IMG/VR virus record: IMGVR_UViG_3300007511_000019
Source: a virus
Reading direction: 5' to 3' (one strand)
DNA length: 64,000 bases
A program made the translations under genes and the position numbers. How positions within the stretch are numbered: position 1 is the first letter of the stretch; each line of letters starts with the position of its first letter. Shown here piece after piece: positions 1 through 64,000 of the stretch. Below the pieces are notes generated by a model. It saw nothing but the letters and a program-made list of their open reading frames with translations, ran no database searches and was not told where the DNA came from.

Positions 1-20
1 CTAGTGAAGCCAAGAAACCC

Positions 21-488
21 TTGCTAGACAAGGTTACGGCCAGCAACGTGCACTGGACGGCATACGTTATGCCCCGCAATGCCTGGGAAGGTATTAAGGC
101 GATTCTATACGAGTACGAGCGGAACTTCCTCGACGGGCGACACTATTCCAAGCGACCCCATGAGCACATCCGAACCTTCATGCGAGGATTGGTGCAGAAC
201 GCCGTGGCTCCGCGTGGTCCCCGACCCTTTACGGCTGGCACTTGGTGCGGTCTAGGGGCGGAAATGCTTCAACGAGGCAGCAAATGGCCGAGCGGGCAAG
301 ACGCCTGTACGGCCCTTGCCTGCTTCAACAAAGGATTATGCAAAGTGCATACGGTGGTCAACCGCGTGCAATACACTGGTCGCCATGGAATCCACGGCAC
401 TGACCAGAATTGGAAGGCATGGGGCTACGACGATGTCAAGCTTGACGTCTTCCCCGACGATACTGACCGCAAGGAATTTACGGCATGA
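21..488 (+). CDS. hypothetical protein, possibly truncated at the 5' end by the window edge
   Basis: The ORF is open from the window start with a + strand codon pattern consistent with its neighbours. No recognisable motifs were found. Confidence 0.3.
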   Translation: MLDKVTASNVHWTAYVMPRNAWEGIKAILYEYERNFLDGRHYSKRPHEHIRTFMRGLVQNAVAPRGPRPFTAGTWCGLGAEMLQRGSKWPSGQDACTALACFNKGLCKVHTVVNRVQYTGRHGIHGTDQNWKAWGYDDVKLDVFPDDTDRKEFTA

Positions 489-1525
489 CGACCAGAGCAT
501 TATTGACAGGTGTCGGCGGATTCATCGGGTCGCACACCGCCCAGTGGATTTTGGAACATACCGACTGGGACCTGGTCGGAATCGATAGCTGGCAACTCCG
601 ACATCGAAGCAGCCCGTCGCGACTGCAGGCCGTTCAAAAAAACGTAACACCAGAGCAATGGGATCGTCTCAAGCTAATGCAATGGGATTTATCCCACGAA
701 TTCACAACCCCATTCCGTAACGAACTATTTGACGCCGGACCGATTGACTACTGGATTAACATGGCCAGCGATAGCCATGTTGCTCGCTCTATTGACCGCC
801 CAGGGGCTTGCTGGCTGAACAACGTACACCTGGTCTACAACATGTTGGAACTGGCTCGCGTTGGCAAGCCGCGAGTTTTTATACAGGTTAGCACTGACGA
901 GGTTTACGGCGACTCCGGCTGGAGTGGGCCTGGTCACGCAGAGTGGTCTTCAATGCTGCCTAGCAACCCTTACGCAGCAAGCAAGGCAGCTCAAGAGGCT
1001 CTTGCCACATCTTACTGGCGAACGTACAACGTTCCCGTGGTAATCACCAATACCATGAACGCAGTAGGTGAGTGGCAAGATCCAGAGAAATTCTTGCCAA
1101 TGGTTATCAACAGGCTTACCAACGACAAACCAATCGTGCTGCACGGTGAGTCGGATAACAAACTGGCTAGGCGAGTTTGGCTCGACGCAAAAAACATGGC
1201 GGCGGCACTAGTCTATATCTGTAAACAGGGCCCACCGACTGCTTTCCGGCACCCAGAAGACCGCCCCGATCGATTTCACATAATCGGAGAGACTGAGCTT
1301 AATGTAGGCGAGCTTGTGCACAGAGTGGCGGGCAAGCTAGGTGTGGTCGCCAAAACACGACTGGTACACGGCGACACTGTTCGACCCGGATACGATCGCC
1401 GATACGCACTGCAAGACAACTTATTGCGAGCGAGCGGGTTTAACTACCCGTTCGAACTAGACACAACACTAGACCGTATCATCGAGTGGGTACGGGCGAA
1501 TCCTAACTGGATTTATGAGGACTGA
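485..1525 (+). CDS. NAD-dependent epimerase/dehydratase (NDP-hexose 4,6-dehydratase-like SDR)
   Basis: The N-terminal Rossmann motif is TGVGGFIGSH. A YxxxK-like catalytic region (YAASKAAQE) is present. Length and layout match dTDP-glucose 4,6-dehydratase / UDP-sugar epimerase family enzymes. Confidence 0.75.
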   Translation: MTTRALLTGVGGFIGSHTAQWILEHTDWDLVGIDSWQLRHRSSPSRLQAVQKNVTPEQWDRLKLMQWDLSHEFTTPFRNELFDAGPIDYWINMASDSHVARSIDRPGACWLNNVHLVYNMLELARVGKPRVFIQVSTDEVYGDSGWSGPGHAEWSSMLPSNPYAASKAAQEALATSYWRTYNVPVVITNTMNAVGEWQDPEKFLPMVINRLTNDKPIVLHGESDNKLARRVWLDAKNMAAALVYICKQGPPTAFRHPEDRPDRFHIIGETELNVGELVHRVAGKLGVVAKTRLVHGDTVRPGYDRRYALQDNLLRASGFNYPFELDTTLDRIIEWVRANPNWIYED

Positions 1526-1527
1526 TT

Positions 1528-2154
1528 ATGAGCAACCCCTATGTAGTGGTTGAAGAGTTTGAGCGAGAGGTGGCCAAGTACTGCGGTGCCCCTTATGCGG
1601 TGGCAGTCGATAGTTGCACCCACGCCCTCTTTCTCTGCTGCAAACACGAACACGTAGACAAACAACCTTACATCAAAATTCCGAAGCGGACCTATGTGTC
1701 TGTACCTTGCGAGATCATTCATGCAGGCGGCCGCGTCCGCTTCGCCGACTGGACCTGGTCTGGTGAATACCAGCTTGGTGACACCTGTATTTGGGATTCG
1801 GCCAAGAGATTCACCAGCGGCATGTTCGTACCTGGTCGTATGCAATGCCTGTCCTTCCACTTCTCCAAAATCCTCAACGCCGGTCGCGGTGGTATGATTC
1901 TTCACGACGATCCGGACGCCGATCGGTGGCTCCGTGAAGCTCGCTTTTCGGGACGACATCCGGAGGTGCCACTACGAGAGGATGATATCGAAATGGTGGG
2001 CTGGCACTACACGCTCGACCCTGTCTTCGCAGCAGCAGGCCTTCTACGGCTGAGTCGTTTGCCGGATTACAATGCCGATCAACAGGAAATCTACCCAGAC
2101 CTCTCTCAATTTGCGTGCTTCCAGGGGATGACCGATGAAGTTTCAGCGAGTTAG
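1528..2154 (+). CDS. compact DegT/DnrJ/EryC1/StrS-like PLP-dependent sugar aminotransferase/dehydratase (208 aa)
   Basis: FEREVAKYCGAPYAVAVDSCTHALFL matches the N-terminal DegT block. SFHFSKIL matches the PLP-lysine block (SFHxxK). GWHYTLDPVFAAAGLLRL matches the C-terminal Y-N-L block. The protein is about 170 aa shorter than canonical members. Confidence 0.55.
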   Translation: MSNPYVVVEEFEREVAKYCGAPYAVAVDSCTHALFLCCKHEHVDKQPYIKIPKRTYVSVPCEIIHAGGRVRFADWTWSGEYQLGDTCIWDSAKRFTSGMFVPGRMQCLSFHFSKILNAGRGGMILHDDPDADRWLREARFSGRHPEVPLREDDIEMVGWHYTLDPVFAAAGLLRLSRLPDYNADQQEIYPDLSQFACFQGMTDEVSAS

Positions 2155-2692
2155 CATGGCTATGGGAATTGAGGGGCTGACAACAGTCAAAGAACTCGAA
2201 TTCCTATATGACACGATTCTAAACGAGGTTCCAATTATCGGGTTGGTGGTAGAGCTAGGAACCTTCAAAGGCCGCTCCACCGCCGCTATTTGCGGAGCTG
2301 TAGTCGATCGACCTGGTCACCTATTTGTGATCGGCATCGATCATTTCAAGATGCAGCACCACGGCAAGAATGACCTGTGGACTACCCACAACAACCTGGC
2401 GGCACTGGGGTACTTTCCCGGACTTATGCGAGCCGAATCCACCAAACCTCAGCCCTCCATCAAACAAGTCTCAGCACTGATCATCGATACCGATCACAAG
2501 GCGTCGGTCCTAAACAAAGAGCTAGATGAGTGGCTGCCTAAGATCGTCGATGGTGGTGTGATCATCTTGCATGACTACGGTAGTGCTAAATGGCCCGAGA
2601 TCACCGACGTGGTAGACCAGAGGCTAACCAACAGCTCTGACTGGGAACTTCTCGGCCTGGCCGGGATGATGGTCGCTTTTAGAAAGCTATAA
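2135..2692 (+). CDS. class I SAM-dependent methyltransferase, TylF/MycF-like (macrocin-O-methyltransferase family)
   Basis: The motif GLVVELGTFKGRST resembles the TylF-family SAM-binding glycine-rich block. Downstream acidic residues are present (IDTDH). Confidence 0.55.
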   Translation: MKFQRVSMAMGIEGLTTVKELEFLYDTILNEVPIIGLVVELGTFKGRSTAAICGAVVDRPGHLFVIGIDHFKMQHHGKNDLWTTHNNLAALGYFPGLMRAESTKPQPSIKQVSALIIDTDHKASVLNKELDEWLPKIVDGGVIILHDYGSAKWPEITDVVDQRLTNSSDWELLGLAGMMVAFRKL

Positions 2693-2693
2693 C

Positions 2694-3545
2694 ATGACCG
2701 ACTACCGTTTGCCCGAGGGCAACGCTGAGTTCTGGGAACAACGTATCCAGAAACATGCCAACTCTTCCGACTCTTCCTGGGCTGACATTTTTGCCGTAGA
2801 GAAAGAGCGGGAGTCGTTGATCAGATGGTTGACCCCTTGGCTAACCCCCTACCCGATCACACTCGAGCCTACGCGGGCGTCTGTGATCCGACAAATCGAC
2901 TCATTTCTAGACGCTGGCTGCAACAACGGGCACTCTACTGCGGTTTACCGCAAGAATTTTCCCGAAATTGATTTTTACGGCTGTGATCTAAACCAGCAAG
3001 CGATCGATATAGCCTCAGCCGATTGCCCCAACTACTTCCAGCACGACGTTTGCGAACCCTTTGATCGGCAATGGGACGCCGTGTATACGTCTCGCGTTCT
3101 CTGTAACCTAGGCACTCGAGCCAGACAACATCAGGCGATCAAGAACCTAGCCGATGCAAGCCGCAAGCAGCTGATATTGCAGGAGCCTATTGGCGAGGGG
3201 TTCCGTACGCTGAATGCATTTCGAGTTGAGGTCGGGCTACCTGCGTTACAGATGCCGGAGCAAAATCTCTATCTTAATGGCGAGTTGACAACAAAGTGGC
3301 TACATGACCTAGGCTTTCGCCTGCTTGCTAGGCCATACGACAACCACAGCACCTACTTCGCTATCACCCGCGTTCTCAAGGACAAGTTGAACGTACCTGT
3401 TGCTGGGCAGGCATACACTTCTCAAATCAATAAGCTCGCCGCGTTACTGCCCAGCGTTGGCCAGTTTAGTCCTCACCGGTTTATGGTGTTTTACAATGAC
3501 CGCGAAACTGACGATGGGGTTGCTGACACACCGTCGGCCCAATAA
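2694..3545 (+). CDS. class I SAM-dependent methyltransferase
   Basis: Motif I is LDAGCNNGHS, post-I is YGCDLN, and motif II is DAVYTSRVL. Confidence 0.6.
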   Translation: MTDYRLPEGNAEFWEQRIQKHANSSDSSWADIFAVEKERESLIRWLTPWLTPYPITLEPTRASVIRQIDSFLDAGCNNGHSTAVYRKNFPEIDFYGCDLNQQAIDIASADCPNYFQHDVCEPFDRQWDAVYTSRVLCNLGTRARQHQAIKNLADASRKQLILQEPIGEGFRTLNAFRVEVGLPALQMPEQNLYLNGELTTKWLHDLGFRLLARPYDNHSTYFAITRVLKDKLNVPVAGQAYTSQINKLAALLPSVGQFSPHRFMVFYNDRETDDGVADTPSAQ

Positions 3546-4161
3546 CGTACGACGCGTTGTGAACAGTGTAGCAGCCCAAAGCTGTTCACCGGCTATCTGG
3601 ATGTGGAACAACTCTCCTGACAAGCTTCCTAGCGACCTTGTTGCTAGGTGCGATACGATTATTCGTAGCAGCCGCAATCTGCGGTGCGGAGCTTGGGCCA
3701 GCATGATGGCTCTTTGTGACACCGAGTTCGTTGGCAAAATTGACGACGACCTATCGCTGGCCGATCCGGCAGTCTTGCAGGATTGTTTGGGCTTCTTGGC
3801 CAAGCAGGACGACGATGTCATTATCGGGTCTCACGGGATTGTTCTCGAACCCGACAAGACCTACCGAGAGAGCCCCGGCGTCAACCTACCTAAGGTCGAC
3901 TCGCCGGTGGACATAGTCAAAGGCAGATTTTGGATAGCCCGTAGATCCGCCTTACTCAAAGCACCATTCGGGGCGATTGCCCACGATGGCGACGTGAGCT
4001 GGCCCGGCTTCTTGGCCAACGGAAGAAAGTGTTTTCACTGCGTTCCGGGCATGCTTCACGGTCGCTTTCACAATTTACCCGAAGGAAAGGAAGCGGTGTC
4101 GAGCGGACAGGGGCATTACGAGCGGCGAGAAGTTATTCGTCGTCAATGGTTTCCTTTCTAG
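3497..4161 (+). CDS. glycosyltransferase family 2-like (start chosen at the internal ATG; the tracker ORF begins at 3400)
   Basis: LTMGLLTHRRPNNVRRVVNSVAAQS resembles the GT2 N-terminal block. There is a DXD motif (KIDDDLSL). The 3400 start would overlap the upstream methyltransferase by 145 nt. Confidence 0.45.
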
Positions 4162-4170
4162 GGCACTACG

Positions 4171-4449
4171 ATGACAGATTACGATGCACAGTTAGGGCGG
4201 CACAAGCTCGCCACCCTGAAAGCACAGGATCGAATAAAGCGGCGTTGCCAAGCAATGCATGCAACCATGCAGTCGATCATTGACAATCTTGTAGACGGCT
4301 CTGATACTCGCGAAATACTATACAGTTCCCTGCGAAAGATCCAGGAGTCTGCCGATATGCTTTACGAAGAAGCTTGCTACTACCATACGCCTCGCCTTGA
4401 GTTGCGAGTGGCCAAACTCGAAACCATTATCGACGGACTGATCCAATGA
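4171..4449 (+). CDS. hypothetical protein
   Basis: The ORF is 92 aa and is coupled to the next gene by an ATGA overlap at 4446. Confidence 0.4.
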   Translation: MTDYDAQLGRHKLATLKAQDRIKRRCQAMHATMQSIIDNLVDGSDTREILYSSLRKIQESADMLYEEACYYHTPRLELRVAKLETIIDGLIQ

Positions 4450-4943
4450 ACGCTTTCACTCTTATTCTGTTGTTCGGAGCCAGTGGTCACGGCATGCCTT
4501 CGTTGATCATCCACGATCACTTCGATCGATTGGAGATCAACCATGTGTATGACGATGCTGGCCGTTGGCAGCTGACCCAGTTGCTGTGCTGTGACTTCAA
4601 AGAGATCTACCTGGACGCGAAGCAGCGGGAATACCTGGACGGCCCGCTTTGGTATCAGAAAAAGAATGGCCAGTTACCGCGAAGATATGTGGTACAGCAC
4701 TGGCATATGATCAGGGTCGACAAACCGGCTCTGTATCCGCACAAAGCCAAATCTGGGCTGTACACGATGATTTATCACGACAACAGCGGCGTGTTACGGA
4801 AGGTCACTGCACCAGTGTACGAAGAGACCCACACTGCTTTCGACCCCGAAGTCTGGGAACGTAGGATTTGGAGCAAGGATTCGAAACGTAGGGGCCTATC
4901 TGACGTGATTACTAAAGTAGCCCGCACGGCTACTTCCAACTGA
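4446..4943 (+). CDS. hypothetical protein
   Basis: The ORF is 165 aa and is ATGA-coupled to the preceding gene. Confidence 0.4.
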   Translation: MNAFTLILLFGASGHGMPSLIIHDHFDRLEINHVYDDAGRWQLTQLLCCDFKEIYLDAKQREYLDGPLWYQKKNGQLPRRYVVQHWHMIRVDKPALYPHKAKSGLYTMIYHDNSGVLRKVTAPVYEETHTAFDPEVWERRIWSKDSKRRGLSDVITKVARTATSN

Positions 4944-4982
4944 CCAAGGGCGGTCTTCGACTAACGAGTTCTAGGAATTCAA

Positions 4983-5459
4983 ATGTACGAGACCCAAACA
5001 AACGTGTCTTCTGGCGTGAACGTGTATCTGTCCGGACCTATTACCGGTGAGGGCTACGACACGGTCACTGACTGGCGAAAAGAAACATCTGACGTTCTAG
5101 CGGGCTACGGAATTACAGCCCTGTCGCCGTTACGACACAAACACTACTTGGCAGGCGAGACTGAGATTGCTCCCTCGTACGAGGAGCACACGATGTCTAA
5201 GCAAAAGTCCATCACTAACCGCGATCGGTGGGATGTGATGCGGTCCGACGTAGTGTTTGTTAACTTGCTCAACACCAATCGCATCTCAATCGGCACGGTG
5301 ATGGAAATCGCCTGGGCTGATGCTTTCCGTAAACCAATCGTCTTGGTGATGGAGCAGGACGGGATGCATTCTCACCCACTCCTCGAGGAGGTCTGTGCGT
5401 TTCATATCGAGACGCTAGAAGAAGGTATCGAGGTTTTGAAGGGCCTTCTGGTCCCGTAA
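4983..5459 (+). CDS. nucleoside 2-deoxyribosyltransferase-like / SLOG-fold protein
   Basis: The N-terminal VYLSGPITG motif is present. The C-terminal block DVMRSDVVFVNL...ISIGTVMEIAWADAFRKPIVLV matches the NDT/LOG-like signature (D..D....SD....DSGT.fElG.A.A.gKPv). Confidence 0.5.
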   Translation: MYETQTNVSSGVNVYLSGPITGEGYDTVTDWRKETSDVLAGYGITALSPLRHKHYLAGETEIAPSYEEHTMSKQKSITNRDRWDVMRSDVVFVNLLNTNRISIGTVMEIAWADAFRKPIVLVMEQDGMHSHPLLEEVCAFHIETLEEGIEVLKGLLVP

Positions 5460-5467
5460 AGGACAAC

Positions 5468-6292
5468 ATGTTTGAACGATTTACCGACAGAGCACACCAT
5501 AGCTTCACCGAAGCCAAGCGTTTTGCCAAACGCCTGCGGCACGAGTACATCGGCGTAGAGCATGTCGTGTACGGTCTGCTCAAAAGCGGTGGCATTGCCC
5601 AGACCGTGCTCAACAACGCTAATGTCTTTGCCGGAGATGTCGAACGATTTATGGCTGCTCGGCTTGGCGACGGTCCTAGCTATATAGTCTATGTGGACAG
5701 CCTACCGAGGACTCCTCGCTGTAAACGTGTGACGGACAAGGCGATAACCTACTCAAGTGACGTGGATGGTCTGTACGTAGGAACTGAGCATCTGCTACTG
5801 GCTATACTGGACGAAGAAGACAGTATGTGGCTTGATCTGCTTAGCAAAGTAGGCTCACGGACTGTTGAGCAGCTTCGCATGGACGTTAGACTGTCGCCCA
5901 GTTCAGCGAAGCCGGTCACCTACATGTTTGGCGTATTTGACCCATTTCACGTGGGTCATTACATGCAGTTGGAGCGTGCTGCCGAGTTGGGCAGCAGCCT
6001 GATAGTCGGCGTCCAGTCTGACGCTGCCGTCGAGAACGAGCATGGAAACCCGCCGCTCTTGACACTTTCATCGCGTAGGCGGCTGCTTAACGCGTTGCCT
6101 GTTGTAGATGCAACGGTAACCTATACCGAACCCGACCAGTCCAGTGTACTTAGCGTTTTAGCTCCGAGCATCTTTGTCTGCGACCCGCTTTACGATCAGG
6201 AGCAAACTCTGGCATACTGCAAAGACAATAACATCCGCGTTGAGCGAATGTTGTCGGAATCGGTGCCATGTAATCCTCGTTCGATGTCGTAA
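5468..6292 (+). CDS. fusion of a Clp N-terminal repeat domain and a cytidylyltransferase-like nucleotidyltransferase
   Basis: Residues 1-140 contain two Clp_N repeats (YIGVEHVVYGLLKSGGIAQTVL and YVGTEHLLLAILDEEDSMWLDLL). The C-terminal half has GVFDPFHVGHYMQLERAAELGSSLIVGV, matching the (H/T)xGH motif of glycerol-3-phosphate cytidylyltransferase / RfaE domain II enzymes. Confidence 0.65.
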   Translation: MFERFTDRAHHSFTEAKRFAKRLRHEYIGVEHVVYGLLKSGGIAQTVLNNANVFAGDVERFMAARLGDGPSYIVYVDSLPRTPRCKRVTDKAITYSSDVDGLYVGTEHLLLAILDEEDSMWLDLLSKVGSRTVEQLRMDVRLSPSSAKPVTYMFGVFDPFHVGHYMQLERAAELGSSLIVGVQSDAAVENEHGNPPLLTLSSRRRLLNALPVVDATVTYTEPDQSSVLSVLAPSIFVCDPLYDQEQTLAYCKDNNIRVERMLSESVPCNPRSMS

Positions 6293-6306
6293 GCCCTATA
6301 CGGCTT

Positions 6307-6340
6307 CACACCGCCCTGATGGTATACTAGGGGCGGTGTG
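6307..6340 (+). terminator. 10-bp GC-rich hairpin (CACACCGCCC / GGGCGGTGTG) 15 nt after the 5468-6292 stop; the loop carries an extended -10-like TGGTATACT
   Basis: Perfect inverted repeat at 6307-6316 and 6331-6340. There is no strong U-tract, so its role as a terminator is tentative. Confidence 0.35.
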
Positions 6341-6619
6341 AGTTGGAGTGGTTTGAGTGCGGTCAGTAACAACCACTCTTAGCCGCTGTTGGTTTTGCAT
6401 AGTGGGGCCAACTTTGGCGACGGTCTCCCTTACCCCGCACGTAGACCGTTCTGGTAGTTAGTGGACGACGGCCTTATGGCCTCGAGGGTTTTTGCGTAAG
6501 GGCGTATCCTCCCCTTGAAATCGAACGGCGTTATAACCTGTGATACGGAGCCTTTGGGGTTCGTTGCTTACCTGAAAGCTTAAACGGTCAGGGTGTGACT
6601 ACCTAGCACCATTTTTATT

Positions 6620-6931
6620 ATGAACAAACCAAAACAAGACGAACTCAATCGAATGGCCATGTGCACTACACGTGGGCTAATCGAGGCTGTACTACACCGG
6701 TTTGCAGAAAACCTGGGGCCAGATTTAGCCGCTCCGGAGACCCCCGACTCCCTCCGCAAACTCGAGAAGTCTATTCAACAAGGAGCCGAATTCGTAGACC
6801 GGTTAGAGAACTCTTTCCAGGTCAACCCACAAGGTACCCATTGTCGTTTTACGCTACACTATCCTGGCACCGACCTGGATTTTGACTTCGAAGGGAAGCT
6901 CGTGGTCAACTCGCTCCCTAGCTCTGAATAA
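6620..6931 (+). CDS. hypothetical protein
   Basis: The ORF is 103 aa with an AT-rich leader and no obvious Shine-Dalgarno sequence. Confidence 0.35.
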   Translation: MNKPKQDELNRMAMCTTRGLIEAVLHRFAENLGPDLAAPETPDSLRKLEKSIQQGAEFVDRLENSFQVNPQGTHCRFTLHYPGTDLDFDFEGKLVVNSLPSSE

Positions 6932-7021
6932 CGTGGCGAAACGTGTCATAATGAAATGATACGCCCCCAATTATGTCGGGACGATTTCCCCCTTATTCCT
7001 TAGCTAGGAGCTACGAGGAAC

Positions 7022-7567
7022 ATGACCACACGACCCCAGATGATTTATGTCGGTACGGAAGAGAATGCCAAGGCCGGGATCCTGACCCACGGCATTTTGG
7101 AAACCACAATGGAGAAGGCCAACGCAGCCGTTGAGGCACTGCAGGCCCTTCGACAATCCGTCAACAACCTTACGTTGTGTTGCGAGGCCACAGACCTCGC
7201 GGCCTGTCGGGACATCATCGACGGTGCCATCGACGAGATCAACGCCATGGCCGACGCGACGTCAACGACACTGGCGACAGCACTCGCGGCGGAGAGCCCG
7301 CATCGGCAAGGCCTAGCGGAACTAATGACCGAACGGCTTGGCGGACTCATGACGATGCTCAACAGCGGCGGCGGATCGAACACGGGCAGAAGCCTGAGTC
7401 TGGCTGAACTCTTTGGCCCGGGTACCGTGATCGAAGAACCTACTGCCCAGGACGGCTCATCGCAGCTTTCGCCAACCATGTCTTCGGAAACCTCCGAAGA
7501 TGGTGCGTCCTCGGACACTAGCGACCAAGCGGTTGACCCCAACCCTGCCAACCCGGTTTCGTCGTAG
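7022..7567 (+). CDS. hypothetical protein with an acidic, disordered C-terminus
   Basis: The ORF is 181 aa. An RBS (GGAG) lies upstream. It is followed by a strong intrinsic terminator. Confidence 0.4.
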   Translation: MTTRPQMIYVGTEENAKAGILTHGILETTMEKANAAVEALQALRQSVNNLTLCCEATDLAACRDIIDGAIDEINAMADATSTTLATALAAESPHRQGLAELMTERLGGLMTMLNSGGGSNTGRSLSLAELFGPGTVIEEPTAQDGSSQLSPTMSSETSEDGASSDTSDQAVDPNPANPVSS

Positions 7568-7589
7568 CCGGTCCGGCGGTCACAACTAA

Positions 7590-7627
7590 CACCCCTGGAT
7601 TGTAAGAAATCCAGGGGTGTTTTTCTT
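7590..7627 (+). terminator. rho-independent terminator
   Basis: Perfect 11-bp stem (CACCCCTGGAT / ATCCAGGGGTG) with an 8-nt loop, followed by TTTTTCTT. Confidence 0.75.
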
Positions 7628-7631
7628 ACAT

Positions 7632-8078
7632 ATGACCAGCACAATATTGCCTCTACCTCCCTTGTTGCCGAATTTCAGGCGAGAGTTGCATCTCGACGAT
7701 GTTGCGGTAATCTTACCTGGGTTTCAAAACTACATAGACGCGGAATGGCGTGTACTGTACTCTGCAGCCATGAACGTACAGCTGCGTACGGAGTTACCTT
7801 TCTTCGACTTTACGCAGCTGTATCCAGGCACTCGGCAGTTTCGTCACTTCTGCCGAGTTATTGGTAACATAGACACCGCTTCCGCCGAGTATCAGTACGC
7901 GGCAAAAGACGCTGACAAGGTAATGGAAGATTACCGAACAGCAATGCTCGAAGCTGCCGCTGGCCAACGCCTTTCGTTTATGCAAGAGGCGTTCGACCGA
8001 ACACGGTTGGTCGGTAATATAGCTCGAGCGTACGGTAAGCTCCAAGCACTGTACGCAGACGCCCGTCTCGATCTGTAG
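7632..8078 (+). CDS. hypothetical protein (start moved to the ATG at 7632, because the tracker GTG at 7617 lies inside the terminator)
   Basis: ORF in the same frame, 148 aa. Confidence 0.35.
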   Translation: MTSTILPLPPLLPNFRRELHLDDVAVILPGFQNYIDAEWRVLYSAAMNVQLRTELPFFDFTQLYPGTRQFRHFCRVIGNIDTASAEYQYAAKDADKVMEDYRTAMLEAAAGQRLSFMQEAFDRTRLVGNIARAYGKLQALYADARLDL

Positions 8079-8098
8079 CCAGTTCCGGAGAGGTAGGG

Positions 8099-8128
8099 TA
8101 GAATCAGGTAGATCGCCACCTGATTCTA
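8099..8128 (+). promoter_or_regulatory. TAGAAT -10-like hexamer embedded in a perfect 11-bp inverted repeat (TAGAATCAGGT-N8-ACCTGATTCTA); candidate promoter/operator or 5' hairpin
   Basis: The arms are perfectly symmetrical at 8099-8109 and 8118-8128. TAGCCA lies 17 nt upstream of TAGAAT. The element sits between the stop at 8078 and the ATG at 8138. Confidence 0.5.
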
Positions 8129-8137
8129 GGAACCCAA

Positions 8138-8968
8138 ATGACTGATCCCAGTTTTGCGGTATTTGACGAAGACCGATTTCCTCCCACGAGTAACCTCGCC
8201 GAAGCATATCAGCAAGAGGTTACCTACGGATACGAGGTAATGAAGGAACGATCGGTAGTGATCGCTGGTCTCGCTCGTAACATCGAAAAGGCAGTCCCGA
8301 TAACAACCTCCCGCATTGAGCGGCTAGGAGAGCTGTTTCAGGACTACCGTGTGGTGCTTTACGAAAACGACTCTCGCGACCGTACGCCTGAATTGTTACA
8401 GGCTTGGGCTGATTCCAACTCCAGCGTAGACCTTACGTCTGAACGCCGGGGCGATCCTGTGAATCCGCAAATCCGGTGTCTAAACCGGGCAGCCCGTATG
8501 GCTCACTACCGAAATCAGTGCCGACTCAAAATTGCGGAGAAGTACCCTGACGTAGATAACGTCATCGTACTTGATACCGACCTGACTGGCGGGTGGAGCT
8601 ACGACGGCATCGCCCACACCTTTTCCAAGACCGAGGCATGGGACTTCGTTGGAAGCAACGGGATCATGTTCAAACACTTTAACGGCCAGAACAACTACCC
8701 AGTCTACTTCGACGTCTGGGCATTTCGCTGGCAAGGCACCTATCAACCTTGCTTTGCACCAAAGATCAATCCCCGACGCTGGAACCGGGGCGAAGCTTTA
8801 GTTCCGCTCTACTCCTGCTTCGGCGGGTTAGGGGTTTATCGTGTAGAGGCAATGTTGCGGTGCTCGTACGACGGTTCGGACTGCGAGCATGTCCCATTTC
8901 ACCGCAAAATGCGGGAAGCCGGAATGGGCCGTATTTTCATGAACCCGAGCCAAATCGTACTCTATTGA
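8138..8968 (+). CDS. putative glycosyltransferase (GT-A-like)
   Basis: The protein is 276 aa with a DXD-like motif (VIVLDTDLTG). Its layout loosely resembles polysaccharide glycosyl/mannosyl transferases. Support is weak. Confidence 0.3.
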   Translation: MTDPSFAVFDEDRFPPTSNLAEAYQQEVTYGYEVMKERSVVIAGLARNIEKAVPITTSRIERLGELFQDYRVVLYENDSRDRTPELLQAWADSNSSVDLTSERRGDPVNPQIRCLNRAARMAHYRNQCRLKIAEKYPDVDNVIVLDTDLTGGWSYDGIAHTFSKTEAWDFVGSNGIMFKHFNGQNNYPVYFDVWAFRWQGTYQPCFAPKINPRRWNRGEALVPLYSCFGGLGVYRVEAMLRCSYDGSDCEHVPFHRKMREAGMGRIFMNPSQIVLY

Positions 8969-9118
8969 GGAAGAGGTGCACAATGGATTTGTTCGCTACG
9001 GAAGTTGGTCAATTCCCTGACTGGCTAAAAGGTATGCTGTTCATCGTCTTCTGTATCGGTGGCAGCCGACTACTAATGTCGATCTTCAAGTCGTAACAAC
9101 GACAACACTGGAGACCAC

Positions 9119-9721
9119 GTGCAACCACTACCAGGTGAATCTCTCCCGGAAGGCGAGATTCGTCGTCGACTACTTTCGATGCTGCGGGACGCACACAAGT
9201 GGTTATTTGTAAGCCCATCCGAGAAATCCTTCCTCACCGTCCTACGTATAATACAACCGCTGGTTGACGTGGACGATGAGGAAGTTGCGGCTGAGGCCGT
9301 TGACGCGTACACTATTGAAACCTCTGAGGGCGGCACGATCTACCTGCTGGCCTTCCCGAAGGAACTTCTTACACCTGCTAAGCTACTTCAGCGACTACAG
9401 GCTGTAAACGAACTTCCACCTGACTTAGGATCAGCCGACTGGATCGAGCGAGTTGAGCACGCAAACGTTATTACTCCGACGTGTCCGCCACAAGAGTTGG
9501 CGGCGATGCTGTCCTGGCTCTCTAAGCTCGTATCCGCCGAAGTCGAGATCAATGCCATGGCTACCTACCATGCAGAAAACAGCAGTGATCTGTCTGACGA
9601 AATCTTCAAAGCCTTAGGCGTAGCGGGACTCTCGGCCCTACACGAGGAGACCGGGTTTGAACTTTTTGACAAGCCTGAGGAGCGAGCACACCCGTACTAC
9701 GCACCGTTTAGCGATAACTAG
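9119..9721 (+). CDS. hypothetical protein
   Basis: ORF of 200 aa. Confidence 0.4.
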   Translation: MQPLPGESLPEGEIRRRLLSMLRDAHKWLFVSPSEKSFLTVLRIIQPLVDVDDEEVAAEAVDAYTIETSEGGTIYLLAFPKELLTPAKLLQRLQAVNELPPDLGSADWIERVEHANVITPTCPPQELAAMLSWLSKLVSAEVEINAMATYHAENSSDLSDEIFKALGVAGLSALHEETGFELFDKPEERAHPYYAPFSDN

Positions 9722-9764
9722 AGAGGAGTCGCATGGTCCCGACAACAAAGGAAGGATCGAAACA

Positions 9765-10307
9765 ATGACTACACAGTGTCAGCGGTACCTGGAGCTAACT
9801 GTAAGTTCCGAAGGAGTAATTCACCCGTCCGTAGGTGACTGCAGCTATTGTGGCAGCATACGACCACTGATCGCGGTCATGGACACGATCAGATACGAGG
9901 CCGGTAGGTGGACAGCACGTTGTCCCAATTGCAGTCGCGAACGTCAGGAAATCAGTGTCCTAAACTTCTTCGACGACAACGCCTGGTCTGTTGATCTGTC
10001 AAAACTTCGACAGTCGCTGCTGGACGAGTTTCGTCGGCGACAGAAACCGATCCCGTTTCCTGACCGTACCGGTACCGATACTTACCGCCGGTCGCGTCGG
10101 TTACGAAACCCTGGGCGTAACGGTGATCCGCCAGCATCGCCCCACAATTACTACGAACACGGTTCTGCCATATTCTCCCAGCCGTTTCACGACGAAATGT
10201 CCGGACGGACATACAGTGCGGGTTGTCAAACCTGCGGTTGCGAGCGGTGTCGTTTGTCTCGAGATCGCATCGCTCAAAGGATGTGGGAGGAAGAAGGGTT
10301 AAGGTAA
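9765..10307 (+). CDS. hypothetical zinc-ribbon protein (start at the internal ATG with RBS AAGGAAGGA)
   Basis: Cysteine pairs CSYCGS...CPNCS and a C-terminal CQTCGCERC are present. Confidence 0.4.
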   Translation: MTTQCQRYLELTVSSEGVIHPSVGDCSYCGSIRPLIAVMDTIRYEAGRWTARCPNCSRERQEISVLNFFDDNAWSVDLSKLRQSLLDEFRRRQKPIPFPDRTGTDTYRRSRRLRNPGRNGDPPASPHNYYEHGSAIFSQPFHDEMSGRTYSAGCQTCGCERCRLSRDRIAQRMWEEEGLR

Positions 10308-10600
10308 TGTTCATTCTGATTCGCTTGCTGATTGTTTTGGGGCTAGTCGCGGCCATCGTGTGGTTAGCCACTAAGCTGACGCATAGCCCATGGTTTGGAC
10401 GCCTTGTTGACGTATTTCTGGGGCACAAGCCCACTGACAGTGAATTGACTGGCAACATCGACGAAGCTCGAGCCGACCTTGCGAACAGGGTCGAGGCTAA
10501 CCGTCTTGAAGCCGAACGTCTTGACGCATCGCGTAGACGTCTGGAGGCACACGGCCTTGCAGACAAACAAGACCATGCAAATCCTGGCAAACCCAGGTAG
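10307..10600 (+). CDS. small membrane protein with one TM helix and a coiled-coil tail (start at the internal ATG)
   Basis: MFILIRLLIVLGLVAAIVWLA forms a TM segment, followed by a charged helical tail. The gene sits immediately upstream of the SPFH gene. Confidence 0.45.
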   Translation: MFILIRLLIVLGLVAAIVWLATKLTHSPWFGRLVDVFLGHKPTDSELTGNIDEARADLANRVEANRLEAERLDASRRRLEAHGLADKQDHANPGKPR

Positions 10601-10613
10601 GAGCAATTCACCC

Positions 10614-11960
10614 ATGGAACGTAAGCACTTTGCCTACGCAGCCGCCGCCGTTCTCGGCGTCGTCGCACTGATTGTTTTGTTTGGAAATATGGGGTACAAC
10701 CGCGACGACCAGTGGCAAATCCACCAGTCTGTTACGGGCAAGATCACGGTGATTGACCGTGGCGGTTACTACCTCAACATGTTCGGTACCGTAACTGACT
10801 ACCCGCGTTACCGTGACTCGTTCTACTCGGCCCACCACAAGGAAGGCGGTGAAGAGGACGATTCGATTCGGTGCACCTTTAACGACGGCGGCACCGCTAA
10901 GGTGTCGGTGTACGTTAGGTTCTCCACTCCCCCAGAGGAGGACCAACGTCGAGCATTCCACCGTGTGTATTCTGCGAACATTGACAACACCTCGCAGGCG
11001 GTACGGGCTCACCTTGTTAACTGCGTTAAAGCGGCGGCACCGCTAATGTCTGCTAGCGAGAACCAGGCGTCACGCAAAGCCGAGTTTGCTCAAGTCATTC
11101 AGAACATGATGCAAGACGGCCTATACGTGATGCGACAAACAAGAGTTACTCTCGAAGATCAGGCGTTGATCGAAGTAGAGGCCAACGCGGACGGTAAGGC
11201 TCCCGTTCTTCGCGAGAAGCCTACCGAGGTTATGGCGACAGAGATCGTGCGAGATACCGAGACAGGTAAGCCGCTGATCGCTGAAGCATCGCCACTGACC
11301 AAGTACGGTATCGGGGTTGAGCAATTCTCGGTTACCGATATTGACTATGATCCAGAGACCCTCAAACAGTTCGCTGCGAAGAAAGAATCGTTCTTGCTGG
11401 CGGAACAGGCTAAGGCCCAACGACAGCAGTTCGTACAAGAGAAGCTGAAGATCATCGCTGAAGGTGAATCTGAAGTTGCCCGTATCGAGCAAGAGGGAAA
11501 CAAAGAGAAGATGGCCGCGACAGTATCCGCCGAGAAAGAGGCGGCTGTGGCAATCATCAACAAAGATAAAGCCGTGACCGAGGCTACACAAAAGGTCGAG
11601 GTGGCCCAGCAAGAAAAGCTGGAAGCCGACACCCGATTTGAGATTGCCGAAGTCCAGGTCAAGATCGCGGAAGAGGATAAGAAGGCCGAGATTGCCGTCG
11701 CCGAAGCCAAACAAAAGGCTCTGGAGATCGGCGGTGCTCTGTCGGAAGAAGAACGCGTTCTTGCAGAGATCGCTGCCGAACGCGATGCTAAGGTCGCCAC
11801 AGCCCTTGCTGGGTTAAAGGTACCAGGCGTCGTCATCGTCGGCGGTAAAGGTAGTGACTCAGGTGGTGGCGGAGAAAATCTCCAAAGCAATCTGATCAAC
11901 CTTACACTGTTGCGAGCCCTGGGGATCATTCCCAAAGACGCGACGAAGCCCGTCGAGTAA
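10614..11960 (+). CDS. SPFH/band-7 (flotillin/YqiK-like) membrane protein (start at ATG 10614 with RBS AGGTAGGAG)
   Basis: An N-terminal TM segment (AAAAVLGVVALIVLF) is followed by an SPFH-like globular region. The long C-terminal E/A/K/Q-rich coiled coil (AEQAKAQRQQFVQEKLKIIAEGESEVARIEQEG...) is typical of flotillin/HflKC-type proteins. Confidence 0.65.
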   Translation: MERKHFAYAAAAVLGVVALIVLFGNMGYNRDDQWQIHQSVTGKITVIDRGGYYLNMFGTVTDYPRYRDSFYSAHHKEGGEEDDSIRCTFNDGGTAKVSVYVRFSTPPEEDQRRAFHRVYSANIDNTSQAVRAHLVNCVKAAAPLMSASENQASRKAEFAQVIQNMMQDGLYVMRQTRVTLEDQALIEVEANADGKAPVLREKPTEVMATEIVRDTETGKPLIAEASPLTKYGIGVEQFSVTDIDYDPETLKQFAAKKESFLLAEQAKAQRQQFVQEKLKIIAEGESEVARIEQEGNKEKMAATVSAEKEAAVAIINKDKAVTEATQKVEVAQQEKLEADTRFEIAEVQVKIAEEDKKAEIAVAEAKQKALEIGGALSEEERVLAEIAAERDAKVATALAGLKVPGVVIVGGKGSDSGGGGENLQSNLINLTLLRALGIIPKDATKPVE

Positions 11961-11992
11961 ACGTGAGTTGCCAACGCAACTGCTGAAGTGAA

Positions 11993-12028
11993 GCACCGGG
12001 ACCCAAAGATCCCGGTGCTTTTGCTTTT
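11993..12028 (+). terminator. rho-independent terminator after the SPFH gene
   Basis: The stem is GCACCGGGA / TCCCGGTGC with an 8-nt loop, followed by TTTTGCTTTT. Confidence 0.7.
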
Positions 12029-12051
12029 AACAACCATGGCTAGGAGTACGG

Positions 12052-12453
12052 ATGCCAACAACCAACCAACTGGTTCGCAAGAACCGCAGAAAGCCAAGGA
12101 ACAAGTCCAAGCACCGGCTGATGCAGGAAAACCCGCAGCGGCGAGGAACAGTGCTAAAGGCTTGGGTGATGTTGCCGCGTAAGCCCAACTCAGCTAACCG
12201 CAAGGTGTGTCGGGTCCGGTTTGCCGATGGCAACGAGGCGACGTGCCACATTCCGGGCGAAGGCCACAACATCGTGGAGCACAACACCGTGCTCGTGCGA
12301 GGCGGCGGCCCACCTGATCTGTCCGGCGTTAAGTACCGTGTTGTTCGCGGTACGCTTGACTGTATCGGCGTTACCGAAGGTGCTAACAAGCAGCGGCGAA
12401 ACCAAGGCCGCAGCAAGTACGGTTCGCCAAAACCGTCCAAAGCAAAGAAGTAG
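12052..12453 (+). CDS. rpsL: ribosomal protein uS12 (S12) homolog, bacterial type
   Basis: The match to bacterial S12 is near full length: [14 protein letters not shown]..., [51 protein letters not shown], and SKYG. An RBS (AGGAG) lies 9 nt upstream. Confidence 0.85.
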
Positions 12454-12610
12454 ACGATCGTGGTGTTCTGGCGAGTGATTTTTCATGGAGGAGCCCTCAT
12501 CGCTTTGGGACGGAGTCCCAACAAGGATCAGGGATTATCCAGTGGCGAGGGCAGTCGCCGCCGAATTGGAGTTGGCTCTTGCCAGAACACCTTTTTTACA
12601 TGGAGGGCAC

Positions 12611-13147
12611 ATGACCACCATACCTGAGTTGAAACCTTGCGATTGCGGCGTCAAGCCTGTGGTGTTTGGCGAAGCCCTGATGCTGAGTATCCGCTGCCCG
12701 ACCTGCAGTGGCCAATTTATTATGGGAGTAGATGTTCCAGATTTACGTGATCGCTGGAATAACGGCGAACGCGGGGTTGTGGCTAACTACAACCGCCCGG
12801 CCCGGCCTAACGTGGTCGATCTCGACGAAACATCGGATTACCCGCCCCTCAAGCCTCTACCCAAGCTGGGCATAGTTTGCACTATCGACCGAGTTAAGCC
12901 ACCCACCTTCTGGGATCGGCTGTGTGCCTCATTTTCCCAGGGGGGAAGATGTTACCTCGAGTTCGCTGCTTTGCATCCTTCCGCGTTTGTAATCGAGTGG
13001 GAACCAAAGTTTCGGGTATTATTCGGGCATCGAACTTACCTGGACGACCAAGGCCAACCATTCGCTACGAGAAAAGCTGCTGAGCAGTACGAAGCCGTCC
13101 TGATTAGGCGGCGTTGCTTCGAGGTGCAGGATAGCCGCCGCTCCTAA
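12611..13147 (+). CDS. Lar-family-like zinc-ribbon protein (start at ATG 12611 with RBS GGAGGG)
   Basis: ELKPCDCGVKP...IRCPTCSGQF...DLRDRWNNG resembles the Lar restriction-alleviation family signature (LKPCPFCG...C..CG...W). Confidence 0.4.
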   Translation: MTTIPELKPCDCGVKPVVFGEALMLSIRCPTCSGQFIMGVDVPDLRDRWNNGERGVVANYNRPARPNVVDLDETSDYPPLKPLPKLGIVCTIDRVKPPTFWDRLCASFSQGGRCYLEFAALHPSAFVIEWEPKFRVLFGHRTYLDDQGQPFATRKAAEQYEAVLIRRRCFEVQDSRRS

Positions 13148-13219
13148 TCGGAGAGGTGGCTAGGGCGAGGGAGGGCTCTATCCGAACCACTCCCCCTCGC
13201 TTTAGCTATTAGCTGCTGC

Positions 13220-13247
13220 TTGACAAATTGCTCTTGACAGGGATAAT
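13220..13247 (+). promoter_or_regulatory. sigma70-like promoter: TTGACA-16 nt-GATAAT, with a second TTGACA copy
   Basis: TTGACA is at 13220-13225, a second TTGACA at 13234-13239, and GATAAT at 13242-13247. The preceding hairpin (13185-13220) resembles a terminator. AGGAG lies 7 nt before the ATG at 13286. Confidence 0.5.
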
Positions 13248-13285
13248 CTAAAGGAGAACCGGTTCATCCTCCTTAGGAGCAGCGA

Positions 13286-14020
13286 ATGTCCAACATCCCG
13301 TTAGTGACTGCTGTAATGGTCACCGGGAAGGATCCTGAAAGAGCACCGTATGCTCTGGCGGCAGTACAGAGCTTCTTGTCGCAAACCTGGCCCAATAAGG
13401 AATTGGTCATCATCAATGACGGCAAAGTGCCGTTGTTACCGTTCCTGTCTACCAGTTTACCCCCTGGTACCGATATTAGAGAATCGACATTTCCGTCAGG
13501 AGCTTACACACTAGGCGATCTTCGTAACAAAGGCTTAGAGAAAGCTGACGGCGAATGGGTTATACAGTGGGACGATGACGACTGGTACCATCCTTGGCGA
13601 ATCGCTATGCAGATGGACGAGGCCGTTGACGACCACGCCGTTTTGCTAAAGTGTCAAGTCCGATACAGTTTTCCTAACGATTCTGCGAAAGCTTTTCGGT
13701 GGCCTTACAAACCCAACCCGGCCATTCCCGGCACCGTTCTGCACCCCAACAAACCAGGCCTGGCCTATCGTTCTGAGCGTAAAGCTGAGGACGACCACTT
13801 TTTGCAAGACCACTTCAAGGACAAAATGATCGTTCTTGATAATGCAGCCAACCCGCACCTCTACTTGCGGTTTTTCACAGGACACAACACGTGGGACCAT
13901 TTCCACGTCATGGGTCTGCACGCTAACCCGGACCATAAAGGTAGGTGGACCTTACCAGAAGAATCTTCTGATTACCTTCGTACGGTCATTGACACCCACT
14001 ACAAATTTGCGGTTAGCTAA
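13286..14020 (+). CDS. glycosyltransferase family 2
   Basis: VTAVMVTGKDPERAPYALAAVQSFLSQTWPNKELVIINDG matches the GT2 N-terminal block, and there is a DXD motif (QWDDDDWYH). Confidence 0.65.
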   Translation: MSNIPLVTAVMVTGKDPERAPYALAAVQSFLSQTWPNKELVIINDGKVPLLPFLSTSLPPGTDIRESTFPSGAYTLGDLRNKGLEKADGEWVIQWDDDDWYHPWRIAMQMDEAVDDHAVLLKCQVRYSFPNDSAKAFRWPYKPNPAIPGTVLHPNKPGLAYRSERKAEDDHFLQDHFKDKMIVLDNAANPHLYLRFFTGHNTWDHFHVMGLHANPDHKGRWTLPEESSDYLRTVIDTHYKFAVS

Positions 14021-14953
14021 ATGCCAGAATCCATCCAACAATATCTGATCACTGGAGCCAACGGCCAGCTAGGGATGGAACTGGTGCGGCAGCTGGGCGA
14101 GGAGTCTGTAATAGCCAAGCCCCGCGAGACCTTCAACGTATCCGACATGACGAAGGTCAAGGAACTGATTCCTTTGCTGCGACCAGCCGCTGTTATCCAT
14201 ACCGCTGCTATGACGGATTGGGTTACTGCCGAACACAAGCGGAATGATTGCTGGCAGACTAACGTTCAGGGGACGGACAATCTCGTTAAGGTATGTGCCT
14301 TGCACGGGATTCCTTTTGTACATATCAGTTGTGACAGTGTTTTCGGCTCCAACCGCGACCCTAGGCCGCGTACGGAGACCGATCCGGTGGTGCCTTGCCA
14401 CCAACTGGCTATTACGAAAGCATGTGCTGAGCACAGCGTGCTCCGACTTGGGCAATGTGTTTGCCCCGAGTTTTGGCAAAAAGGCTTCCGGTACTGGGTT
14501 ATTCGCACAGGACTTCTGTACGAACGCCCATGGCGACAAAACCAGAACCTCGTCAGCCGGATACTTCGTCAAGCGGATAACCGCCGTGGCGAAGAGGTGT
14601 CCCTTGCTTCCGACATGATCTTCACTCCGACATACGCTCCGCACCTGGCCAAGGCTCTGGTCTGGTTGGTGCGGCACTACCGTGAAATGCCGTCGGGTGT
14701 ATACCACGTTGGCAATCTAGGTCACTGTTCTGCCTACCAGTTTGGGCAAGAAATCTCGTCAAATTCACGACGTCCGCTAAAGATCCGGTCAACTACACGC
14801 GAACAGATGTCGCAGGCCTTCGGTGGCTGGGACGCTAAGCTCCTGCCATACCATACGGCTCTCGACTGTAGCAAATTCGCTGATGTAGTACCTATTCCTC
14901 TGCCGGATTGGCGGGAAGGTGTCGAGCAATTTTCGCTTGACTACGAGAGTTAA
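14021..14953 (+). CDS. RmlD-like NAD(P)H-dependent 4-ketoreductase (dTDP-4-dehydrorhamnose reductase family)
   Basis: The N-terminal LITGANGQLGMEL motif, followed by VIHTAAMTDWVTAEHKRNDCWQTNVQGTDNLVKVCALHGIPFVHISCDSVFG, matches the RmlD substrate-binding-domain family. Confidence 0.65.
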   Translation: MPESIQQYLITGANGQLGMELVRQLGEESVIAKPRETFNVSDMTKVKELIPLLRPAAVIHTAAMTDWVTAEHKRNDCWQTNVQGTDNLVKVCALHGIPFVHISCDSVFGSNRDPRPRTETDPVVPCHQLAITKACAEHSVLRLGQCVCPEFWQKGFRYWVIRTGLLYERPWRQNQNLVSRILRQADNRRGEEVSLASDMIFTPTYAPHLAKALVWLVRHYREMPSGVYHVGNLGHCSAYQFGQEISSNSRRPLKIRSTTREQMSQAFGGWDAKLLPYHTALDCSKFADVVPIPLPDWREGVEQFSLDYES

Positions 14954-15214
14954 GTCCATATTGGTGCAGCACATGCGATCGTGGTAAACTATTGGGCTGT
15001 TCAACAGGCCGAAGGCACCGGCTGGTTTGGAGACGCCTCTGCTCCGGAAAAGGAAACGAGCAAGCGTCCGGCAACCGTACTTGGTAACAACCGTGGTACG
15101 GGAGGTGGAGTGGTGGGTGTGCCTATTAGACGCCACAGTAACCGGTCAGAAAAGCCGGTAGGTCCTCGGGAGGGGAATCCGGGGTGTTGAGCACTCGTAA
15201 TGGAAACTAACTGA

Positions 15215-15664
15215 ATGAATCATCACGATGAACATCCAGAAGGGGCAGCCATGGACGGTAAAATCATTGAAGTCTTGGACCGGCTCGCTGATCGGCTACA
15301 CGATCAGGAACAACCGTCCGGCCTGTTGTCGATCGAAAAGATCGTCGCGGCGGTCATCATGTTACTTGTCACCGGTGTATGTCTTTGGGTTGGATCATCC
15401 TTGACCACGATGACTCAAAAGGTGATCGAGCTTCAGGCCAACGTTTCACACCAGAGCCAGACAGTCGCCGAACTCAAGGCGGAGGTTCGCGACTTACGTA
15501 CTGGGGCACTCAGTACCAGCACGAATAACACACAAAACATTCAACTCATTCTCGAGCGAATGAAAGCCGACGACGCCCGAGAGATTCGCGACGACGAAAC
15601 CATCGCAGAGATCCGTCGACAGATCCAGGCATTACAGGAACAAGTTAGAGGTAACAAACCGTGA
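15215..15664 (+). CDS. membrane protein with a coiled-coil region
   Basis: A central TM helix (VAAVIMLLVTGVCLWVGSSL) is flanked by charged helices. Confidence 0.4.
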   Translation: MNHHDEHPEGAAMDGKIIEVLDRLADRLHDQEQPSGLLSIEKIVAAVIMLLVTGVCLWVGSSLTTMTQKVIELQANVSHQSQTVAELKAEVRDLRTGALSTSTNNTQNIQLILERMKADDAREIRDDETIAEIRRQIQALQEQVRGNKP

Positions 15665-16176
15665 GCCTGTATCGTCCCAGTACAGTAACGACGCCAGGCC
15701 AGGCCCTCTACGAGCTGTCTCACGACTTCGTGAAGGTCTCCAGCAAACCATGGCTGTCGTATGGGCTGGCAGGCAAACTCTATATCTCCAACTCCGGCTG
15801 GGGCCTGCTTAGCGTCCCAAACGCCCTTGTTCACGGTGCTTTCGACGCCCTGGAAGAACCCGGCGTAGAGCTGCCGCGACAGGACAGCGGGACATTTAAT
15901 GCCCATATTTCTGTCTTTCGCAAGGACGAAATCGATAAAATCGGGGGATCTGGCAAAATCAGGGAACGCGGTCACACTTTTCGGTACACCCTCGGACCGG
16001 TAAAATGTGTGAAGCCCTATGGTTGGGACGAAATGTCCAAAGTGTGGATGATCGAGGTCCACTCACCCGAACTACAGAACCTGCGGAAAAGCTACGGGCT
16101 ATCTGCGTTGCCCAAGGACAATAGGTTCAAGTTCCATATCACCATAGGAGTCCGACGCAAGAACGCATTCAAGTAA
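15661..16176 (+). CDS. 2H phosphoesterase superfamily protein (LigT / cyclic phosphodiesterase-like)
   Basis: Two H-x-T/S-x motifs are present (AHISVF and FHITIG), spaced about 90 aa apart as in LigT/CPDase. The GTG start overlaps the upstream stop (GTGA). Confidence 0.55.
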   Translation: MSLYRPSTVTTPGQALYELSHDFVKVSSKPWLSYGLAGKLYISNSGWGLLSVPNALVHGAFDALEEPGVELPRQDSGTFNAHISVFRKDEIDKIGGSGKIRERGHTFRYTLGPVKCVKPYGWDEMSKVWMIEVHSPELQNLRKSYGLSALPKDNRFKFHITIGVRRKNAFK

Positions 16177-16198
16177 CGTCTACCCTAACGGAGTAGTA

Positions 16199-16651
16199 AT
16201 GGGCGACTACACTGTGCGACTTGAATACAGGCCAGGGGACAAGAACGACCATCTCGCCGAGGTCATCCGTCGCCTGGACGAAAAGTGCTTTCCGGACAAG
16301 GACGTACATCGAGAGCCGTTTGGTACAACCTGGTGGTGGATCGCCAGGGATAAGACTAACGGATCACCTGTTGGCTATGCTGGCCTCAGGTATCTTACAA
16401 AACCCGATGACTGTGCCTACTTCTGCCGAGCTGGGGTGATTGCCTCGCATCGTGGACAGGGGTTGCAAAAACGCCTCATACGGGCCAGAGTGGCGTATGC
16501 AAGGCGGCAAGGTTGGTCGGGTGTTTTGACGTACACTTCCGCCGACAACTATCCGTCGGCAAATTCTCTCGTCAGCCAAGGCTTTCGGCTTTACAGCCCA
16601 AGCTTCGCATGGTCTGGTAGAGAGATGTTGTATTTTCGACTATTGTTCTAG
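16199..16651 (+). CDS. GNAT family N-acetyltransferase
   Basis: Motif A is RGQGLQKRLI, and the GNAT-like beta/alpha layout is recognisable. Confidence 0.65.
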   Translation: MGDYTVRLEYRPGDKNDHLAEVIRRLDEKCFPDKDVHREPFGTTWWWIARDKTNGSPVGYAGLRYLTKPDDCAYFCRAGVIASHRGQGLQKRLIRARVAYARRQGWSGVLTYTSADNYPSANSLVSQGFRLYSPSFAWSGREMLYFRLLF

Positions 16652-16659
16652 AGGACATA

Positions 16660-17016
16660 ATGACTAAAGCAGATCTCCAGAGCCGCATCGCAACAGCGGC
16701 ACAAGGCGAGCTAGGAGGCCCACAAACAAGCCAGGGGAACAGCCCCCGCCTATTGGAGCAAATCATGGCAGCAGGAGAGCAACGAGCTGAACGCAAGATT
16801 GGTCGCGTCGAGTACTCAGAGGAAGAGTGGGCAGAACTGATGGAGCTGATTCAGGCATGGTACGACGGCGACAACCCGGTATTAGCCGAAATGACTGTAT
16901 GGACGCTGCAAAAAGAGATTAAACGTTTCATGCCACGTACGCCCTCGCCAAATACTTTCATCAAGTATTTGCAGGACAACAATCTCATGCCTAACCGAGA
17001 AAGCACTGACAAGTAA
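16660..17016 (+). CDS. hypothetical protein
   Basis: ORF of 118 aa. Confidence 0.4.
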   Translation: MTKADLQSRIATAAQGELGGPQTSQGNSPRLLEQIMAAGEQRAERKIGRVEYSEEEWAELMELIQAWYDGDNPVLAEMTVWTLQKEIKRFMPRTPSPNTFIKYLQDNNLMPNRESTDK

Positions 17017-17019
17017 CCC

Positions 17020-18213
17020 ATGGCCAAAAAGAAGCAGTCCCTCAAAGAGCAGGTAGAAGCTCGAGGACAGGAGGCCCAGGTAGCCGCAGACGACCGTGTG
17101 CGGCTTCTGACCAAGGAAAACAAACGCCTCTCTTCACAGCTATCGCGGGCCAAGTCCGACGCGGCTGTGTACATTCAAGAGGCCAAAGACATTCTCGGAG
17201 AGCAAGTTACATTTGTGCTTGCCCCACCCGAGGTTGCCCCTGACGACAAGCGTAAGGGCATTCGCGAGGAACGCCCCGTATTCTGTTTGGGTGACGCTCA
17301 CTTCGGACACTACGAGCCCAAAGGCCCGCACAAGTTCGATAAAGACATCGCCCGCGAACGTGTGCTGCAAGCCACTAGCAAGTTCATTGCTACTACAAGG
17401 GACAGGCGAAGCAGTGCCCGTATTGATACGTGCCATCTCTACTTCATCGGCGATATGGTCGAAGGTGAGATGATGCGGCTGGGGCAAGCACACGGTATCG
17501 ATAGCCCTGTGTTCCTGCAGGCGATGTATCACGCCCCTGGTGCTATGGCTGAAGCCATCGTAGCCCTGGCGGCTGAGTTCAAAGAACTGATCATCGTCGC
17601 AGTCCCGGGCAACCACGGACGTAACGGGCGGTTCGGTAACGGTGCCCACCCCATGACTAACTGGGATCGCGTAGCCTACCAAACCTGTCGACACATGGTC
17701 GAGTCTGCCTTACTCAAGCTGGGTAAGAAAGGCGAGAAGCTGTGGAAGCGTATCAAGTGGAATCTGCCTACCGATCGCTCGTTGGACGAAGACTGTCCGG
17801 ACGACGACTACTTGGCAATCGACTACGTGTTCGATTGGTGTAACTGCCTAGCCCATGGTGAAAACCTCAGGGGTAAAGGTTGGGGCGGTATTCCGTTCTA
17901 CGCTGTCGAAAAGATGGTTACCCGATACGACGCCATCCTCGACGACCCGATCGACTTTATGTACATGGGTCATATCCACGTACATGCAAGCATCCCGTCG
18001 AATTATCGGCAGGTGTTCGTGAACGGGGCGATCGAGTCCAGCACAACGTTCGTCCGAAAGGAACTCATGTCGGCGAACCCTCCGAGTCAATCGGCAGTGT
18101 TCTACGATCCGGAATTGGGACCGATTAGCGAACACACGTTCTATCTGTGTGATCGATTCCCGTCAGGCACGCGAGTCATGTCGGCACTCAAGAACCGGGG
18201 GATCATCCAGTGA
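17020..18213 (+). CDS. calcineurin-like metallophosphoesterase with an N-terminal coiled coil (phosphatase or SbcD/Mre11-like nuclease)
   Basis: All four MPP motifs are present: CLGDAHFGH, IGDMVEG, GNHGRNG and MGHIHVH. Confidence 0.65.
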   Translation: MAKKKQSLKEQVEARGQEAQVAADDRVRLLTKENKRLSSQLSRAKSDAAVYIQEAKDILGEQVTFVLAPPEVAPDDKRKGIREERPVFCLGDAHFGHYEPKGPHKFDKDIARERVLQATSKFIATTRDRRSSARIDTCHLYFIGDMVEGEMMRLGQAHGIDSPVFLQAMYHAPGAMAEAIVALAAEFKELIIVAVPGNHGRNGRFGNGAHPMTNWDRVAYQTCRHMVESALLKLGKKGEKLWKRIKWNLPTDRSLDEDCPDDDYLAIDYVFDWCNCLAHGENLRGKGWGGIPFYAVEKMVTRYDAILDDPIDFMYMGHIHVHASIPSNYRQVFVNGAIESSTTFVRKELMSANPPSQSAVFYDPELGPISEHTFYLCDRFPSGTRVMSALKNRGIIQ

Positions 18214-18260
18214 GATGGTGATCTAAATAAGCCAGACCTTCGCGTCACAATAAATTGGTA

Positions 18261-18294
18261 AGGGCTTAGCTCGGATGCTAAGCCCTCTTTTATT
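18261..18294 (+). terminator. rho-independent terminator
   Basis: Perfect 10-bp stem (AGGGCTTAGC / GCTAAGCCCT) with a 6-nt loop, followed by CTTTTATT. Confidence 0.7.
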
Positions 18295-18302
18295 GCCGTC
18301 AG

Positions 18303-18638
18303 ATGATGGAGGCTTTCATGCAAAGCCAGCGAAGTGTCGAGGTCGGGCCAGACTACCTGGATGTGGACGTCCGACAACTTGTCTTACACTGGAATAGTCA
18401 CATCCATACGTTTGGGTTCGATGTGATATACGTCAACAGCAATGACAACATTTCAGTTAAGCAAGGCGGACTTTACCGCAACGAAATCCCGACACTCTGT
18501 GAACTGGGCAGACGGGTACTTGACTTCTTCCCGTATGGCTTCTTCCCCCCTGAGATTGCAAGCCAGCTCGCGGCCATACGTGCCGAATCTACGTCGCTTA
18601 ACAGACGATCGCGACCACTGGCCGCGTTCATGAGTTAG
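18303..18638 (+). CDS. hypothetical protein
   Basis: ORF of 111 aa that sits between two terminators. Confidence 0.3.
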   Translation: MMEAFMQSQRSVEVGPDYLDVDVRQLVLHWNSHIHTFGFDVIYVNSNDNISVKQGGLYRNEIPTLCELGRRVLDFFPYGFFPPEIASQLAAIRAESTSLNRRSRPLAAFMS

Positions 18639-18660
18639 GCTGCGAGAAGTCACACTAGTG

Positions 18661-18689
18661 GGTCCCGACGAAAGTCGGGGCCTTTTTTT
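18661..18689 (+). terminator. rho-independent terminator whose U-tract is part of the conserved TTTTTTTAGCTATCAG motif
   Basis: Stem CCCGAC / GTCGGG with a GAAA loop and a 7-T run. Confidence 0.65.
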
Positions 18690-18711
18690 AGCTATCAGGG
18701 CCTGCTAGAAT
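18683..18711 (+). promoter_or_regulatory. conserved motif TTTTTTTAGCTATCAG followed 7 nt later by TAGAAT (copy 1)
   Basis: Identical 16-mers occur at 18683, 21930 and 62103. Here TAGAAT is at 18706-18711 and the ATG is at 18730. Confidence 0.5.
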
Positions 18712-18729
18712 CTTTGGGAGGAGATCCTT

Positions 18730-20509
18730 ATGCCCAATATCTTGCTGCCTGAACTCAGCACTGACGCCGAAGAGATGTCTATGCTCGGATTCCCGATCGG
18801 GAATTTGGAGAAGGTATCATCACCCCTAACAGGGGGTTTGTGGCCAGAACTTCTTTCGTATCTTCCCGTTCGGGAAAATCGCCTCCATGGGGAAATTCAC
18901 GAAAAGAGGGGTGAAGACGCGAAAGGCATTCCAGACCGAAAGTACTATGGCGACCTATCTAGAGTTTCTCCGCAGTTACTGGACTTCGTTATCCAACGGC
19001 ATCTTGCCGAGAGAGCTGGCCCTCACTTTGATTTCCGATTCGGAGACCCCAAAGGGCTCTTCTCCTGGGCAACCAGAAAACCGATGCCCGGCATTGGCGG
19101 ACGAACCGCCCTATTCCAGCAGCCCATGCACTCCTACAAGTACAAAGATTGGGAGGGCACAATTCCTAGCGGACGCTATGGGGCTGGACGGGTTAAGAAA
19201 CAAGAGGATGGCAAACTTCTCATTACCAAAGCCAGTCCGGAATCTATCCACTTCACCATGGCCCACAAGAAGCACCCGCAACGCTTCGTGATGATCAAAC
19301 CGAAGGGCTGGAAAGATAAAGACTGGTTGCTTATCAACAAGACCCCGACTGAGCAATTGCCGTACGAGAAAGTACGGTACAAAAAGATTCCAGCGGAGCA
19401 GGTCGACAAGTACATCGGCCAAATGCAAAAAGGCGATACTCTGGAGGCAAAGGTTGACGGGGCCTCCTCGCTGATTAAACTAATGAAAGAGGGCGTCGAG
19501 GTGATGTCCTACCGTACGTCCAAGGAAACGGGCCGACCGATACTTCACACAGAAAGATTGCTTCATGGTCTCCCCGCTTACAACATCCCAGACGACCTGG
19601 TTGGCACGGTACTTAAAGGCGAACTCTACGGAGTGCGACCTGGAGGATCCGGAGATGGTGATGGCTCCGCTGACAAGGGAGACCCTCTACGCGGCCATGT
19701 TGCTGATGAACCTCAGCTGGCGGAAGGGAGCTTTGAACCTGACGGAGGGCGAGAAAGAGATACTCGAGTTTCAGAGAGAGCAGACCAGGAGGATGTTCCC
19801 GGAACTGTTAGGCCCCAAGACGACGGACTCGGAGAATATCTTCAAGAGGCTCTTTCCGCCGGTACCGGTAGACCAACTCAGCGAGAGCGAGTACTCCGCC
19901 CTCAAGAACTTGGAGGACTGCTCAACTCCTCCGTCGCCAAATCAATCCAAGACCAGCGAGAGCGACAAGTAAAACTCAGAAATGCCGTTTACGATATCCA
20001 ACAGCTAGGCAACAAACCAATCGACTGGCATGTGACTCCCCGGCTCGAGCGTAGGGATATGATTCGAAAAGTTCTTGAGCACCTACCGCCCGAGACGTTT
20101 CACATCTCAGAAGCCGCAGAGACGCCCGAAGCCGCCCAGAGACTCTGGCAACAAATACAGTCTGGTGAGCACCCGATTACTCGAGAGGGTGTAGTCATGC
20201 ATCCGCTACACGGTCCCCCCACGAAAGGAAAAATTTTAGAAGACGTAGACGTGTATTATCGCCAAGCATTTCCGGGCAAAGGTAAACACGAAGGATCGGG
20301 TGCTGGCGGCTTCGAATACTCACTCACACCTGACGGGCCTATAATTGGTAAGGTAGGAACAGGTTTCACGGACGAGTTACGCAGGTCCCTTTTCGAGAAC
20401 GATCAAGACTATGCCGGAAGGATTGCACGAATCCAATCGCAAGAACAGCTTCCTAGCGGAGCTTATCGAGCACCGAGCTTTCTGGCTTTTCACGAGGATC
20501 AACCTTATG
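18730..20509 (+). CDS. LigD-type 3'-phosphoesterase domain fused to an ATP-dependent polynucleotide ligase (no in-frame stop, so the 3' end is uncertain; the tracker ORF runs to 21927)
   Basis: PE domain: GPHFDFRFGDPKGLFSWATRKPMPG...DWEGTIPSGRYGAGRV matches the LigD phosphoesterase signature. Ligase motifs: I is KVDGAS, III is LKGELYG, IIIa is AVYDI, IV is EGVVMH, plus an OB fold (GKVGTGFTDE...RAPSFLAFHED). A low-complexity insert of about 110 aa lies between motifs III and IIIa. Confidence 0.6.
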
Positions 20510-21046
20510 CAACAACGAAACAGTCTAGGCAGGTTTCTGCAAGGACACAAATCCAGAACGACTCACGGACAAAGTGGAACGAAAACATACAAGGTGTGGG
20601 CGGGGATGAAACGCCGCTGCCTGGACCCAAAACGGCACAATTACAAACACTACGGAGGACGAGGCATAAAGATATGTGCAAGGTGGCGGGACTCCTTCGA
20701 GAACTTTCTGGAAGACATGGGAACGTGCCCAGACGGTTATTCGCTGGAGAGGGAGAACAACGACAAAGACTACTGTCCCACGAATTGCACTTGGATACCT
20801 CTCGAGAAACAGGCAGCAAACACTCGGAGCAACGTGTGCTTGACTTTTCGCGGCGAAACCAAGCATCTGACACAATGGGCGAGAGAGTCGGGAATCAGGC
20901 AGCAGACATTGACCAGGCGTCTTCAGCGAGGTTGGTCCGTGCAGCGTGCACTAACCGAGAAGCCAGTAGTAGGCAAAAATCAATTCTCGTCCAGCCAGAC
21001 CTCGGACTCACGTCTGAAAAACTCGCTGAACTCGGGATCGGAATAG
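20507..21046 (+). mobile_element. free-standing HNH/AP2-like homing-endonuclease gene with a C-terminal helix-turn-helix (+1 frame relative to the ligase ORF)
   Basis: YKVWAGMKRRCLDPKRHNYKHYGGRGIKICARWRDSFENFLEDMG...GYSLERENNDKDYCPTNCTWIPLEKQAAN is typical of phage HNH homing endonucleases, and LTQWARESGIRQQTLTRRLQRGWSVQRAL is an HTH tail. The ATG at 20507 coincides with the expected C-terminus of the ligase OB domain. Confidence 0.6.
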
Positions 21047-21049
21047 ATC

Positions 21050-21927
21050 CCGACGAGCACACAGCCCTGGAAAAAGAAGCCTCACTTGCTAGACTTCTGA
21101 CACTACCTGGCGTCAAGCACCTACTTCGCTGGCAGTCAAAGCTTGGTCGGAAGGCTAACGACTACTTGTGGAACAAACTGCTAACCGCAAATCGCCGAAC
21201 CGCGTTGGGCACCGCAGGCGTCGTAGGCGGTGCCGGTTACGGCGGCTACCGGATGGGCCAAGGCGACTGGCAAACTCCAGGCGACATTCTACACGACCCG
21301 ATCATCCAAAAGCCGCTGGAATGGTCTACAGTTATCCCGGAGAAATATAACATCCCATTGTGGACAGCAGCAGGTATTGCTGGTGGCCGTAGTGTGGGCC
21401 GTCACGCGGCCCAAGCCGCCGTAGGCAGTGCCAACGCGTTGCGGCGGCTAGTTACGATGCAGCCCTTATCGCAAGCGTTGTCTGGTCAAATCGGTAGTAC
21501 CCTTGGTGTTGCTGGGCCTATCTTAGGCGGTGCCAAAGGCGGCGTCGGAACCTACTACACTCACCGGGCAGTAGAGAAAGCCAGGGAAGCTGCTGAGCAG
21601 CCAACAGTACCTGAAGTCAAGCACAGCACAGATTCGCACTACCTGCGAGCCTTCTCCCAAGTAAACCCTGCACACCTTTACCGAGGCGACCAGTCTGCTC
21701 TGCGTAACGCTAGCAACTACATCAACGCCTTGTTAATACAGGGTCGGCAAAACGTCGCCAAAGCCTATAATACTGATAGCCTCAACCTGGCCTTGGCTCC
21801 GATGGGGCAACGTTGGCAACGAGCCTTGGCCAGTCTTGAGGGTTACGATCCCATCATGTCCAATCCCCTTGATCGGGTGTTGCACATGATGCCAGCAACC
21901 CCGCAGCTGAGTCGTCCGTACGTATGA
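21050..21927 (+). CDS. Gly/Ala-rich putative membrane/virion protein encoded by the 3' part of the 18730-21927 ORF (start undefined)
   Basis: Segments such as TAGVVGGAGYGG, AAGIAGGRSVG and GVAGPILGGAKGG resemble the downstream gene 21953-22792. There is no ATG near the 5' end, so an alternative start or continuation of an upstream exon is possible. Confidence 0.3.
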
Positions 21928-21929
21928 CC

Positions 21930-21945
21930 TTTTTTTAGCTATCAG
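21930..21945 (+). promoter_or_regulatory. conserved motif TTTTTTTAGCTATCAG (copy 2), directly after the stop at 21927
   Basis: Exact 16-mer. There is no clear upstream hairpin and no TAGAAT downstream (the ATG is at 21953). Confidence 0.4.
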
Positions 21946-21952
21946 AGAAACC

Positions 21953-22792
21953 ATGGACCTACTGGAAAAGACTCGCGAGCTAATTGAATGGCAACGTGTG
22001 CCCGAGACGGCTGTGGCTCTCTTTAACGAGAAACGAGCCGAAATCCTTGAGGCGTTTGAAAAGGACGCCTACTCGCCCACGTTGCGTACTTTAGGCGAAT
22101 CCATGAATTTGTTGCCGGGCAAGTTTCCTGGCGGCATACCCAACGCCCCCTCCCCGTTGGCCTCAATGCTGGTCAGCGGCATGGCTGGCGGTGCTCTAGG
22201 CTACGGTCTGGGTACTGTTGGCGAAGCTGTCTTACCCAAGGAATGGAAACGTAGACGACTTCGCCGAACCCTCGCCCTACTGGGTGCCGGAGCCGGAATG
22301 GCTCCCGGAGCCGCCTGGGGCATGGTAAACATGGGGGATGATCGCAACTTCAACGACCCCTCGCTAATCACAGGACCGGCTTCTCCGTACCAGGGAGAGA
22401 AGACAGCGGTTCACGATGAGATCAAACAGTCCTATGATAATACAGGCCTGGAGGGTTCCTTTACACCGATCCCAGTTAACGAGTTCAACCAGATCATCTG
22501 GAAAGATCCTCGAGTGTCGCGACCTCTCTCACCGGCCGTTCAAGCTGCAGCCACCGGGCTTGTTACCGGAGCCGCTAATCTGCCGGGCCGACGTAATGTG
22601 AACTTTGTCACACCAATGGATATTGGACGTATGGCCGCAGGTATGGGCTCGGGTTACCTCTCTGGGGCCCTTGTCGGTAAAGCCCTCGGCACTATGATGG
22701 GAATGCCGCCGTCTACGCAGGACCGGCTAAAAAGTACCGGTATGTGGGCAGGTATGGTGGCTAATCTAGTTCCTATTGCCTTTGGAGGCTAA
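21953..22792 (+). CDS. Gly-rich putative membrane/virion protein
   Basis: The protein is 279 aa with GxxxG-rich hydrophobic segments. Confidence 0.4.
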   Translation: MDLLEKTRELIEWQRVPETAVALFNEKRAEILEAFEKDAYSPTLRTLGESMNLLPGKFPGGIPNAPSPLASMLVSGMAGGALGYGLGTVGEAVLPKEWKRRRLRRTLALLGAGAGMAPGAAWGMVNMGDDRNFNDPSLITGPASPYQGEKTAVHDEIKQSYDNTGLEGSFTPIPVNEFNQIIWKDPRVSRPLSPAVQAAATGLVTGAANLPGRRNVNFVTPMDIGRMAAGMGSGYLSGALVGKALGTMMGMPPSTQDRLKSTGMWAGMVANLVPIAFGG

Positions 22793-22793
22793 T

Positions 22794-23420
22794 GTGGCCA
22801 AGCGTTGCATCAAGATCTACGGGCTGACACGTACTTGCACCAACCTCACCATGCTGTTGCTACAGCGAAATTTCGATTGCACCGTCTGGTCGAACGAAGG
22901 TGACAGTTGGAAACACGGCAGAAACAAAATCGAGAACCGCAAGGTAAATCTACCTGAGCGTAACATGGTTGCAGAGGACATCCGCTTCGTTATCTGTACC
23001 AAACATCCATACACTTGGTTCTTCTCGCAGTTGCGTTGGGAGAACCGGCAAGGCGGATTTCGTCGGAATATGGACGACTTGCTCAAATACTCCAACACCT
23101 ATCAAGGGTGTCCGTTCAAAGCCTACAACGAACTCAACAAGCACTGGCTAACGCTTTCAGACGACCCAGCCATTTTGCAGCAAGTTACCCAGGAAGAACT
23201 GGAAGCAGACCAAGGCAAGGTATTAGCTCGCGTCGAAAAAGCATTCGACTTGCCCCGCCTTCATACAGATTGGCAGTTGGAGCACCGTAGTGTGCGGCCT
23301 AATCTGAAGCCGACTTCAGCTTACCAAAAACGGAATCAGCAGCTGTTGCCAGGGCAGAAAGCTTATGCGGACAGCAAGTTAGACCGCGAGACGTTACAAC
23401 TACTTGGCTACGAACTCTAG
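22794..23420 (+). CDS. hypothetical protein (GTG start with RBS GGAGGC; the tracker TTG start is at 22776)
   Basis: The N-terminus YGLTRTCTNLTML is Ser/Thr-rich and P-loop-like. Any resemblance to sulfotransferases is weak. Confidence 0.35.
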   Translation: MAKRCIKIYGLTRTCTNLTMLLLQRNFDCTVWSNEGDSWKHGRNKIENRKVNLPERNMVAEDIRFVICTKHPYTWFFSQLRWENRQGGFRRNMDDLLKYSNTYQGCPFKAYNELNKHWLTLSDDPAILQQVTQEELEADQGKVLARVEKAFDLPRLHTDWQLEHRSVRPNLKPTSAYQKRNQQLLPGQKAYADSKLDRETLQLLGYEL

Positions 23421-23446
23421 CGTACTTTCCCTCTGGAGGCTAGAAT
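23418..23446 (+). promoter_or_regulatory. candidate promoter TAGCGT-17 nt-TAGAAT
   Basis: It has the same TAGAAT hexamer and TAGC-type upstream element as the site at 8076-8104, and lies 43 nt before the ATG at 23489. Confidence 0.4.
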
Positions 23447-23488
23447 GTCTAAAGATAAAGTGCGGCAACCAACACACGAGGAAGACGG

Positions 23489-23953
23489 ATGACACATATT
23501 CTAGGTGGCAACACCCGGATGGCTATCCTTCGCTCAATGGACGGGAGAACCCAACTCCGGTTCTGGGCTGAGCGTGGCCTCATTTGCGTGGAGGACTCCC
23601 GCGATAACTCCTTCGAAACATTGTCAGTCAAGGAAGTATTGACACGTATGGCTGGTCTTAGCGATATGCTAGGCAACAAGACCACCTCCGACGAGTCGAT
23701 CATCGATAGTGCCTACCGCACGATGATTCAAAAGTACCTGGAAGACATGATCGACATCATCAAGCAGGCCCAGGAGCAGGGACAACCCACCGACGAGTCT
23801 GCCATTCGCGATCTTAATCGCCGACGAGCTAAGACGTTTACCTTACCTAACGGAGCCAAGGTAAGCCGCAACATCGCTTCGGCTGACGAAAACCGTTCTA
23901 GGAAGAAGGTAAAAGTACAGCCAAACGTTATTGACACTTCCGCTTTTGACTAA
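23489..23953 (+). CDS. hypothetical protein
   Basis: ORF of 154 aa. Confidence 0.4.
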   Translation: MTHILGGNTRMAILRSMDGRTQLRFWAERGLICVEDSRDNSFETLSVKEVLTRMAGLSDMLGNKTTSDESIIDSAYRTMIQKYLEDMIDIIKQAQEQGQPTDESAIRDLNRRRAKTFTLPNGAKVSRNIASADENRSRKKVKVQPNVIDTSAFD

Positions 23954-23961
23954 GGACCCAC

Positions 23962-24234
23962 ATGACCACTGCAACGATGCTCACCGTTATCGGCCAACGA
24001 CTACTCATTCGCCGCGATACTGCCCCAACAAAGAGCGAAGGCGGTATTCATCTACCCGAGCAGGTACGAGAGAAGCTGAGTGAGGGTAACGTAATCACCG
24101 CCGGTGCCAAGTGCGAACACGAATTTACCGAGGGCCAACGTGTGGTCTTCAACCCTTACTCGGGCGATACCGTCAAAATCGACGGAGAAGATTTGTTGGT
24201 CGTCCGCGAAGACGATATCCTACTGGCGTTCTAA
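23962..24234 (+). CDS. groES: co-chaperonin GroES (Cpn10) homolog
   Basis: The 90-aa protein matches GroES at IGQRLLIRRDTAPTKSEGGIHLPE, GNVITAGAK and GQRVVFNPYSGDTVKIDGEDLLVVREDDILLAF. An RBS (AAGGA) lies upstream. Confidence 0.75.
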   Translation: MTTATMLTVIGQRLLIRRDTAPTKSEGGIHLPEQVREKLSEGNVITAGAKCEHEFTEGQRVVFNPYSGDTVKIDGEDLLVVREDDILLAF

Positions 24235-24244
24235 GGAACCGAAC

Positions 24245-24637
24245 ATGTTGACGGAACGACAATCCTTTAAGGTGGCCTTTCTAAAGCGTTGTGCCGACGC
24301 AGGCCTGACGATCGAGGAAACGCACGGATGCGTCAAGGAAGCCCTGGACAGCATGAAACAGGCTGATGGCCTGTTCGGGGCTATCAATAGCTTGACGGCC
24401 AAGCCACTCAACACTGCATGGGACGTAGTTGGCGACACTGCGAAGACTCTCGGCAATATCGGTATTACTGGACTCGTGCTTGGCCCGCCTGCAGCAGGTG
24501 CAGGTGCAGGCTATCTAGCTTCTCGCCTTGGCGACGTTGACGACGACGACATCGAGGCTGCAAAGAAGAAAGAGTTGATCGAGGCCTACCGTATGCATGC
24601 GGAGAAGCTTCGTCGTAAACAGCAGGCTACGCTGTAA
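24245..24637 (+). CDS. hypothetical protein with a Gly-rich hydrophobic segment
   Basis: The start is at the internal ATG with RBS AAGGAACC. Confidence 0.4.
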   Translation: MLTERQSFKVAFLKRCADAGLTIEETHGCVKEALDSMKQADGLFGAINSLTAKPLNTAWDVVGDTAKTLGNIGITGLVLGPPAAGAGAGYLASRLGDVDDDDIEAAKKKELIEAYRMHAEKLRRKQQATL

Positions 24638-24642
24638 GACGC

Positions 24643-25116
24643 ATGAGCTTCTTAAAATTTCACGACCAGACCAATGGGAATGGTCGTGGGAACATCTACT
24701 ACCACCGTGCTGCTCAAGATGGTGCCCCGTTTCGTGGGCCAGCCGCCCCGCTTATGCGGGACGCGGAGTTCGAAGATCTTACGGAACAAGTATACGATTG
24801 CTACTCCGGAACTTTCGACACCTCCGACGCAACAATGACCCAGCACGGGCGAAGATACCACGAAATTCTAGAAGGAACCGCTATTAACTGGTTCCGGCTA
24901 TTATGCGAGCGACAGTACACTTGGACCGAAAAGACTGACGGACCGCCCAAAATGTACGTGTACATAGAGTGGGCGGAACCTTACAATGAATTGGCTCCGG
25001 AACGAGCGTCTGCTTCCGTCGGTACAAGAACACAAGTGGTCGAGAAGGAACGAAAGTATGACCAACCTAGCATTGGTTCTAAAAGCGTCCCGCCAATCCT
25101 CCGAGAAATCGGCTAA
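24643..25116 (+). CDS. hypothetical protein
   Basis: ORF of 157 aa. Confidence 0.4.
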   Translation: MSFLKFHDQTNGNGRGNIYYHRAAQDGAPFRGPAAPLMRDAEFEDLTEQVYDCYSGTFDTSDATMTQHGRRYHEILEGTAINWFRLLCERQYTWTEKTDGPPKMYVYIEWAEPYNELAPERASASVGTRTQVVEKERKYDQPSIGSKSVPPILREIG

Positions 25117-25894
25117 CCAACCTACCTTCTACGACGCTGTACAACACGTCACTGCTAAGGCTTTGCAACGTAAAGCTCTAGCTGGAGCAGGTACAGCGGC
25201 ACTAGCTGGTCTCGGTACTGGTGCAGGTCTACGAGGTATCCTCGGCCTGTTGGAAATGAGCAGGCAAGGTGCCCAGCCGCCCCAGGCTCAAGCCCCTACC
25301 GGTCAGATCGAGGTCCCGGTGGACGACGAGAAGATCGCTGCCTTGGCGGATTTCCTCAAAGGCGACTATGCCAAATCGACTTCTGGTGTGCCTTGGGCCA
25401 TTCCTGCCGCTGTTGGTGCCGGTGCTGCCGGAGCGTACGGTGGTTGGAAAGGTATCGACGCACTGCTCGAGCAAAGACGAAAAGGCGAACTAGAGGCTGA
25501 GCTTGAAAAAGCCAAGATGGACTACGAAGCTGCCTTGTCTGGCGACACCAAGTTAGCGGAAGACCTGGACGAACTCTACGACACAGTAGAGAAACAAGCT
25601 GTCTCCGCGTCAGACGCAGCAGGAACGGCTACAGGACTCTACGGAGTCTACGGCGGTACTTCAGCTTTGTTGGCCGCCATTATGGCTTACCAATACGGTA
25701 AGAAGCGACAACGCCGGTCCTTGCTTGAAGCGGCACAAGAGAAACGCCGCCGACAACGCTTTGCACGACAACCTGTGCCGATCCAAGTACGGCCAGTGCC
25801 TAAGCAGCATGAGCAGGACCCGCTGCAGGCAAGTAAGTCCCCGTTCCAGGCCGCACCTAGCTTGGACGAACAAGAAGATCAACTGGATAAGTAA
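25058..25894 (+). CDS. hypothetical Ala/Gly-rich membrane-associated protein with a charged C-terminus (start uncertain; the tracker start is 24986)
   Basis: An RBS (AAGGAA) precedes the ATG at 25058. It is TAATG-coupled to the RNAP gene at 25894. Confidence 0.35.
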   Translation: MTNLALVLKASRQSSEKSANQPTFYDAVQHVTAKALQRKALAGAGTAALAGLGTGAGLRGILGLLEMSRQGAQPPQAQAPTGQIEVPVDDEKIAALADFLKGDYAKSTSGVPWAIPAAVGAGAAGAYGGWKGIDALLEQRRKGELEAELEKAKMDYEAALSGDTKLAEDLDELYDTVEKQAVSASDAAGTATGLYGVYGGTSALLAAIMAYQYGKKRQRRSLLEAAQEKRRRQRFARQPVPIQVRPVPKQHEQDPLQASKSPFQAAPSLDEQEDQLDK

Positions 25895-28800
25895 TGCCAA
25901 ACATTCTGTCACCGCCCTCCGGCGTGCTAAGCGGGACCAAACCTGCTCTGCCGCAACCGGTACGTCCTCTGCAAAAAGAGGAACCGGAAAAGCGAGAGTT
26001 CGGTGACGCTTTGGCCACGCGGCGGCTTATCTACAACAACGTGCTGGCGTCGACTCAAACACTTGAGCCGATCTCTAACCAACGCCACACGCTACAACTG
26101 CGTGATGTTAAATACGCTGACGATCCCAAGTTCTCGTACAAGCAGCAAAAGGAAGCCATCCTCGGCGGTAAGAGTCTCAACCGTCGACTGCAAGGCACCT
26201 GGGAGCTGTCGGATAACGAAACTGGCGAAGTGCTTGACAGCAGGCCCGGCGTAGTTGCTCGTGTACCGCACCTGACGGATCGCGGTACGTTTATCCACAA
26301 CGGTAACGAGTACACCCTGTCCAACCAGATGCGGTTGCGGCCAGGCGTGTTTACCCGTGTCAAAGACAATGGAGAAATTGAAGCCCACGCAAACCTATTG
26401 CCGGGTAAAGGCGTCAGCCACCGGTACTTCCTAGACCCCGAGAAGGGTATTTTCCACATGCGGATGGGGCAGGCGAAAATACCGCTGATGCCTCTTCTCA
26501 AGTCGCTCGGAGCAACAGACAAACAATTGCAGGAAGCATGGGGCAACGAACTGTGGCAAGCTAACGCTCAAAAGGACAACCCAGGAACCCTATCGAAGCT
26601 GTACCAAAAACTGGTACGTAAGATTGACCCTGATGCCGACGAGCCAGCTAAACGCCTAGCCGTTGCCGAAGTCATGGAGAAAATGGAACTGGACCCCGAG
26701 GTTACACAACGAACCTTAGGTAACAGTTTCAACAGGATGGGGTTGGATGCGATTCTAGCCACCACCAATAAATTGCTCGCAGTATCCCGTGGAGAACAGG
26801 AGGTCGATGACCGTGATCATCTCGCTTATCAAAATGTCCTGGGCCCAGAAGATTTGTTCGCGGAACGTATCGCAAAGGATTATGGCGGACTCCGCCGACA
26901 ACTTTTGCATAGATCTAGCTTTAAGGGAGACTTGTCAGCCGCACAGTCCGGTATGCTAAGTCGCCAGTTAGAAGCCGCGTTACTCCATTCTGGATTAGGG
27001 CAAAGCCTTGAAGAAATCAACCCAGCAGACATCTTCGACAAACAATCAAGAATCTCACGTCTCGGTGAGGGCGGCATCCCGTCCATCGACGCCGTGCCAG
27101 ACGAAGCTAGGGCGGTTCAGCCGAGCCACTTGGCTTTCATGGACCCAGTACGCACGCCGGAATCATTTAAGGTCGGTGTGGATGTGCATATTGCCAACAC
27201 GGCTCGTAAAGGATCTGATGGCCGAATTTACTCACCGTTCGTTGATCCTCGTAGCGGAAAAGAGGTGTGGAAGTCGCCCCAGGACCTTGCAGATCTCACA
27301 GTCGCTTTTCCCGGCGAAATGCGTAGGGAAACTAAGCGGGTTGGTGCCATGCAAGGCGGCAAACTCAAGTTTGTCCCAAAACAGTCTGTGGACCTGGTTG
27401 TGCCCACTTTCGAAAACGCTTTCTCGCCGCTAGGTAACATGGTTCCCATGAAGTCAGCGGTCAAGGCCCAGCGTATGGCTATGGCTAGCCGTATGCTCAC
27501 ACAGGCCTTGCCGCTCGAGAACGCAGAGAGTCCGCTTGTACAGACCGGCATCTCTGGCGAAGAGGATACAAGTTACGAGCAGCGATATGGTCGTAAGATG
27601 GGTGCCGTCTTCGCCGACAAGCCAGGACGAGTAGTTTCAATAAGCGACCAAGGGATTAAGGTCAAGTACGACGACGGAACTACAGAAGAGAAGCAGCTCT
27701 ATAACAACTTCCCGTACAACCGCAAAAGCGTAACCGGTGACACTCGTATTGTGATCCGACGCAAGAATGGCGAACTGTGGACTGGATCAATCGATAAGTA
27801 CCACTGGGAAGATAGCGACCAAGTGCAGTCGGTGGACCCAGACTCCAAGCAGTCTGCCTGGAAACGCGTCACAGGTTACATTACGCACTGCAACGACAAA
27901 CAGCTGTTGCGGATAACTACTAAATCCGGGAGATCGGTCGTGGTCACGGAAGACCACAGCCTTATTACGCTGGACAAACACGGAGAACTGGTACCGGTCT
28001 ACCCTAAAGACTGCGAGATCGGGCTAACCCGCCTGCCTGTAGCCATGTTGCAGGGTCATCGATCTCGGCGACATGGCCAGGAGATTAGCAAAGACCCGAG
28101 CGGCATTCTGTGGGGGCTGTACGTAGCCGAGGGGCACTGTCCGCCTACCCAACCAGGGCTAGTTAACATTGCAGTAGAGCCAGACGACCGTGCAGAACAG
28201 GTGTTGGAAGTGGCTCGTCAGTGCGGTTATGAGGCGTACCGCAATGGCGGTAACGTATGCTTTACTGACCACGCCTTCGCCGCCAAGGCGACTGAGCACT
28301 TTGGCCACCTGTCGCACAACAAGCGAATTCCCGCCTGGGTGCTTGGTACTCCCGTCTGGTTTCGGGAAAGTTTTGTTCAAGGCTATATGGCTGGCGACGG
28401 GTGCTTGTGGGAGGACTCAAACGGGTCGCTACAGCTGCAGGCCGTTACGGTTTCTAGAGAGCTTCGCGACGGATTTGTCGAGTTGCTGTTAAGCCTAGGC
28501 ATTATGACGACGCTTTTCGATGCACCTAGAAAGCACCTCAACGACAACTGGCGTGACGCGTACGGTTGCCGCATAATCAGTAGCCACGTAGGGCGACTTC
28601 GTAAGTGGTTCTACTACGCAGACCGTGAGCGACAACTCCACGAGCTGCTAAAGCCTACGTATCGAGCCGCAAGCTTTGACCTGGTCCCGGTAGCCGCCGA
28701 GGCCCGTAAACTTCTGTACAAGGGTTATATCGGGACGGTTCCTAGCTATGTCTATAAGACCGCCAACCAGGGAGCAGTTGCTAAGCACCGGTTGAAAGAA

Positions 28801-31551
28801 AATACAGGCGTGTTCGGCGACTGGGCACGCTCTGATGTACTGTGGGACCCTATCGAAGAAATTATCCCTGTTGCTTACGAGGAACGAGTATATGACCTTT
28901 GCGTCCAGCACTCCGAGGCATTTTGCGTCAACGGCGGACTGCTCGTGCACAACACCTACATTCACAATACTCCGACAGTCAAGCCAGGTGACACCTTTGG
29001 TGTGGGGCAGGCCTTGGCTAAATCCAACTTTACCGATGCTGGTGGCACTACCGCTCTCGGTAAGAACGCTCGCGTTGCGTACATCCCATTCCGAGGGCAG
29101 AACTTCGAGGACGCTCTTGTGATCTCCGAGTCTTTCGCCAAGCGAATGAGTTCGGAGCACATGTATCAACACGGCGTGGACTTCGCAGACGACAAGAAAA
29201 CCAAACGACGCGACTATGTCTCACTCTTCCCATCCAAGTATGACAAACAAACTTTAGAGAGCATCGACGAAGACGGCGTCATCAAGCAGGGCACTATCGT
29301 CAGTCACGGCGACCCCCTTATTCTGTCGGCACGGCAGAAGGACGTTGCTCAGCATAAAGTCCATCGTCGCAAGGCTCCTGGCTTTACCGACCAATCCGAG
29401 ATCTGGAAGCACCATGCCCCTGGCGTGGTTACTGATGTATTCAAGGGCAAGAAGGGCACCACGGTCCTAGTCAAATCGCTCTCAGCTATGCAAAAGGGCG
29501 ACAAGCTATCAGGCCGCTACGGTGACAAAGGTGTTATCTCGGCGATCGTGCCGGATAACGAGATGCCCCACTCAAAGGACGGACAGGCTTTCGAAGTTTT
29601 GCTTAACCCTCTTGGTATTATCTCCCGTACAAACCCGGCCCAAATGGTTGAGGCCGCACTGGGAAAGATTGCTGCCAAGACAGGGAAACCTTACAAGGTG
29701 GTTGATTTTGAAGACATACAAGATTTGACGGACTTTGCGATCCAGGAACTCAAGAAGAACCAAATGGAGGACCTGGAGGACATAACCGACCCGTCGAACG
29801 AGAGAAAGATTCCCGGCGTCTTCACCGGCAACCGCTTCTTCATGAAACTCCACCATACGGCGGAGGGAAAGGGGCAGGGTCGTGGTACAGGAGGTTATAC
29901 GATGGAAGGTACTCCCGCGAAAGGCGGTGAGACCGGTTCCAAGCGAATTTCACTTCTCGATAACAACGCACTCCTCTCGCACGGTGCCACTGAGGTTCTT
30001 CGAGACGCAGGAGCAATTCGAGGACAACGTAATGAGGAGTTCTGGCTCCCATTCATGCGTGGTGTTACTCCCCCAAAGCCCAAGGTACCCATTGTCTATC
30101 AAAAGTTCGTGAACGAGCTTAAGGCATCAGGTATTAACGTGGTGGAGGACGGAACACAAACACACATTATGGCCCTCACCGACAAAGACGTCGGTGAGCT
30201 GGCTGGACAGAGATACCTCAAGAGCGGCGACACGGTTCAATTTGAAAAAGGATTGAAACCGATCACCGGCGGTCTGTTCGACCCCGCACTAACCGGCGGA
30301 CACAACGGCAATCGCTGGTCGGCAATCAAACTCGCAGAACCTATGCCGAACCCGGTAATGGAAGAACCCATTCGCCGCGTCTTGGGACTTACACAAAAGC
30401 GATTCGAGGCCGTCCTATCCGGGCAGGAAGAGTTGCAAGGACACCGTGGTCCTGCAGCCTTTACCAAGGCCCTAGGTAAGATGGACCTGGATAAAGAGAT
30501 TGCTTACGCACAAGCGGAATTCAAATCCGGACGTAAGGCCTCTCGAGATATGGCCATACGTAAACTGGGTTACCTCAAGTCCGCCAAGAAACTAGGCATA
30601 CACCCTAAAGACTGGATGCTGACCAAGGCTCCTGTATTGCCCCCGATGTTTCGTCCGGTGTCGGTGATGTCCGACAACCGCCTTCCTTTGGTATCGGATG
30701 CTAATTTCCTTTACAAGGAATTACTGGAAGCTAACGACAACCTAACAGAGATGTCAAAAGAGGTGGACGATGTCGCCGACGAACGTCTTGCGGTCTACAA
30801 CGCTTTCAAAGCAGTCACAGGACTTGGAGATCCAATACACCCAAAACTGCAGGAGAAACGCGTCAAGGGGATTCTTAAGCACGTATTTGGTTCTAGCCCT
30901 AAGCTGGGTGCTGTGCAGCGTAGGCTTGTATCCAGTACTGTGGATCTTGTTGGCCGTGCAGTTATTACTCCTAACCCTGACCTGGACATGGACCATGTTG
31001 GGCTTCCAGAGAATAGAGCCTGGGACATCTACAAGAACTTCATCGTACGAAGACTCAAGCGGCGGGGTATGCCGCTGGTCGAAGCGGCCAAGCAGGTCGA
31101 GAACCGTTCAGAAGTAGCTAAACAAGAGTTGGTCAAAGAGATGGGCGAACGGCCCGTGGTGATCAACCGAGCCCCGGTTTTGCACCGTTTCGGCATCATG
31201 GCTTTCTACCCCAGACTTACCAAGAGCGACACTCTGGAGGTCTCCCCGTTGATCGTGAAAGGCTTCGGAGCTGACTTCGATGGGGATGCTATGCAATACC
31301 ACGTACCGGTCTCCGACGAGGCCAAAGACGAGGCCGTGGACCGTATGTTGCCAAGTCGCAACCTCTTAAGCCCGGCTGACTTCAAGTCGCCTATCCACGT
31401 ACCGAGTCAAGAATACACCGGTGGATTGTACGCTGCGTCGTCCACCAAATCTAAGCGGCGGGTGCGTACCTTCCGCAATACCAAGGATATGCTCGCAGCC
31501 TATCGGCGTGGTGAGCTAGACATCAACGATGAAGTGGAGGTGATGGAGTAG
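25894..31551 (+). CDS. rpoB: phage multisubunit RNA polymerase: beta subunit fused to the N-terminal (rpoC1/gamma-like) part of beta', interrupted by an intein
   Basis: Beta blocks include LTDRGTFIHNGNEY...RPGVFT, GKNARVAYIPFRGQNFEDALVISE, GDKLSGRYGDKGVIS...LLNPLGIISRTNP and GNRFFMKLHHTAEGKGQGRGTGGYT. Beta' blocks follow in the same ORF: PITGGLFDP, VLPPMFRPV, NRAPVLHRFGIMAFYP and GADFDGDAMQYHVP. The ORF ends about 90 aa after the DFDGD motif. Confidence 0.85.
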   Translation: MPNILSPPSGVLSGTKPALPQPVRPLQKEEPEKREFGDALATRRLIYNNVLASTQTLEPISNQRHTLQLRDVKYADDPKFSYKQQKEAILGGKSLNRRLQGTWELSDNETGEVLDSRPGVVARVPHLTDRGTFIHNGNEYTLSNQMRLRPGVFTRVKDNGEIEAHANLLPGKGVSHRYFLDPEKGIFHMRMGQAKIPLMPLLKSLGATDKQLQEAWGNELWQANAQKDNPGTLSKLYQKLVRKIDPDADEPAKRLAVAEVMEKMELDPEVTQRTLGNSFNRMGLDAILATTNKLLAVSRGEQEVDDRDHLAYQNVLGPEDLFAERIAKDYGGLRRQLLHRSSFKGDLSAAQSGMLSRQLEAALLHSGLGQSLEEINPADIFDKQSRISRLGEGGIPSIDAVPDEARAVQPSHLAFMDPVRTPESFKVGVDVHIANTARKGSDGRIYSPFVDPRSGKEVWKSPQDLADLTVAFPGEMRRETKRVGAMQGGKLKFVPKQSVDLVVPTFENAFSPLGNMVPMKSAVKAQRMAMASRMLTQALPLENAESPLVQTGISGEEDTSYEQRYGRKMGAVFADKPGRVVSISDQGIKVKYDDGTTEEKQLYNNFPYNRKSVTGDTRIVIRRKNGELWTGSIDKYHWEDSDQVQSVDPDSKQSAWKRVTGYITHCNDKQLLRITTKSGRSVVVTEDHSLITLDKHGELVPVYPKDCEIGLTRLPVAMLQGHRSRRHGQEISKDPSGILWGLYVAEGHCPPTQPGLVNIAVEPDDRAEQVLEVARQCGYEAYRNGGNVCFTDHAFAAKATEHFGHLSHNKRIPAWVLGTPVWFRESFVQGYMAGDGCLWEDSNGSLQLQAVTVSRELRDGFVELLLSLGIMTTLFDAPRKHLNDNWRDAYGCRIISSHVGRLRKWFYYADRERQLHELLKPTYRAASFDLVPVAAEARKLLYKGYIGTVPSYVYKTANQGAVAKHRLKENTGVFGDWARSDVLWDPIEEIIPVAYEERVYDLCVQHSEAFCVNGGLLVHNTYIHNTPTVKPGDTFGVGQALAKSNFTDAGGTTALGKNARVAYIPFRGQNFEDALVISESFAKRMSSEHMYQHGVDFADDKKTKRRDYVSLFPSKYDKQTLESIDEDGVIKQGTIVSHGDPLILSARQKDVAQHKVHRRKAPGFTDQSEIWKHHAPGVVTDVFKGKKGTTVLVKSLSAMQKGDKLSGRYGDKGVISAIVPDNEMPHSKDGQAFEVLLNPLGIISRTNPAQMVEAALGKIAAKTGKPYKVVDFEDIQDLTDFAIQELKKNQMEDLEDITDPSNERKIPGVFTGNRFFMKLHHTAEGKGQGRGTGGYTMEGTPAKGGETGSKRISLLDNNALLSHGATEVLRDAGAIRGQRNEEFWLPFMRGVTPPKPKVPIVYQKFVNELKASGINVVEDGTQTHIMALTDKDVGELAGQRYLKSGDTVQFEKGLKPITGGLFDPALTGGHNGNRWSAIKLAEPMPNPVMEEPIRRVLGLTQKRFEAVLSGQEELQGHRGPAAFTKALGKMDLDKEIAYAQAEFKSGRKASRDMAIRKLGYLKSAKKLGIHPKDWMLTKAPVLPPMFRPVSVMSDNRLPLVSDANFLYKELLEANDNLTEMSKEVDDVADERLAVYNAFKAVTGLGDPIHPKLQEKRVKGILKHVFGSSPKLGAVQRRLVSSTVDLVGRAVITPNPDLDMDHVGLPENRAWDIYKNFIVRRLKRRGMPLVEAAKQVENRSEVAKQELVKEMGERPVVINRAPVLHRFGIMAFYPRLTKSDTLEVSPLIVKGFGADFDGDAMQYHVPVSDEAKDEAVDRMLPSRNLLSPADFKSPIHVPSQEYTGGLYAASSTKSKRRVRTFRNTKDMLAAYRRGELDINDEVEVME
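27727..28953 (+). mobile_element. intein (409 aa) with a LAGLIDADG homing-endonuclease domain in RNAP beta
   Basis: The flanks (...YNRK and TYIHNTPTV) match the beta region ...YTRSNQN / TCINQMPCV. Hint block A is SVTGDTRIV (Ser1). The C-terminus is ...LLVHN with Thr at +1. LAGLIDADG-like motifs are ILWGLYVAEGH and FVQGYMAGDGCL. Confidence 0.7.
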
Positions 31552-31612
31552 CCTAGTCTGTGCTAAACTGCTGGTTACTACACCCTTTACGTCCAATGGA
31601 AGGCTATTCCTC

Positions 31613-32296
31613 ATGACCATGTTTTCTGGAAAACTCCAAGAACTCGTGAAGATCGCCCGAGCCCAAAACGGTAAACAGGCCTTTGTCGACCCCGCAATGG
31701 CTGCGGGTGGTGGAATGCCCCCAGGTGGCGATCCCGCCGCGATGGGTATGGATCCTGCCGCAATGGGCGGTGCTCCCCCTGCAGATCCTGCTGCGATGGG
31801 TGGAGCCCCTCCGGCTGATCCTGCTGCTGGTGGCGGAGGTATTTCTCGACCAGAAGTCGAGGCAATGATTCAACAAGCCGTAATGGCTGGTGGCGGGGGC
31901 GGTGCTGGAGGTCCTGGCGGAGAAGCCGGACTCAAACCTAAAATCGATGTCAACGTCGAGATCATGCAGATGAAGAACCTGCTGGCCAAGGTTGTTGACA
32001 CTCTTGGTATTCCGGTACCTGCTGAAGAAATGACAGCTACGACTGACAAACTCACCGCGATGGCCCAGGGTCAAGACCCAATGGCTGGCGGCGGAGGTGC
32101 TCCCGGCGGAGACCCAGCTGCGGCTGGTGGTGCAGGCGGAAGTGCGATTGCTCCGATTGGCCCGATGGCTGGGGCGTCTCCCGAGCTTGCTAAGTCCGGC
32201 TGCGATATGGGCACTGCGGCAGACCCGATTGATATGGTAGGTCTGCGAGACAAGGCGTCAGCTTTGGCTGCTGTGCTGCGGCGGAAAGATTCGTAA
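31613..32296 (+). CDS. Gly/Pro/Ala-rich protein with DPAAMGG repeats
   Basis: GDPAAMGMDPAAMGGAPPADPAAMGGAPPADPAAGGGG is repeated. The same motif type occurs in the scaffold-like protein at 46182. Confidence 0.4.
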   Translation: MTMFSGKLQELVKIARAQNGKQAFVDPAMAAGGGMPPGGDPAAMGMDPAAMGGAPPADPAAMGGAPPADPAAGGGGISRPEVEAMIQQAVMAGGGGGAGGPGGEAGLKPKIDVNVEIMQMKNLLAKVVDTLGIPVPAEEMTATTDKLTAMAQGQDPMAGGGGAPGGDPAAAGGAGGSAIAPIGPMAGASPELAKSGCDMGTAADPIDMVGLRDKASALAAVLRRKDS

Positions 32297-32571
32297 TGAA
32301 AGTCGTCAGTACTGATGGCCAGCTTAGATCGATTACTCAGGAAAACATTTCCCAAGTAATCGTTTACGATCTGTTCGATAACCCTATAATGGTTGTGGTG
32401 GAAGTTCAGCCGGGTGTTCACACTTGCGTGGCTGCCAACGACAAGGACTTCAATCGCATCATGGCCGGACTGGGTATTGACAAGGTTGTGATAGATACTC
32501 CGCTGATCCCTGACAGGGAGATTCCTGCGGAGGCCAAACTTATTTCTGGCCCCTTTGGGAGCGTACAATGA
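32296..32571 (+). CDS. hypothetical protein
   Basis: The 91-aa ORF is TAATG-coupled upstream and ATGA-coupled downstream. Confidence 0.35.
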   Translation: MKVVSTDGQLRSITQENISQVIVYDLFDNPIMVVVEVQPGVHTCVAANDKDFNRIMAGLGIDKVVIDTPLIPDREIPAEAKLISGPFGSVQ

Positions 32572-32792
32572 CACGACGCGGAGCAAAAGACGAACGAGCC
32601 AAACGCATTGCCGCCTCCGAGCGGCATTTTGGCATGACGCCTGCCGACCACGACGCCGCTTTGTTACAAGTAGCCGAGGAGCTGGCGGCGTTCGACAGAA
32701 AATCTGATAAGCTAGATGCGTTCCTACATATGCTCGAAGACAAAGTGGACGGAATAAGCGATGGCTCTGCAGGGCGGATTCGGGGTTCCTGA
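32568..32792 (+). CDS. hypothetical protein
   Basis: The ORF is 74 aa, with an ATGA overlap. Confidence 0.3.
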   Translation: MTRRGAKDERAKRIAASERHFGMTPADHDAALLQVAEELAAFDRKSDKLDAFLHMLEDKVDGISDGSAGRIRGS

Positions 32793-33045
32793 GCAATTGC
32801 GGGCTCGAATGGCCCGACCAGCTACCCCCACACTCAAAGTTCTGTCTGTCTGGGTACAGCACGGAGTAGAACAGCAGTTACTGCCCATAGCATCTGGCGA
32901 TGACGACGCCCAGCTGCGTGGACTGCTTGCAAATTGGGAGCAGCAACTGGACTACGGGGAAATGGTCGCTTCAAACATGCGGTATCTAGGGCGGCACCGG
33001 ATTGTAACAGTTCCTTTCATCGGACGGCAAAATGGCAAAGCGTAA
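32761..33045 (+). CDS. hypothetical protein
   Basis: The 94-aa ORF overlaps both neighbouring genes. Confidence 0.25.
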   Translation: MALQGGFGVPEQLRARMARPATPTLKVLSVWVQHGVEQQLLPIASGDDDAQLRGLLANWEQQLDYGEMVASNMRYLGRHRIVTVPFIGRQNGKA

Positions 33046-36000
33046 GGCTACTGCTGGCCAGATCCTCATCAACGAAGTGTTGCCTGAAGACATGCGGGAC
33101 TACAACCGCACGCTCGACAAGAAGGGTCTGTCCAAACTGCTTACCGAGGTAGCCCAGAAGCACCCGGACGACTATCGAGATATCTCCCACCGACTGGGCA
33201 AGATCGGACGCGAAGCCGCCTTTACATCAGGCGGCAATTCTTTTGGCCTAGCCCACATGAAGCGTGCTTTGGTCGCCCGCAAAATGCAGTCTGGCCTGAA
33301 AACCCGTATCAACGCATTGCTGGACAACGACAGCCTTGACGATGACGCAAGAGACGCAGCCATTATCAAACTGGTTGGTAAGGCCATGCCGCAGCTGCAG
33401 GACGCCATTCTTGAAGAGAGCGACGCCGAAGGTAACCCGCTCGCCCAACAACTCAAAGGTGCCGGTCGCGGTAACAAGATGAACCTCTCTTCGTTACGAG
33501 GTAGCGACGGGCTGTATCAAGATCACCGTGACAACATCATCCCGATTCCTGTACTCAAGAGTTACTCAGAAGGGCTCTCGCCGCTAGAGTATTGGGGCGG
33601 GACTTACGGTGCCCGGCAAGGTGTTATGGCGGTTAAGTTCGCTACACAGGACGCTGGCTTTCTATGCCTTGCGGAAGGCACGGAAGTGCGGATGGCTGAC
33701 TGGAGCACCAAGCCTATCGAAGAGATCCAAGTAGGTGACACGGTACTGGGAGCTAACAAGTACGGAACGACCTTTCCCGTCAAAGTGACCGCCACTTTTG
33801 ACAACGGTGTGCGGCAGCTAACAAAGTTCCGCTTCCGGTACGGCAAGGCCCGCAACCGTTTTATTGAGGTGACAGCCACCGACAAACACAAAGCCCTGGC
33901 CGAGCATCTTCGTCGCCGACGCAAACGCCCTGATCCTAGGTTACATATTGAGATCAGCCAAGACGTTATGCCAATGGGTACGTTCGAACGACGGACAGTT
34001 TCGCGGCACGCTCTAGTCCCACCTCAAGGCTACTCCTGCCCGCAAACCGGTCCGAGAGACGAGTACTGCTGGCTGCTAGGCCTCCTGACTGCCGAAGGCG
34101 GTTTAACTACGAATCACGTAGGACTGTCTTGTGGAGATCCGGAGCTGCTAAAAGAGGCTCGACGGTTGACAAAGCCAATGGGTTTCGAGATACGCCAAAA
34201 GAAAAATGCCCAGTACGAATACAGCTTTTATGACACCCAGCCCTTGCCCGCAAAAGGTAAGCCTGGCGGAGGCATTGCCACCGGTTCTTTCCGAAACCGG
34301 CTCAAGGCCAAGCTGGCTGAACACGGGCTGCTAGGTAAACTGGCCCAGGACAAGGAATTGCCCGAACAAATTTGGGCGTGGCCCAACTCACATGTCTGCG
34401 GTTTTCTTCGTTGGCTCTTCGCCGGTGACGGGGGTGTCAGTCCGTCGAACAACGCTACGCTGCCTGTAGTCACGTTGGGCATGACAGCGGAGCCGGTTGT
34501 GCGGGGCGTCGAACGCTTGTTGGCCGATCGTTTTGGCATCTACGGTCAGATTAGTATGGACAAGGCGGAGAACTGCCCTAAAGCCAACCATGACTGCCAT
34601 GTTCTTGCCATTTCCGATCCCCAGTCGGTGGAACGCTTCGCACAACACATAGGTTTTGTTGCTGGTAGTAAGCAGGCCCGTCTAATGACGCTGCTGGCCG
34701 AGGCCGACCCTTGCGAGAGGCACAGCCGCTTTCTCTTCCATTACCTCGACTCCGAGGACGTTGGCGAAGGTCCTACTTACGATATCGAGGTCGACAACGA
34801 GGACCACCTATTTGTACTGGCCAACGGGGCAATTGTCTCCAATTCCAAACAACTCAATCAAATCGCACACCGCTCAGTCGTGATCGACGAAGACAGCGAT
34901 GGCGAGCCCGACACCCTCATTGGTCTGCCTGTCGATACTGACGACATGGACAGCGAGGGTTCGTTGTTGGCGGCTCCTGCGGGCAAGTATAAACGAAACA
35001 CAGTGCTCACTCCTAAGATCATCCGCGAATTGAAGCAAGCGGGAATCAAACGGCTCTTGGTGCGAAGCCCAGCAATCGGTGGTACGCCAGACGGCGGTGT
35101 GTACGGCAGGGACGTCGGTATTAGAGAATTCGGTCGACTTCCTACACGAGGCGAAAATGTTGGACTCACAGCTGCTCAAGCCCTATCTGAACCGCTGTCT
35201 CAGGCTCAACTCTCGGCGAAGCATACAGGCGGGGTGGCTGGCGAATCCCAAGCAGTCTCTGGATTTGATTACATCAACCAACTCGTACAAGTTCCCAAAA
35301 CCTTCAAAGGCGGAGCAGCCCATTCAACGCTTGACGGTATCGTACAAGCTGTCGAGCCCGCTCCTGCCGGTGGTACCTATGTCTCCATCAACGGAGAACG
35401 ACATTACATCGCAGGAGGGTTCGAGCCAAAGGTTAAGAAAGGCGATCACGTCGAAGCTGGAGACGTTATTTCTGACGGCACTCCGAACCCTTCGTTGATT
35501 ACCAAACACAAAGGCGTGGGCGAAGGCCGACGTTACTACATCAAGTCGTTTGCTGACGCCATGAGTTCTGCTGGCATCAAATCCCACCGCCGCAACGTCG
35601 AACTACTAGCGAGAGGGCTTATCAACCACGTTCGCCTTACAGACGAGATCGGGGACTTTGCACCTGACGACGTGGTGCCCTACTCCATGATGGCCGCTCG
35701 GTACATTCCCCGAGAAGGGTTCAAAACAATGGATCCCAATCGTGCAACAGGTAAGTATCTTGAGAGGCCCTACCTGCACTATTCGATCGGCACCAAGATC
35801 CGCCCATCGATGATGAAAGACTTCAAAGACTTTGGCGTGAAAAGCGTTGATGTACATGACGACGAACCGCCTTTTGAACCAGAAATGATCCGAGGCATGG
35901 CTAACCTGCAACACGACCCAGACTGGATGACCCGTATGTTCGGTTCTGGTCTGAAAGGTAGCCTGCTTCGCGGTGTACATCGAGGCGGCACTTCGTCGGA

Positions 36001-36094
36001 GACCGGAACCAGCTTTGTGGCCGGTCGGGCGAAGGCCGTTGACTTTGGTCGTACAGGTATTATCCAAACTCCGAAGGAGCCTCCCAAACCATGA
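33032..36094 (+). CDS. rpoC: RNA polymerase beta' C-terminal (rpoC2-like) subunit, interrupted by an intein
   Basis: [12 protein letters not shown]...KKGLSKLL matches beta' at AILNEILP...KKAISKML. Further matches are [25 protein letters not shown] to [41 protein letters not shown] to TRRLVDVAQDLVVTEDD, and [23 protein letters not shown] to [23 protein letters not shown]. Confidence 0.85.
   Translation: [1020 protein letters not shown]
33665..34843 (+). mobile_element. intein (393 aa) with a LAGLIDADG endonuclease domain in RNAP beta'
   Basis: It begins [10 protein letters not shown] (Cys1, Hint block A) directly after the GFL of the GYL|TRRL-equivalent site, and ends ...NGAIVSN with Ser at +1. 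LAGLIDADG-like motifs are [14 protein letters not shown] and [12 protein letters not shown]. There is no penultimate His. Confidence 0.65.
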
Positions 36095-36204
36095 TCGATC
36101 CTACCGCCGTATTTGTTGAAATCGCTTTCGGTCTCGGACTGCTCGGTAGCATAGTTGCCCTTGGGGCGTACGCAATCTACCGTATCCTCAAAATCAAACG
36201 ATGA
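36091..36204 (+). CDS. unlisted 37-aa single-TM peptide, ATGA-coupled to the beta' stop and to the next gene
   Basis: MIDPTAVFVEIAFGLGLLGSIVALGAYAIYRILKIKR has a hydrophobic core plus a basic tail. Its ATG at 36091 overlaps the TGA at 36092-36094, and its own TGA at 36202-36204 overlaps the ATG at 36201. Confidence 0.4.
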   Translation: MIDPTAVFVEIAFGLGLLGSIVALGAYAIYRILKIKR

Positions 36205-36383
36205 GCAAGACTACCTACAAACAGTGCAGGCTCGAGAAAAAGATGCCTGGAGCGTTACAACGAAAAGTTACTCACCTCCCTGGTAAGTTTGCCAAGGTAG
36301 GTAAGGTGTTAAAACTCAAAGACGATCAAGGTGACTGGGACGCCGGTTGGAAGGTTGTGTCGGTAGACACATTGCCAAAATGA
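36201..36383 (+). CDS. small basic protein (60 aa)
   Basis: It is ATGA-coupled on both sides. Confidence 0.35.
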   Translation: MSKTTYKQCRLEKKMPGALQRKVTHLPGKFAKVGKVLKLKDDQGDWDAGWKVVSVDTLPK

Positions 36384-37024
36384 ACGCACAAGAGCTAGGG
36401 AAAGCGACAAGAGAGAAGCAGGCCGTTGTAGCCCACGGCCAGCAAGGCTCTCCGTACATGCAGGGTGGCCCGATGGGTCAGCAGAGTTTTGGCGGCTTCG
36501 GCCAACAAAGCCAGGCTCAGGCACCTGTGCAAACTCCTGGAATGTCGCAGTACGTACCACAACGTTTCCAGCAACAGTTCAAACAACAGCCTGGCCGCAC
36601 CTGGGGCCAGTGGTGGAACCATGTTCGTAGTCCGCAGGGCCGAAACGAATATCACCAGTACCAAACCCCCGATAACCTCGACGCCGGTATGAACTACGGC
36701 TGGGCAGCAATGTCAGCTAATCCTGCCGGTATGGTATTCGGCCCACTGGGCGAGGCTGCCAGCTGGGGTTTGTACGGTATGCCGAGCAAAGCACAGATCA
36801 ACGATGTCAACCGTCCTGGCAGCTATATGAATGCTTACCACATCGACCCCGATATGAGTGCTGGTGAGAAATTCAGGCGTGTCGGCGGGGCAGTTGCCCC
36901 TTGGCGATGGGCTTCCGGAATGAAAAACGTCTATCACGAGGCTCAGAAGGGCCAGGCGGCCCACCAGGCAAATAAGCCTGAGGCCATTCGTAACATGCCA
37001 TGGATTCATAAGGACTGGTTCTAA
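36380..37024 (+). CDS. Gln/Gly-rich hypothetical protein (start at the ATGA overlap; the tracker start is 36347)
   Basis: Low-complexity N-terminus (QQGSPYMQGGPMGQQSFGGFGQQSQ) with aromatic-rich C-terminus. Confidence 0.4.
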   Translation: MNAQELGKATREKQAVVAHGQQGSPYMQGGPMGQQSFGGFGQQSQAQAPVQTPGMSQYVPQRFQQQFKQQPGRTWGQWWNHVRSPQGRNEYHQYQTPDNLDAGMNYGWAAMSANPAGMVFGPLGEAASWGLYGMPSKAQINDVNRPGSYMNAYHIDPDMSAGEKFRRVGGAVAPWRWASGMKNVYHEAQKGQAAHQANKPEAIRNMPWIHKDWF

Positions 37025-37077
37025 ACCCTCAAAGGGTTTACAATCAAAGTCGAGTCCACCATTGGAGATACACACGG

Positions 37078-38229
37078 ATGTCAACCAGTTTTAACATGCT
37101 CAAGCTGGCAGCACAGGCCCGAGTAGCCCGCGAGAAGCAAGCGGAAGGTGAAGGCCCTGGCCTTAACGAGGGTATTGGCAACATTCTCGGTACGCTCGGC
37201 GGTGGAGCTGCTGGTGGGTTTGCTGGTGCCGATGCTGGCGACTATCTGGGGCACTTGTTGGGCCAAAAGAACAAAGACCTTGTTGCAGGCAACGCTGTAA
37301 TGGATCACCTAGGCCGGGCCGGAAAAGGCCTTAGCGGTTTGGCTGATCGATTTGGTAGTGCCACCAAGGCCGTTGGTAAGGGTGCCTTGGGCAGTGGTTT
37401 GGCGTCCGCACCAGGATTCGCGGGCAAGCTGGCCAAGTACTTGTCGTTGCTTCGCCGAGGCGGTGCAGTAGGCGGCGGACTCGCTGGTATCCTCGGAGGT
37501 GCTGCACTAGGCGGTTCCGCGTTGAGCGGCGTCGGTAGCTACTTCGACAAAAACAGTTCAGAGAAACGAGCCAACATCGGTATCCTCAAAGGGCTCGGTG
37601 GTTTGGCCGATGACGCTATCCGCTACGGCGGCAAGGCTCTCGGCTCTGGCTTCATGACCGGTATGAAACAACCTGGGCTGATTCCGAAGGGACTTACCCT
37701 GGGTGCTTACGGTATTGGTGGTACGGCGGCTAACGAAGCCCTTGCTTCTGCTGGCCTACCGCATATCGGCGGTTCAGAACACTGGTCACCACACCGACAA
37801 GGTTTGCGAAACCAGGAGGCTAACGCTCGCGGACCACTTGCCTCACTAACACAAATGGCCACTCGGCCAATTCAGAGCACCATGCACGCGATGGGCTGGA
37901 CACCACCAGCTGGCGGTGCTGGCGACTTTATCAACAACATTGATAAAGGTGACGCCACCGTTCAGTCGCAGGGCTGGGATCCCCAGACCGGGGAGGCACG
38001 CTACCGATTTGGTGGTGGCGGCAAGGGTCAAATGGACCCGGCCTTCCTTAGCCGCATGGAGCAGATCAAACGTGACGTGGCCCAATTAAAGGCCATGGGC
38101 ATCAGTATTGACGGCTTGGGCGGCGACGCCCCGGGTCGAGGTGGCAGCGGATCCGGCGGCGGCTCCAACAGCCATATATTCCGTTTTGAAGACCAACCAC
38201 CGGGCCTTTCTCTGGGTTCTACGTACTAA
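37078..38229 (+). CDS. Gly-rich putative internal virion/ejection protein
   Basis: The protein is 383 aa, dominated by GxGxxG-type glycine-zipper segments. Confidence 0.4.
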   Translation: MSTSFNMLKLAAQARVAREKQAEGEGPGLNEGIGNILGTLGGGAAGGFAGADAGDYLGHLLGQKNKDLVAGNAVMDHLGRAGKGLSGLADRFGSATKAVGKGALGSGLASAPGFAGKLAKYLSLLRRGGAVGGGLAGILGGAALGGSALSGVGSYFDKNSSEKRANIGILKGLGGLADDAIRYGGKALGSGFMTGMKQPGLIPKGLTLGAYGIGGTAANEALASAGLPHIGGSEHWSPHRQGLRNQEANARGPLASLTQMATRPIQSTMHAMGWTPPAGGAGDFINNIDKGDATVQSQGWDPQTGEARYRFGGGGKGQMDPAFLSRMEQIKRDVAQLKAMGISIDGLGGDAPGRGGSGSGGGSNSHIFRFEDQPPGLSLGSTY

Positions 38230-38234
38230 AGTCC

Positions 38235-40670
38235 ATGGACGGCAGAATGAACAACATCTCCGCACTTCGTAAGAAGCTCGCAAGCTACAAAATGGATCGT
38301 ATGAAATTCGCGGCCATCGGTGGCGATCAGGAGCAGGGCTTCGAACAGTCCTTCGCTAGCCTCGCCTACGCCTACATACAGGACAAGGCCCCCGGTCTTT
38401 TGGACTACATGGTGGGCTTCCAACTTGTCGACCGCAACGATGACAACACCAAAGCGGTTGGCATTTTTGGTTTTAAGGTAGGCCCGCAGTGGGTATACGC
38501 ACCAGTCTTCTTCATCAACGGCGACTTGAAAGGGCACGAGCTGCTCTACATCAAGAACAAAGACACCTTTGTCCCGATGAAGGAAAACTGGATCAACTAC
38601 CTGCTCTCCAACCGCCCGCATATTCTCGGCGAGCCGACTCCAGATAACGAGAACCAACTCGGTATTCTGCAGCCCGATCTTACGGACATGTCCAATCCTC
38701 CCGAGGACGGCAAGTTCGCTTCGGATCGTACACGCATTCCGAAACTGCCTAAGCGGGCACTCGACGAGGTTATGCCTAAGCTAGCCTCCTGGGCGACTAA
38801 GAATCCGTACACCCTGACTAAATTCGCTGGCCTGAACGATCGTTCAGGTCTTCAGGATTTTCTCAAGTCGGACGTTCGCCTGGTCAAGCTGGCCATGGAC
38901 ATCGCCAAGTCGTACCCGTCTGTCAAGTCGGCAATGCGGCAATTTTATGGGCCTACGCTTTTCCGGGACGTGCTCTTGGGGATGCGGAAAGAGGCCTCCC
39001 ACTCGTCTATCCTGGACGCGGCCAGCCAACCAGCACAATCGGTAGTCAGTGGTGGTATCCTCGCCAAGGAAGCCGCCGCAGACAAGGCTCCCAAGGTCAA
39101 GGTGATCACAGATCAAGTGACCACCGAGAACATGCCGGAGCTGACAGAGACCGAGCGAGGCAAACTATTAACCGACAGCTACTTGATCAAAGATCATCGA
39201 GACGGGAAAGAAGTCTCGCGAGTCTACAACACTCAAGTCGAGATGTCGTTGGTCAACCCAGACTGCACAGATACCTACGAAGTCCTAGTCAAGCCAAACG
39301 GCTTCGAGAAGTGCTTGGTGATTCATCACCCGCACGGACCAAGAGGTCGTAAGCCTCACTGCGTCGTAATTCGTCTTGACGGCAAGAAAAACTACTGCAA
39401 CGTCCACAAGACCAAATTGTTCGTGAAAGAACAAGCACGCGGTAAGTCTGACGTAGAGGAGTGGGCAGACTGGTACAAGAATAACGGCAGTGACAGGACC
39501 GATCTGCGAAAAGGCACTGTCGCGGTTATCGTATCAGACAACGGCCAGGGCACCTGTGCTTTCGAAGTCGAAGAGGACTTGGGCGACGATTGCTACCAGG
39601 TCTACTGGAAGGATTACGGCGGAGACACCCGACCTGATTATCTTCCCGACGTGGATTACGACCGGGGTATTGACACGTGCAGCAACGATTGTGACATCAT
39701 ATATTTCAATCAACGCGAGGGCTCTGGTTTTAAGTCGGTGAACGGCAAACTGTATATCCCGCCGGAAGCCAAGGTTGTAAAGATCCACGACCCAGACAAG
39801 TGCAAGAAATGCAGTAAAGAAGAATACGACTGCACCTGCGAATACTTCCGCCGCGACCACAAACGTAAGAGTGATCCTGTCAAGCCAGGCAACCTAGTTG
39901 ACTTGCAGATGGAGATCATGCAGAAGTCGGCGTCAGGCGAACTGCCGCAGTTGAAGATCATCGTAGACAACCAAGAGGTTTGCGTTAACCGTGCACGCAT
40001 GTCCAAGAAGGCTGCCCTCTTCCACCTAGTGGTTGAGCATGGTTTGCGTGAGAAGGTTGCTAAGCGAATGATTCGCGAAGCGGAGCTAGACCGCACAGGC
40101 GGTAAACGCTACTACGTCAAGTACGCCCAGCCTTATCCGGCCATGGAAGGTCCTGGTGCTCCAGGTATGCCTGGCCCACAATACGGCATGGATCCAGCGT
40201 ACGGTGGCGTTCCAATGCAGAACCCGCAAACCGACTACATGGGTGTACCGGAACTCAGTGCGGGCAACACTGACCCGTCAGTGTACGATCCAATGCAAAA
40301 TATAGACCCCATGGCCATGCAAGTGGCTCAACAGGCAGGACAAACGGGACAGAAAGAAGTCTTCGACACGGCTATGCTCTCGAGCATGCTCAAGGCTGTA
40401 CGGGAAGACTCTATCGTAGATCGTTACCTTGGCGACCTGATGAAAGCATTGGATCGTCTAGGCAGAATCCTGTTTATGTTCTACTGGCACAACGAAGAGT
40501 TCACGGGCCGTTACGGTAAGCAGGACTTACCGGAACTCGAAGATACTCTACGTAACGCTTTTGAGGTCATGGGTGACCTAGTGCTTTGGCTGAAAGAGAA
40601 AACTATCAGTCCTCTCGGAACAGCCGTTGAGGCGGGCGTTCCGGGTATCGACGAAGCTGCGAGGAACTAA
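38235..40670 (+). CDS. large virion protein, possibly the portal
   Basis: The protein is 811 aa and sits at the head of the morphogenesis block upstream of the scaffold and capsid genes. The assignment rests on size and position only. Confidence 0.3.
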   Translation: MDGRMNNISALRKKLASYKMDRMKFAAIGGDQEQGFEQSFASLAYAYIQDKAPGLLDYMVGFQLVDRNDDNTKAVGIFGFKVGPQWVYAPVFFINGDLKGHELLYIKNKDTFVPMKENWINYLLSNRPHILGEPTPDNENQLGILQPDLTDMSNPPEDGKFASDRTRIPKLPKRALDEVMPKLASWATKNPYTLTKFAGLNDRSGLQDFLKSDVRLVKLAMDIAKSYPSVKSAMRQFYGPTLFRDVLLGMRKEASHSSILDAASQPAQSVVSGGILAKEAAADKAPKVKVITDQVTTENMPELTETERGKLLTDSYLIKDHRDGKEVSRVYNTQVEMSLVNPDCTDTYEVLVKPNGFEKCLVIHHPHGPRGRKPHCVVIRLDGKKNYCNVHKTKLFVKEQARGKSDVEEWADWYKNNGSDRTDLRKGTVAVIVSDNGQGTCAFEVEEDLGDDCYQVYWKDYGGDTRPDYLPDVDYDRGIDTCSNDCDIIYFNQREGSGFKSVNGKLYIPPEAKVVKIHDPDKCKKCSKEEYDCTCEYFRRDHKRKSDPVKPGNLVDLQMEIMQKSASGELPQLKIIVDNQEVCVNRARMSKKAALFHLVVEHGLREKVAKRMIREAELDRTGGKRYYVKYAQPYPAMEGPGAPGMPGPQYGMDPAYGGVPMQNPQTDYMGVPELSAGNTDPSVYDPMQNIDPMAMQVAQQAGQTGQKEVFDTAMLSSMLKAVREDSIVDRYLGDLMKALDRLGRILFMFYWHNEEFTGRYGKQDLPELEDTLRNAFEVMGDLVLWLKEKTISPLGTAVEAGVPGIDEAARN

Positions 40671-41086
40671 TGAGCGTACCATACACCAACAAGCTGATTT
40701 TTACTGCACCCAGCGGCGAGCCTACGTGTGTAGCTATTGATGCTCCGCCTCGTGGTGCGGTCACTAAGCTTGTAGTCAAACAAGTTGACGGGGCGTTGGC
40801 TGGTTTCGACGTGGATCTTTACGACTCCGAAACCGCATGCAGCTCACTCTCGTCGTCGTCAGGCGACGTGGATGACGAATTACACCGTGTCCTTGCTACG
40901 GATACGGTTTCAGCGGCTGCCGATATTTCCGAGCGATACGGGATTGCGGCTCCGTATACCAATCAAGACCCTCGTGATGACCGACAAATACCGACTTCAA
41001 AGCTTTATCTAGAGGTCGTGCCCGCAGGTAGCGGTGTCAAGACTTTCCACGCCAGCTGGACTATTACCGTCGCTGAGCTTACGTAA
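40670..41086 (+). CDS. hypothetical protein
   Basis: ORF of 138 aa. Confidence 0.4.
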   Translation: MSVPYTNKLIFTAPSGEPTCVAIDAPPRGAVTKLVVKQVDGALAGFDVDLYDSETACSSLSSSSGDVDDELHRVLATDTVSAAADISERYGIAAPYTNQDPRDDRQIPTSKLYLEVVPAGSGVKTFHASWTITVAELT

Positions 41087-41109
41087 ACCAATTGTCGCTT
41101 ATGGGATTA

Positions 41110-42128
41110 TGAACACACGGCTGCTTAGCAAAGAGTTCCAACAGTTTGATCCTTATCGTTCGCCAGCATGGCGTTACGAAGAGGCTGCCCGTCTGAACGA
41201 ATCTCGGCTACGTGACGCGGAGAACAGTGCCCCGGATAACGAAAGCCGGGAATGCGTTAAGTTTCTTCGAGCATGGAACCGGTGCACACGAGGCAACGTA
41301 ACGGACAACACGGTTGAGGAACGCAAGCGGCGACTCGCCCTCAAGTTCCCCGGGCTGTTCTGGGCGTACATGGTTTACTCACGCCCAGAGGGCGACTGGA
41401 TTCGAACAGAGATTGACGCCCGCGTACTTGCCGGGCAAACCGACGAGGAAATTGCACAAAAAGTAAGCACACGCCCCGAAGCCATCAAATGGTACGAGGC
41501 GTTGTGGTTTAACGTACGAGACCGGCTAGCTAACCAAGGTTACATTTCCAATCACATCATCGGCCCTACGGTGGGTTTCGGATTGACTGGCAGCACCCTG
41601 GATATGTCGGCTAAGTTCTTCGGCTACTTCGGTGGCCCGTACGTACTTGAATACATACTGCGGGGCTCCAACGGGACTGTGGCAAAACCGTCTAAGCCAG
41701 ATGACGACGTGGCACCGTTTTTCAATGCACATTGGGACGCGGCGGTTCGTCGACGATCAGCTGAGGCGGCAAATACATTCGACGTTAACCAGTTCAACGT
41801 GATGCAGCTGTTTGACGTTCACGAACGGCTTATTGCTGAGGCTAACCGTCGAGACGAGATGGACGGGGCAAAGACCCCGATCGAAGAGAATGTGTCAGCC
41901 ATGCTTATGTCCATTCCGTGGTGCGTAGGCAAAGGCCGCAAACAGGTATTGGAAGCGTCTCCACTTGGCGAATATACTGGACACGCAGCGGAAATTCGTG
42001 CAGACGACATGTACAAGATCGCCGCTGGTGAGCCGGTCCCGCACTTGGCTGATCTCTCCGAGCGAAAGTTGCGGCCTCCTAGCAAGAAGGAAAACAAAAC
42101 CGATGAAGACGATGGGCAAGGAAGCTGA
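41110..42128 (+). CDS. hypothetical protein (internal ATG start)
   Basis: ORF of about 339 aa. Confidence 0.35.
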
Positions 42129-43476
42129 GCAGCTCGTCCTTGATTCTATCAAGGACATGTGCAGTGAGGTTAACGCAGGCTCGGATCCCACAGATGCCGC
42201 CGTTAAGGTAGCTGAGGATCGCGGTCTGTCCAAGAACTTCATCAAGCTCATGTGCACTGGGTATAACTCCGGTGCTTCAACATATCAGCGGGAGTCGGGG
42301 AGCGGCGTTCTCGAGAAATTCGCCGAAGTGCCTCTCTCCCGCACGGAACAGGTTGTGGAGAAGTTGTACCCTTCACAAGTCCTGTCACCAGCGGAAGAGA
42401 AAGCTGCTGGTGCCGTGTCTGCCGAATACTCGCAACCTGTGCAGGTGTTTGCCAAGGAGGCCGAAGCCGACAGCAAGAACCTCTTGGCAGTCAACTTGAA
42501 AGAAGCCTACGGTATTCAAGACCAGGCTCCTGTCGAGATTCCCGTAGCAGACCAGATGAAGCGGGCCTACAGTGAAGCCTTGAGCATGCGGCGAGACCAC
42601 GAATTGTCTCGCCGCACATACACGCGGCTCCAGGATGAACTCCTGTCAGGCATTAGCCGGTTGACGGACTACTTCAAGGTCAGTTCCTACGATCGCAAAT
42701 GGACGCTCGAGGAAGTCGACTACGCTGTGAGTGAGCGGTTTAGCAAAGCTGGATCATTGCTGATGCAAGCAGTGACCTCGCGGTTGCCAAAAACCGAAAA
42801 GCGAGCCAGCGGCCCACCGAAAACCGTTCGGCCTATCGAATGGAACGACACCCCGTTCAAACTGGCAGCTTATTGCATCGACAAGGCCAAACAGGTCAAT
42901 GTGATCCGGCAGGACTTCCGTGACAACGAAGCCCACCTCAACGAGAAGATTGCGGAGACCCTCCGCCCTTTCGACTCAGCCCCTACGGAAAAGAACGACG
43001 GGATTTTGAGCCAGCCAGCTCAGGAGAAAGAAGCGTCCTTTCTGGGGGCCATGTTAGGAAGCGGAGCAGTGCGAGGAGTTGCCTCGACCTTGGGCAGCCC
43101 GCCGGACCGGGGCAACATGGTGCAGGGTATGGCGGATGATCTGGCTGATCCTGCTCACGAAGCCCAGCTACGGCAGATCCAGACGCAGACGATGCTTCAG
43201 GATCTAATGAACAACGACGAGGTGGTTTCCGGTTACGACCCTGACACTGTGGCCGACGCCTTCAACGAGATCTCCGAAAGCATGCCGCGAGCGTCCAACC
43301 GCGTAGCTTTCGTCCGACCTCTGTTGCGAAAGCGTTTGACCCAGGGTGCCATGGAGCCGTTTGAGGCGGCTGAAATGGCCAACATCGAGAAGACCCTCGG
43401 ACAGTCTGAAGACTCTCAAGTAAATCCAATGGCGAAGGAATCCGATGTCCTCAAAAACCGATCGATCCTGGACTAA
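42103..43476 (+). CDS. hypothetical structural protein (start at ATG 42103 with RBS AAGAAGGA)
   Basis: ORF of about 457 aa. Confidence 0.4.
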   Translation: MKTMGKEAEQLVLDSIKDMCSEVNAGSDPTDAAVKVAEDRGLSKNFIKLMCTGYNSGASTYQRESGSGVLEKFAEVPLSRTEQVVEKLYPSQVLSPAEEKAAGAVSAEYSQPVQVFAKEAEADSKNLLAVNLKEAYGIQDQAPVEIPVADQMKRAYSEALSMRRDHELSRRTYTRLQDELLSGISRLTDYFKVSSYDRKWTLEEVDYAVSERFSKAGSLLMQAVTSRLPKTEKRASGPPKTVRPIEWNDTPFKLAAYCIDKAKQVNVIRQDFRDNEAHLNEKIAETLRPFDSAPTEKNDGILSQPAQEKEASFLGAMLGSGAVRGVASTLGSPPDRGNMVQGMADDLADPAHEAQLRQIQTQTMLQDLMNNDEVVSGYDPDTVADAFNEISESMPRASNRVAFVRPLLRKRLTQGAMEPFEAAEMANIEKTLGQSEDSQVNPMAKESDVLKNRSILD

Positions 43477-44659
43477 CGGGACGACCAAGGAAGCAGCGGA
43501 AATGCTGGCGAAGGCGGCTGTAACAGGCCGCTATCGTCGTATGCACAAGCAAGCTGATCTCGGCGAGTTACTTTCTCAGGCCAAAGATGGTGTTGGCAGT
43601 TTCGTGCAAAACAACCCCGGCCTGATGGCTACGGGTGCCGGTGCTTTGGCCGGTGGTGCTATCGGTGCGGGAACGGGCGATAAAGACGACAGCATGTCGA
43701 GTCGAGCCTTAACAGGTGCTTTGGCCGGTGGTGCTATCGGCGGCGGCGGTTACCTGGCCTCCCAGGCACTACCCTCGGCGGGAAGAAACGCTGGCGAGTT
43801 TTTCGACAGCCGTGGTAACAAGCGAAAAATCCTCGACCGACTGGTGGGCGGCAACCCGGACCTAGTAAAACAGCTTGATGAACTCAACAACAGGTCCCCG
43901 GTTACCCAGGCTGTCGGCAAGACCTGGGACTTCGGTACTGGTTACGCTAAGAACCACCCGCTTCTGGCTACGTTGCTAGCAGGCGATATCGGTACACAGA
44001 CGCTGGGTACTGCTAACCGGATTATGAATCAGGGTCGAGGTAGTCTTCGCGTAGACCACTTACGTCAGGGCCTAGCCAAGGCTGTTGGCAAAGGCGGTGA
44101 AGAGTTCTTTCCGGAAGTAGCCGGTAAGCTCGACGGCGGCAAAGTCGCGATTAAAGACCTGCTCTCACAACTTTCAAGCCAGTCCGACGAACAACTAGGT
44201 GGCATGCTTCGCAGTCTCCGAGCTGGTAGAAGCCACGAAATGCTCGGTGGTGCAGGCAAGCTGAACCCCGACCAGATCCGTCGATTGCTGGAGGGTGGAA
44301 GCCAAGGCCCGCAGCGTGGCGGCGTTGATGCAGTACTGCAACTAGTCAACAAGATCCGAGGCAAGGAAGTCTTCAAGCCCATGATGGGTACAGGCTTCAA
44401 CGCCGGTGGTCAGGCTCTGCGTAGTTCACGGCCAGGCGTCCTTGGCGGTCTAGAAAACGTAGGCTACAAGGGTATGCGTACCTTGAGTACAGCCAAGAAC
44501 CCCTTCGGGCGGTCACTTGCGGGTCGACTGGGACCCCGTGCTGCTCTATACTTAGGGATACCGGCCCTCGCGGCGTACTGGGGATTGGGTAGTCAAGAAT
44601 CGGCCAACCAGTCCAAGTACCAGGATTTGATGAGGCAACTGTCGGAGAAGGTACGATAA
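43445..44659 (+). CDS. Gly-rich putative internal virion protein
   Basis: The protein is 404 aa with glycine-zipper segments. Confidence 0.4.
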   Translation: MSSKTDRSWTNGTTKEAAEMLAKAAVTGRYRRMHKQADLGELLSQAKDGVGSFVQNNPGLMATGAGALAGGAIGAGTGDKDDSMSSRALTGALAGGAIGGGGYLASQALPSAGRNAGEFFDSRGNKRKILDRLVGGNPDLVKQLDELNNRSPVTQAVGKTWDFGTGYAKNHPLLATLLAGDIGTQTLGTANRIMNQGRGSLRVDHLRQGLAKAVGKGGEEFFPEVAGKLDGGKVAIKDLLSQLSSQSDEQLGGMLRSLRAGRSHEMLGGAGKLNPDQIRRLLEGGSQGPQRGGVDAVLQLVNKIRGKEVFKPMMGTGFNAGGQALRSSRPGVLGGLENVGYKGMRTLSTAKNPFGRSLAGRLGPRAALYLGIPALAAYWGLGSQESANQSKYQDLMRQLSEKVR

Positions 44660-46131
44660 TGGAAAAGACTTTCACCCCCTCGTCCTGGGAGATGGGCGAT
44701 CAGATCGTACAGTTGGTTAAGGTAGCCAGCGGCGGTCGGCTCATCGGCAAAGACTACAACATCCTGGTAAAACGAGCTGGTGAGGAGTTTGCCTGGCGAG
44801 TCAAGAACGAGCTTGATATTGATCCAGGACACGTCCCCGTCCACATTCTGGCGATGGGTGCGACGGAAGGTTACGGTTCCAATCGTAATGGTGACGGCTT
44901 TAAGGAAGCCTCCCTAATCGACTATCACCCCACCTTCGTCAAGTACGCCCGACACTACCGCCATCACAAAAACAAAGACCCGAGTAAGTCGTACGGCCAG
45001 GTAAAAGCTTCCTGCTACAACAAGGCCATGCGTCGGGTAGAACTCCTCAACACCCTCTTCGCCACAAAGGAAGCAGCGGAAAAGGGTGGGGGGTTCGTAG
45101 CAGACAAAGAGATGGACATGCTGGAATCTGGGAAGGACATCCCAGTCAGTATGGCCTGTAAGATTGCATACGACGTGTGTTCTGGCTGCGGCAACAAGGC
45201 CAAGAACCGATCAGAGTATTGCGACGCAACTACCTGTAAGTACGGCGGCTGCAAGCACAATCTAACCAAGGTGGCTGAGGACGGACACGTGTTGCACGTG
45301 GATAACCCGCATCCCAGCTTCTTTGACATGTCCACGGTTATCCGTGGGGCAGACCGCAACGCGTTTGGCGTTGGTGCAGACTATTTCTCCAAAGCTGCGT
45401 CCGCTGAAGTTATCGGCGGGGCCCAGTGGGCGGAGATCTACGGGGTGATCGCACCACTAGAGATCGCCCTAGAGAAAGTCTCCAACCCACGCATTGCAAA
45501 CCAAATCAAGCTCGCATATCTTCTCGCTGATCGAGAAGATATCGTGCAAGAAACCAGTCTTAGCGAACTGAACAGGGCATTTTCCTCTGAACTACAGCCT
45601 GAGGCGGACCTTAGTCCGTTGGGCAAAGTAGGCAGCACCAAGTGTGCTACGGGATTGGCAGCCCTGGCGAGCCAGAAGATCTCGCTACCTGTGAGGGATT
45701 TCCTCCGACTGGCCCTAGATGGCGACAGTGAAAAAACGGCTGCCGTTGTCGATAGTGTTACCCAGGCCTTGCCAGGGATTTACAACCGTCTGATCTCGAG
45801 CGGCACCCTTGAGTCCGCTATTCAGAGCAACCCGTTTACGCCGTCACAGAAGCTGGCTTCTGCATCTCAACGGCAATGGGCAATCGGAATGGCCGAAAAA
45901 TACTCACTGGATGTCGATCACGTTCGGCAACGAGTGGCGAGATCAGCGATTCGTGAGATAACCAGGCCCAGCCTGCTTCAGTCAGCTGGTACTAAGTCAG
46001 CAGCGGAGTCGAGCGAGGTCGAAAGCCTCGCTCGGCGTTACGCTCTCTACAAACTAGCTATGCTAGCTAGCCAAGAGCGTGATGTGCCGTTGACATACGA
46101 CCTCGCTGTAAGGCAAAATTACCTTATCTGA
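44659..46131 (+). CDS. morphogenesis protein (candidate prohead protease or portal) with a Cys-rich insert
   Basis: The 490-aa protein lies directly upstream of the scaffold-like gene. It carries a CSGCGNK...CDATTCKYGGCKH cysteine cluster. The call rests on position only. Confidence 0.3.
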   Translation: MEKTFTPSSWEMGDQIVQLVKVASGGRLIGKDYNILVKRAGEEFAWRVKNELDIDPGHVPVHILAMGATEGYGSNRNGDGFKEASLIDYHPTFVKYARHYRHHKNKDPSKSYGQVKASCYNKAMRRVELLNTLFATKEAAEKGGGFVADKEMDMLESGKDIPVSMACKIAYDVCSGCGNKAKNRSEYCDATTCKYGGCKHNLTKVAEDGHVLHVDNPHPSFFDMSTVIRGADRNAFGVGADYFSKAASAEVIGGAQWAEIYGVIAPLEIALEKVSNPRIANQIKLAYLLADREDIVQETSLSELNRAFSSELQPEADLSPLGKVGSTKCATGLAALASQKISLPVRDFLRLALDGDSEKTAAVVDSVTQALPGIYNRLISSGTLESAIQSNPFTPSQKLASASQRQWAIGMAEKYSLDVDHVRQRVARSAIREITRPSLLQSAGTKSAAESSEVESLARRYALYKLAMLASQERDVPLTYDLAVRQNYLI

Positions 46132-46181
46132 AGCATGGTTGGCGGAATATCCTAACCAACCAGTTAACCTGGAGTACAGGG

Positions 46182-47750
46182 ATGACTACACGACAAAAAC
46201 AAGCTTCCTTCGCCGGTACGATTGAAAGCCTTCTGGCTGAACTCGGTGAGGAAGAAAAAGTCGCCGAGGCGAAAAGTGAGCCGGGCGGCTACCAGGGTGG
46301 GACGACTCACCCCGTAGCGAACGTTGACGATCGTTTGGATGACGCTCAAGAAGGTGCTCGATCTTCCGAGAACACCGAAGATGTCAAGACCGAACCAAAC
46401 CGTGGCCAGACCGTGGATGAAACCACGCCGGGTCCGGGCGGCGGACAAGAGAGCGTTCAAATGGATGTCGGTATCACGTCCAAAGCCACTGGCGACGACT
46501 CCTCAGCTGAGACTGACTCGGCCAAGGATGGTAAGCAAGATGGCGGGACACATCGTGGTGGCTCTGCCCACCCCGCTCGAACCGACAACGAACAACTTGA
46601 CGGTCACAAATACTCGAGCGACCTCGAAGCCCTTCGGGCTCTCTGCAAGCAGGCAGAAGATCTTGGCTCCGCTATCTGTGCTTCCATTGCGGTTGGTACA
46701 GAAAAAGGTGCTGAGGGTGCCGGTAAAGCGGACCCTAAGGGAGCGGGCAACACTAACAGCCAAGCTGGCGGTTGTGGCGTCAAAGACGGCCCAATCACCG
46801 AAGACGGCAAAGTGAATGCTCGCGACGAGAGCGGCGGCAACGCTGCAAAGCAATCCGCAGACGCTGGCGATGAGTTGGCTGCTCGGTTTGCAGGTCTCGA
46901 CTTGAGTGCGGAAGACAAAGTGGCTACCGACAACATGGTTGTCGAGACGTTGCAAGAAGTCGTCGAGACTGCTTGGCGTCGAGCCGAGAAGTGTGCAGAG
47001 TTTTATGCTGAGCACTTCAAAGCGGAGAACCCCTCGGATTTTCCGAAGGGCAGCACGAGTAAGGTCGCAATGCCCGAAGGTGAGGGCGATGCTGGTGCTG
47101 CCGAAGAGAAGGACGACTCCGACGAATCAAAGTCCGAGTCCGAAGGCGGCGAAGGCGGCGGACCACCTGTCGAAGGTGGCGATGCTAGCATCCCGGCTGA
47201 GGGCGGAGGCGGCGGTGAGGAAGAAGCCTTGCTCAGTATGCTAGAAGGCGGCGAAGGCATGGGTGCCGAAGACGCAGCTGGCGGTATGGGCTTGGGTGGC
47301 GGAGAACCTCCTGTCGATCCGATGGCTGGTGGCGGTGACGCTGCTGGTGCGGATCCTCTTGCTGCCATGGGCGGTGGTGATCCAATGGCTGCTCTCGGTG
47401 GCGGTGACCCCGCAGCCGCAGGCGGCGACCCGATGGCGGCTCTTGGTGGTGGTCCAGAAATGGGCGGCGATCCGGCAGCTATGGGCGGAGCACCTGGCCT
47501 CGGCGGTGAAGTCGGTGGCGATATGGGTGGACTCGGCGGGGGCGGTGACGAACTGGCCCAACTCGAAGCTATCCTTCAAGAACTCGGCATCACCCCGGAA
47601 GAACTGGAAATGGCCATTGCGGGCAAGCAGGCATCTTTGCTTCGGCAAAAGCAGGCTGCAGCCAAGCAAGCTGCTGGCAAAAAGGCTCATGACGCGAAAT
47701 ACGCGGCCATGAAAGCCATGGTCCAGGAACTTGTCGGTCGTTCTCGCTAA
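46182..47750 (+). CDS. scaffolding-like acidic low-complexity protein with GGDPAAMGG repeats
   Basis: The 522-aa protein is highly acidic and Gly/Ala/Pro-rich. It has a helical C-terminus and sits between the morphogenesis and capsid genes. Confidence 0.45.
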   Translation: MTTRQKQASFAGTIESLLAELGEEEKVAEAKSEPGGYQGGTTHPVANVDDRLDDAQEGARSSENTEDVKTEPNRGQTVDETTPGPGGGQESVQMDVGITSKATGDDSSAETDSAKDGKQDGGTHRGGSAHPARTDNEQLDGHKYSSDLEALRALCKQAEDLGSAICASIAVGTEKGAEGAGKADPKGAGNTNSQAGGCGVKDGPITEDGKVNARDESGGNAAKQSADAGDELAARFAGLDLSAEDKVATDNMVVETLQEVVETAWRRAEKCAEFYAEHFKAENPSDFPKGSTSKVAMPEGEGDAGAAEEKDDSDESKSESEGGEGGGPPVEGGDASIPAEGGGGGEEEALLSMLEGGEGMGAEDAAGGMGLGGGEPPVDPMAGGGDAAGADPLAAMGGGDPMAALGGGDPAAAGGDPMAALGGGPEMGGDPAAMGGAPGLGGEVGGDMGGLGGGGDELAQLEAILQELGITPEELEMAIAGKQASLLRQKQAAAKQAAGKKAHDAKYAAMKAMVQELVGRSR

Positions 47751-47791
47751 CTTGTAACACCTAACGCGGCCACGCGGCCCCGGAGGAAATA

Positions 47792-48229
47792 ATGAGTGCT
47801 CAATTGAACGAGCAGGTCCTCGGTTACATCGAGACCACTGGCCAGGCTTTGGGTATTGCCCTGAAAATGGCCGAAGCGAACGAAGCCCAAAAGGCCGAGT
47901 CCGCTGAAAAAGTCGCCAAGTTGGCTGACCTGTTGAAACAGGCCGGTCTGGTTGACGATCACGAAACCGAGAAGGCTGCTGGCCAACTGGCCAATCCTTC
48001 TCAAGCTCTCGACATTCTACAGAACGTGCTGACCCACTATCATGGTGAGTTGAAGCAGGCTCAGGCGAAGGTCGCAAGCGTTACGATGGGTGGCGGTGTC
48101 AGCGACGAAGCTGGCGATCCTGCAGTTGCCCGATACGAGAAGCAGTCCAACTACACCGGCCACCGCCGGGGTAATGACGAACTTGCTCCCTCGGACATGG
48201 CGATCCTGAGTCTACTGGAACGTCGTTAA
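47792..48229 (+). CDS. hypothetical helical protein
   Basis: ORF of 145 aa. Confidence 0.4.
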   Translation: MSAQLNEQVLGYIETTGQALGIALKMAEANEAQKAESAEKVAKLADLLKQAGLVDDHETEKAAGQLANPSQALDILQNVLTHYHGELKQAQAKVASVTMGGGVSDEAGDPAVARYEKQSNYTGHRRGNDELAPSDMAILSLLERR

Positions 48230-48312
48230 TCTCAACTTACTTTTTCCGTCTTTGGAGATAGCACACAGTCTGTTAAACTGACAGCACTGTTGAAAATACC
48301 AAGGAGGTAGCA

Positions 48313-48867
48313 ATGGTAGCTCCACGACAAATGACCGACCACACGCTGGAGGCACCGAAAGGTTGGCCCAGTCCGCACGCCGTGGACTTCCAAGCCAAGC
48401 ACGATGCCACCCAGTTGTCAACTATCAGCGGCAACGTTGCGTTTGCTGGTCGCGTCGTTCACCTCGCCTCTGACGGCGAGTTCGAATTCGGTATCACTAA
48501 CCGATCAATGGCTCTCTTCCTCTTCCAAAACAGCGATGATCCCGACGTCAGCAATGACGGTGGTGATCCTTCCACTGATGCTCATGCTTGGGTCCCTGTC
48601 GCACCGACAGGCAAGCTGAACGCTTTGGTTGCTGCGGGTGCCTACGAGTTGGCGTCGACCGAATTCAATTCGGCTTTGACGTACAACCCGAATGACACGC
48701 TGACTGCCGTTACGGGCACGACTCTGGCTACGGCCGGTGTCTTGACCAACGCGTCGGCCACCCCCTACACCAACCCGGTGTGTGGCGTTGTTTCTAAGGG
48801 TGTTCAAACGAACAGCCACGGGAAGTCGGAACTTCACTTCTGGCCGGTATACTTGCCAGTTGCGTAA
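48313..48867 (+). CDS. hypothetical structural protein (possible decoration or minor capsid protein)
   Basis: The 184-aa ORF has an RBS (GGAGG). Confidence 0.4.
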   Translation: MVAPRQMTDHTLEAPKGWPSPHAVDFQAKHDATQLSTISGNVAFAGRVVHLASDGEFEFGITNRSMALFLFQNSDDPDVSNDGGDPSTDAHAWVPVAPTGKLNALVAAGAYELASTEFNSALTYNPNDTLTAVTGTTLATAGVLTNASATPYTNPVCGVVSKGVQTNSHGKSELHFWPVYLPVA

Positions 48868-48878
48868 TCGTTAACCAT

Positions 48879-48914
48879 GTGGGTGCTCTCGCCGCAGAGG
48901 GTCACCCACTTTTT
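48879..48914 (+). terminator. hairpin plus T5 run immediately upstream of the major capsid gene RBS
   Basis: Stem GTGGGTG(CTCT) / (AGAG)GGTCACCCAC, followed by TTTTT. Confidence 0.5.
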
Positions 48915-48933
48915 CAAAACAGGGAGGTGCAGT

Positions 48934-49878
48934 ATGGCTACTGCGACTCTTTCGCAGGAAGACTCAAAACTCCTGAACGAAGTCGTGTTCGAGAAACTTT
49001 CGAGCCGCGACCCGATCATGGAAAAAGAAGCCATTGATGCGGTCAATGACTTTACCCGCCTGAAAATGCGGGAAGACGGGTTTTACCGGCGAATCATGCC
49101 GCCTCTGCCCATCACCAACGATGAGCTGGATCGGCAAGTCAATACGGACAAACCCGTTAAGGTGGTTGACAAGGAACCCGATAGTCCTGCGGCTATCTCG
49201 ATCCCATTCGCCACCCTGCCCATGAACCTCTATATTCGTGGTCAACGATACCTGGTCATGCTTGACCGTATCGTGACTCCGCGTTTCACAAAAGACGCGG
49301 ACGAACTACGAACTTGGATCATGGACATTCGCCAAGTCCTGTCGGACAACGCCATCAAAGATATGTTGGCGGAAGAAGACGGCAAATTCATCACGGCTGT
49401 GGATACAGCCCTGGTTGGTGCAGGCGTCACCCTCCCGACCTCGAACACGGTCCAATTCGAGCAGATTGCCGGTGGTATCACTCGTGATACATTGTGGGAT
49501 TCGTTCAAGACGATGCCCAACACGCCGTTCAACCTCGAAGTCCACACGGTGTTGGTCAACAACATCACCATCAAAGAAGTTGCGAAATTCGGTCGTAACG
49601 AAATGGGCGGTGACTTGTCGGTCGATATCATGCGGAATGGTTGGTCCGAGCAAGAGTTCATGGGCGTTCGATGGATCGTCACGATCAAGAAGGATCTTGT
49701 CGCCACGAACCACATGTATCATTTCTCTGACCCGAAATTCATCGGCAAGCACTACCAGCTGGAAGACACCACGATGTACATTCGTCGTGAAGCTTACATG
49801 CTCGAGTTCTTCGCCTACGAAACCTCGGGCGGTACGCTGGGTCACACCGGCGGACTGGCTCACATCCAATTCACGTAA
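48934..49878 (+). CDS. major capsid protein (HK97-fold-like)
   Basis: The start is taken at ATG 48934 with RBS AGGGAGG. The protein is 314 aa. It lies after the scaffold-like gene and is followed by a strong terminator. Its composition and length are typical of an MCP. Confidence 0.55.
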   Translation: MATATLSQEDSKLLNEVVFEKLSSRDPIMEKEAIDAVNDFTRLKMREDGFYRRIMPPLPITNDELDRQVNTDKPVKVVDKEPDSPAAISIPFATLPMNLYIRGQRYLVMLDRIVTPRFTKDADELRTWIMDIRQVLSDNAIKDMLAEEDGKFITAVDTALVGAGVTLPTSNTVQFEQIAGGITRDTLWDSFKTMPNTPFNLEVHTVLVNNITIKEVAKFGRNEMGGDLSVDIMRNGWSEQEFMGVRWIVTIKKDLVATNHMYHFSDPKFIGKHYQLEDTTMYIRREAYMLEFFAYETSGGTLGHTGGLAHIQFT

Positions 49879-49896
49879 ACCGATACTGATCATAGG

Positions 49897-49930
49897 CTCG
49901 CCAGTTTTCGGACTGGCGAGTTTCGATCTT
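49897..49930 (+). terminator. rho-independent terminator after the capsid gene
   Basis: Perfect 9-bp stem (CTCGCCAGT / ACTGGCGAG) with a TTTCGG loop, followed by TTTCGATCTTTCGTTT. Confidence 0.7.
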
Positions 49931-49952
49931 TCGTTTACGCACGGAGACCCCA

Positions 49953-50381
49953 ATGTCCGACAACAAACAAGCTGACATCCAGCTTCCTGGGCTTGATGAA
50001 TCTGCTGCCCTGTTGGATCGTGTCTACGGTGACGCCTTCTTCGCGAAGATGGCTGAGCTAGGTCACGTCCCGCAAACGCAACAAGATGCCATCGGCATGC
50101 TGGAAACGGCTTTTTCACTGGATATGGTCGATCCTGGCCAGCCAGAGAAGCAAGCATCGGAAAGCCCCTACGCCTCAGCTAACGAAAGCCTCAAGCAGGT
50201 TCTCAACGAGCAAGGTATTGGTCCGGGGCCGGAAGGTGAGAAGCAGGCTGCGGCCAAGCAAACGGCTTACGCGTTGGCCCACGACGTCAACGTCTACAAG
50301 TCGGTCCTTGGTGTGAAGGCTGCCGAAGCTGCTTATCAGGCTCAGGCGACCGATAGTGGCGATCAGGAAGCCGCTGAATAA
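49953..50381 (+). CDS. hypothetical protein
   Basis: ORF of 142 aa. Confidence 0.4.
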   Translation: MSDNKQADIQLPGLDESAALLDRVYGDAFFAKMAELGHVPQTQQDAIGMLETAFSLDMVDPGQPEKQASESPYASANESLKQVLNEQGIGPGPEGEKQAAAKQTAYALAHDVNVYKSVLGVKAAEAAYQAQATDSGDQEAAE

Positions 50382-50411
50382 ACGCAATAAGGCCATGGAG
50401 GGAAACGAACC

Positions 50412-50768
50412 ATGCCTATCAATACCAACTGCCTTCTGACGACCGTGAAGAACACTTCCGGCGGCACGAAGAAATTCGGGTTCCTGCCTCCTCATGGTAA
50501 AGAACTCGCGAACAACGAGGAACTCACGTTCATCGGCGACCCGTATGACGGCGTCAACCGTGGTGAGCGTGTAACGAGCAAGCGTCACTTTGACGCTTTG
50601 ACGGCAAGCCTCGAAGCTGAAGACCTCGATATTATCTCGACCCCGACTCCTGTGCTGTACGACGAGACGAATGACTCTTCGCACATTCTCAAGATTGAGG
50701 GTGGTGCATTGTTCGCTGTCGACGGTTGCTGGATCGATCCTGCTTCAAGCTCGTCGATCGCTCTGTAA
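50412..50768 (+). CDS. hypothetical protein
   Basis: ORF of 118 aa. Confidence 0.4.
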   Translation: MPINTNCLLTTVKNTSGGTKKFGFLPPHGKELANNEELTFIGDPYDGVNRGERVTSKRHFDALTASLEAEDLDIISTPTPVLYDETNDSSHILKIEGGALFAVDGCWIDPASSSSIAL

Positions 50769-50804
50769 GACTAACCTCTTACTTCCAAGTCCAATCAACG
50801 GCTT

Positions 50805-50840
50805 GGCCTGGAAAGCCGGGTCAGGCCGTTTTTTCTTTTC
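50805..50840 (+). terminator. GC stem (GGCCTG / CAGGCC) plus TTTTTTCTTTT
   Basis: It sits between the stop at 50768 and the ATG at 50851. Confidence 0.55.
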
Positions 50841-50850
50841 GGGAGAGTGT

Positions 50851-51259
50851 TATGGCTAATACCCTGTTCGATGCAGGCCGCGAAGCCTTCTTGGCCGGTA
50901 ACGCGGACTGGGATGCTGACGACATCAGAATGATCCTGATTGATGCGGCTGACGACGACCCTAATACATCGGTCGACGACAACCTTGACGACATCGCTGC
51001 CGGTGCTCGGGTTGCCACCTCAGGTGCATTCACAAGTAAGACAACAACTGCTGGCGTTGCCGACGCTGCCGACGTTACGTTCTCAAGCGTTTCTGGCGAC
51101 GAGTCCGAAGAGCTGTTGATCTACAAACATACTGGTGTCGAGACCACAAGTACATTGCTCGTTAGTATCGACACCGCAACTGGCCTACCTGTTACACCTA
51201 ACTCGGGCGACATTACCGTACAGTGGGACAGCGGAGCCAACAAAATCTTCAAACTGTAA
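50851..51259 (+). CDS. hypothetical acidic structural protein (internal ATG start)
   Basis: The 136-aa ORF follows a terminator. Confidence 0.4.
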
Positions 51260-51267
51260 AGGCGGCT

Positions 51268-51600
51268 ATGAGCATCGTGGATTTACGCGTTCGACAGGAA
51301 GGTCGTAACGTATTGGTACTCCAGGATGGTAAGGTCTTGTTCGACATGCCTTACGAGGCAGCCCTACAACTAGCCAAGGCTCTACAGGCCAAGGCTAAGT
51401 GCTGTGAGCAACTGGTCAGAGCGGAGAGAGTCATTGCCGACCAGGTTGTTTTACTTAAGGCGGGTGTTCCGCTAAACCTGTCCGGACCCCTTCCTAAAAT
51501 TTTCACAGAGGCAGCCAAACAACTGCCTGGTGCCGGTAATGTTCCGAGTCGGATGAAAGTCGGGACGCCAGGAGTCACCCAACATCCGCCTAGGAGTTAG
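51268..51600 (+). CDS. hypothetical protein
   Basis: The ORF starts at an internal ATG and encodes 110 aa. Confidence 0.35.
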   Translation: MSIVDLRVRQEGRNVLVLQDGKVLFDMPYEAALQLAKALQAKAKCCEQLVRAERVIADQVVLLKAGVPLNLSGPLPKIFTEAAKQLPGAGNVPSRMKVGTPGVTQHPPRS

Positions 51601-51602
51601 CG

Positions 51603-51848
51603 ATGGATTTTGACACATTGAGTATCGCCGAACTACAAGAAGTGCAGCGACAATACGGACTAGAGCATGCAGAGTTGCGACAGAAACGGGTTGCAGTGGC
51701 CGCTGCTTTGGACAAAAAGATCACAGCAGAGAACGTCAAGCGTAAGCTACGCCGGTTGTCTCCTGGTGAGGCCCTAGCATTGCAACAACTTGTACAGGCA
51801 CCAGCCCCTACCTCTCAATCTGTAGTGGGCGAACCTGGAGCCAACTAA
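51603..51848 (+). CDS. hypothetical protein
   Basis: ORF of 81 aa. Confidence 0.35.
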   Translation: MDFDTLSIAELQEVQRQYGLEHAELRQKRVAVAAALDKKITAENVKRKLRRLSPGEALALQQLVQAPAPTSQSVVGEPGAN

Positions 51849-51869
51849 TCTGCCGGTTGAGGGAACACC

Positions 51870-53180
51870 ATGGCACACGTCGTTGCGAACGCGGTGGAGG
51901 ATACCACTGCCACCACACTTACTGGTAGCTATACGGTTGATGGCGTACCCCCGACAGGGGCACAGTCATTTGATACTGTATTGGCTGACGGTGACACCTG
52001 TGTCTATCAAATTGACGACCTCGATATTGCAGGTAGCGATGTCGAGGTCGGTCTAGGTACCTGGACCGAGATTGGCGGGATACTAACCCGCACAACGATC
52101 TTCTACTCAACTAACGGCGGCTCTGCGGTTAGTTGGGGCTCTGGCACCAAAAAGCTTCGAATGGTCTTCGCTGCCGACAGGCACTGTGACAGCGAAGCTG
52201 GTATCGGCATCGGAACACTAACCGATAATACCCTACCGTTCTATGACGCTGCCGCTGGCCAAGTGATTGACAGCTCGGTCACCGACGATGGTTCGATCGT
52301 ACGAGTGTCGAGCGATCTGCGTGTGGATACCAACACAGTTGTCGGCGACACTACGCAAAACCCAAAGACTGTCGCATCTTGGACGTCCGGCGGAGACCAC
52401 GCCTACCTTAATCTCTATGAAGGTACAAACGACGCCTATATTGTTTGCCAAGGGCAAGGCGGTGCCTACCTAGCGATGGTCGACCTGGGCGGCGGAGTTA
52501 ACGACAAGTTCGGTATGTGGTGTGTCGAAAGTGGTCGTATGGATTTGCATTCATACAACGACAACGGCACAGCTAGAACACAGAACATCATCTCGTGCGA
52601 CATGGGTACGGGTGGTGTTGGTATCGGTGTAGTTAACTCCGGTACGTCGGCTTTGTATGTTAGCGGTGGGCGTATACAGCTAGCCAATGACGAAGACTTC
52701 ATGGTACTCAACTCCACCAGCGGCGTAGGCGGTACGTGGACATGCGATACTAGCAACGACGTACACCTCACCGTCGGCACCGGTGGGACGAAGATGATTA
52801 CGTTCGACGAAACCAACACCGAGCTGGAGTTCGGGCAGAACGCACACTTTGGAACAAACACCAAGGTAATATCCGCTAACGCAGTTACGCTTGACCTTGG
52901 CGAATCGAACCACTTCGAGTTGGACCTCGCCGCCGCAACTGCTGATCCCACGATTACGTACACCGAACCCGTGGGTCAGTCTGCTGGCTGTGTTCTAATG
53001 AAGCAAGACACAACGGTTCGCAGCCCTTCCTTCGCGACAACTGGCTCTGCTGTAATCAAGTGGCCCGAGGGCGAGCCGATATGGGCCAGCGATACAGCGA
53101 GCTACTATCGCCTGATTAGCTGGTCGTATTGTCCCGACGCAGACTTCCTGATTCTCATCGCTTCTGCTGAATTCAACTAA
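51870..53180 (+). CDS. putative tail spike/fibre (beta-helix-like, Thr/Gly/Asn-rich)
   Basis: The 436-aa protein has a repetitive polar beta-strand composition. Confidence 0.35.
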   Translation: MAHVVANAVEDTTATTLTGSYTVDGVPPTGAQSFDTVLADGDTCVYQIDDLDIAGSDVEVGLGTWTEIGGILTRTTIFYSTNGGSAVSWGSGTKKLRMVFAADRHCDSEAGIGIGTLTDNTLPFYDAAAGQVIDSSVTDDGSIVRVSSDLRVDTNTVVGDTTQNPKTVASWTSGGDHAYLNLYEGTNDAYIVCQGQGGAYLAMVDLGGGVNDKFGMWCVESGRMDLHSYNDNGTARTQNIISCDMGTGGVGIGVVNSGTSALYVSGGRIQLANDEDFMVLNSTSGVGGTWTCDTSNDVHLTVGTGGTKMITFDETNTELEFGQNAHFGTNTKVISANAVTLDLGESNHFELDLAAATADPTITYTEPVGQSAGCVLMKQDTTVRSPSFATTGSAVIKWPEGEPIWASDTASYYRLISWSYCPDADFLILIASAEFN

Positions 53181-53189
53181 GGGGCGAAC

Positions 53190-54335
53190 GTGAAGTTCTA
53201 CTTAACAAAGCCCCGAATAGCAACCAAAATAGACGACACGGGCTACCACCCAGCCGCCAGCGATTGGCTACAACTCTCGCCGCAATGTTCAATTGTCGCC
53301 TTACCCAACCGGGTTGCTGCACCAATTGACCATCAGTGGCTAGGAACTGGGCCTGATCTAGCCAAAGTCCAGGTTACTCGACCGCTTCGAAAACTCCTAT
53401 TTGATCAAGCTAGGTTGAAGACACCTGTACGGGCCAATCGTCTCGGGCCAGCGTTATTCGAAGCTATGTCTTTAGGTGCAGACGTAGCTAACGCAAACGC
53501 TCCAAACCCATTGGAGCCTGCTCGAAACAAAACTATGACTCTCTGGTTCGGCGGTGAACCGCTCCACCAAGAGGTCTTTGATTGTAAGCAAGAATATGCC
53601 TTAGAGACCATCGCCAACAAGAAGAAAGGCTACTCGGAACTTCGGACAGTCGAGGTGGCTCAAGCACGAAAGTGGTTATACCTACAGGCCCGTAAAGGCT
53701 TTGACTGGAAAGAGATTCAGAATACATTCACCGTAGATGGGCCGCCCTTGAAGCCGTCGACGGTTGTTACGGAAATAGCCGCGACGATCCCCGTCAACAC
53801 ATGGACCGGATATAATTGCACGCCGGACTTTTCGAACAGCACAATCAGCATTGTCGAAAGTACGGGCCACAGAGCGATGCACTGCGAGACCGGTGTAAGT
53901 GACGGCGATCATACCTGTACAGGGACGGTGACCGCAGGCACGTCAACCACCCCACTCGGACCGGCTGTGCGTATGCCTGCTCCCTTGTTTATCGGAACAA
54001 AGTGGTTTTACGTACTGTACTGGTGGAGTGGTACTTGGTACTTACGCCGCCACGACCTTAACAACGTCGGTAACTTCAGTACGCTTGCTTCCGCCTCGAT
54101 GGGCGGAGGATCGCACCTTGTTGAGTGGGTTACCGAAGCTAGTGGCTCCGACATCTCCGGTTCACACGATGGAAACGCTATAGGGCCGTACACTGACACT
54201 AACGGACCGGATACACAACTCTACGGCGGGGCGTACGTTTACAGCAACGCCGCTGAGATGATTCCGTGGGAGCTTAGCGATGAGGCCGGAGGTGGCGGAG
54301 GGTCCAGCCACACAACATTTCTAATGCCTTTTTAG
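53190..54335 (+). CDS. hypothetical structural protein
   Basis: ORF of 381 aa. Confidence 0.4.
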   Translation: MKFYLTKPRIATKIDDTGYHPAASDWLQLSPQCSIVALPNRVAAPIDHQWLGTGPDLAKVQVTRPLRKLLFDQARLKTPVRANRLGPALFEAMSLGADVANANAPNPLEPARNKTMTLWFGGEPLHQEVFDCKQEYALETIANKKKGYSELRTVEVAQARKWLYLQARKGFDWKEIQNTFTVDGPPLKPSTVVTEIAATIPVNTWTGYNCTPDFSNSTISIVESTGHRAMHCETGVSDGDHTCTGTVTAGTSTTPLGPAVRMPAPLFIGTKWFYVLYWWSGTWYLRRHDLNNVGNFSTLASASMGGGSHLVEWVTEASGSDISGSHDGNAIGPYTDTNGPDTQLYGGAYVYSNAAEMIPWELSDEAGGGGGSSHTTFLMPF

Positions 54336-54345
54336 GGACGGTGCC

Positions 54346-55623
54346 ATGAGTATTGGTGGAATCGGCGTTAGAACTATCGGGCTTCAGACGATTGCCTACT
54401 TCCCCGCCGAAGCAGCCGATCAGTTTCTATCGCCAACAGGTATCGCTTCGGCTGAGGTTTTCGGCTCGGCGTCGGTACTGGTCGGTACCGTTACGCTTAA
54501 CCCATCCGGTGTTGCCGCTGTCGACGCCTACGGCTCCGCAACAATCTTGGCTGGTGCAGTCATACTGACACCATCCGGCATCACTACTGCAGATGCCTAC
54601 GGCTCGGCGACTGTTTCAGTAGGTGCAGTTACTCTCAGCCCGACTGGTTTGGCCGCTGCAGATGCCTATGGCTCGGCGACAGTTATAGCGGGCAGTGTTG
54701 TACTTACACCGAGTGGGTTGGCCTCGGGTGAGGCGTACGGAACAGCGACCCTCGATATCGCAGTCAGTGTAACCGGCCTGTCTTCTGCCGAGGGGTACGG
54801 TTCTGCTACGTTAAGTCCTGGGGCAGTAACGCTTGCCCCAACAGGCATCGGTTCGCTAGAGAGTTTCGGCGTAACGGTATTGTTAGCCGGGCCAGTTACG
54901 CTGACACCAACCGGTTTAGTCGCTGTCGATGCTTACGGCTCGGCAATCGTTTCTCCGGGAACTATTTCAATCACCCCGACAGGGGTAGCGTCCGCAGCTG
55001 CTGTGCCTAGTCCTACGCTGAACCTCTCGCTTCTGCTCGGAGGTATAGCCACGGCGGAAGCCCACGGTGCCAGCGTTGTAGCTACTGCCACTACGGTGCT
55101 CGAGCCAGGGGGTATAGCTACAGCCGAAGCCCACGGGACAACAACAGTAATACCTGGTGCGGTAGCCATTGTTGGAGCGGGAATTGTTACAGATGAGGCG
55201 TACGGTACAGTAAGTTTGCTGCCCGGAGAGGTTACACTGTTGCCGACAGGGCTGGCCACGACCGACGCCTACGGCAGTGCCACGCTTCAACCCGGGGCGG
55301 TAACCGTAAATCCAACAGGGTTTACCGACGAGGTCGTGGGCAACGCTACGCTAGCTGCATCCGTATCCGTACAACCTGCAGGACTAGCTTCCGACCAAGC
55401 TATACCCAGTCCGGCTCTAGCAATGACGCTCGCGATTGTAGGAATAGCCACGGCGGAAGCTTACGGCTCGCCTTCTGTACTAGCAGGCGTTGTGGTAATA
55501 TCACCTACAGGATTAGCGGACGAATTTGCCCTGGGGCTGGGTCTATTTGTATTTGCTGGCTCGGGTGAGAAGGGCATGTGGAGCCCAACTCTCTGGGGAA
55601 CAGAAAGCACAGGAATGTTTTAA
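54346..55623 (+). CDS. fibre-like protein with about eighteen tandem 21-aa repeats
   Basis: The consensus repeat is P(T/S)G(L/I)AxxDAYGSATxxxGAVTL(T/S). Confidence 0.5.
   Translation: MSIGGIGVRTIGLQTIAYFPAEAADQFLSPTGIASAEVFGSASVLVGTVTLNPSGVAAVDAYGSATILAGAVILTPSGITTADAYGSATVSVGAVTLSPTGLAAADAYGSATVIAGSVVLTPSGLASGEAYGTATLDIAVSVTGLSSAEGYGSATLSPGAVTLAPTGIGSLESFGVTVLLAGPVTLTPTGLVAVDAYGSAIVSPGTISITPTGVASAAAVPSPTLNLSLLLGGIATAEAHGASVVATATTVLEPGGIATAEAHGTTTVIPGAVAIVGAGIVTDEAYGTVSLLPGEVTLLPTGLATTDAYGSATLQPGAVTVNPTGFTDEVVGNATLAASVSVQPAGLASDQAIPSPALAMTLAIVGIATAEAYGSPSVLAGVVVISPTGLADEFALGLGLFVFAGSGEKGMWSPTLWGTESTGMF
54420..55520 (+). repeat. in-frame tandem repeat of about 63 bp inside the fibre-like gene
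   Basis: Cores such as GA(T/C)GC(C/T)TA(C/T)GGCTCGGC recur every 63-66 nt. Confidence 0.6.
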
Positions 55624-56276
55624 TGGCAACAACTCTTGACCGCGACGTCTTTACCGGTATCGACATCAGCAGCTACATACAGGTGTCGTCTTATACCAAT
55701 ACAACCAGCAAATCACAGGTTGTATTGGGCCAAGTACAGTTGAGTCCGGTAGTCGGGGGCGGGGCTTATGCTCTACGTACCGATATCGACGCCTTGCGAA
55801 TGGCACCAGACAGTAATGTAGTGGTCGCCTCCGGTGCGACTGCCGCAGCGATACAGAGCCGCAGCCTAATTCTCGAAGCCGGGGCTACATTGACTGTGCA
55901 AGTTCTGGGGCTCCCCGGCGATACAGCAGTTAACACTGTTGCGGAAATCGTAGACGTCGGACCCCTTACTGCAACAGATCTATACGGCCTTAGCGGAGAG
56001 GTAGTGGACCACAATTACGGAAGCACCGACGCCTATACTGTCCTAGACACCAGCGGAGCTGCAATTGCTGACGTGCAGATTCTGCTGTACTTACAGACCG
56101 ATTATAATGCCGGTAACCGAGGCCAGGCCTACATCAAGGCTCGGTCAAGTACCAATGTGTCTGGCCAATGGCGTGAGCCCGTACTGCTTGAGCCAGCAAC
56201 CTACGTTGCCGTGTTCTCCAAATCCGGCTCCTTCCAAACCAAGGCGGTGTCGATCACTGTCACAGCATCACCCTAA
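55623..56276 (+). CDS. hypothetical structural protein (TAATG-coupled; internal ATG start)
   Basis: ORF of 217 aa. Confidence 0.4.
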   Translation: MATTLDRDVFTGIDISSYIQVSSYTNTTSKSQVVLGQVQLSPVVGGGAYALRTDIDALRMAPDSNVVVASGATAAAIQSRSLILEAGATLTVQVLGLPGDTAVNTVAEIVDVGPLTATDLYGLSGEVVDHNYGSTDAYTVLDTSGAAIADVQILLYLQTDYNAGNRGQAYIKARSSTNVSGQWREPVLLEPATYVAVFSKSGSFQTKAVSITVTASP

Positions 56277-56285
56277 GGAGCGATT

Positions 56286-57233
56286 ATGACAGTTATCCTA
56301 ACTCCGCTCACGAGCGATCTTGCTTCCGGCAACGTAAGCTGCGTAGAGCTGGATGTCGTTTCGCCCGAAGATACGGAGTACTTGGAATGCCCGATCCTCA
56401 ACAAGGTCCGAACAGTATCGTTGACGCCAGGCGTTTGCTCTACAATACTTTGGCCAATACGGGATCGGTCGGGGAATGCAGTGGACCTGACTACATGCTT
56501 GGACTCCTCCTTGTCGTCCAGCAGCGAAAGCTCCGCCGCAGCAACCGGAAGCCAGGTAATCGCTCGGTTCAAAGACATCTTCAGCGTAAGTCCGACCGTA
56601 CATCAGATCATCGGCGAAAGTCTCGAGCCCTCTACTGGCCAGGTCCGAATCACGTTGGATGACGCCTTGCTGGACTCTCCGGGCATCTACCACATGGAGA
56701 TCGGTATTACCGACGTTGACGGGTTGTTGCAGTTCACCGACAAGGGACTGGTCTCTATCGAACGAGGTCTATTCGAGTCTGCTCTAAGCCTGAGTGGCCC
56801 AATCACATTGGGCGAGATTCGCACGGAGCTGCAGGATCACCAAGTACAGAACGACCTGTTGGACGATGTACAGTTCAAGGATTCAGATCTGATCCATGCG
56901 ATGATTCAACCTATTCGCTACTGGAACGAAATGCCGCCGCCGTTGCAGGGCATGAACGCAGGCAATTTCCCGTTTCATTACTGGTGGCTGCAAGCCACTA
57001 CGGCACATTTGCTTAAGATGGCTGCCCACTGGTACCGGCGTAACAAGTTACAGGCATCGCACGGCGGCATCAAAGTAGACGATAAGAACAAGGACCAGGA
57101 ATACTACGCCATTGCCAGAGACATCGAGAAGCAGTGGAAAGAATTCGTCATCCTCAAGAAAGCCTCGATCAACGCTGGCCTAGCTATGGGCTCGGTCAAC
57201 TCGGTTTACGGCTACGGCTTCTTCGGAAGGTAA
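56286..57233 (+). CDS. hypothetical structural protein
   Basis: ORF of 315 aa. Confidence 0.4.
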   Translation: MTVILTPLTSDLASGNVSCVELDVVSPEDTEYLECPILNKVRTVSLTPGVCSTILWPIRDRSGNAVDLTTCLDSSLSSSSESSAAATGSQVIARFKDIFSVSPTVHQIIGESLEPSTGQVRITLDDALLDSPGIYHMEIGITDVDGLLQFTDKGLVSIERGLFESALSLSGPITLGEIRTELQDHQVQNDLLDDVQFKDSDLIHAMIQPIRYWNEMPPPLQGMNAGNFPFHYWWLQATTAHLLKMAAHWYRRNKLQASHGGIKVDDKNKDQEYYAIARDIEKQWKEFVILKKASINAGLAMGSVNSVYGYGFFGR

Positions 57234-57244
57234 AGGAATAAGTT

Positions 57245-58597
57245 ATGACTTTCAGTACAGTTACGGTCGTAGATGCCTCTGCTGGTGTTGAGATCCTAGT
57301 GGATGACGTGTCGGGCCAACTGCTTCAGTGTATCAAGCCCTTCTTCGGAAAAGAAGGTTCGGCGACCGCCGTGTCCGCTGACAATCCGATGCCAGTAGTT
57401 AGGCAAAACGGAGAGTACGACGCGTTTGGTCGCCAGCGAGTTAGCCTACCAGTTACGCTGTTCGATTTCAAACAAACGTCGGACATGATAGACGCATTGG
57501 TGTGGAGCACGTTAGCTACGGGGTCCGGAACCGGTACTTTTCGTACTAACGAGTCCGCGTTCAGACTGGAGGTTGGTACCGGCAACGGTGACGAGTTTGT
57601 GCGACAAAGCAAGTCGCGGCCAATGTATCAGCCCGGGAAGTCGATGCTGTATCACTTCACCTGCTCTCTCGGGGCCAATGACGCAAACGTACTCAAGCGT
57701 ATTGGATTCTTCGACAACGACAACGGTCTATTCTTCCAGAAAATCGGTGGGACGGCCTCGGTAGGTTTGCGATCCAAAGTCACCGGAAGCGTTGTAGACA
57801 CCTTACACGACCAATCCACCTGGAACGTAGACAAGATGGACGGAACCGGTCCGTCGGGCATTACTATAGACTGGACCAAGTCGCAAATATTTGTGGTGGA
57901 TTACCAGTGGCTGGGTGTGGGCCGCGTTCGATTTTGCATGGTTGTAGACGGTGTACTGCGTATTGTGCACGAGCTAATGCACACCAACACGCTCAGTACA
58001 GTCTACATGAGCTACCCGAACCTGCCCGCTCGAGCTGAGATTAAGAACTTGGCTACGACTACGGGCAGTAGCTATTTGGACCAGATCTGCGTCAACGCTG
58101 TTCTGGAGGGCGGCGATGTAACTCCACAAGGTGTTCGGCACTCGGTTAACCGAGATGTAACCGCACTGGCCAACGACGACACTGCACCCAAACCACTGAT
58201 CTCTATTCGACTTGACAACACCAAAGCCATCTACAGCCAACTTCGTGGGCTGACCGGCAGCATAATGACTTCGAGCAAGTCCAACTTTTTGTGGGAGGCC
58301 TACCTTAACCCGGTATTTGCCAGCCCTATTGGGCACGTGTGGGGTAGTGTTCCGTTTAGTGCAGTGGAATACGACACAACCGAAACATCAGACATATCTG
58401 GCGGACTGCTGCTAGACAGCGGCTACGTAGCCGACAGTGCCGAGTCGGTAGGCTACTCGGCCTTACCTGAGGCATCGGAGCTGTCGCTCGGTCGAAACTT
58501 AGACGGTAGCCAGGATGTTTTGGCAATAGCCGTACGAAACCTGGCAGCGGCCACCGAAAGCTACTATGGATCCGTAACCTGGCTCGAGGTTTCCTAA
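57245..58597 (+). CDS. hypothetical structural protein
   Basis: ORF of 450 aa. Confidence 0.4.
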   Translation: MTFSTVTVVDASAGVEILVDDVSGQLLQCIKPFFGKEGSATAVSADNPMPVVRQNGEYDAFGRQRVSLPVTLFDFKQTSDMIDALVWSTLATGSGTGTFRTNESAFRLEVGTGNGDEFVRQSKSRPMYQPGKSMLYHFTCSLGANDANVLKRIGFFDNDNGLFFQKIGGTASVGLRSKVTGSVVDTLHDQSTWNVDKMDGTGPSGITIDWTKSQIFVVDYQWLGVGRVRFCMVVDGVLRIVHELMHTNTLSTVYMSYPNLPARAEIKNLATTTGSSYLDQICVNAVLEGGDVTPQGVRHSVNRDVTALANDDTAPKPLISIRLDNTKAIYSQLRGLTGSIMTSSKSNFLWEAYLNPVFASPIGHVWGSVPFSAVEYDTTETSDISGGLLLDSGYVADSAESVGYSALPEASELSLGRNLDGSQDVLAIAVRNLAAATESYYGSVTWLEVS

Positions 58598-59493
58598 TGT
58601 CGTTACTGCTTCTTTTTAGAAACGCAGCCACAATACCGGTAGTCGATACCACCGTAGTTAGTTGCGAGATCAAGTGCGGTCCGGAGTGCGAGTGGATTTT
58701 CGGGCGACTACGGTCGTGGCCGCTGATCGATGGCGGTACGCGTGTAGAGTGGGCAGTCCACCCGCAATTCGAAGACGCGATGCCCTACACATTTCAGCTG
58801 CAAATGGGCCGCACGGGCAATCCGGATGCTGATGACTGGTGCGACGTTGGGCTTCCGGTAACAGACACGTACTTTGCTGTGGACGATACTCAGCGAGTGT
58901 ACAGTAAGTTTCCCTGGACACATTACCGGGTCCTGATGACGACAAGTGAGGCTACCTACGCCTCTAAGCCGATTAAGGCCTATAATAACATGTCCAAGCG
59001 GGACTGGTTACGGGCACGGGAAATCACCCGGCTCGAAACAACCATGTTCCGTAAAGAGTCTGGTACGGAGGGTTACCTACTAAAGCGGCGTCACTTCGGT
59101 ACGGCTTGCGACTGTGTCGACAGCATGACTGGCGAGCCGAGAAAACACAACTGCCCAAACTGTTATGGTACGGGGATTCTTAATGGTTACTACGATCCTT
59201 ATCCTTGCTTTTATGTCGACGCAGATCTTCAAAAATTTCGTAACGAAATCACTGATGGCCGTGGCACTACTCAAGACGGACCCCGCGTTTTTGGCCGGAT
59301 GCTTAATGATCCTCAGCTCTTCTCTTATGATGTCTGGGTTGATCGCTATAGCGATCATCGCTGGATGCTGCATCGAATCGTGGGCCTGGTGGAAATCGGG
59401 GGAGTTCCAGTTGTGGTAAAAGCCGAGATGCGACTATTGCCCTTCTCGCACCCTGTATACGACATACCGATCGCCGGACAGATTCCGAGCTAA
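58597..59493 (+). CDS. hypothetical structural protein
   Basis: The ORF is 298 aa with a cysteine cluster (CDCVDSMTGEPRKHNCPNCYGTG). Confidence 0.4.
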   Translation: MSLLLLFRNAATIPVVDTTVVSCEIKCGPECEWIFGRLRSWPLIDGGTRVEWAVHPQFEDAMPYTFQLQMGRTGNPDADDWCDVGLPVTDTYFAVDDTQRVYSKFPWTHYRVLMTTSEATYASKPIKAYNNMSKRDWLRAREITRLETTMFRKESGTEGYLLKRRHFGTACDCVDSMTGEPRKHNCPNCYGTGILNGYYDPYPCFYVDADLQKFRNEITDGRGTTQDGPRVFGRMLNDPQLFSYDVWVDRYSDHRWMLHRIVGLVEIGGVPVVVKAEMRLLPFSHPVYDIPIAGQIPS

Positions 59494-59532
59494 ATAACCC
59501 CCACTCCCGCGTCACAATCAAGTGTATAAGGT

Positions 59533-59567
59533 TACCCCGTACTAGTCGTGCGGGGTATTTTCTTTTT
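59533..59567 (+). terminator. rho-independent terminator (stem ACCCCGTAC / GTGCGGGGT, then TTTTCTTTTT), followed by a second 7-bp hairpin at 59569-59587
   Basis: Direct sequence inspection. Confidence 0.6.
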
Positions 59568-59609
59568 ACTACGGGCAGAACCCGTAGAACCTTTCTTGAT
59601 TGAGGTGAA

Positions 59610-60269
59610 GTGATGAAGAGTCGTTATCTGGCAGGGGCAGCGAGAGTTTCGTTGGCCGGGATGGTATTGTTGGCGACCATAACGGTTGGCAACGTGGCAA
59701 AGGCGAACACGGAGCAGGATGCGGACAATGCGTTGATTGCCGCCAGCAACGCGGCGGCGGCAATGGCTGCCAAGAGGACTGAAGCAGCTAGTGCGATGAC
59801 AGCAGCACAACAGGCTATTGTCGACGCGTTAGCCGCCCGGCCTGGGTGCTCTGATCCGGTCGAGCTGTTACTTGGCGACGGGGCCGTACTGCTCGCCTAC
59901 GAGCTTATGAGCGGTAACGGAGTCGGGGGCTTCTGCGACTATGCTGAGCATGCCTGGGAACAGGGTGAGTCGGTTATGACGTCGGCTGGTACGAAGTTCA
60001 CAAACGCCGCGAACCAGCATGATCTGCTAGCGGCTCGGGCCCACGACTGGGACTTTACCAACGATCCGACAGCAGCCGAGTGGACAGCGGTAGTCAATGC
60101 CTACAATGCGGCTATTACGGAAACCAATTTGGCTACAGCCTGGTTTAACAATGCCAAGAACTATGCCAATGCGTCTAAGTCCGCTGCCGACGACGCAAAG
60201 CAACACTACCTGGACGGGTTCATCCCCGGAGGACCTGGCCCAGGCACACCGCCGCCGCTAGTGCCGTAA
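59610..60269 (+). CDS. secreted Ala-rich helical protein (Sec signal peptide, AKA cleavage site)
   Basis: The signal peptide is MMKSRYLAGAARVSLAGMVLLATITVGNVAKA. The protein is paralogous to the product of 61519. Confidence 0.45.
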   Translation: MMKSRYLAGAARVSLAGMVLLATITVGNVAKANTEQDADNALIAASNAAAAMAAKRTEAASAMTAAQQAIVDALAARPGCSDPVELLLGDGAVLLAYELMSGNGVGGFCDYAEHAWEQGESVMTSAGTKFTNAANQHDLLAARAHDWDFTNDPTAAEWTAVVNAYNAAITETNLATAWFNNAKNYANASKSAADDAKQHYLDGFIPGGPGPGTPPPLVP

Positions 60270-60375
60270 CCCCCAGCATCTGTTTGTTCTGGCGATCGCA
60301 AGTGATAGATTAGTACGTTGGCTGAATTAGCCAGGTACACTCTACACTGCGATCGCCTACGGGCAGGAGATTGGG

Positions 60376-61476
60376 ATGCTGCATTTCTTTGGAGACTCGA
60401 TTGGTATGGGTAAGTTGGCAGTACCTGCGTCATGGTACTTAGCTGACCTAACCTCCGTCACTAATCACGCTGTTGCTGGGGCCGACCTCGACGCTATCAA
60501 AGGCCAGATTCAGGCCGCGTCGTTTGCCCCAGGAGATATAGCCGTCATCAATGGTGGCGTCAACGACTTGGCACTAGGCAGTACGCCAGCCCAAGTGGAC
60601 AGTAAGATGCAAGATTGTGTCGATGCTGTTCCTGCCGGGTATGCCTACCGGGTGCTACCCGTGTTCCCGTATCTGCCACAGGCAAGCAATATCTCGGCAG
60701 CTAACGCCCTACTACAAACCCGGTTCGGTAACGAGTTCGACAGTACGGTTTTTGCTGCGTTAGAGGATCCCGTCACGAGCGGCTTGCTACTCAAGTATTA
60801 CGGCGTAGATGGTCTCCACTTATCACCGGCAGGGCAGCGTGTCGTAGCGGAGTCGTTACATAACACGTTGTTTACCCCTGACCCGACGCTATGGCGTTTT
60901 CCCAGCTTGTCGGCTGACATTACTGACGGGCTGACACCGGGAACTGCCTCGCCGTGTCTGGGCCGTCGGTGGGAGGTATGGCACTCTCCGATCGGTTATG
61001 ACGGCAGCAAGGTCTCCACTATCGGTTACGCGGGAGCACTAGCAGCTCTGCAAACTGCCCCAGATAACTTTACTATGCGTGCAAACGTAGCACTGAACCG
61101 AACGAGCCAGCATTCCTGGTTCTCGTTTGTTTCGCGAGCTACTCCGACAGAGTGGATCCAAAGTGGTTTCAACTTTGCAGGACAACAGTTACGGGTGGCT
61201 CACTGGAAGTCGTTGGTGCACACTAACAACTTGACGCCACCTGTGGATGATTTCGAATTCAAGGTGGCAGCGAATAAGTTCTTTGACGCCCGCGTCGACA
61301 TTGAACTATCCTTGTCACATTTTGACGGCGACGTGTACCTGGCCGTCAACGGCGAGCCTGTTCTACAGGCCGCTATTCCTGGCACCTTACCCGGTGACAA
61401 GATAGGTGTCTGGATACGAGACTGCCATGTACATAGTTTGACTATCGAAGACCTACAATGCCTACCGCTCCCCTAA
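60376..61476 (+). CDS. SGNH/GDSL hydrolase fused to a C-terminal beta-rich domain (candidate polysaccharide deacetylase of the tail)
   Basis: Block I is FFGDSIGMG, block III is GGVNDL, and block V is DGLHLSPAG. Confidence 0.55.
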   Translation: MLHFFGDSIGMGKLAVPASWYLADLTSVTNHAVAGADLDAIKGQIQAASFAPGDIAVINGGVNDLALGSTPAQVDSKMQDCVDAVPAGYAYRVLPVFPYLPQASNISAANALLQTRFGNEFDSTVFAALEDPVTSGLLLKYYGVDGLHLSPAGQRVVAESLHNTLFTPDPTLWRFPSLSADITDGLTPGTASPCLGRRWEVWHSPIGYDGSKVSTIGYAGALAALQTAPDNFTMRANVALNRTSQHSWFSFVSRATPTEWIQSGFNFAGQQLRVAHWKSLVHTNNLTPPVDDFEFKVAANKFFDARVDIELSLSHFDGDVYLAVNGEPVLQAAIPGTLPGDKIGVWIRDCHVHSLTIEDLQCLPLP

Positions 61477-61518
61477 GGAGTCGGTAGGTTACTACCAACT
61501 TCAGGGAGTGTTTAGGAC

Positions 61519-62025
61519 ATGTTGAGCAAAGGACTAACAGCGGTTGCAATGGTTTTCGCCTTGTGTGGCTCGGTTTTGGCCGGGGCCAAAGAGGATGCTG
61601 AGGCAGCAATCGCCTCAGCAGATACCATGAAAGGTCAGGTCGGAGAAGAGCTTCTCGACGTGCAGGAACAGAAAGAAACTCTGGAAGCGAGAAAGACCGC
61701 CCTAATCCAGCAATATACTGCGTTACCCACTGGGCCAGTACGAACCGCGTGTCACAACCACATGCTTGCTGCCACGCCACACCTGGTGCAAGGCAGCGTA
61801 GACGTGGGTGCCGGATGGTATCTCTTGCAGTTCGGTGACGCTGAGCTAACCAACGCTATCGACAGCTACACACAGGTGCAGTACGGTACAGCGATAACTC
61901 AAGCGAACGCCGCCGAAGATCTGTACACCAGCGGTAGCGAAAAAGCGTGTAAAGCGTTTCAGGAATTTTACGAAGTCGAGGGGGAGTTTGACGCCATTGA
62001 CGTCTTGCTGGGGGCACAGCCCTAG
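61519..62025 (+). CDS. secreted helical protein (signal peptide, AGA cleavage site); paralog of the 59610 product
   Basis: The signal peptide is MLSKGLTAVAMVFALCGSVLAGA. It shares a segment of the form NAxxxYxxxxxxAxTxxNxA...Y with the 59610 product. Confidence 0.45.
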   Translation: MLSKGLTAVAMVFALCGSVLAGAKEDAEAAIASADTMKGQVGEELLDVQEQKETLEARKTALIQQYTALPTGPVRTACHNHMLAATPHLVQGSVDVGAGWYLLQFGDAELTNAIDSYTQVQYGTAITQANAAEDLYTSGSEKACKAFQEFYEVEGEFDAIDVLLGAQP

Positions 62026-62067
62026 AACTTCCCGAAACAGTCGTCGAGGGCCCCTCGACGGCCTACT

Positions 62068-62109
62068 GCCCTGGGTGCCACTGCCCCGGCCCCAGGGCGG
62101 GCTTTTTTT
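62068..62109 (+). terminator. rho-independent terminator (8-bp stem GCCCTGGG / CCCAGGGC plus T7) leading into motif copy 3
   Basis: It is preceded by a second hairpin at about 62041-62062. Confidence 0.6.
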
Positions 62110-62131
62110 AGCTATCAGCGACCGGTAGAAT
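62103..62131 (+). promoter_or_regulatory. conserved motif TTTTTTTAGCTATCAG followed 7 nt later by TAGAAT (copy 3)
   Basis: The geometry is identical to copy 1. The ATG is at 62138. Confidence 0.5.
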
Positions 62132-62137
62132 GGTACT

Positions 62138-62380
62138 ATGCCACACGTACCTGAGAACTTTCGTCCAAAGCCCAAGTTCGTTCCGAACAAAAAGGCTATC
62201 TCCACCGTGCCGGATCTGGGCGTACCGCAGAATATGCCGCCTACCCCGAAGCCTGCTATGGGGCCACGGAAGCCAAGGGTGAGAACACTCCGCAAGGTGT
62301 CCTTACGAGAGAAGCCCGTCAGCATAGCCGACTGGGACGTACCGCCTGCCCGAATCCTTCAAGACTTTGAGGGCGTATAA
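62138..62380 (+). CDS. small basic Pro-rich protein
   Basis: ORF of 80 aa. Confidence 0.35.
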   Translation: MPHVPENFRPKPKFVPNKKAISTVPDLGVPQNMPPTPKPAMGPRKPRVRTLRKVSLREKPVSIADWDVPPARILQDFEGV

Positions 62381-63042
62381 TGGCTGATACCAGCTCAAGC
62401 AGCTCAGCCTCTACTCTACCGACACAGTTCGTAGGGCTCAATCCATCGGCCCTGTGTTCGTTGCTCCCCCGGCCCCTGATTATCAGCGGTATCCTACGGG
62501 ACTGGCTTACACGGCATTTTGCCTCAGCAGACTATATTGAGGAGCCCGATCTCCGGGAGCTGATCTGGAAACCAGGTGAGGATACTGGTATCTTGATAGA
62601 GACGGATACTCGCTGGAGACCGGAACTTACGGAGTTTCGACCAGGGGTGATCCTCAAACGTAACACCTATCAAAACATGCGACGTGGCATCGGAGATAGG
62701 CGTCAGGGTCCTCCCGCTGACATCTATGGCCAGGACAAAAGGGTTACCTTCTGGACTGGGTCCCATACGTTGTTTTGCGTTGGTGGGACTGGTGCACAGG
62801 CCGAATTACTCGGTGCGGAAGTGCAAAGAGAGCTGACACAGTTCGCTCTGGAAATTGCGAGGGATTTGCGGTTGATCAGATTTCAGGTCACACAAATCGG
62901 AGCACCTGCTTCCCTTGAGGAAGCCCAAGAGAACTTTGTTGTTCCAGTAACCGTTGGTTACACCTACGAGGAGCGTTGGGCTGTTCGACGCCAATCTCCT
63001 CTGTTGTCAGGTATATCACTGTCGATGCTTTTGGAGTGCTAA
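62380..63042 (+). CDS. hypothetical protein
   Basis: ORF of 220 aa. Confidence 0.4.
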   Translation: MADTSSSSSASTLPTQFVGLNPSALCSLLPRPLIISGILRDWLTRHFASADYIEEPDLRELIWKPGEDTGILIETDTRWRPELTEFRPGVILKRNTYQNMRRGIGDRRQGPPADIYGQDKRVTFWTGSHTLFCVGGTGAQAELLGAEVQRELTQFALEIARDLRLIRFQVTQIGAPASLEEAQENFVVPVTVGYTYEERWAVRRQSPLLSGISLSMLLEC

Positions 63043-63071
63043 CCCACAATTACTAGGCAGGGAGGCCAAGA

Positions 63072-64000
63072 ATGGCAACCTACGTCCTTCCGCAAGTTCG
63101 CGTCTTTCAGGAATTCAATATCGCCGCTGAGGCTGATATACGGGACCTGTTCGCCTTCATTACTGGCGGTCACGCATACTTGCTTCGCTGCGACGTCGCA
63201 GACGAAAAGGCTCTGGCGGGCCTTGGCGAATACGACGACGTCGGCACACTCATCGACGGCGACTTCAAAACCTGTTACAGTTGGCCGACGAAGCCCGCTG
63301 GCAGCGTTATCGATACTACTTACACAAAGCTGTGCATCGACGATGCTCTGCTTAAGTATTTCGAAGACACGTCGCACACGATGACCAAGACGGATTCCAA
63401 CAAGATTCGTCACCCAACCAAATCTTTCAAAGACAACCCGTCCGATCCGACGACCTACCCTCGCTCGGCTGCGGACTTTTTTGATCGTGACGTAGCTGTC
63501 GGTGACATCGTTAAGGTGTCGGCTCGGCCAGTTACGGGAACGATCTCATCCTCGTCTGTGCTGGGCACCCGAGCGGGTCTATGCACTTACGTCAAAGACA
63601 TTGAGGCGGAAGTTGTTGCGGCAAGTATCGCAGCAGCTACTGGCGATACCGCCAACCAGGCTACTCAGTCGGCTTCGTCTTCGGACTCAGCCAATGCCGG
63701 TAATAGCGGTGACGCTACTATCGCATCGACTGACGAGACCAGCTACGACGGGCACGACGACGGCGACATGACGGAAGTCTATACCGTTCGCGTTATCGTC
63801 AGCTCAACTGGTGGTGATGCAACTACGGGTCGCCTCCAGGTTATCTCGGCATCCGGCAACGACGACGTGTCCTCGGTTACGCCGGTGGCTTTCGGTGTTG
63901 CTCAACCTATTGGTGCTCGAGGCGGCACGGCAACGTTCTCCGGCGGTTCCACTAACTTCACAGCTGGTGATGAGTGGACCGTGACGATGAACCAGGCGTT
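63072..64000 (+). CDS. hypothetical structural protein, 3'-partial (runs off the window; not in the ORF track)
   Basis: The frame is open from the ATG at 63072 with RBS GGGAGG. The product begins MATYVLPQVRVFQEFNIAAEADIRDLFAFITGG and has a Ser/Thr/Gly-rich C-terminal part. Confidence 0.4.
   Translation, partial: MATYVLPQVRVFQEFNIAAEADIRDLFAFITGGHAYLLRCDVADEKALAGLGEYDDVGTLIDGDFKTCYSWPTKPAGSVIDTTYTKLCIDDALLKYFEDTSHTMTKTDSNKIRHPTKSFKDNPSDPTTYPRSAADFFDRDVAVGDIVKVSARPVTGTISSSSVLGTRAGLCTYVKDIEAEVVAASIAAATGDTANQATQSASSSDSANAGNSGDATIASTDETSYDGHDDGDMTEVYTVRVIVSSTGGDATTGRLQVISASGNDDVSSVTPVAFGVAQPIGARGGTATFSGGSTNFTAGDEWTVTMNQA

Follow-up and report, generated by a model that had tools for sequence, protein, structure and literature searches.

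A bacterial-type RNA polymerase of a large tailed phage, probably re-partitioned into two intein-interrupted polypeptides

A 64-kb stretch of viral DNA (64,000 nucleotides; the window) very probably encodes the bacterial-type multisubunit RNA polymerase of a large tailed phage, the core of which has been re-partitioned, family-wide, into two intein-interrupted polypeptides. The first subunit consists of a complete beta joined head-to-tail to the first third of beta', and the second of the other two-thirds of beta', comprising the rim helices, the bridge helix, the trigger loop, the jaw and region H (Table 1).

Architecture of the polymerase genes

The 1885-aa reading frame runs uninterrupted, with no stop between beta and the N-terminal part of beta' (beta'N), and a separate gene for the C-terminal part (beta'C) follows downstream, as the preliminary description had claimed. 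The order of the Pfam matches agrees with this: Rpb2_2, Rpb2_3 and Rpb2_6 (beta) are followed in the first ORF by Rpb1_1 and Rpb1_2 (beta'N), with Intein_splicing and LAGLIDADG_3 also present, and the second ORF contains Rpb1_5, interrupted at residues 212-604, together with LAGLIDADG_3 (1.4e-14) and Hom_end_hint. The matches of the spliced proteins to bacterial beta (phmmer against PDB chains, E = 4e-69) and beta' (E = 1e-49 and 3e-35) are far beyond chance. The earlier remark that this polymerase is unusually well conserved holds with respect to the bacterial enzyme.

Table 1. Polymerase genes, their internal features and neighboring genes, in window coordinates
Feature	Position	Strand	Remarks
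278-aa Gly/Ala-rich, cysteine-free protein	25058..25894	+	stop overlaps RNAP start codon
beta::beta'N fusion subunit precursor gene	25894..31551	+	1885 aa; 1476 aa spliced; from ORF list, translation, Pfam, phmmer
N-extein 1, beta N-terminal part	25894..27726	+	ends ...FPYNRK, ~E. coli beta N762
Intein 1	27727..28953	+	aa 612-1020, 409 aa; Ser1, C-terminal His-Asn, Thr+1
Intein 1 block B, TEDH	27937-27963 region	+	
Intein 1 LAGLIDADG motifs	28105-28137; 28372-28404	+	ILWGLYVAEGH; FVQGYMAGDGC
C-extein 1, beta part	28954..30153	+	starts TYIHNTP..., ends ...SGINVVEDG
GQNFED, catalytic motif of beta	29095-29115	+	in C-extein 1
beta/beta' fusion junction	30154..30165	+	4-residue link TQTH
beta' N-terminal part	30166..31548	+	~E. 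coli beta' 19-552
Zinc-binding domain deletion, beta' part	30268-30342	+	
Catalytic GADFDGDAM	31267-31293	+	aa 1792-1800
227-aa Gly/Pro/Ala-rich, low-complexity protein	31613..32296	+	
91-aa protein	32296..32571	+	in close relatives, 74-79 aa homologues directly upstream of beta'C
Two overlapping putative ORFs, 74 and 94 aa	32568..33045	+	
beta'C subunit precursor gene	33032..36094	+	1020 aa; 627 aa spliced; ~E. coli beta' 567 to end
KATAGQIL, TTVGR-equivalent	33044-33067	+	N-terminus of beta'C
Intein 2	33665..34843	+	aa 212-604, 393 aa; Cys1, C-terminal Ser-Asn, Ser+1
Intein 2 LAGLIDADG motifs	34070-34102; 34403-34435	+	block B = TDKH
AAQALSEP, start of trigger-loop block	35171..35194	+	E. 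coli AAQSIGEP; PDB alignment
Two cysteine-free low-complexity Q/G-rich proteins, 214 and 383 aa	36380..38229	+	after beta'C
811-aa protein, homologue of Arash virion protein gp218	38235..40670	+	after beta'C family-wide

The end of N-extein 1 was placed by mapping to Salmonella/E. coli beta, and the end of C-extein 1 is equivalent to the E. coli beta C-terminus (...LGINIELEDE). In a global alignment with the Salmonella beta C-terminus and beta' N-terminus, the four-residue link connects the last residue of beta to about residue 19 of beta', the first ~18 residues of beta' being missing. The clamp-helix region and VLPPMFRP are retained in the beta' part. In the rpoBC fusions of Helicobacter and Wolbachia the beta C-terminus is likewise joined directly to the beta' N-terminus, but a full-length beta' follows there, whereas the beta' of the window phage is divided once more, past the catalytic barrel.

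The same two-gene architecture is found in Salmonella phage Arash (gp206 and gp216; OQ632216; PMC10585845) and in Vibrio phages D69, D181 and D148, with fusions of 1525-1527 aa and beta'C proteins of 606-609 aa whose termini lie as in the window phage. These polymerases share only ~30% identity with that of the window, have different genes between the subunits and keep four Cys in beta'C. The Arash publication labels the subunits simply beta and beta' and leaves the fusion and the split undescribed (PMC10585845). Well-conserved, bacterial-like beta and beta' proteins of metagenomic tailed phages, alignable with the cellular polymerase, have also been reported as mReC (Weinheimer & Aylward 2020, PMC7481178); on those contigs, however, beta (986-1422 aa) and beta' (899-1391 aa) are separate, sometimes in two sets, and the capsid protein is of the T4 type (PF07068/VOG11186), whereas that of the window phage has no Pfam match. 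Fusion, split and inteins are not mentioned in that paper (PMC7481178). The polymerases of the phiKZ/AR9 type (vRNAP/nvRNAP) resemble the present one in having no alpha or omega and in a beta' split after the double-psi beta-barrel (DPBB) (PMC7598289), but their beta is in two to three pieces and never fused to beta', and their sequences are highly divergent, without a sigma, while the window polymerase, with its intact and fused beta, is highly similar to the bacterial enzyme.

A polymerase that is likely packaged in the virion

All genes of the window lie on one strand. The polymerase genes head the virion gene module in the window and in every relative examined, and the major capsid protein, tail and other virion proteins encoded downstream are syntenic with the structural module of Arash; in Arash and the Vibrio phages, too, the polymerase genes head this module, with gp218, gp222 and the major capsid protein gp226 syntenic downstream. 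Mass spectrometry of Arash virions gave 3516 spectra for gp206, the highest count and above that of the major capsid protein, and 1210 for gp216, and it also detected the sigma-like gp10, the helicase gp217 and gp218 (PMC10585845); after normalization by us, each of these five proteins yields ~2 spectra per residue. The position in the virion module and the rank of the Arash subunits among the most-detected virion proteins together make a virion-packaged early polymerase likely, a proposal that draws on one proteomic study of the ~30%-identical Arash. The enzyme would be packaged in the capsid, be delivered with the DNA and transcribe the early genes. One of the enzymes of phiKZ/AR9-type phages is packaged in the virion (PMC7598289).

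The composition of the spliced core fits this proposal: there is no Cys in 2103 residues (background 1.1%), both Zn sites are gone, and the loss of Cys and Zn is subfamily-wide. A core free of Cys and Zn would suit a protein that ends up outside the cell. Since other structural proteins of the window phage contain Cys, its loss is no general virion signature.

The same architecture could also belong to a non-virion middle or late polymerase, the detection in Arash particles then being carry-over, and this we regard as possible but rather unlikely. The Arash authors themselves allow for carry-over of abundant proteins from infected cells, and their data include ribonucleotide reductase and ligases, enzymes hardly to be expected in a virion (PMC10585845); moreover, Cys depletion is not general among the structural proteins of the window phage. 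This reading has to contend, however, with a spectral count for gp206 that tops all proteins, with polymerase genes that open the virion module in every relative examined, and with the Cys-free, Zn-free core.

Small subunits and the intervening genes

No alpha, omega or sigma gene was found by Pfam among the ~56 ORFs of the window, in keeping with the preliminary description. The sigma-like gp10 of Arash has no BLAST match in the window. The window represents perhaps one third of the genome, and the polymerase may be served by a sigma-like phage factor whose gene lies elsewhere. From the absence of alpha and omega in 64 kb and the precedent of phiKZ and AR9, we infer that the enzyme would work without these subunits, the fusion replacing the assembly platform that the alpha dimer provides.

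One might look for the missing small subunits, analogues of alpha, omega or sigma, in the four plus-strand ORFs (227, 91, 74 and 94 aa) that occupy 31613-33045, an identification that we consider improbable. All four ORFs noted earlier are present, but only the 227-aa and 91-aa ORFs are conserved, and these in close relatives only, five of which have a positional orthologue of the 227-aa protein; in five relatives both keep their place between the polymerase genes. Neither has a Pfam or PHROG match, and the larger is a low-complexity protein. The 74-aa and 94-aa ORFs have a homologue in none of the relatives examined, and the latter was not called by JGI on an identical contig. The corresponding gap is occupied in Arash by nine genes unrelated to these, of which some run in the opposite direction, and in D69 by two tiny ORFs. 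Because the 227-aa and 91-aa ORFs are missing in Arash and D69, they are unlikely to encode core subunits.

The 278-aa protein upstream of the fusion gene is weakly conserved in one relative (L008). Many relatives carry a G/Q/P-rich extension fused onto the C-terminus of beta'C that is comparable to the two Q/G-rich proteins encoded after beta'C in the window, with no detectable sequence homology between them. An AF2 model of the 811-aa protein (pLDDT 67.5) had no fold match in the PDB.

Position and origin of the beta' split

The fusion protein ends 87 aa past the last Asp of GADFDGDAM, so the preliminary description was right to place the split ~90 aa after DFDGD; its equation of the split with the rpoC1/rpoC2 site does not hold. 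In the window phage the fusion ends at about E. coli beta' residue 552 and beta'C begins at about 567, which puts the TTVGR element (E. coli 572) at the start of beta'C. The cyanobacterial and plastid rpoC1/rpoC2 junction lies at ~583-590, with RpoC2 starting at ~583-588, and in Synechocystis gamma and plastid RpoC1 the TTVGR element lies at the C-terminal end of the first piece. The window split is thus 20-35 residues upstream of this junction, a near but different site. Almost all full-length homologues of beta'C, and Arash gp216, start at the same place to within +/-3 aa. Nor does the contrast that had been drawn with the beta' split of phiKZ stand, that split reportedly falling at the same place as the cyanobacterial one (PMC7598289); the real difference from phiKZ is the unsplit, fused beta.

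In both the RpoC1 (gamma)/RpoC2 pair and the window polymerase, the N-terminal piece contains the clamp and DPBB and the C-terminal piece the bridge helix and trigger loop, the split falling in the surface loop region after the DPBB and ahead of conserved region E. This shared region favors inheritance from an rpoC1/rpoC2 ancestor of cyanobacterial or plastid type, as does a review of jumbo phages in which such a descent is proposed for the phiKZ-type split (PMC7598289). We nevertheless judge such descent quite improbable. TTxGR and the helix after it are part of the C-terminal piece in the window phage, whereas Synechocystis gamma and plastid RpoC1 have them in the N-terminal piece; beta, always a separate protein in cyanobacteria, is fused in the window phage; the trigger loop is without the large SI3 insertion that the cyanobacterial/plastid enzyme carries; and the best PDB matches show no particular leaning towards cyanobacteria.

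Inteins in both genes

Class-1 inteins with a LAGLIDADG homing endonuclease interrupt each gene in frame at a conserved site, so that an active enzyme can arise only after self-splicing of both precursors. Our boundaries, derived independently, match exactly those given in the preliminary description, and the Hint and LAGLIDADG profiles match as well (intein 1: Intein_splicing 1.8e-12, LAGLIDADG_3 5.5e-07). Intein 1 is inserted 47 residues ahead of the beta GxNFED motif, and intein 2 within the bridge helix, where it separates the residues equivalent to L796 and T797 of E. coli beta'. The inteins have the same GC and GC3 as the exteins. Their removal yields proteins that are colinear, and gap-free at the junctions, with intein-free homologues (fusion 1444-1526 aa; beta'C ~620-660 aa).

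Alleles at the same insertion sites were found for both: 24 inteins, 36-63% identical and including one mini-intein, at site 1, and inserts in ~18 homologues at site 2. Across the family, inteins occupy ~20 sites in catalytic motifs, with up to five per gene, and their spread among related phages may be accounted for by the LAGLIDADG endonucleases. The polymerase genes of Arash and D69 are intein-free, and the D181 fusion gene is interrupted not by an intein but by a group I intron that has a homing endonuclease. Our literature search returned no report of inteins in a phage bacterial-type beta or beta'. Hint and LAGLIDADG inteins are described in the second-largest RNA polymerase subunits (RPA2/RPB2/RPC2) of eukaryotes and NCLDV (Goodwin et al. 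2006, PMC1635734), where they similarly occupy the most conserved positions near the active site and several non-allelic sites per gene family.

Decay of the inserts into non-splicing inteins, which would make the genes pseudogenes or the polymerase non-functional, is very improbable. Intein 2 has Ser instead of the usual penultimate His before its terminal Asn, and its splicing competence is therefore assumed; yet both frames are open for >1000 codons, each intein has its nucleophiles and splicing residues, its TxxH block and its two acidic LAGLIDADG motifs intact, and identity between the exteins and intein-free homologues is 55-76%. That allelic inteins only 36-63% identical retain the same termini points to purifying selection.

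Distribution of the fusion

Homologues were sought with a query restricted to the junction (window 29998-30600) and clustered at 50% identity, which gave 1053, 963 and 424 clusters at E <= 1e-3, 1e-10 and 1e-30, respectively. The junction is spanned in all 150 of the best clusters of the 1053, and the 120 best homologues are without exception beta::beta'N fusions. An assembly artefact (a lost stop, a frameshift or a chimeric rpoB/rpoC contig), for which nothing speaks beyond the general possibility of such errors in metagenomic contigs, is ruled out for practical purposes by the identical protein on an independent contig from a JGI metagenome (P0001), by >1000 junction-spanning clusters and by finished genomes of cultured phages that share the fusion. 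Far from being peculiar to the window, the fusion/split layout is the invariant norm of a very large, mostly metagenomic and barely described phage family, whose junction-spanning clusters originate from JGI, ENA, NCBI and Logan and whose cultured members in GenBank include Salmonella phage Arash and Vibrio phages D69 and D181.

RNA polymerase genes and subunit boundaries

The polymerase is encoded by two ORFs with four small plus-strand ORFs between them. In the product of the first ORF, Pfam recognizes Rpb2 domains 2, 3, and 6 of the beta subunit (Rpb2_6 at 1.5e-49, with Rpb2_3 and Rpb2_2 also matched), followed by Rpb1 domains 1 and 2 from the N-terminal part of beta'; the second ORF yields Rpb1 domain 5, and intein and LAGLIDADG models score in both products. 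Removal of the inteins leaves 1476 aa for the fusion protein and 627 aa for the protein with the remainder of beta' (beta'C). When solved structures were searched with phmmer, residues 76-1015 of the spliced fusion protein matched bacterial beta chains (E = 4e-69), while the spliced products matched bacterial beta' chains with E-values of 1e-49 and 3e-35. The fusion protein contains the beta catalytic motif GQNFED and the Mg-binding loop GADFDGDAM; the bridge-helix block aligned with E. coli beta' residues 778-805 and AAQALSEP with about residue 923, and a region H-like C-terminus can be discerned by eye in beta'C. Between them, the two proteins carry the catalytic blocks of a bacterial-type multisubunit RNAP core (beta and beta').

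We set the subunit boundaries against Salmonella RpoB and RpoC, using E. coli numbering. The beta part reaches its natural C-terminus (...SGINVVEDG versus ...LGINIELEDE), and four residues past this end the chain resumes at beta' residue ~19. A deletion of ~33 residues takes away the beta' zinc-binding domain, and the clamp-helix region is kept. The C-terminus of the fusion protein falls at about beta' residue 552, 87 residues past DFDGD, and beta'C begins at about residue 567, so that the 'TTVGR' element (E. coli 572; KATAGQIL here) forms its N-terminus. The preliminary description had read the anatomy correctly as a beta::beta'N fusion plus a separate beta'C gene, and each detail that it observed was confirmed; both this architecture and the need for splicing are secure.

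Features of the polymerase locus and its surroundings
Feature	Position	Strand	Remark
Sugar-nucleotide/glycosylation gene run	485-14953	+	
SPFH/Band-7 protein	10479-11960		
Ribosomal protein S12/S23 homologue, 133 aa	12052-12453	+	Pfam PF00164, E = 2.9e-23
1065-aa protein, LigD 3'-phosphoesterase and ATP-dependent ligase/OB domains	18730-21927	+	
Cpn10/GroES homologue	23962-24234	+	
Low-complexity protein flanking RNAP genes	25058-25894		
Fusion ORF, 1885 codons	25894-31551	+	ORF list
Intein 1, S612...HN1020 then T	27727-28953	+	ends located from sequence
GQNFED beta catalytic motif	29095-29115		motif scan
Low-complexity protein flanking RNAP genes	31613-32296		
beta'C ORF, 1020 codons	33032-36094	+	ORF list
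Intein 2, C212...SN604 then S	33665-34843	+	ends located from sequence
Low-complexity protein flanking RNAP genes	36380-37024		
Low-complexity protein flanking RNAP genes	37078-38229		
811-aa protein, no Pfam domain	38235-40670	+	after beta'C in close relatives examined
Major capsid protein (MCP), Arash gp226 homologue	48877-49878		

Comparison with other split and fused RNA polymerases

The beta' split had been likened to that of cyanobacteria and plastids and set against a phiKZ-type fragmentation. We read the former directly from PDB chains: Synechocystis gamma (626 aa) and plastid RpoC1 stop just past the TTxGR-helix element, and residue 1 of RpoC2 corresponds to about E. coli 583-588, which puts the cyanobacterial-type junction at about 583-590. 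The phage chain is indeed divided in the same exposed region, past the barrel and ahead of region E; however, its junction (~552/567) lies 20-35 residues upstream instead of right after the TTxGR-helix. A split of the cyanobacterial/plastid type is ruled out by this position, the likeness had been over-interpreted, and the phage enzyme differs from that of cyanobacteria by its fusion as well.

Since the beta' split of phiKZ-type enzymes is reported to coincide with the cyanobacterial site (PMC7598289), the contrast drawn between these two types fails. What sets the phage enzyme apart from phiKZ is its unsplit and fused beta chain, whereas phiKZ-type RNAPs have beta divided into two or three polypeptides (PMC7598289); a fragmented enzyme of this type is thereby excluded, and the degree of conservation differs too. 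With its two barrels on a single polypeptide, the phage enzyme is functionally reminiscent of YonO and the crAss-like phage polymerases, which are single-chain enzymes with two barrels, but the window sequence is plainly bacterial-type. Helicobacter-type rpoBC fusions, in contrast to the phage enzyme, have no additional beta' split.

We had first assumed membership in the multisubunit-RNAP-encoding Caudovirales (mReC; Weinheimer and Aylward, 2020). These phages possess separate genes for beta (about 1000-1400 aa) and beta' (900-1400 aa; PMC7481178, Supplementary Data 2) and a T4-like major capsid protein (PF07068/VOG11186; PMC7481178), whereas the window encodes subunits of 1476 and 627 aa in the fusion/split layout and an MCP without a Pfam or PHROG match. 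Because neither property of the mReC was found, we did not file the window under this group, from which it is kept apart by predicted subunit layout and capsid type. The Rhizobium phages of the Kleczkowskaviridae, with a full-length, separate beta', are ruled out as relatives with the fusion/split layout.

A family of phages with the fusion/split layout

The preliminary description had treated the architecture as singular, but it is shared by more than 1000 clusters, along with a few cultured phages. A word-indexed search with the fusion protein gave 1225 matches, and the best 120 of these all combine beta with beta'N domains in a single chain; among the matches listed, intein-free homologues measure 1444-1526 aa and longer ones, up to 3038 aa, contain one to five inserts. 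To avoid bias from inteins and from ordinary RpoB/RpoC proteins, we counted the family with a query of only 201 residues straddling the beta/beta' junction against 1.84 billion cluster representatives. At E <= 1e-3 this recovered 1053 clusters, of which 424 remained at E <= 1e-30, and the alignment crossed the junction in all 150 best matches. Homologues of beta'C start within three residues of the window protein's start in nearly all full-length cases, and the fusion (gp206) and beta'C (gp216) proteins of the Salmonella phage Arash have the same termini at about 30% identity. Hence, fusion and split are fixed features of the family. The window shares with Arash and its kin the junction, the split termini, and the place of the RNAP genes ahead of the gp218/gp222/MCP module, and it is one more member of this family. 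As such, the family has apparently been undescribed hitherto; no account of it or of its inteins was found in the searchable literature, which was incompletely covered. A 24 kb nucleotide search of 50,697 phage records gave no match.

Some members carry interruptions at the level of the gene. The fusion gene of Vibrio phage D181 (L003, OZ196140) contains a group I intron (RF00028, 100.7 bits, at 9605-9885) followed by a homing-endonuclease ORF, and the record lists the exons as separate hypothetical proteins; introns are also known in the RNAP genes of AR9-like phages. Five homologues (P0247, P0249, P0256, P0267, and P0318) share a start some 63 residues ahead of the junction query, at a spliced position of about 897. 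This suggests that in some family members the gene is recurrently interrupted there, whether by an intron or through a split.

Four contigs of 116-226 kb that encode the family RNAP (L015, L018, L021, and L022) have been deposited as bacterial MAGs labeled Dependentiae, Sediminibacterium, Planctomycetia, and 'uncultured bacterium', and look like mis-binned complete phage genomes. Such contigs were all that a scan of genome contigs for host clues returned.

Inteins in the active centre

Profile searches succeeded on both inserts, bearing out their earlier assignment as Hint/LAGLIDADG elements, and the ends that we derived from the sequence are identical to those first proposed. Each insert possesses a splicing nucleophile, a TxxH block B, a terminal Asn, and a Ser/Thr at position +1 (S...TEDH...HN|T in intein 1, C...TDKH...SN|S in intein 2); in intein 2, Ser rather than the penultimate His precedes the terminal Asn. 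The LAGLIDADG motifs have kept their acidic residues (GLYVAEG and GYMAGDG in intein 1, GLLTAEG and WLFAGDG in intein 2), and LAGLIDADG_3 was matched by Pfam. With these residues, both inserts qualify as putative class 1 inteins with a LAGLIDADG homing endonuclease. They are exactly in frame relative to intein-free alleles and have the GC and GC3 of their exteins; no mutual relatedness between the two was detectable. Intein 1 is positioned between residues corresponding to E. coli beta N762 and T763, 47 residues upstream of GYNFED, and intein 2 between beta' L796 and T797, a position that we take to be inside the bridge helix (about 769-805) of E. coli RNAP.

Allelic inserts were found at both sites. 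At the intein 1 site, 24 homologues carry an intein that is 36-63% identical and nearly always of the S...HN type, one of them a mini-intein of 182 aa; the site of intein 2 is occupied by an insert in about eighteen homologues. Further inserts of the family, with canonical C...N|S/T ends, interrupt conserved motifs (DPxRTPE|S, GDKL|SGRYGDKG, NPLGIISR|TNP, and FG|SSPKLG) or lie immediately after NADFDGD, at three positions in the bridge helix, and in the trigger loop. Among 140 newly retrieved representatives from the junction search, 83 of the 95 full-length proteins contain at least one large insert, a count for which the representatives are possibly biased to long members. Inteins are known in second-largest RNAP subunits of eukaryotes and giant viruses (PMC1635734). 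The sites in the bridge helix, trigger loop, DFDGD loop, and beta lysine block offer a natural set of conditional-splicing sites, and the intein load can serve as a dense marker for following how genes move among uncultured phages.

Loss of cysteine and zinc sites, and adjoining low-complexity proteins

Cys is absent from all 2103 residues of the spliced core (exteins of 25894-31548 and 33032-36091), whereas the window background is about 1.1%, which gives a chance probability of about 1e-10. Cys is likewise missing from 66 of 83 intein-free fusion homologues and from all 49 beta'C homologues; inteins 1 and 2 themselves carry 9 and 8. Both structural Zn sites of beta' (C70/72/85/88 and C814/888/895/898, E. 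coli numbering) are gone, the first because of the ~33-aa deletion. These losses would suit a protein that is stored extracellularly and delivered via the tail.

The low-complexity proteins beside the RNAP genes are Cys-free as well and share the motif '..(A/L)xx(E)K(Q/S)A..' about 20 residues from their N-termini. In many relatives (P0172, P0175, P0185, P0123, and others), a G/Q/P-rich extension of 300-1100 aa is fused to beta'C and opens with the same motif, '...LLEK(Q/R/S)A...' (LLEKQAQ, LLEKRAE, LLEKSAE), which hints at a putative protease-processing or capsid-targeting signal. The extensions showed no homology to the window ORFs, nor any Pfam domain except two DUFs in one protein.

A possible role in the virion

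Mass spectrometry of Arash virions recorded more spectra for gp206 than for any other protein (3516), together with 1210 for gp216, 467 for the sigma-like gp10, 1148 for the helicase gp217, and 1149 for gp218, although carry-over is possible according to the authors (PMC10585845). By our own calculation, this corresponds to about two spectra per residue for each of these five proteins, an equality that is only suggestive of co-packaging in Arash. Taking these data together with the Cys-free core and the lost Zn sites, a virion-delivered early polymerase would be the most likely role, at about even chances.

A wider joint reading, which we put forward tentatively and consider rather less probable than not, is that the family represents a third lineage of multisubunit RNAPs in phages, one both independent and very abundant. 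Its minimal core, in which one polypeptide supplies both catalytic barrels and the other the bridge helix and trigger loop, would work without need of alpha or omega; the loss of all Cys and both Zn sites would result from its packaging in the capsid and its threading into the host, perhaps in company with a sigma-like factor. The adjoining or fused low-complexity proteins would be packaging or ejection partners, and with about 20 active-centre sites the polymerase might rank among the protein families with the highest density of inteins. If the inferences are right, no natural multisubunit RNAP that aligns well with bacterial enzymes would be simpler than this one, and it would be a second, independent virion-delivered one beside that of the phiKZ-like phages. 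Two chains without an assembly platform and without zinc would be attractive for structure and mechanism and would help to trace the evolutionary partitioning of two-barrel polymerases. What the family provides is a two-chain RNAP, minimal and cysteine-free, along with an exceptional intein load, and it has cultured, tractable members on Salmonella and Vibrio.

Genomic context

All genes of the window are on one strand, and the full genome, judged from relatives' contigs, probably measures 140-235 kb. Six IMG/VR relatives, Arash, and the Vibrio phage D69 share the order of fusion gene, short variable gap, beta'C, and the genes from the gp218-like one onward. Within the gap, a 227-aa Gly/Pro/Ala-rich protein and a 91-aa protein have positional orthologues in five close relatives, no homologues were found for the 74-aa and 94-aa ORFs, and Arash and D69 have unrelated genes there; PHROGs and Pfam gave nothing informative on the neighbours and the four gap ORFs. 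In agreement with the first reading, no Pfam profile for alpha, omega, or sigma matched any of the about 56 ORFs in this 64-kb part of the genome; the sigma-like gp10 of Arash is encoded about 50 kb away. A scan of 24000-38500 for sigma-70 promoters and intrinsic terminators gave counts no higher than shuffles, and the window holds no tRNAs.

Downstream of the RNAP genes follows the virion module. The 811-aa protein has 971 homologues at 43-60% identity; homologues lie a few genes downstream in Arash (the virion protein gp218) and D69. Its alignment-based AlphaFold2 model is moderate (pLDDT 67.5, pTM 0.38), and Foldseek found no significant fold match in the PDB (best E-value 0.095).

Upstream lie sugar-nucleotide and glycosyltransferase genes and those for the S12 homologue, the LigD-like ligase, and Cpn10. 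The glycosylation run includes an epimerase/dehydratase, a DegT aminotransferase, methyltransferases, a Clp_N+cytidylyltransferase fusion, glycosyltransferases, an RmlD-like reductase, and a nucleoside deoxyribosyltransferase. The LigD-type stretch was called by JGI merely as fragments on the identical contig.

Follow-up and report, generated by a model that had tools for sequence, protein, structure and literature searches.

In an uncultured large tailed phage, the essential RNA polymerase (RNAP) gene is very probably interrupted by a canonical intein of class 1 that contains a double-motif LAGLIDADG homing endonuclease. Our analyses establish the anatomy of the insert, its exact limits, its fold, the conservation of its residues and its patchy distribution. 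We confirm it as real and intact, yet as an ordinary example of a well-known kind; it is a new allele. The gene lies in a 64,000-nt stretch of the virus record IMGVR_UViG_3300007511_000019 (hereafter the window) that also encodes virion structural and tail proteins. Cultured relatives of this phage are Salmonella phage Arash and Vibrio phages D69 and D181. Features are located in Table 1.

Table 1. Positions in the window of the host gene, its intein and the residues discussed in the text.
Feature	Position	Strand	Basis
Host gene ORF, 1885 aa	25894..31551	+	ORF list; Pfam Rpb2_2/3/6 and Rpb1_1/2
N-extein, aa 1-611, last residues LYNNFPYNRK (Lys at -1)	25894..27726	+	
Intein, 409 aa, class-1 Hint splicing domain split by LAGLIDADG endonuclease domain	27727..28953	+	Pfam, PDB sequence matches, AF2, Foldseek
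Ser1 codon AGC, predicted first nucleophile	27727..27729	+	
His54 (CAC), candidate NX-motif histidine of oxyester inteins	27886..27888	+	PI-PkoII alignment, residue-1 covariation, PMC10189870 motif definition
Block B (motif N3), T74-E-D-H77	27946..27957	+	T74, D76, H77 invariant in 32 orthologs
LAGLIDADG homing-endonuclease domain, ~aa 120-345	28084..28761	+	Pfam LAGLIDADG_3 2.2e-8
LAGLIDADG motif 1, ILWGLYVAEGH (E135)	28102-28140	+	
Lys199	28321-28323	+	pairs with PI-SceI K301
LAGLIDADG motif 2, FVQGYMAGDGC (D224)	28366-28407	+	
Blocks F and G, VYD390LCVQHSEAFCVNGGLLVH408N409	28879..28953	+	V388, D390, G404, H408, N409 invariant in 32 orthologs
Thr+1 codon ACC, predicted second nucleophile	28954..28956	+	native beta residue
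C-extein, remainder of beta (hybrid-binding domain, NFEDA motif) and beta' N-terminal half	28954..31551	+	

The host gene encodes RNAP beta joined to the N-terminal half of beta', and stops just past the GADFDGD catalytic loop. We found at least 1180 homologs, mostly of about 1475 aa. Cutting the 409-aa intein from the 1885-aa product leaves 1476 aa, the length of the intein-free homolog P0005 (75% identical); excision rejoins FPYNRK/TYIHNTP (slashes mark the junction), and P0005 is identical and unbroken there, reading FPYNRKTYIHNTPTV. A comparison with intein-free homologs had been proposed as a check on the original prediction, and P0005 thus bears it out in both the excised length and the junction. 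The junction also aligns with the intein-free phage homologs Arash gp206 and that of Vibrio phage D69. Alignment to Salmonella RpoB (NFPY---NRK/TYIHNTPTV with KYTRSNQN/TCINQMPCV) agrees with the interruption point first proposed, the equivalent of E. coli SNQN/TCINQ, which is N762/T763 of Salmonella/E. coli beta (numbering inferred); in Thermus beta the site is G634/T635 (SNQG634/T635AFDQRPRV). The insert was also expected to lie in a catalytic subunit, and it is in fact inside the catalytic core, with the NFED active-centre motif 50 residues further downstream. In a Pfam scan of the whole ORF, RNA_pol_Rpb2_6 starts at residue 1020, the final intein residue.

Translation of window positions 27727-28953 gives 409 in-frame codons without a stop, beginning SVTGDTRIVI and finishing GGLLVHN before Thr, so that the predicted coordinates, the Ser start (SVTGDTRIV) and the HN/T end are all exact. 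Hint domain detection, likewise suggested at the outset, was positive: with the insert alone, Pfam Intein_splicing was hit at 6.5e-14 (52.4 bits, cut-off 35.8), with the match finishing exactly at residue 409, and blocks B, F and G are present. The window copy has the complete class-1 residue set, namely Ser1, T74-x-x-H77, D390, H408-N409 and Thr+1; the last of these positions is also Thr in intein-free P0005, in Salmonella and in Thermus (T635). Assignment to the class-3 inteins (no nucleophile at residue 1; WCT motif of block B Trp, Cys at F:4 and block G Thr) was rejected, given that Ser1 is present, the F:4 position holds Asp390, which is invariant, and block G is VHN. A single transversion separates the Ser1 codon AGC from the Cys codon TGC. 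The intein holds nine non-catalytic cysteines, and therefore is not 'cysteine-less'.

The AF2 model of the intein (pLDDT 93.4, pTM 0.92) had as its best Foldseek matches TliVMA (2e-21), PI-PkoII (2.4e-20, TMq 0.71) and PI-PfuI (5.5e-19). The leading matches were all intein endonucleases (7qss, 2cw7, 1dq3 and PI-SceI), with TM ~0.7 for the top three; intein structures were matched at 1e-16 to 1e-21, and the mini-inteins 7oec, 2lcj and 9hth were matched too. For the endonuclease core, Foldseek returned I-Tsp061I (2.5e-7) and many I-DmoI entries (~1e-5). A sequence search of the PDB with the intein found PI-PkoII (7e-12, the best match) and also PI-SceI. Exhaustive phmmer with the intein as query hit 1432 cluster representatives at E<=1e-3, of which 48 reached E<=1e-30, placing the similarity well past chance.

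We infer both protein splicing and DNA cleavage by the intein. The 1885-aa precursor would be translated first. The Ser1 hydroxyl would then attack the Lys(-1) carbonyl in an N-O acyl shift, probably with help from His54 and from T74 and H77 of block B; the Thr+1 hydroxyl would accept the N-extein via transesterification, forming a branched oxyester; cyclisation of Asn409, aided by His408, would free the intein; and an O-N shift would leave an ordinary Lys-Thr peptide bond. The splicing product would be a polymerase subunit of 1476 aa, and both splicing intermediates would be oxyesters, with the thioester absent. The freed 409-aa protein would, via E135 and D224, cut the intein-less allele (AACTTCCCCTACAACAGAAAA/ACCTACATTCATAACACT) of a co-infecting relative, and repair off the intein-bearing copy would spread the element (homing). 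The candidate cleavage target is the intein-less junction as found in L004: AAAGAAATCTACAACAACTTCCCCTACAACAGAAAAACCTACATTCATAACACTCCTACAGTTAGACCCGGA.

The two LAGLIDADG-like motifs of the original prediction are present, and Pfam and the ortholog alignment find their acidic residues E135 and D224 intact; across orthologs E135 is found in 28/32 and D224 in 30/32. In the alignment to PI-SceI, K199 pairs with K301 and D224 with D326. From these intact motifs and the fold, it is reasonable to regard the window intein as putatively homing-competent. A possible objection is that only splicing has survived, the endonuclease being inactive and the intein, late in its homing cycle, having become fixed as a passenger that is inherited vertically, persists and cannot spread; we consider this possible, if somewhat doubtful. 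Within the intein, conservation is lowest in the endonuclease domain (mean identity to the window copy among aligned orthologs of 42%, against 52-55% for the splicing halves); E135 or D224 is gone in some orthologs, and P0062 has lost the entire domain, carrying at the same site a mini-intein of 182 aa. Intein divergence moreover equals or exceeds extein divergence (identity of 63% vs 63% with P0072, and of 53% vs 73% with P0062); the intein is no more alike between hosts than the exteins are, and thus gives no sign of recent transfer. We likewise found no compositional mark of recent transfer, the intein (GC 0.550, GC3 0.611) being fully like the extein (0.533, 0.587); this match to the host gene indicates long residence, and by such a stage endonucleases are often inactive. 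On the other hand, the window copy retains E135, D224 and K199, and its endonuclease domain is confidently modelled and matches active enzymes.

Occurrence at this site is patchy: among the top 120 family clusters only 3 have an intein there, and it is missing from the host homologs that are closest (64-75% identical). By tblastn, no orthologous intein was present in 50,697 deposited phage records, which yielded only partial matches to the endonuclease domain, in other genes, at <=40% identity and <=45% coverage. The allele is known from metagenomes only.

Inteins occupy the same beta site in ~37 metagenomic protein clusters; the ortholog counts given here rest on 50%-identity cluster representatives, 32 of which were aligned. 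Residue 1 is Ser in 26/32 and Cys in 6/32, with nothing else found, and the +1 residue is Thr or Ser. The Ser1/Thr+1 pair was presented in the original prediction as notable, which was overstated, Ser1 being the majority state at this site. Ser1 with Ser or Thr at +1 is moreover a documented subgroup of 58 InBase inteins in 16 alleles (PMC10189870); the combination is not unusual, because it is both common in the clade and described in the literature.

We observed that the candidate NX histidine (H54 position) is usual in Ser1 copies and nearly always absent from Cys1 copies at this same site. Among Ser1 orthologs, His54 is kept in 22/26. The preceding residue is Thr (T53) in the window copy, whereas the NX motif is reported to have an invariant K/R at this point; K/R is found there in 14 of the 22 orthologs with His54, the remainder having A, E, Q or T. 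In the Ser1 intein PI-PkoII, R72-H73 aligns with T53-H54. We give about even chances to the proposal that the inteins of the beta site make up a natural series, their first nucleophile having switched several times between Ser and Cys, and every switch being coupled to the NX histidine (H54) being gained or lost. Such coupling, if causal, would be independent evolutionary evidence that oxyester inteins require a dedicated general base. Pairs of Ser1/His54 and Cys1/non-His inteins (the window copy with P0125 or P0148, for instance) would then serve as a model system for conversion, and could teach how to turn Cys-dependent inteins into cysteine-independent ones, which has been unsuccessful so far (PMC10189870).

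The polymerase genes of this phage clade are an intein hot spot. Related genes have inteins at no fewer than 11 sites, with up to four in one protein (P0062), and the enzyme of this phage has two, the second in the ORF for the C-terminal half of beta'. A Pfam scan of 10 other large ORFs of the window found no further inteins. Conditional splicing might be imagined as a switch on phage transcription, with the polymerase maturing only under particular host-cell conditions, and the second intein of this polymerase, like the four of P0062, would be circumstantial support, since with several inteins per polymerase assembly must await several splicing events near the active centre. We think this unlikely, however: the sequence is without any indication of a sensor, most relatives function with no intein at this site, and selfish homing accounts for the clustering at conserved sites, as has been argued for eukaryotic RNAP inteins (PMC1635734).

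Some relatives are degenerate: P0141 begins with Ala and finishes QD, and P0002 finishes LLHG. These degenerate copies raise the idea that the window insert is a dead relic, 409 aa kept permanently in a beta subunit that may or may not function. This is very improbable, as all catalytic residues of the window copy are intact, the 1885-codon ORF is unbroken, and the conserved core, here 50 residues from NFED, is unlikely to accommodate an insert of 45 kDa (an argument made as in PMC1635734).

The interrupted gene was assembled a second time. L006 (JGI 3300007754), the sole near-identical contig, is another assembly of the same phage, with 4 substitutions in the gene and 0 in the intein; identity falls to 63% for the next relative, a distance at which we judged synonymous sites too diverged for dN/dS. 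The least credible explanation is that the insert is no protein-level element and that we are dealing with an assembly chimera, or with an intron and a homing-endonuclease gene of its own; Vibrio phages D181 and D148 do have the gene split by an annotated homing-endonuclease ORF, at a different site. We rejected both, given that the insert is in frame, without a stop codon and with Hint blocks on either flank, that the structure was re-assembled independently from a second metagenome, and that ~37 other clusters are arranged alike.

Our preferred reading, a class-1 intein with a homing endonuclease, matters little as a single finding, adding one more allele to a class of selfish elements that is already very well understood. 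It does correct annotation: the true mature subunit length would be 1476 aa, not 1885, which is needed for the annotation and phylogenetics of phage RNAPs. For engineering, the family supplies mesophilic Ser1/Thr+1 cis-inteins, together with same-site Ser1 and Cys1 orthologs, for cysteine-independent splicing tools.

Several known systems resemble this one in part. Among VMA-type inteins (TliVMA 7qss, PhoVMA 7qst, PI-SceI 1vde), TliVMA is the top fold match, and the endonuclease active-site Lys and Asp of PI-SceI (K301, D326) align with the window intein; the VMA-type inteins differ in their ATPase host and are only 12-16% identical. TliVMA, PhoVMA and PI-SceI are Cys1 inteins; in line with this, the entries 7qss and 7qst name C1A mutations.

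The window gene resembles those of mReC (RNAP-encoding Caudovirales; Weinheimer & Aylward 2020, PMC7481178), tailed-phage contigs that likewise have bacterial-type beta and beta'. Where the mReC motif is NADxDGD, the window gene reads GADFDGD, and many relatives NADFDGD. Inteins are not mentioned in the mReC paper (PMC7481178), and in the literature on phage multisubunit RNAP inteins the jumbo-phage papers give gyrase and terminase inteins and RNAP-gene introns, not this intein. Arash gp206 and its D69 counterpart share the fused beta-beta'N architecture of the window gene at ~30% identity, and are without this intein.

The same host protein family is invaded by eukaryotic and viral RPB2/RPA2/RPC2/RPO inteins, for which six sites are published (Goodwin et al. 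2006, PMC1635734), and by the chloroplast rpoB intein (Fte RPB2, PMC2997540). Like the window intein, the RPB2-type and chloroplast rpoB inteins lie close to the active centre, at sites of high conservation, and carry LAGLIDADG endonuclease domains, and both the RPB2-type and the window-family inteins occupy multiple non-allelic sites per gene family (PMC1635734, PMC2997540). The RPB2-type and chloroplast rpoB inteins reside in genes of eukaryotic nuclei, giant viruses or chloroplasts, whereas the host here is a phage beta-beta' fusion.

PI-PkoII/PI-TkoII (Thermococcus kodakarensis DNA polymerase intein 2, PDB 2cw7), the best PDB sequence match and second-best fold match, shares the bipartite Hint plus double-LAGLIDADG arrangement of the window intein and is cited among the Ser1/Ser+1(Thr+1) cis-inteins (PMC10189870). 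Identity is ~16% over the structural alignment, with 537 aa against 409 aa, and PI-PkoII is archaeal and thermophilic with a DNA polymerase host, where the window intein has RNAP beta. Finally, the cysteine-independent oxyester inteins with the NX histidine (PolB16 OarG, Aes123 PolB1, Psp Pol-1; Pasch et al. 2023, PMC10189870) are split mini-inteins, unlike the contiguous maxi-intein with endonuclease described here, and their NX His is preceded by Lys/Arg rather than by Thr. They nevertheless share with the window intein Ser1 and Thr+1, the block B His and a His ~20 residues upstream of it (H54 here), and the Aes123 PolB1 structure, 9hth, is among both its fold and its sequence matches.

In a MAFFT alignment of the host protein with two phage beta-beta'N fusions, gp206 of Salmonella phage Arash and its counterpart in Vibrio phage D69 (each about 30% identical), the 409 residues form a single insertion that separates ...PYNRK from TYIHN... 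(slashes mark insertion points below). A search with the predicted spliced protein returned at least 1180 homologs, most of them close to 1475 aa long; among those free of an intein the best is metagenomic cluster representative P0005, which is 75% identical, has 1476 aa, exactly 1885 - 409, and is continuous across the junction: FPYNRKTYIHNTPTV. Cellular beta places the site likewise, at ...SNQG634/T635AFDQ in Thermus and KYTRSNQN/TCINQMPCV in Salmonella. These three lines (phage alignment, spliced-protein homologs and cellular beta) concur on the predicted position of the insert. The original prediction had placed it at beta ...SNQN/TCINQ, and correctly so; the extein boundaries, on which that prediction had staked itself, align with phage and cellular beta alike, and its proposed comparison with intein-free homologs was borne out by P0005. 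Subtracting a 38-residue annotation offset gives N762/T763 in E. coli numbering; NFED then falls at E813/D814, which we take to be its E. coli position. The insertion point, at the start of the hybrid-binding domain, precedes this active-centre motif by 50 residues.

In the host ORF, Pfam Rpb2_2 and Rpb2_3 precede the insert and Rpb2_6 (match beginning at residue 1020) directly follows it, then beta' Rpb1_1 and Rpb1_2. Since beta and then beta' domains lie in one ORF, the host gene by domain content joins beta to the first half of beta' and stops just past GADFDGD. In that motif Gly stands where Asn is usual (NADFDGD). This arrangement, with beta-beta'N fused and the beta' C-half apart, is unusual; the small ORF between them has no Pfam match. 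The other genes of the window listed below are phage-like.

Features of the window intein, its host gene and context; conservation was counted across 32 aligned orthologs, all inteins inserted at this site
Feature	Position	Strand	Details
Host ORF	25894..31551	+	single 1885-aa frame containing insert
Intein	27727-28953	+	409 sense codons within host ORF
Block A	S1-V-T-G-D-T		position 1: Ser 26/32, Cys 6/32
NX histidine candidate	His54, 27886-27888		aligned to R-H73 of PI-PkoII
Block B	T74-E-D-H77		T74, H77 invariant
LAGLIDADG motif 1	ILWGLYVAE135G		E135 in 28/32
Conserved Lys	K199		aligned to PI-SceI K301
LAGLIDADG motif 2	FVQGYMAGD224G		D224 in 30/32; aligned to PI-SceI D326
Block F	VYD390L...EAF		D390 invariant
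Block G	GLLVH408N409		H408, N409 invariant
C-extein +1	Thr		native beta residue, conserved
ORF between beta-beta'N and beta' C-half	31613-32296		227 aa, Gly/Ala/Pro/Met-rich
Rest of beta' (C-terminal half)	33032..36094	+	separate ORF
Second intein	33665-34843	+	393 aa, inside beta' C-terminal half ORF
LigD-type phosphoesterase + ligase OB protein	18730-21927	+	1065 aa
Minor tail protein	54346-55623	+	
Virion structural protein	57245-58597	+	phrog_1645, 7e-92
D181 interruption	L003 (Vibrio phage D181) 7617-8567		annotated homing-endonuclease gene inside; compared with L002 (D69)

The insert alone matches Pfam Intein_splicing (6.5e-14, over the cut-off, reaching the last residue) and LAGLIDADG_3 (2.2e-8). 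The predicted Ser start, HN/T end and two LAGLIDADG-like motifs are all present, with E135 and D224 in place, and the Hint blocks A, B, F and G that the suggested check called for are recognisable. In PI-SceI, K301 and D326 are active-site residues. An AlphaFold2 model (18 orthologs as input; mean pLDDT 93.4, pTM 0.92) confines disorder to loop 113-119. Its top 16 Foldseek PDB matches are intein endonucleases, including TliVMA (7qss, 2e-21), PI-PkoII (2cw7, 2e-20), PI-PfuI (1dq3, 5.5e-19), PhoVMA and PI-SceI; lower-ranking matches are free-standing LAGLIDADG enzymes (I-Tsp061I, I-DmoI) and mini-inteins. The insert has all the testable features that define class-1 inteins and double-motif LAGLIDADG endonucleases, and it lacks the class-3 signature.

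Ser1 in place of the usual Cys had been singled out in the original prediction. The residue is there, but Ser1/Thr+1 is not special, because Ser is the majority at this site, related inteins have Ser1 too, and InBase holds 58 Ser1/Ser+1(Thr+1) inteins of 16 alleles (PMC10189870). The related Ser1 inteins include those at neighbouring beta sites (MGxRM/SVTGD...VHN/TTQALPL and G/SV...VHN/SNFEDA) and others hosted by unrelated proteins. A single transversion separates the Ser1 codon, AGC, from TGC. The modest upside of the finding lies in the covariation of residue 1 with the 'NX' histidine, specific to oxyester inteins (Pasch et al. 2023, PMC10189870). The candidate, His54, follows Thr, not Lys/Arg. 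It occurs in 22/26 Ser1 copies versus 0/6 Cys1 copies of the 32-ortholog alignment; with further same-site copies the histidine/other counts are 26/5 versus 1/7 (p = 3.6e-4). Residue 1 and the NX histidine covary among orthologous inteins at this site (proteins compared: P0124-P0270). Across 91 related N-terminal domains, Ser1 accompanies His in 71 and another residue in 6, and Cys1 accompanies His in 1 and another residue in 13 (Fisher p = 1.8e-10, with no phylogenetic correction). The Cys1 copies are spread over three or more positions in a rough neighbour-joining tree.

We infer the splicing and homing steps from the anatomy and from family knowledge, modelling the splicing route on characterised Ser1/Ser+1(Thr+1) inteins (PMC10189870). 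An N-O shift at Ser1 and transesterification to Thr+1 would form two oxyesters; next, Asn409 would cyclise and an O-N shift would leave a Lys-Thr bond in a 1476-aa polymerase subunit. Unspliced polymerase should be inactive, because the site lies in the beta core adjoining the active centre, an argument also put forward for eukaryotic RNAP inteins (PMC1635734). The freed intein would act as a homing endonuclease against intein-less alleles in co-infection; over the 72-nt junction region, the window sequence after in-silico splicing agrees at 56/72 positions with L004, an allele that lacks the intein.

Only 3 of the best 120 family clusters carry an intein at this FNRK site (the window's own, P0062 and P0072), and the closest host homologs (64-75% identical) lack one; about 37 cluster representatives with an intein at this position were retrieved by an exhaustive phmmer search. 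P0062 has a 182-aa mini-intein there, its endonuclease deleted. P0141 and P0002, two intein-like ORFs, keep their LAGLIDADG motifs intact, but their splice junctions have degenerated (position 1 Ala, TADA in block B, LLQD and LLHG at the C-termini). Both look like decayed copies, and may be decaying inteins or endonucleases becoming free-standing. Patchy spread, mini-intein and decayed copies make the picture expected from the homing cycle. The window intein looks like an old resident, because intein identity does not exceed extein identity (63% versus 63% for P0072; 53% versus 73% for P0062) and its composition matches the host gene. That its endonuclease is inactive by now strikes us as possible but rather unlikely. 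No ortholog was found in the 50,697 deposited phage records searched; a near-identical 32-kb contig (L006, Ga0105023_1000853, JGI metagenome 3300007754) differs at 4 positions of the polymerase gene, all outside the intein.

The second intein reads ...AGFL/CLAEGTEV...ANGAIVSN/SKQLNQIA, with Cys1, block B T-D-K-H, Ser rather than His in the penultimate position before Asn, and Ser+1 (LAGLIDADG_3 1.4e-14). We take its site to match the beta' bridge-helix region, at ...TANSGYL/TRRLVDV... in E. coli. In this phage family the fused beta-beta'N gene is an intein hot spot: homologs P0028-P0113 carry inteins at at least 11 sites, after reference residues 142, 404, 423, 611 (the FNRK site), 796, 836, 915, 939, 1063, 1257 and ~1390, the last inside NADFDGD. 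All resolved sites in this set except 611 begin with Cys; P0062 holds four inteins and P0070 three or more. The homologous gene of Vibrio phages D181 and D148 is broken into two ORFs by about 950 nt carrying an annotated homing-endonuclease gene; the break lies within the conserved ...NMVP...QALPL... segment, where related Ser1 inteins (MGxRM/S...) insert in other family members. A distant relative of the window intein, P0003 (25% identical, also Ser1), sits at GD/S...HN/SGSAF in what looks like a trypsin-like protease; splicing would recreate a GDSGS active-site motif in which the +1 Ser is the catalytic serine.

The original observation is confirmed and its sequence-level interpretation supported. 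Inteins also occur in the archaeal largest RNAP subunit. Those of the second-largest subunit are known from eukaryotes and giant viruses (PMC1635734) and from chloroplast rpoB (PMC2997540). Compared with known RNAP inteins, the window intein is not a new kind; what is new is the allele and its host lineage, a phage beta-beta' fusion.

Follow-up and report, generated by a model that had tools for sequence, protein, structure and literature searches.

A predicted class 1 intein in the bridge helix of a phage RNA polymerase beta' half-subunit, with relatives at many neighboring sites

In a 64,000-nucleotide stretch of viral DNA (the window), a phage gene coding for the C-terminal half of the beta' subunit of a multisubunit RNA polymerase (RNAP) very probably carries a bona fide class 1 intein that encloses a two-motif LAGLIDADG homing endonuclease and interrupts the bridge helix at the equivalent of L796|T797 of Escherichia coli RpoC. 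The insert is an ordinary intein of a known type, for whose site we found no documentation. A single copy is ordinary for intein biology, and the unusual part is the family to which it belongs. For annotation, the product should be given as a 627-aa beta' half and not as a 1020-aa protein, in a polymerase predicted to work only after splicing. The features are as follows.

33032..36094, + strand: precursor gene, phage multisubunit RNAP beta' C-terminal half (ORF list and translation)
33032..33664, + strand: N-extein, 211 aa (alignment to solved beta' chains and E. coli RpoC, ending at L796)
33665..34843, + strand: predicted class 1 intein, 393 aa, Cys1 to Asn393 (translation, profiles, empty-site orthologues, AF2 model)
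33665..33703, + strand: splicing block A, CLAEGTEVRMADW, with Cys1 as predicted first nucleophile (Cys in 234/236 family members)
33878..33889, + strand: splicing block B, T72-D-K-H75, a TxxH motif (Thr in 226/236, His in 232/236)
34037..34714, + strand: LAGLIDADG homing-endonuclease domain, approximately aa 125-350 (Pfam LAGLIDADG_3, model, structural matches)
34070..34102, + strand: LAGLIDADG motif 1, WLLGLLTAEGG, catalytic acid Glu144 (Asp/Glu conservation)
34403..34435, + strand: LAGLIDADG motif 2, FLRWLFAGDGG, catalytic acid Asp255 (Asp conservation)
34775..34843, + strand: splicing blocks F and G, TYDIEVDNEDHLFVLANGAIVSN (residue conservation, TIGR01443)
34844..36091, + strand: C-extein, 416 aa (alignments to solved beta' chains and E. 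coli RpoC)
35162-35245, + strand: trigger loop in the C-extein, GLTAAQALSEPLSQAQLSAKHTGGVAGE

The open reading frame at 33032-36094 (+) codes for 1020 aa with the intein, and the predicted mature product has 627 aa. An earlier sequence-only reading of this DNA had named the host protein as RNAP beta', and this was borne out by matches to Pfam RNA_pol_Rpb1_5 (PF04998), to the NCBIfam rpoC models and to solved beta' chains (E about 1e-30, with AGFL opposite SGYL); the equivalog cut-offs of the rpoC models are not attained because the protein is a diverged half-subunit. Its bridge helix and trigger loop motifs are colinear with those of cellular beta' (solved chains and E. coli RpoC). This beta' C-half has more than 1100 homologues, mostly of 620-660 aa, and the identical 1020-aa precursor appears on 14 independently assembled contigs. 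With megablast the gene matched none of 50,697 phage records, and no cultured relative was found; the relatives retrieved by tblastn were distant ones only (Vibrio phages D181, D148 and D69 and Salmonella phage Arash), approximately 30% identical and covering the C-terminal third. The precursor's 90% cluster is represented by an unrelated 47-aa Paenibacillus protein, which was discarded as a clustering artifact.

Multisubunit-RNAP-encoding Caudovirales (mReC phages) code for beta and beta' subunits that branch apart from cellular RNAPs (PMC7481178). In a comparison with mReC phages by gene content, the window was found to contain the genes for beta, for the N- and C-terminal halves of beta' and for a virion structural protein, and relatives are located on viral contigs of 100-235 kb. 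PaBG-type jumbo phages, which have a comparable GC content, were rejected as a source, given that their published description includes sigma factors and a terminase intein and lacks a multisubunit RNAP. A second intein, unrelated to the one in beta', lies in the window's beta gene, and a pattern scan of IMG/VR detected no close relative of it. Searched with the HMMs of the beta' intein family, the window gave no additional copy. The phage polymerase host, the many inteins of the gene family and the intein in beta add context beyond what the sequence-only reading had claimed.

The insert consists of 393 in-frame codons at 33665-34843 (+), from CLAEGTEV to LANGAIVSN, flanked by GFL before Cys1 and by SKQLNQIAHRSVVIDED after Asn393. 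Profiles define both ends: the match to Pfam Hom_end_hint (model positions 1-31 on ORF residues 212-242) begins at Cys212, which is Cys1 of the intein, and NCBIfam TIGR01443, a model of the intein C-terminal splicing region, places positions 2-24 of its 24 on residues 582-605, up to Ser+1 (E = 4e-5, score 23.6 against a cut-off of 15.6). An intein at these coordinates, starting with CLAEGTEV directly after GFL and ending IVSN|S, had been proposed from the letters; translation confirms its two ends, the profile search upholds the Hint boundaries, and the call was correct to the base. The insertion site, which had been read as the SGYL|TRRL equivalent of beta', also holds in the alignment with E. 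coli RpoC, where GFL|S lies opposite G794-Y795-L796|T797, inside the bridge helix. Residues Y795, L796 and T797 are listed among those of the bridge helix (PMC3077646). The N-extein ends with the N-terminal part of this helix (...LEYWGGTYGARQGVMAVKFATQDAGFL), and the C-extein starts with Ser+1, opposite E. coli T797, and carries the rest of the helix (SKQLNQIAHR).

Orthologues without the insert give the empty site. Orthologue P0001 (625 aa, 77% identical) is uninterrupted and reads ATQDAGFLSKQLNQ, and it shares with about 110 other homologues of 620-660 aa a continuous ...DAGFLSKQLNQ.... The empty site was also recovered as DNA, ...ACACAGGACGCCGGCTTCTTG|TCCAAGCAGCTCAATCAGATC... (contig locus L001), and about 93% of the 120 closest orthologues are intein-free. 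No near-identical intein-free allele of this phage was found, P0001 being the closest empty site. As an exhaustive phmmer query, the insert matched 188 proteins at E <= 1e-30, far beyond chance.

Block A aligns to the N-terminus of PI-SceI (CFAKGTNVLMADGS), and blocks F-G to the C-intein of Npu DnaE (...YDIGVE-RDHNFALKNGFIASN). These last blocks contain Asp373 and His381 (block F), the penultimate Ser392 and the terminal Asn393; Asp373 and Asn393 are present in all 236 family members and His381 in 224 of them. The first residue of the C-extein, Ser+1, is the predicted second nucleophile and is shared by 229 of 240 members. Residue 378 is Asn in this intein and His in 186/236 relatives, a substitution that could affect the rate of the Asn-cyclization step. 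The marks of class 3 inteins, a WCT triplet and the lack of a nucleophile at position 1, are not found here, since Cys1 is present and the F:4 place is occupied by the invariant Asp373.

The penultimate His had been reported as missing, and it is: the residue is Ser392, but Ser is the family consensus (215/240 related inteins) and not peculiar to this copy. For this family a Ser-Asn C-terminus is normal, neither a defect nor an anomaly. The solved Npu DnaE intein also ends in Ser-Asn (...GFIASN), phage inteins often have no penultimate His (PMC5050341), and splicing without it is documented in that paper and in references cited in PMC4031507. Since the missing His is the consensus of the family and already documented elsewhere, it adds little novelty. 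The consistent Ser-Asn|Ser junction also provides a large natural data set for the debate on how Asn cyclization is catalyzed in the absence of the block-G His.

The AF2 model of the intein (pLDDT 83.6, pTM 0.80) finds its top Foldseek match in PI-SceI, end to end (E 1e-18, TM 0.64). Matches to PI-SceI, TliVMA and PI-PfuI range from E 1e-13 to 1e-18, and the N- and C-terminal beta-strand regions of the model superpose on these three structures, as expected of a Hint fold. The alignment used for folding was built from excised inteins, given that a whole-precursor alignment misregisters inteins of other sites.

From the conserved residues and the established intein mechanism, splicing would start with an N-S acyl shift at Cys1, aided by Thr72 and His75 of block B, after which Ser+1 would attack the thioester to form a branched intermediate. 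Asn393 would then cyclize to a succinimide and release the intein, presumably assisted by His381 and Asp373 of block F and not by a block-G His, since the penultimate residue is Ser. An O-N shift would finally restore the peptide bond and leave a subunit of 627 aa whose bridge helix is intact (...DAGFL-SKQLNQ...). Because the bridge helix belongs to the catalytic center, splicing would have to come before the assembly of an active polymerase.

The LAGLIDADG motifs pointed out in the sequence-only reading number two and belong to a domain detected by Pfam LAGLIDADG_3 (E = 8e-16, score 58.4 against a cut-off of 22.5). Its limits are approximate and come from predicted secondary structure; the AF2 model places the helical alpha/beta core at aa 135-346, and the fold is pseudo-dimeric, with Foldseek matches to I-DmoI, I-Tsp061I and the nuclease domains of PI-SceI and PI-PfuI. 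The motif 1 acid is Asp or Glu in 145/162 full-length members and in 33/35 at this site, and the motif 2 Asp is found in 158/162 and 35/35, respectively. Both acids are kept in this intein, in 33/35 same-site alleles and in 144/162 full-length relatives. We infer that the free intein, or its nuclease domain, would cleave intein-less alleles during coinfection, and that repair from the intein-bearing copy would then spread the element. The candidate homing target is the empty site, approximately ...GGCTTCTTG|TCCAAGCAG....

The family emerged only by an exhaustive representative search, as a word-indexed protein search with the intein alone gave 8 matches. The family has at least 1083 matches, of which the best 150 were retrieved. 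In 154 sampled homologues we parsed 235 related inteins; each protein has 1-4 of them, and their insertion points, at least 14 in number, cluster in the bridge helix and trigger loop. Some neighbors lie merely 4 residues apart, and there is one apparent direct tandem. The search for alleles at this beta' site, also proposed earlier, gave 50, of which 34 are full-length and 16 are mini forms, in homologues with extein identities of just 27-77%. One same-site copy, at contig locus L011, has no stretch matching residues 126-223 of this intein, and a 180-aa remnant sits at a neighboring site, after extein position 203 (protein P0003). This mixture of full-length, mini and partly deleted alleles is the pattern expected of a homing cycle. 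The nearest neighbor of an intein occupies the same insertion site in 140/236 cases, versus 16.5% expected by chance. A scan of genome contigs found the family only on MAG-binned contigs with the same phage gene, so that no reliable host can be assigned.

That the insert might be something other than an intein (a lineage-specific insertion domain, a cleaving-only BIL or Hedgehog-type Hint domain, or a pseudogenized or misassembled gene) is extremely improbable. Besides the absent penultimate His, such readings could draw on the whole-protein scores of Hom_end_hint (29.0 vs 32.1) and Hint (17.0 vs 29.7), both below the Pfam gathering cut-offs. BIL domains, however, occur in variable proteins and have no conserved +1 nucleophile, and this protein has Cys1, the TxxH motif, the block-F Asp and His, the terminal Asn and Ser+1, every one of them conserved. 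The TIGR01443 match above its cut-off, the end-to-end fold match to PI-SceI, the exact restoration of a universally conserved helix when the insert is excised and the identical ORF on 14 independent contigs, taken with those residues, effectively refute a non-intein origin.

Granting an intein, its nuclease might already be inactive, leaving a vertically inherited, fixed passenger that still splices and is on its way to becoming a mini-intein. We consider this possible but rather unlikely. The 16 mini forms among the 50 same-site alleles, the deletion copy at L011 and the 180-aa remnant would agree with such decay, as would the base composition of the intein, indistinguishable from that of the host gene. 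Equal GC and GC3 fit a long residence, during which target range or activity of the nuclease could have been lost even though its motifs are intact. Motif 1 has Glu where 138/162 relatives carry Asp, but active LAGLIDADG enzymes such as I-DmoI also use Glu there. Moreover, the catalytic acids and motif glycines are both intact, and the 226-aa region is an uninterrupted ORF modeled with high confidence except for one loop. A conditional switch, in which splicing is tuned by redox state, temperature or infection timing with the penultimate Ser as part of the tuning, seems to us improbable. Insertion in a catalytic element would necessarily leave the precursor inactive, the family is concentrated in the bridge helix and trigger loop, and the penultimate residue modulates precursor accumulation in a phage intein (Kelley et al., PMC5050341). 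Against this, the sequence indicates no sensor, selfish inteins generally insert at conserved catalytic sites, and a host gene that is intein-free in about 93% of its 120 closest orthologues does not depend on the intein. A homing class 1 intein is the reading we prefer.

The family is large, apparently undescribed, and has colonized many neighboring sites of one gene. Whether the phage beta' gene family is the densest intein-invaded target yet, with a single Ser-Asn|Ser lineage at 14 or more points, all of them in the bridge helix or trigger loop, and up to four inteins per polypeptide, we regard as an evenly balanced question; no description of such a multi-site beta' invasion was found in the searched literature. 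If true, it would offer a natural system for intein site-switching, neighbor interference and splicing-gated RNAP maturation, and would give protein engineering more than 200 Cys1/Ser+1 inteins that lack the penultimate His, some of them mini forms of about 134-150 aa.

Among known inteins, PI-SceI (Saccharomyces cerevisiae VMA1), TliVMA and PI-PfuI have the same Hint domain split by a two-motif LAGLIDADG nuclease, and the ends of PI-SceI are recognizably similar (CFAKGTNVLMADGS and DHQFLLANQVVVHN). However, this group is only about 16-18% identical to the intein described here and occupies another host protein and site, and the C-terminal junction is His-Asn|Cys in PI-SceI instead of Ser-Asn|Ser. 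The Npu and Ssp DnaE inteins provide the best sequence match to blocks F-G among solved structures, a short and weak one (E 0.17). The Npu C-intein ends in ...NGFIASN, with Ser-Asn and no penultimate His as in this intein, and for Ssp DnaE a catalytic model without this His is cited in PMC4031507 (Sun et al. 2005). The DnaE inteins differ in being naturally split, nuclease-free, located in DNA polymerase III alpha and followed by Cys+1.

The class 1 inteins of mycobacteriophages (Kelley et al. 2016, PMC5050341) are also phage-borne and located in essential proteins, at active-center sites; they have Gly, Lys or Ser in place of the penultimate His, for which that paper suggests a block-F His as substitute. 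Their hosts are terminase, RDF, helicase and others in a different phage group, and an RNAP host is not described there. Known RNAP inteins are the archaeal Mja rPol A', Mja rPol A'' and Nph rPol A'' and the eukaryotic or viral RPB2, RPA2 and RPC2 examples (Goodwin et al. 2006, PMC1635734). They likewise interrupt one or other of the two largest subunits close to the active center, at conserved sites, and several end in Gly-Asn instead of His-Asn. Their hosts are archaeal or eukaryotic and not phage beta'. The positions of the archaeal A' and A'' inteins relative to this site were not found in the literature, by matching extein fragments to NCBIfam or in a bridge-helix peptide search that gave short fragments only.

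Inteins are said to be few in core transcription proteins (Novikova et al., PMC4760082), but in the phage RNAP the two mobile catalytic elements form a multi-site, multi-occupancy hotspot, and its many sites make homing-site switching, co-homing interference and a possible splicing-dependent control of the polymerase directly approachable. Other multi-site hosts are Prp8, with 7 sites (PMC6805012), and haloarchaeal MCM, with 4 sites (PMC10643990), in which one conserved gene has several nearby sites and sometimes two inteins. In the phage beta', by comparison, at least 14 points fall within two short catalytic elements, up to 4 inteins share a protein, and all belong to one recognizable family.

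Translation of the window from 33665 to 34843 (+) gives 393 aa without stops (CLAEGTEV...LANGAIVSN), in frame with a 1020-aa ORF (33032-36094) that reads ...ATQDAGFL upstream and SKQLNQIAHRSVVIDED downstream of the insert. In profile searches, the Pfam Hom_end_hint match (model positions 1-31) starts at Cys212 of the ORF, the NCBIfam TIGR01443 match (intein C-terminal splicing region, score above the cut-off) stops at Ser605, the +1 residue, and the middle of the insert matches Pfam LAGLIDADG_3 (E = 8e-16). The sequence-only reading had placed here an intein with LAGLIDADG-like motifs, starting with CLAEGTEV after GFL and ending in VSN before Ser. Both ends are seen in the translated ORF, the motifs are LLGLLTAEG and LRWLFAGDG, and the Pfam and NCBIfam searches bear out the Hint boundaries, since the profile domain ends fall exactly on the claimed residues. 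Assemblies from several samples and pipelines gave the identical precursor on 14 contigs, and an assembly artefact is thereby excluded. GC (0.557) and GC3 (0.61) of the intein are the same as those of the exteins. Clustering at 90% identity had put the precursor (P0277; window 33032-36091) in a group represented by a 47-aa hypothetical protein of Paenibacillus; the sequences are unrelated and the grouping is a database clustering artefact.

The insert flanks match the Pfam RNA_pol_Rpb1_5 and NCBIfam rpoC models, and solved beta' chains match them (E ~1e-30) in two blocks that break off and resume at the insert. These matches, which agree with the RNAP beta' assignment made earlier, identify the flanks as the C-terminal half of a multisubunit RNAP beta'. 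In the alignment, GFL|S lies opposite G794-Y795-L796|T797 of E. coli RpoC, the GYL|TRRL-equivalent site proposed from the sequence, and SEPLSQAQLSAKHTGG downstream lies opposite the trigger loop GEPGTQLTMRTFHIGG. Since the E. coli mutational map counts Y795, L796, and T797 among bridge-helix residues (PMC3077646), the intein splits the bridge helix, and the precursor cannot be an active subunit.

Beta and the N-terminal half of beta' are fused in one 1885-aa ORF (1476 aa after splicing), an unusual layout (window 25894-36094 (+)) in which three or four small ORFs (31613-33045) stand between the fusion and the separate gene for the beta' C-terminal half. The same order, beta fused to the beta' N-half, a few small ORFs, and the beta' C-half, is common to relatives (contig loci L003, L009, and L010) and appears to fit the multisubunit-RNAP-encoding Caudovirales of Weinheimer and Aylward, whose account does not mention inteins (PMC7481178). 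Two other features of the window were noticed:

27727-28953, + strand: second intein, 409 aa, inside ORF 25894-31551 (Pfam Intein_splicing and LAGLIDADG_3)
18730-21927, + strand: 1065-aa ORF with LigD-type 3'-phosphoesterase, DNA-ligase OB, and adenylation-like regions (Pfam, PHROG)

The second intein starts with Ser1 and ends LLVHN before Thr+1. Neither splice junction thus offers a Cys nucleophile. The insertion lies within the beta portion of the fusion (...FPYNRK|TYIH), and the L009 orthologue of the fusion (1474 aa) is without it. HMMs of the beta' intein family give no match to it, IMG/VR yielded no close relative, and by sequence it is unrelated to the beta' intein. The 1065-aa ORF is long for a phage ligase, and no intein was detected within it.

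All class-1 residues are present in the beta' intein: Cys1, block B T72-x-x-H75, block F D373 and H381, Asn393, and Ser+1. The penultimate His, absent as first noticed, is replaced by Ser392, the sole substitution among the usual splicing residues. The catalytic acids E144 (LLGLLTAEG) and D255 (LRWLFAGDG) are kept in both LAGLIDADG motifs. An AlphaFold2 model from ten family members (mean pLDDT 83.6, pTM 0.80) has as top PDB matches PI-SceI (E 1e-18, TM 0.64), the TliVMA intein, and PI-PfuI, and its central domain also resembles free-standing LAGLIDADG enzymes (I-DmoI, for example). At nt 33905-33940 lies a basic stretch, HLRRRRKRPDPR, which the nearest allele (P0028) retains and which may aid DNA binding. 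A small peculiarity of the window copy is Asn at 378, a position where a second block-F His stands in 186 of 236 relatives. In every testable respect the insert is a class-1 intein with a LAGLIDADG homing endonuclease, only the usual, non-obligatory penultimate His being missing. Four-step class-1 splicing would rebuild the bridge helix, with block-F residues helping Asn cyclisation, and cleavage of empty sites during co-infection would lead to homing. The nuclease is probably active, although this is the least secure step of the mechanism.

Parsing of the proteins from the extein and intein searches with splicing-block HMMs (N- and C-terminal) yielded 240 inteins, with Ser (215), His (10), Lys (5), Gly (3), or Ala (3) as penultimate residue and Ser at +1 in 229. 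Absence of the penultimate His is, across these sequences, a trait of the whole family. Phage class-1 inteins often have Gly, Lys, or Ser instead, the role of the His can pass to a block-F His, and putting it back can even slow splicing (PMC5050341); splicing without it was addressed by Chen/Benner/Perler (2000) and Sun et al. (2005), as cited in PMC4031507. Being both a family trait and already in the literature, the absence is real, yet not novel.

The conceptually spliced 627-aa extein, used as query for empty sites, found >1100 homologues; among the best 120, lengths of 620-660 aa prevail. The nearest, P0001 (625 aa, 77% identical), reads ATQDAGFLSKQLNQ unbroken across the site; its DNA (L001) is ...GGCTTCTTG|TCCAAGCAG..., and the window has ...GGCTTTCTA|intein|TCCAAACAA... 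at the same junction. Longer homologues without an internal insert owe their extra length to C-terminal fusions, not inteins. Of the 120 closest homologues, 8 carry inteins (four of them at the window site), so the sampled intein counts over-represent carriers and should not be read as prevalences.

With the intein as query, exhaustive phmmer retrieved 1083 proteins at E <= 1e-3 (188 at E <= 1e-30), and all inteins parsed from the best 150 of them place on the same phage beta' half. With mis-parsed cases removed, 235 inteins in 154 sampled proteins fall at 14 insertion points along the window extein:

Bridge helix, seven sites: after extein positions 188, 198, 199, 200, 202, 203, 211
Trigger loop, six sites: after extein positions 325, 329, 331, 334, 335, 338
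Remaining site: after extein position 356

The window site (211) holds 50 of the 235 (34 full-length and 16 mini), 49 with penultimate Ser. Intein-bearing proteins have one (90), two (49), three (13), or four (2) inteins; some adjoining inteins are only four extein residues apart (STKF, SSKH), and one pair stands in direct tandem. Homologues with up to four inteins of the family include P0151, P0155, P0127, P0136, P0171, and P0174. In P0174, one intein ends ...LIVHN straight before Cys1 of the next, and the two seemingly share one site in tandem. For 140 of 236 inteins, the nearest neighbour from another protein occupies the same site, versus 16.5% by chance; by this measure inteins cluster by insertion site, and common cross-site neighbours suggest occasional site switching. 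The same-site allele L011 3001-3909, from a contig assigned to a Nanopelagicales MAG, is missing the stretch matching window-intein residues 126-223, and thus part of the nuclease region. Homologue P0003 keeps a 180-aa remnant at a neighbouring site, with a decayed LAGLIDADG motif 1 still visible. These two resemble intermediate steps in the loss of the nuclease.

An IMG/VR pattern scan found 49 loci, ~40 of them the same gene, on viral contigs of up to ~210 kb; at three, related inteins interrupt phage terminase large subunits at the Walker-A site. These (L053 2501-3547, L061 2429-3436, and L071) lie at GGNRxGK|S/T, are more distant relatives, 24-33% identical to the window intein, and end in Ser-Asn (one) or His-Asn (two). 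Among 185,579 species genomes scanned, the family occurs only on MAG-binned contigs with the same phage gene. The relatives derive from environmental metagenomes, marine ones included.

RNAP inteins are known from archaeal A' and A'' and from eukaryotic or viral second-largest subunits (PMC1635734), and few have been reported in core transcription proteins (PMC4760082). The literature searched (incomplete coverage) contained nothing relevant on inteins in the bridge helix, the trigger loop, or phage multisubunit RNAPs, and novelty of the family-level hotspot is plausible but unconfirmed. The window intein itself is a further example of a familiar type. Blocks F-G best match, among solved structures, the Npu DnaE C-intein, weakly (E 0.17); it ends ...NGFIASN, and the alignment clearly shows the Ser-Asn ending common to both. 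By analogy, the window intein would work like PI-SceI-type inteins.
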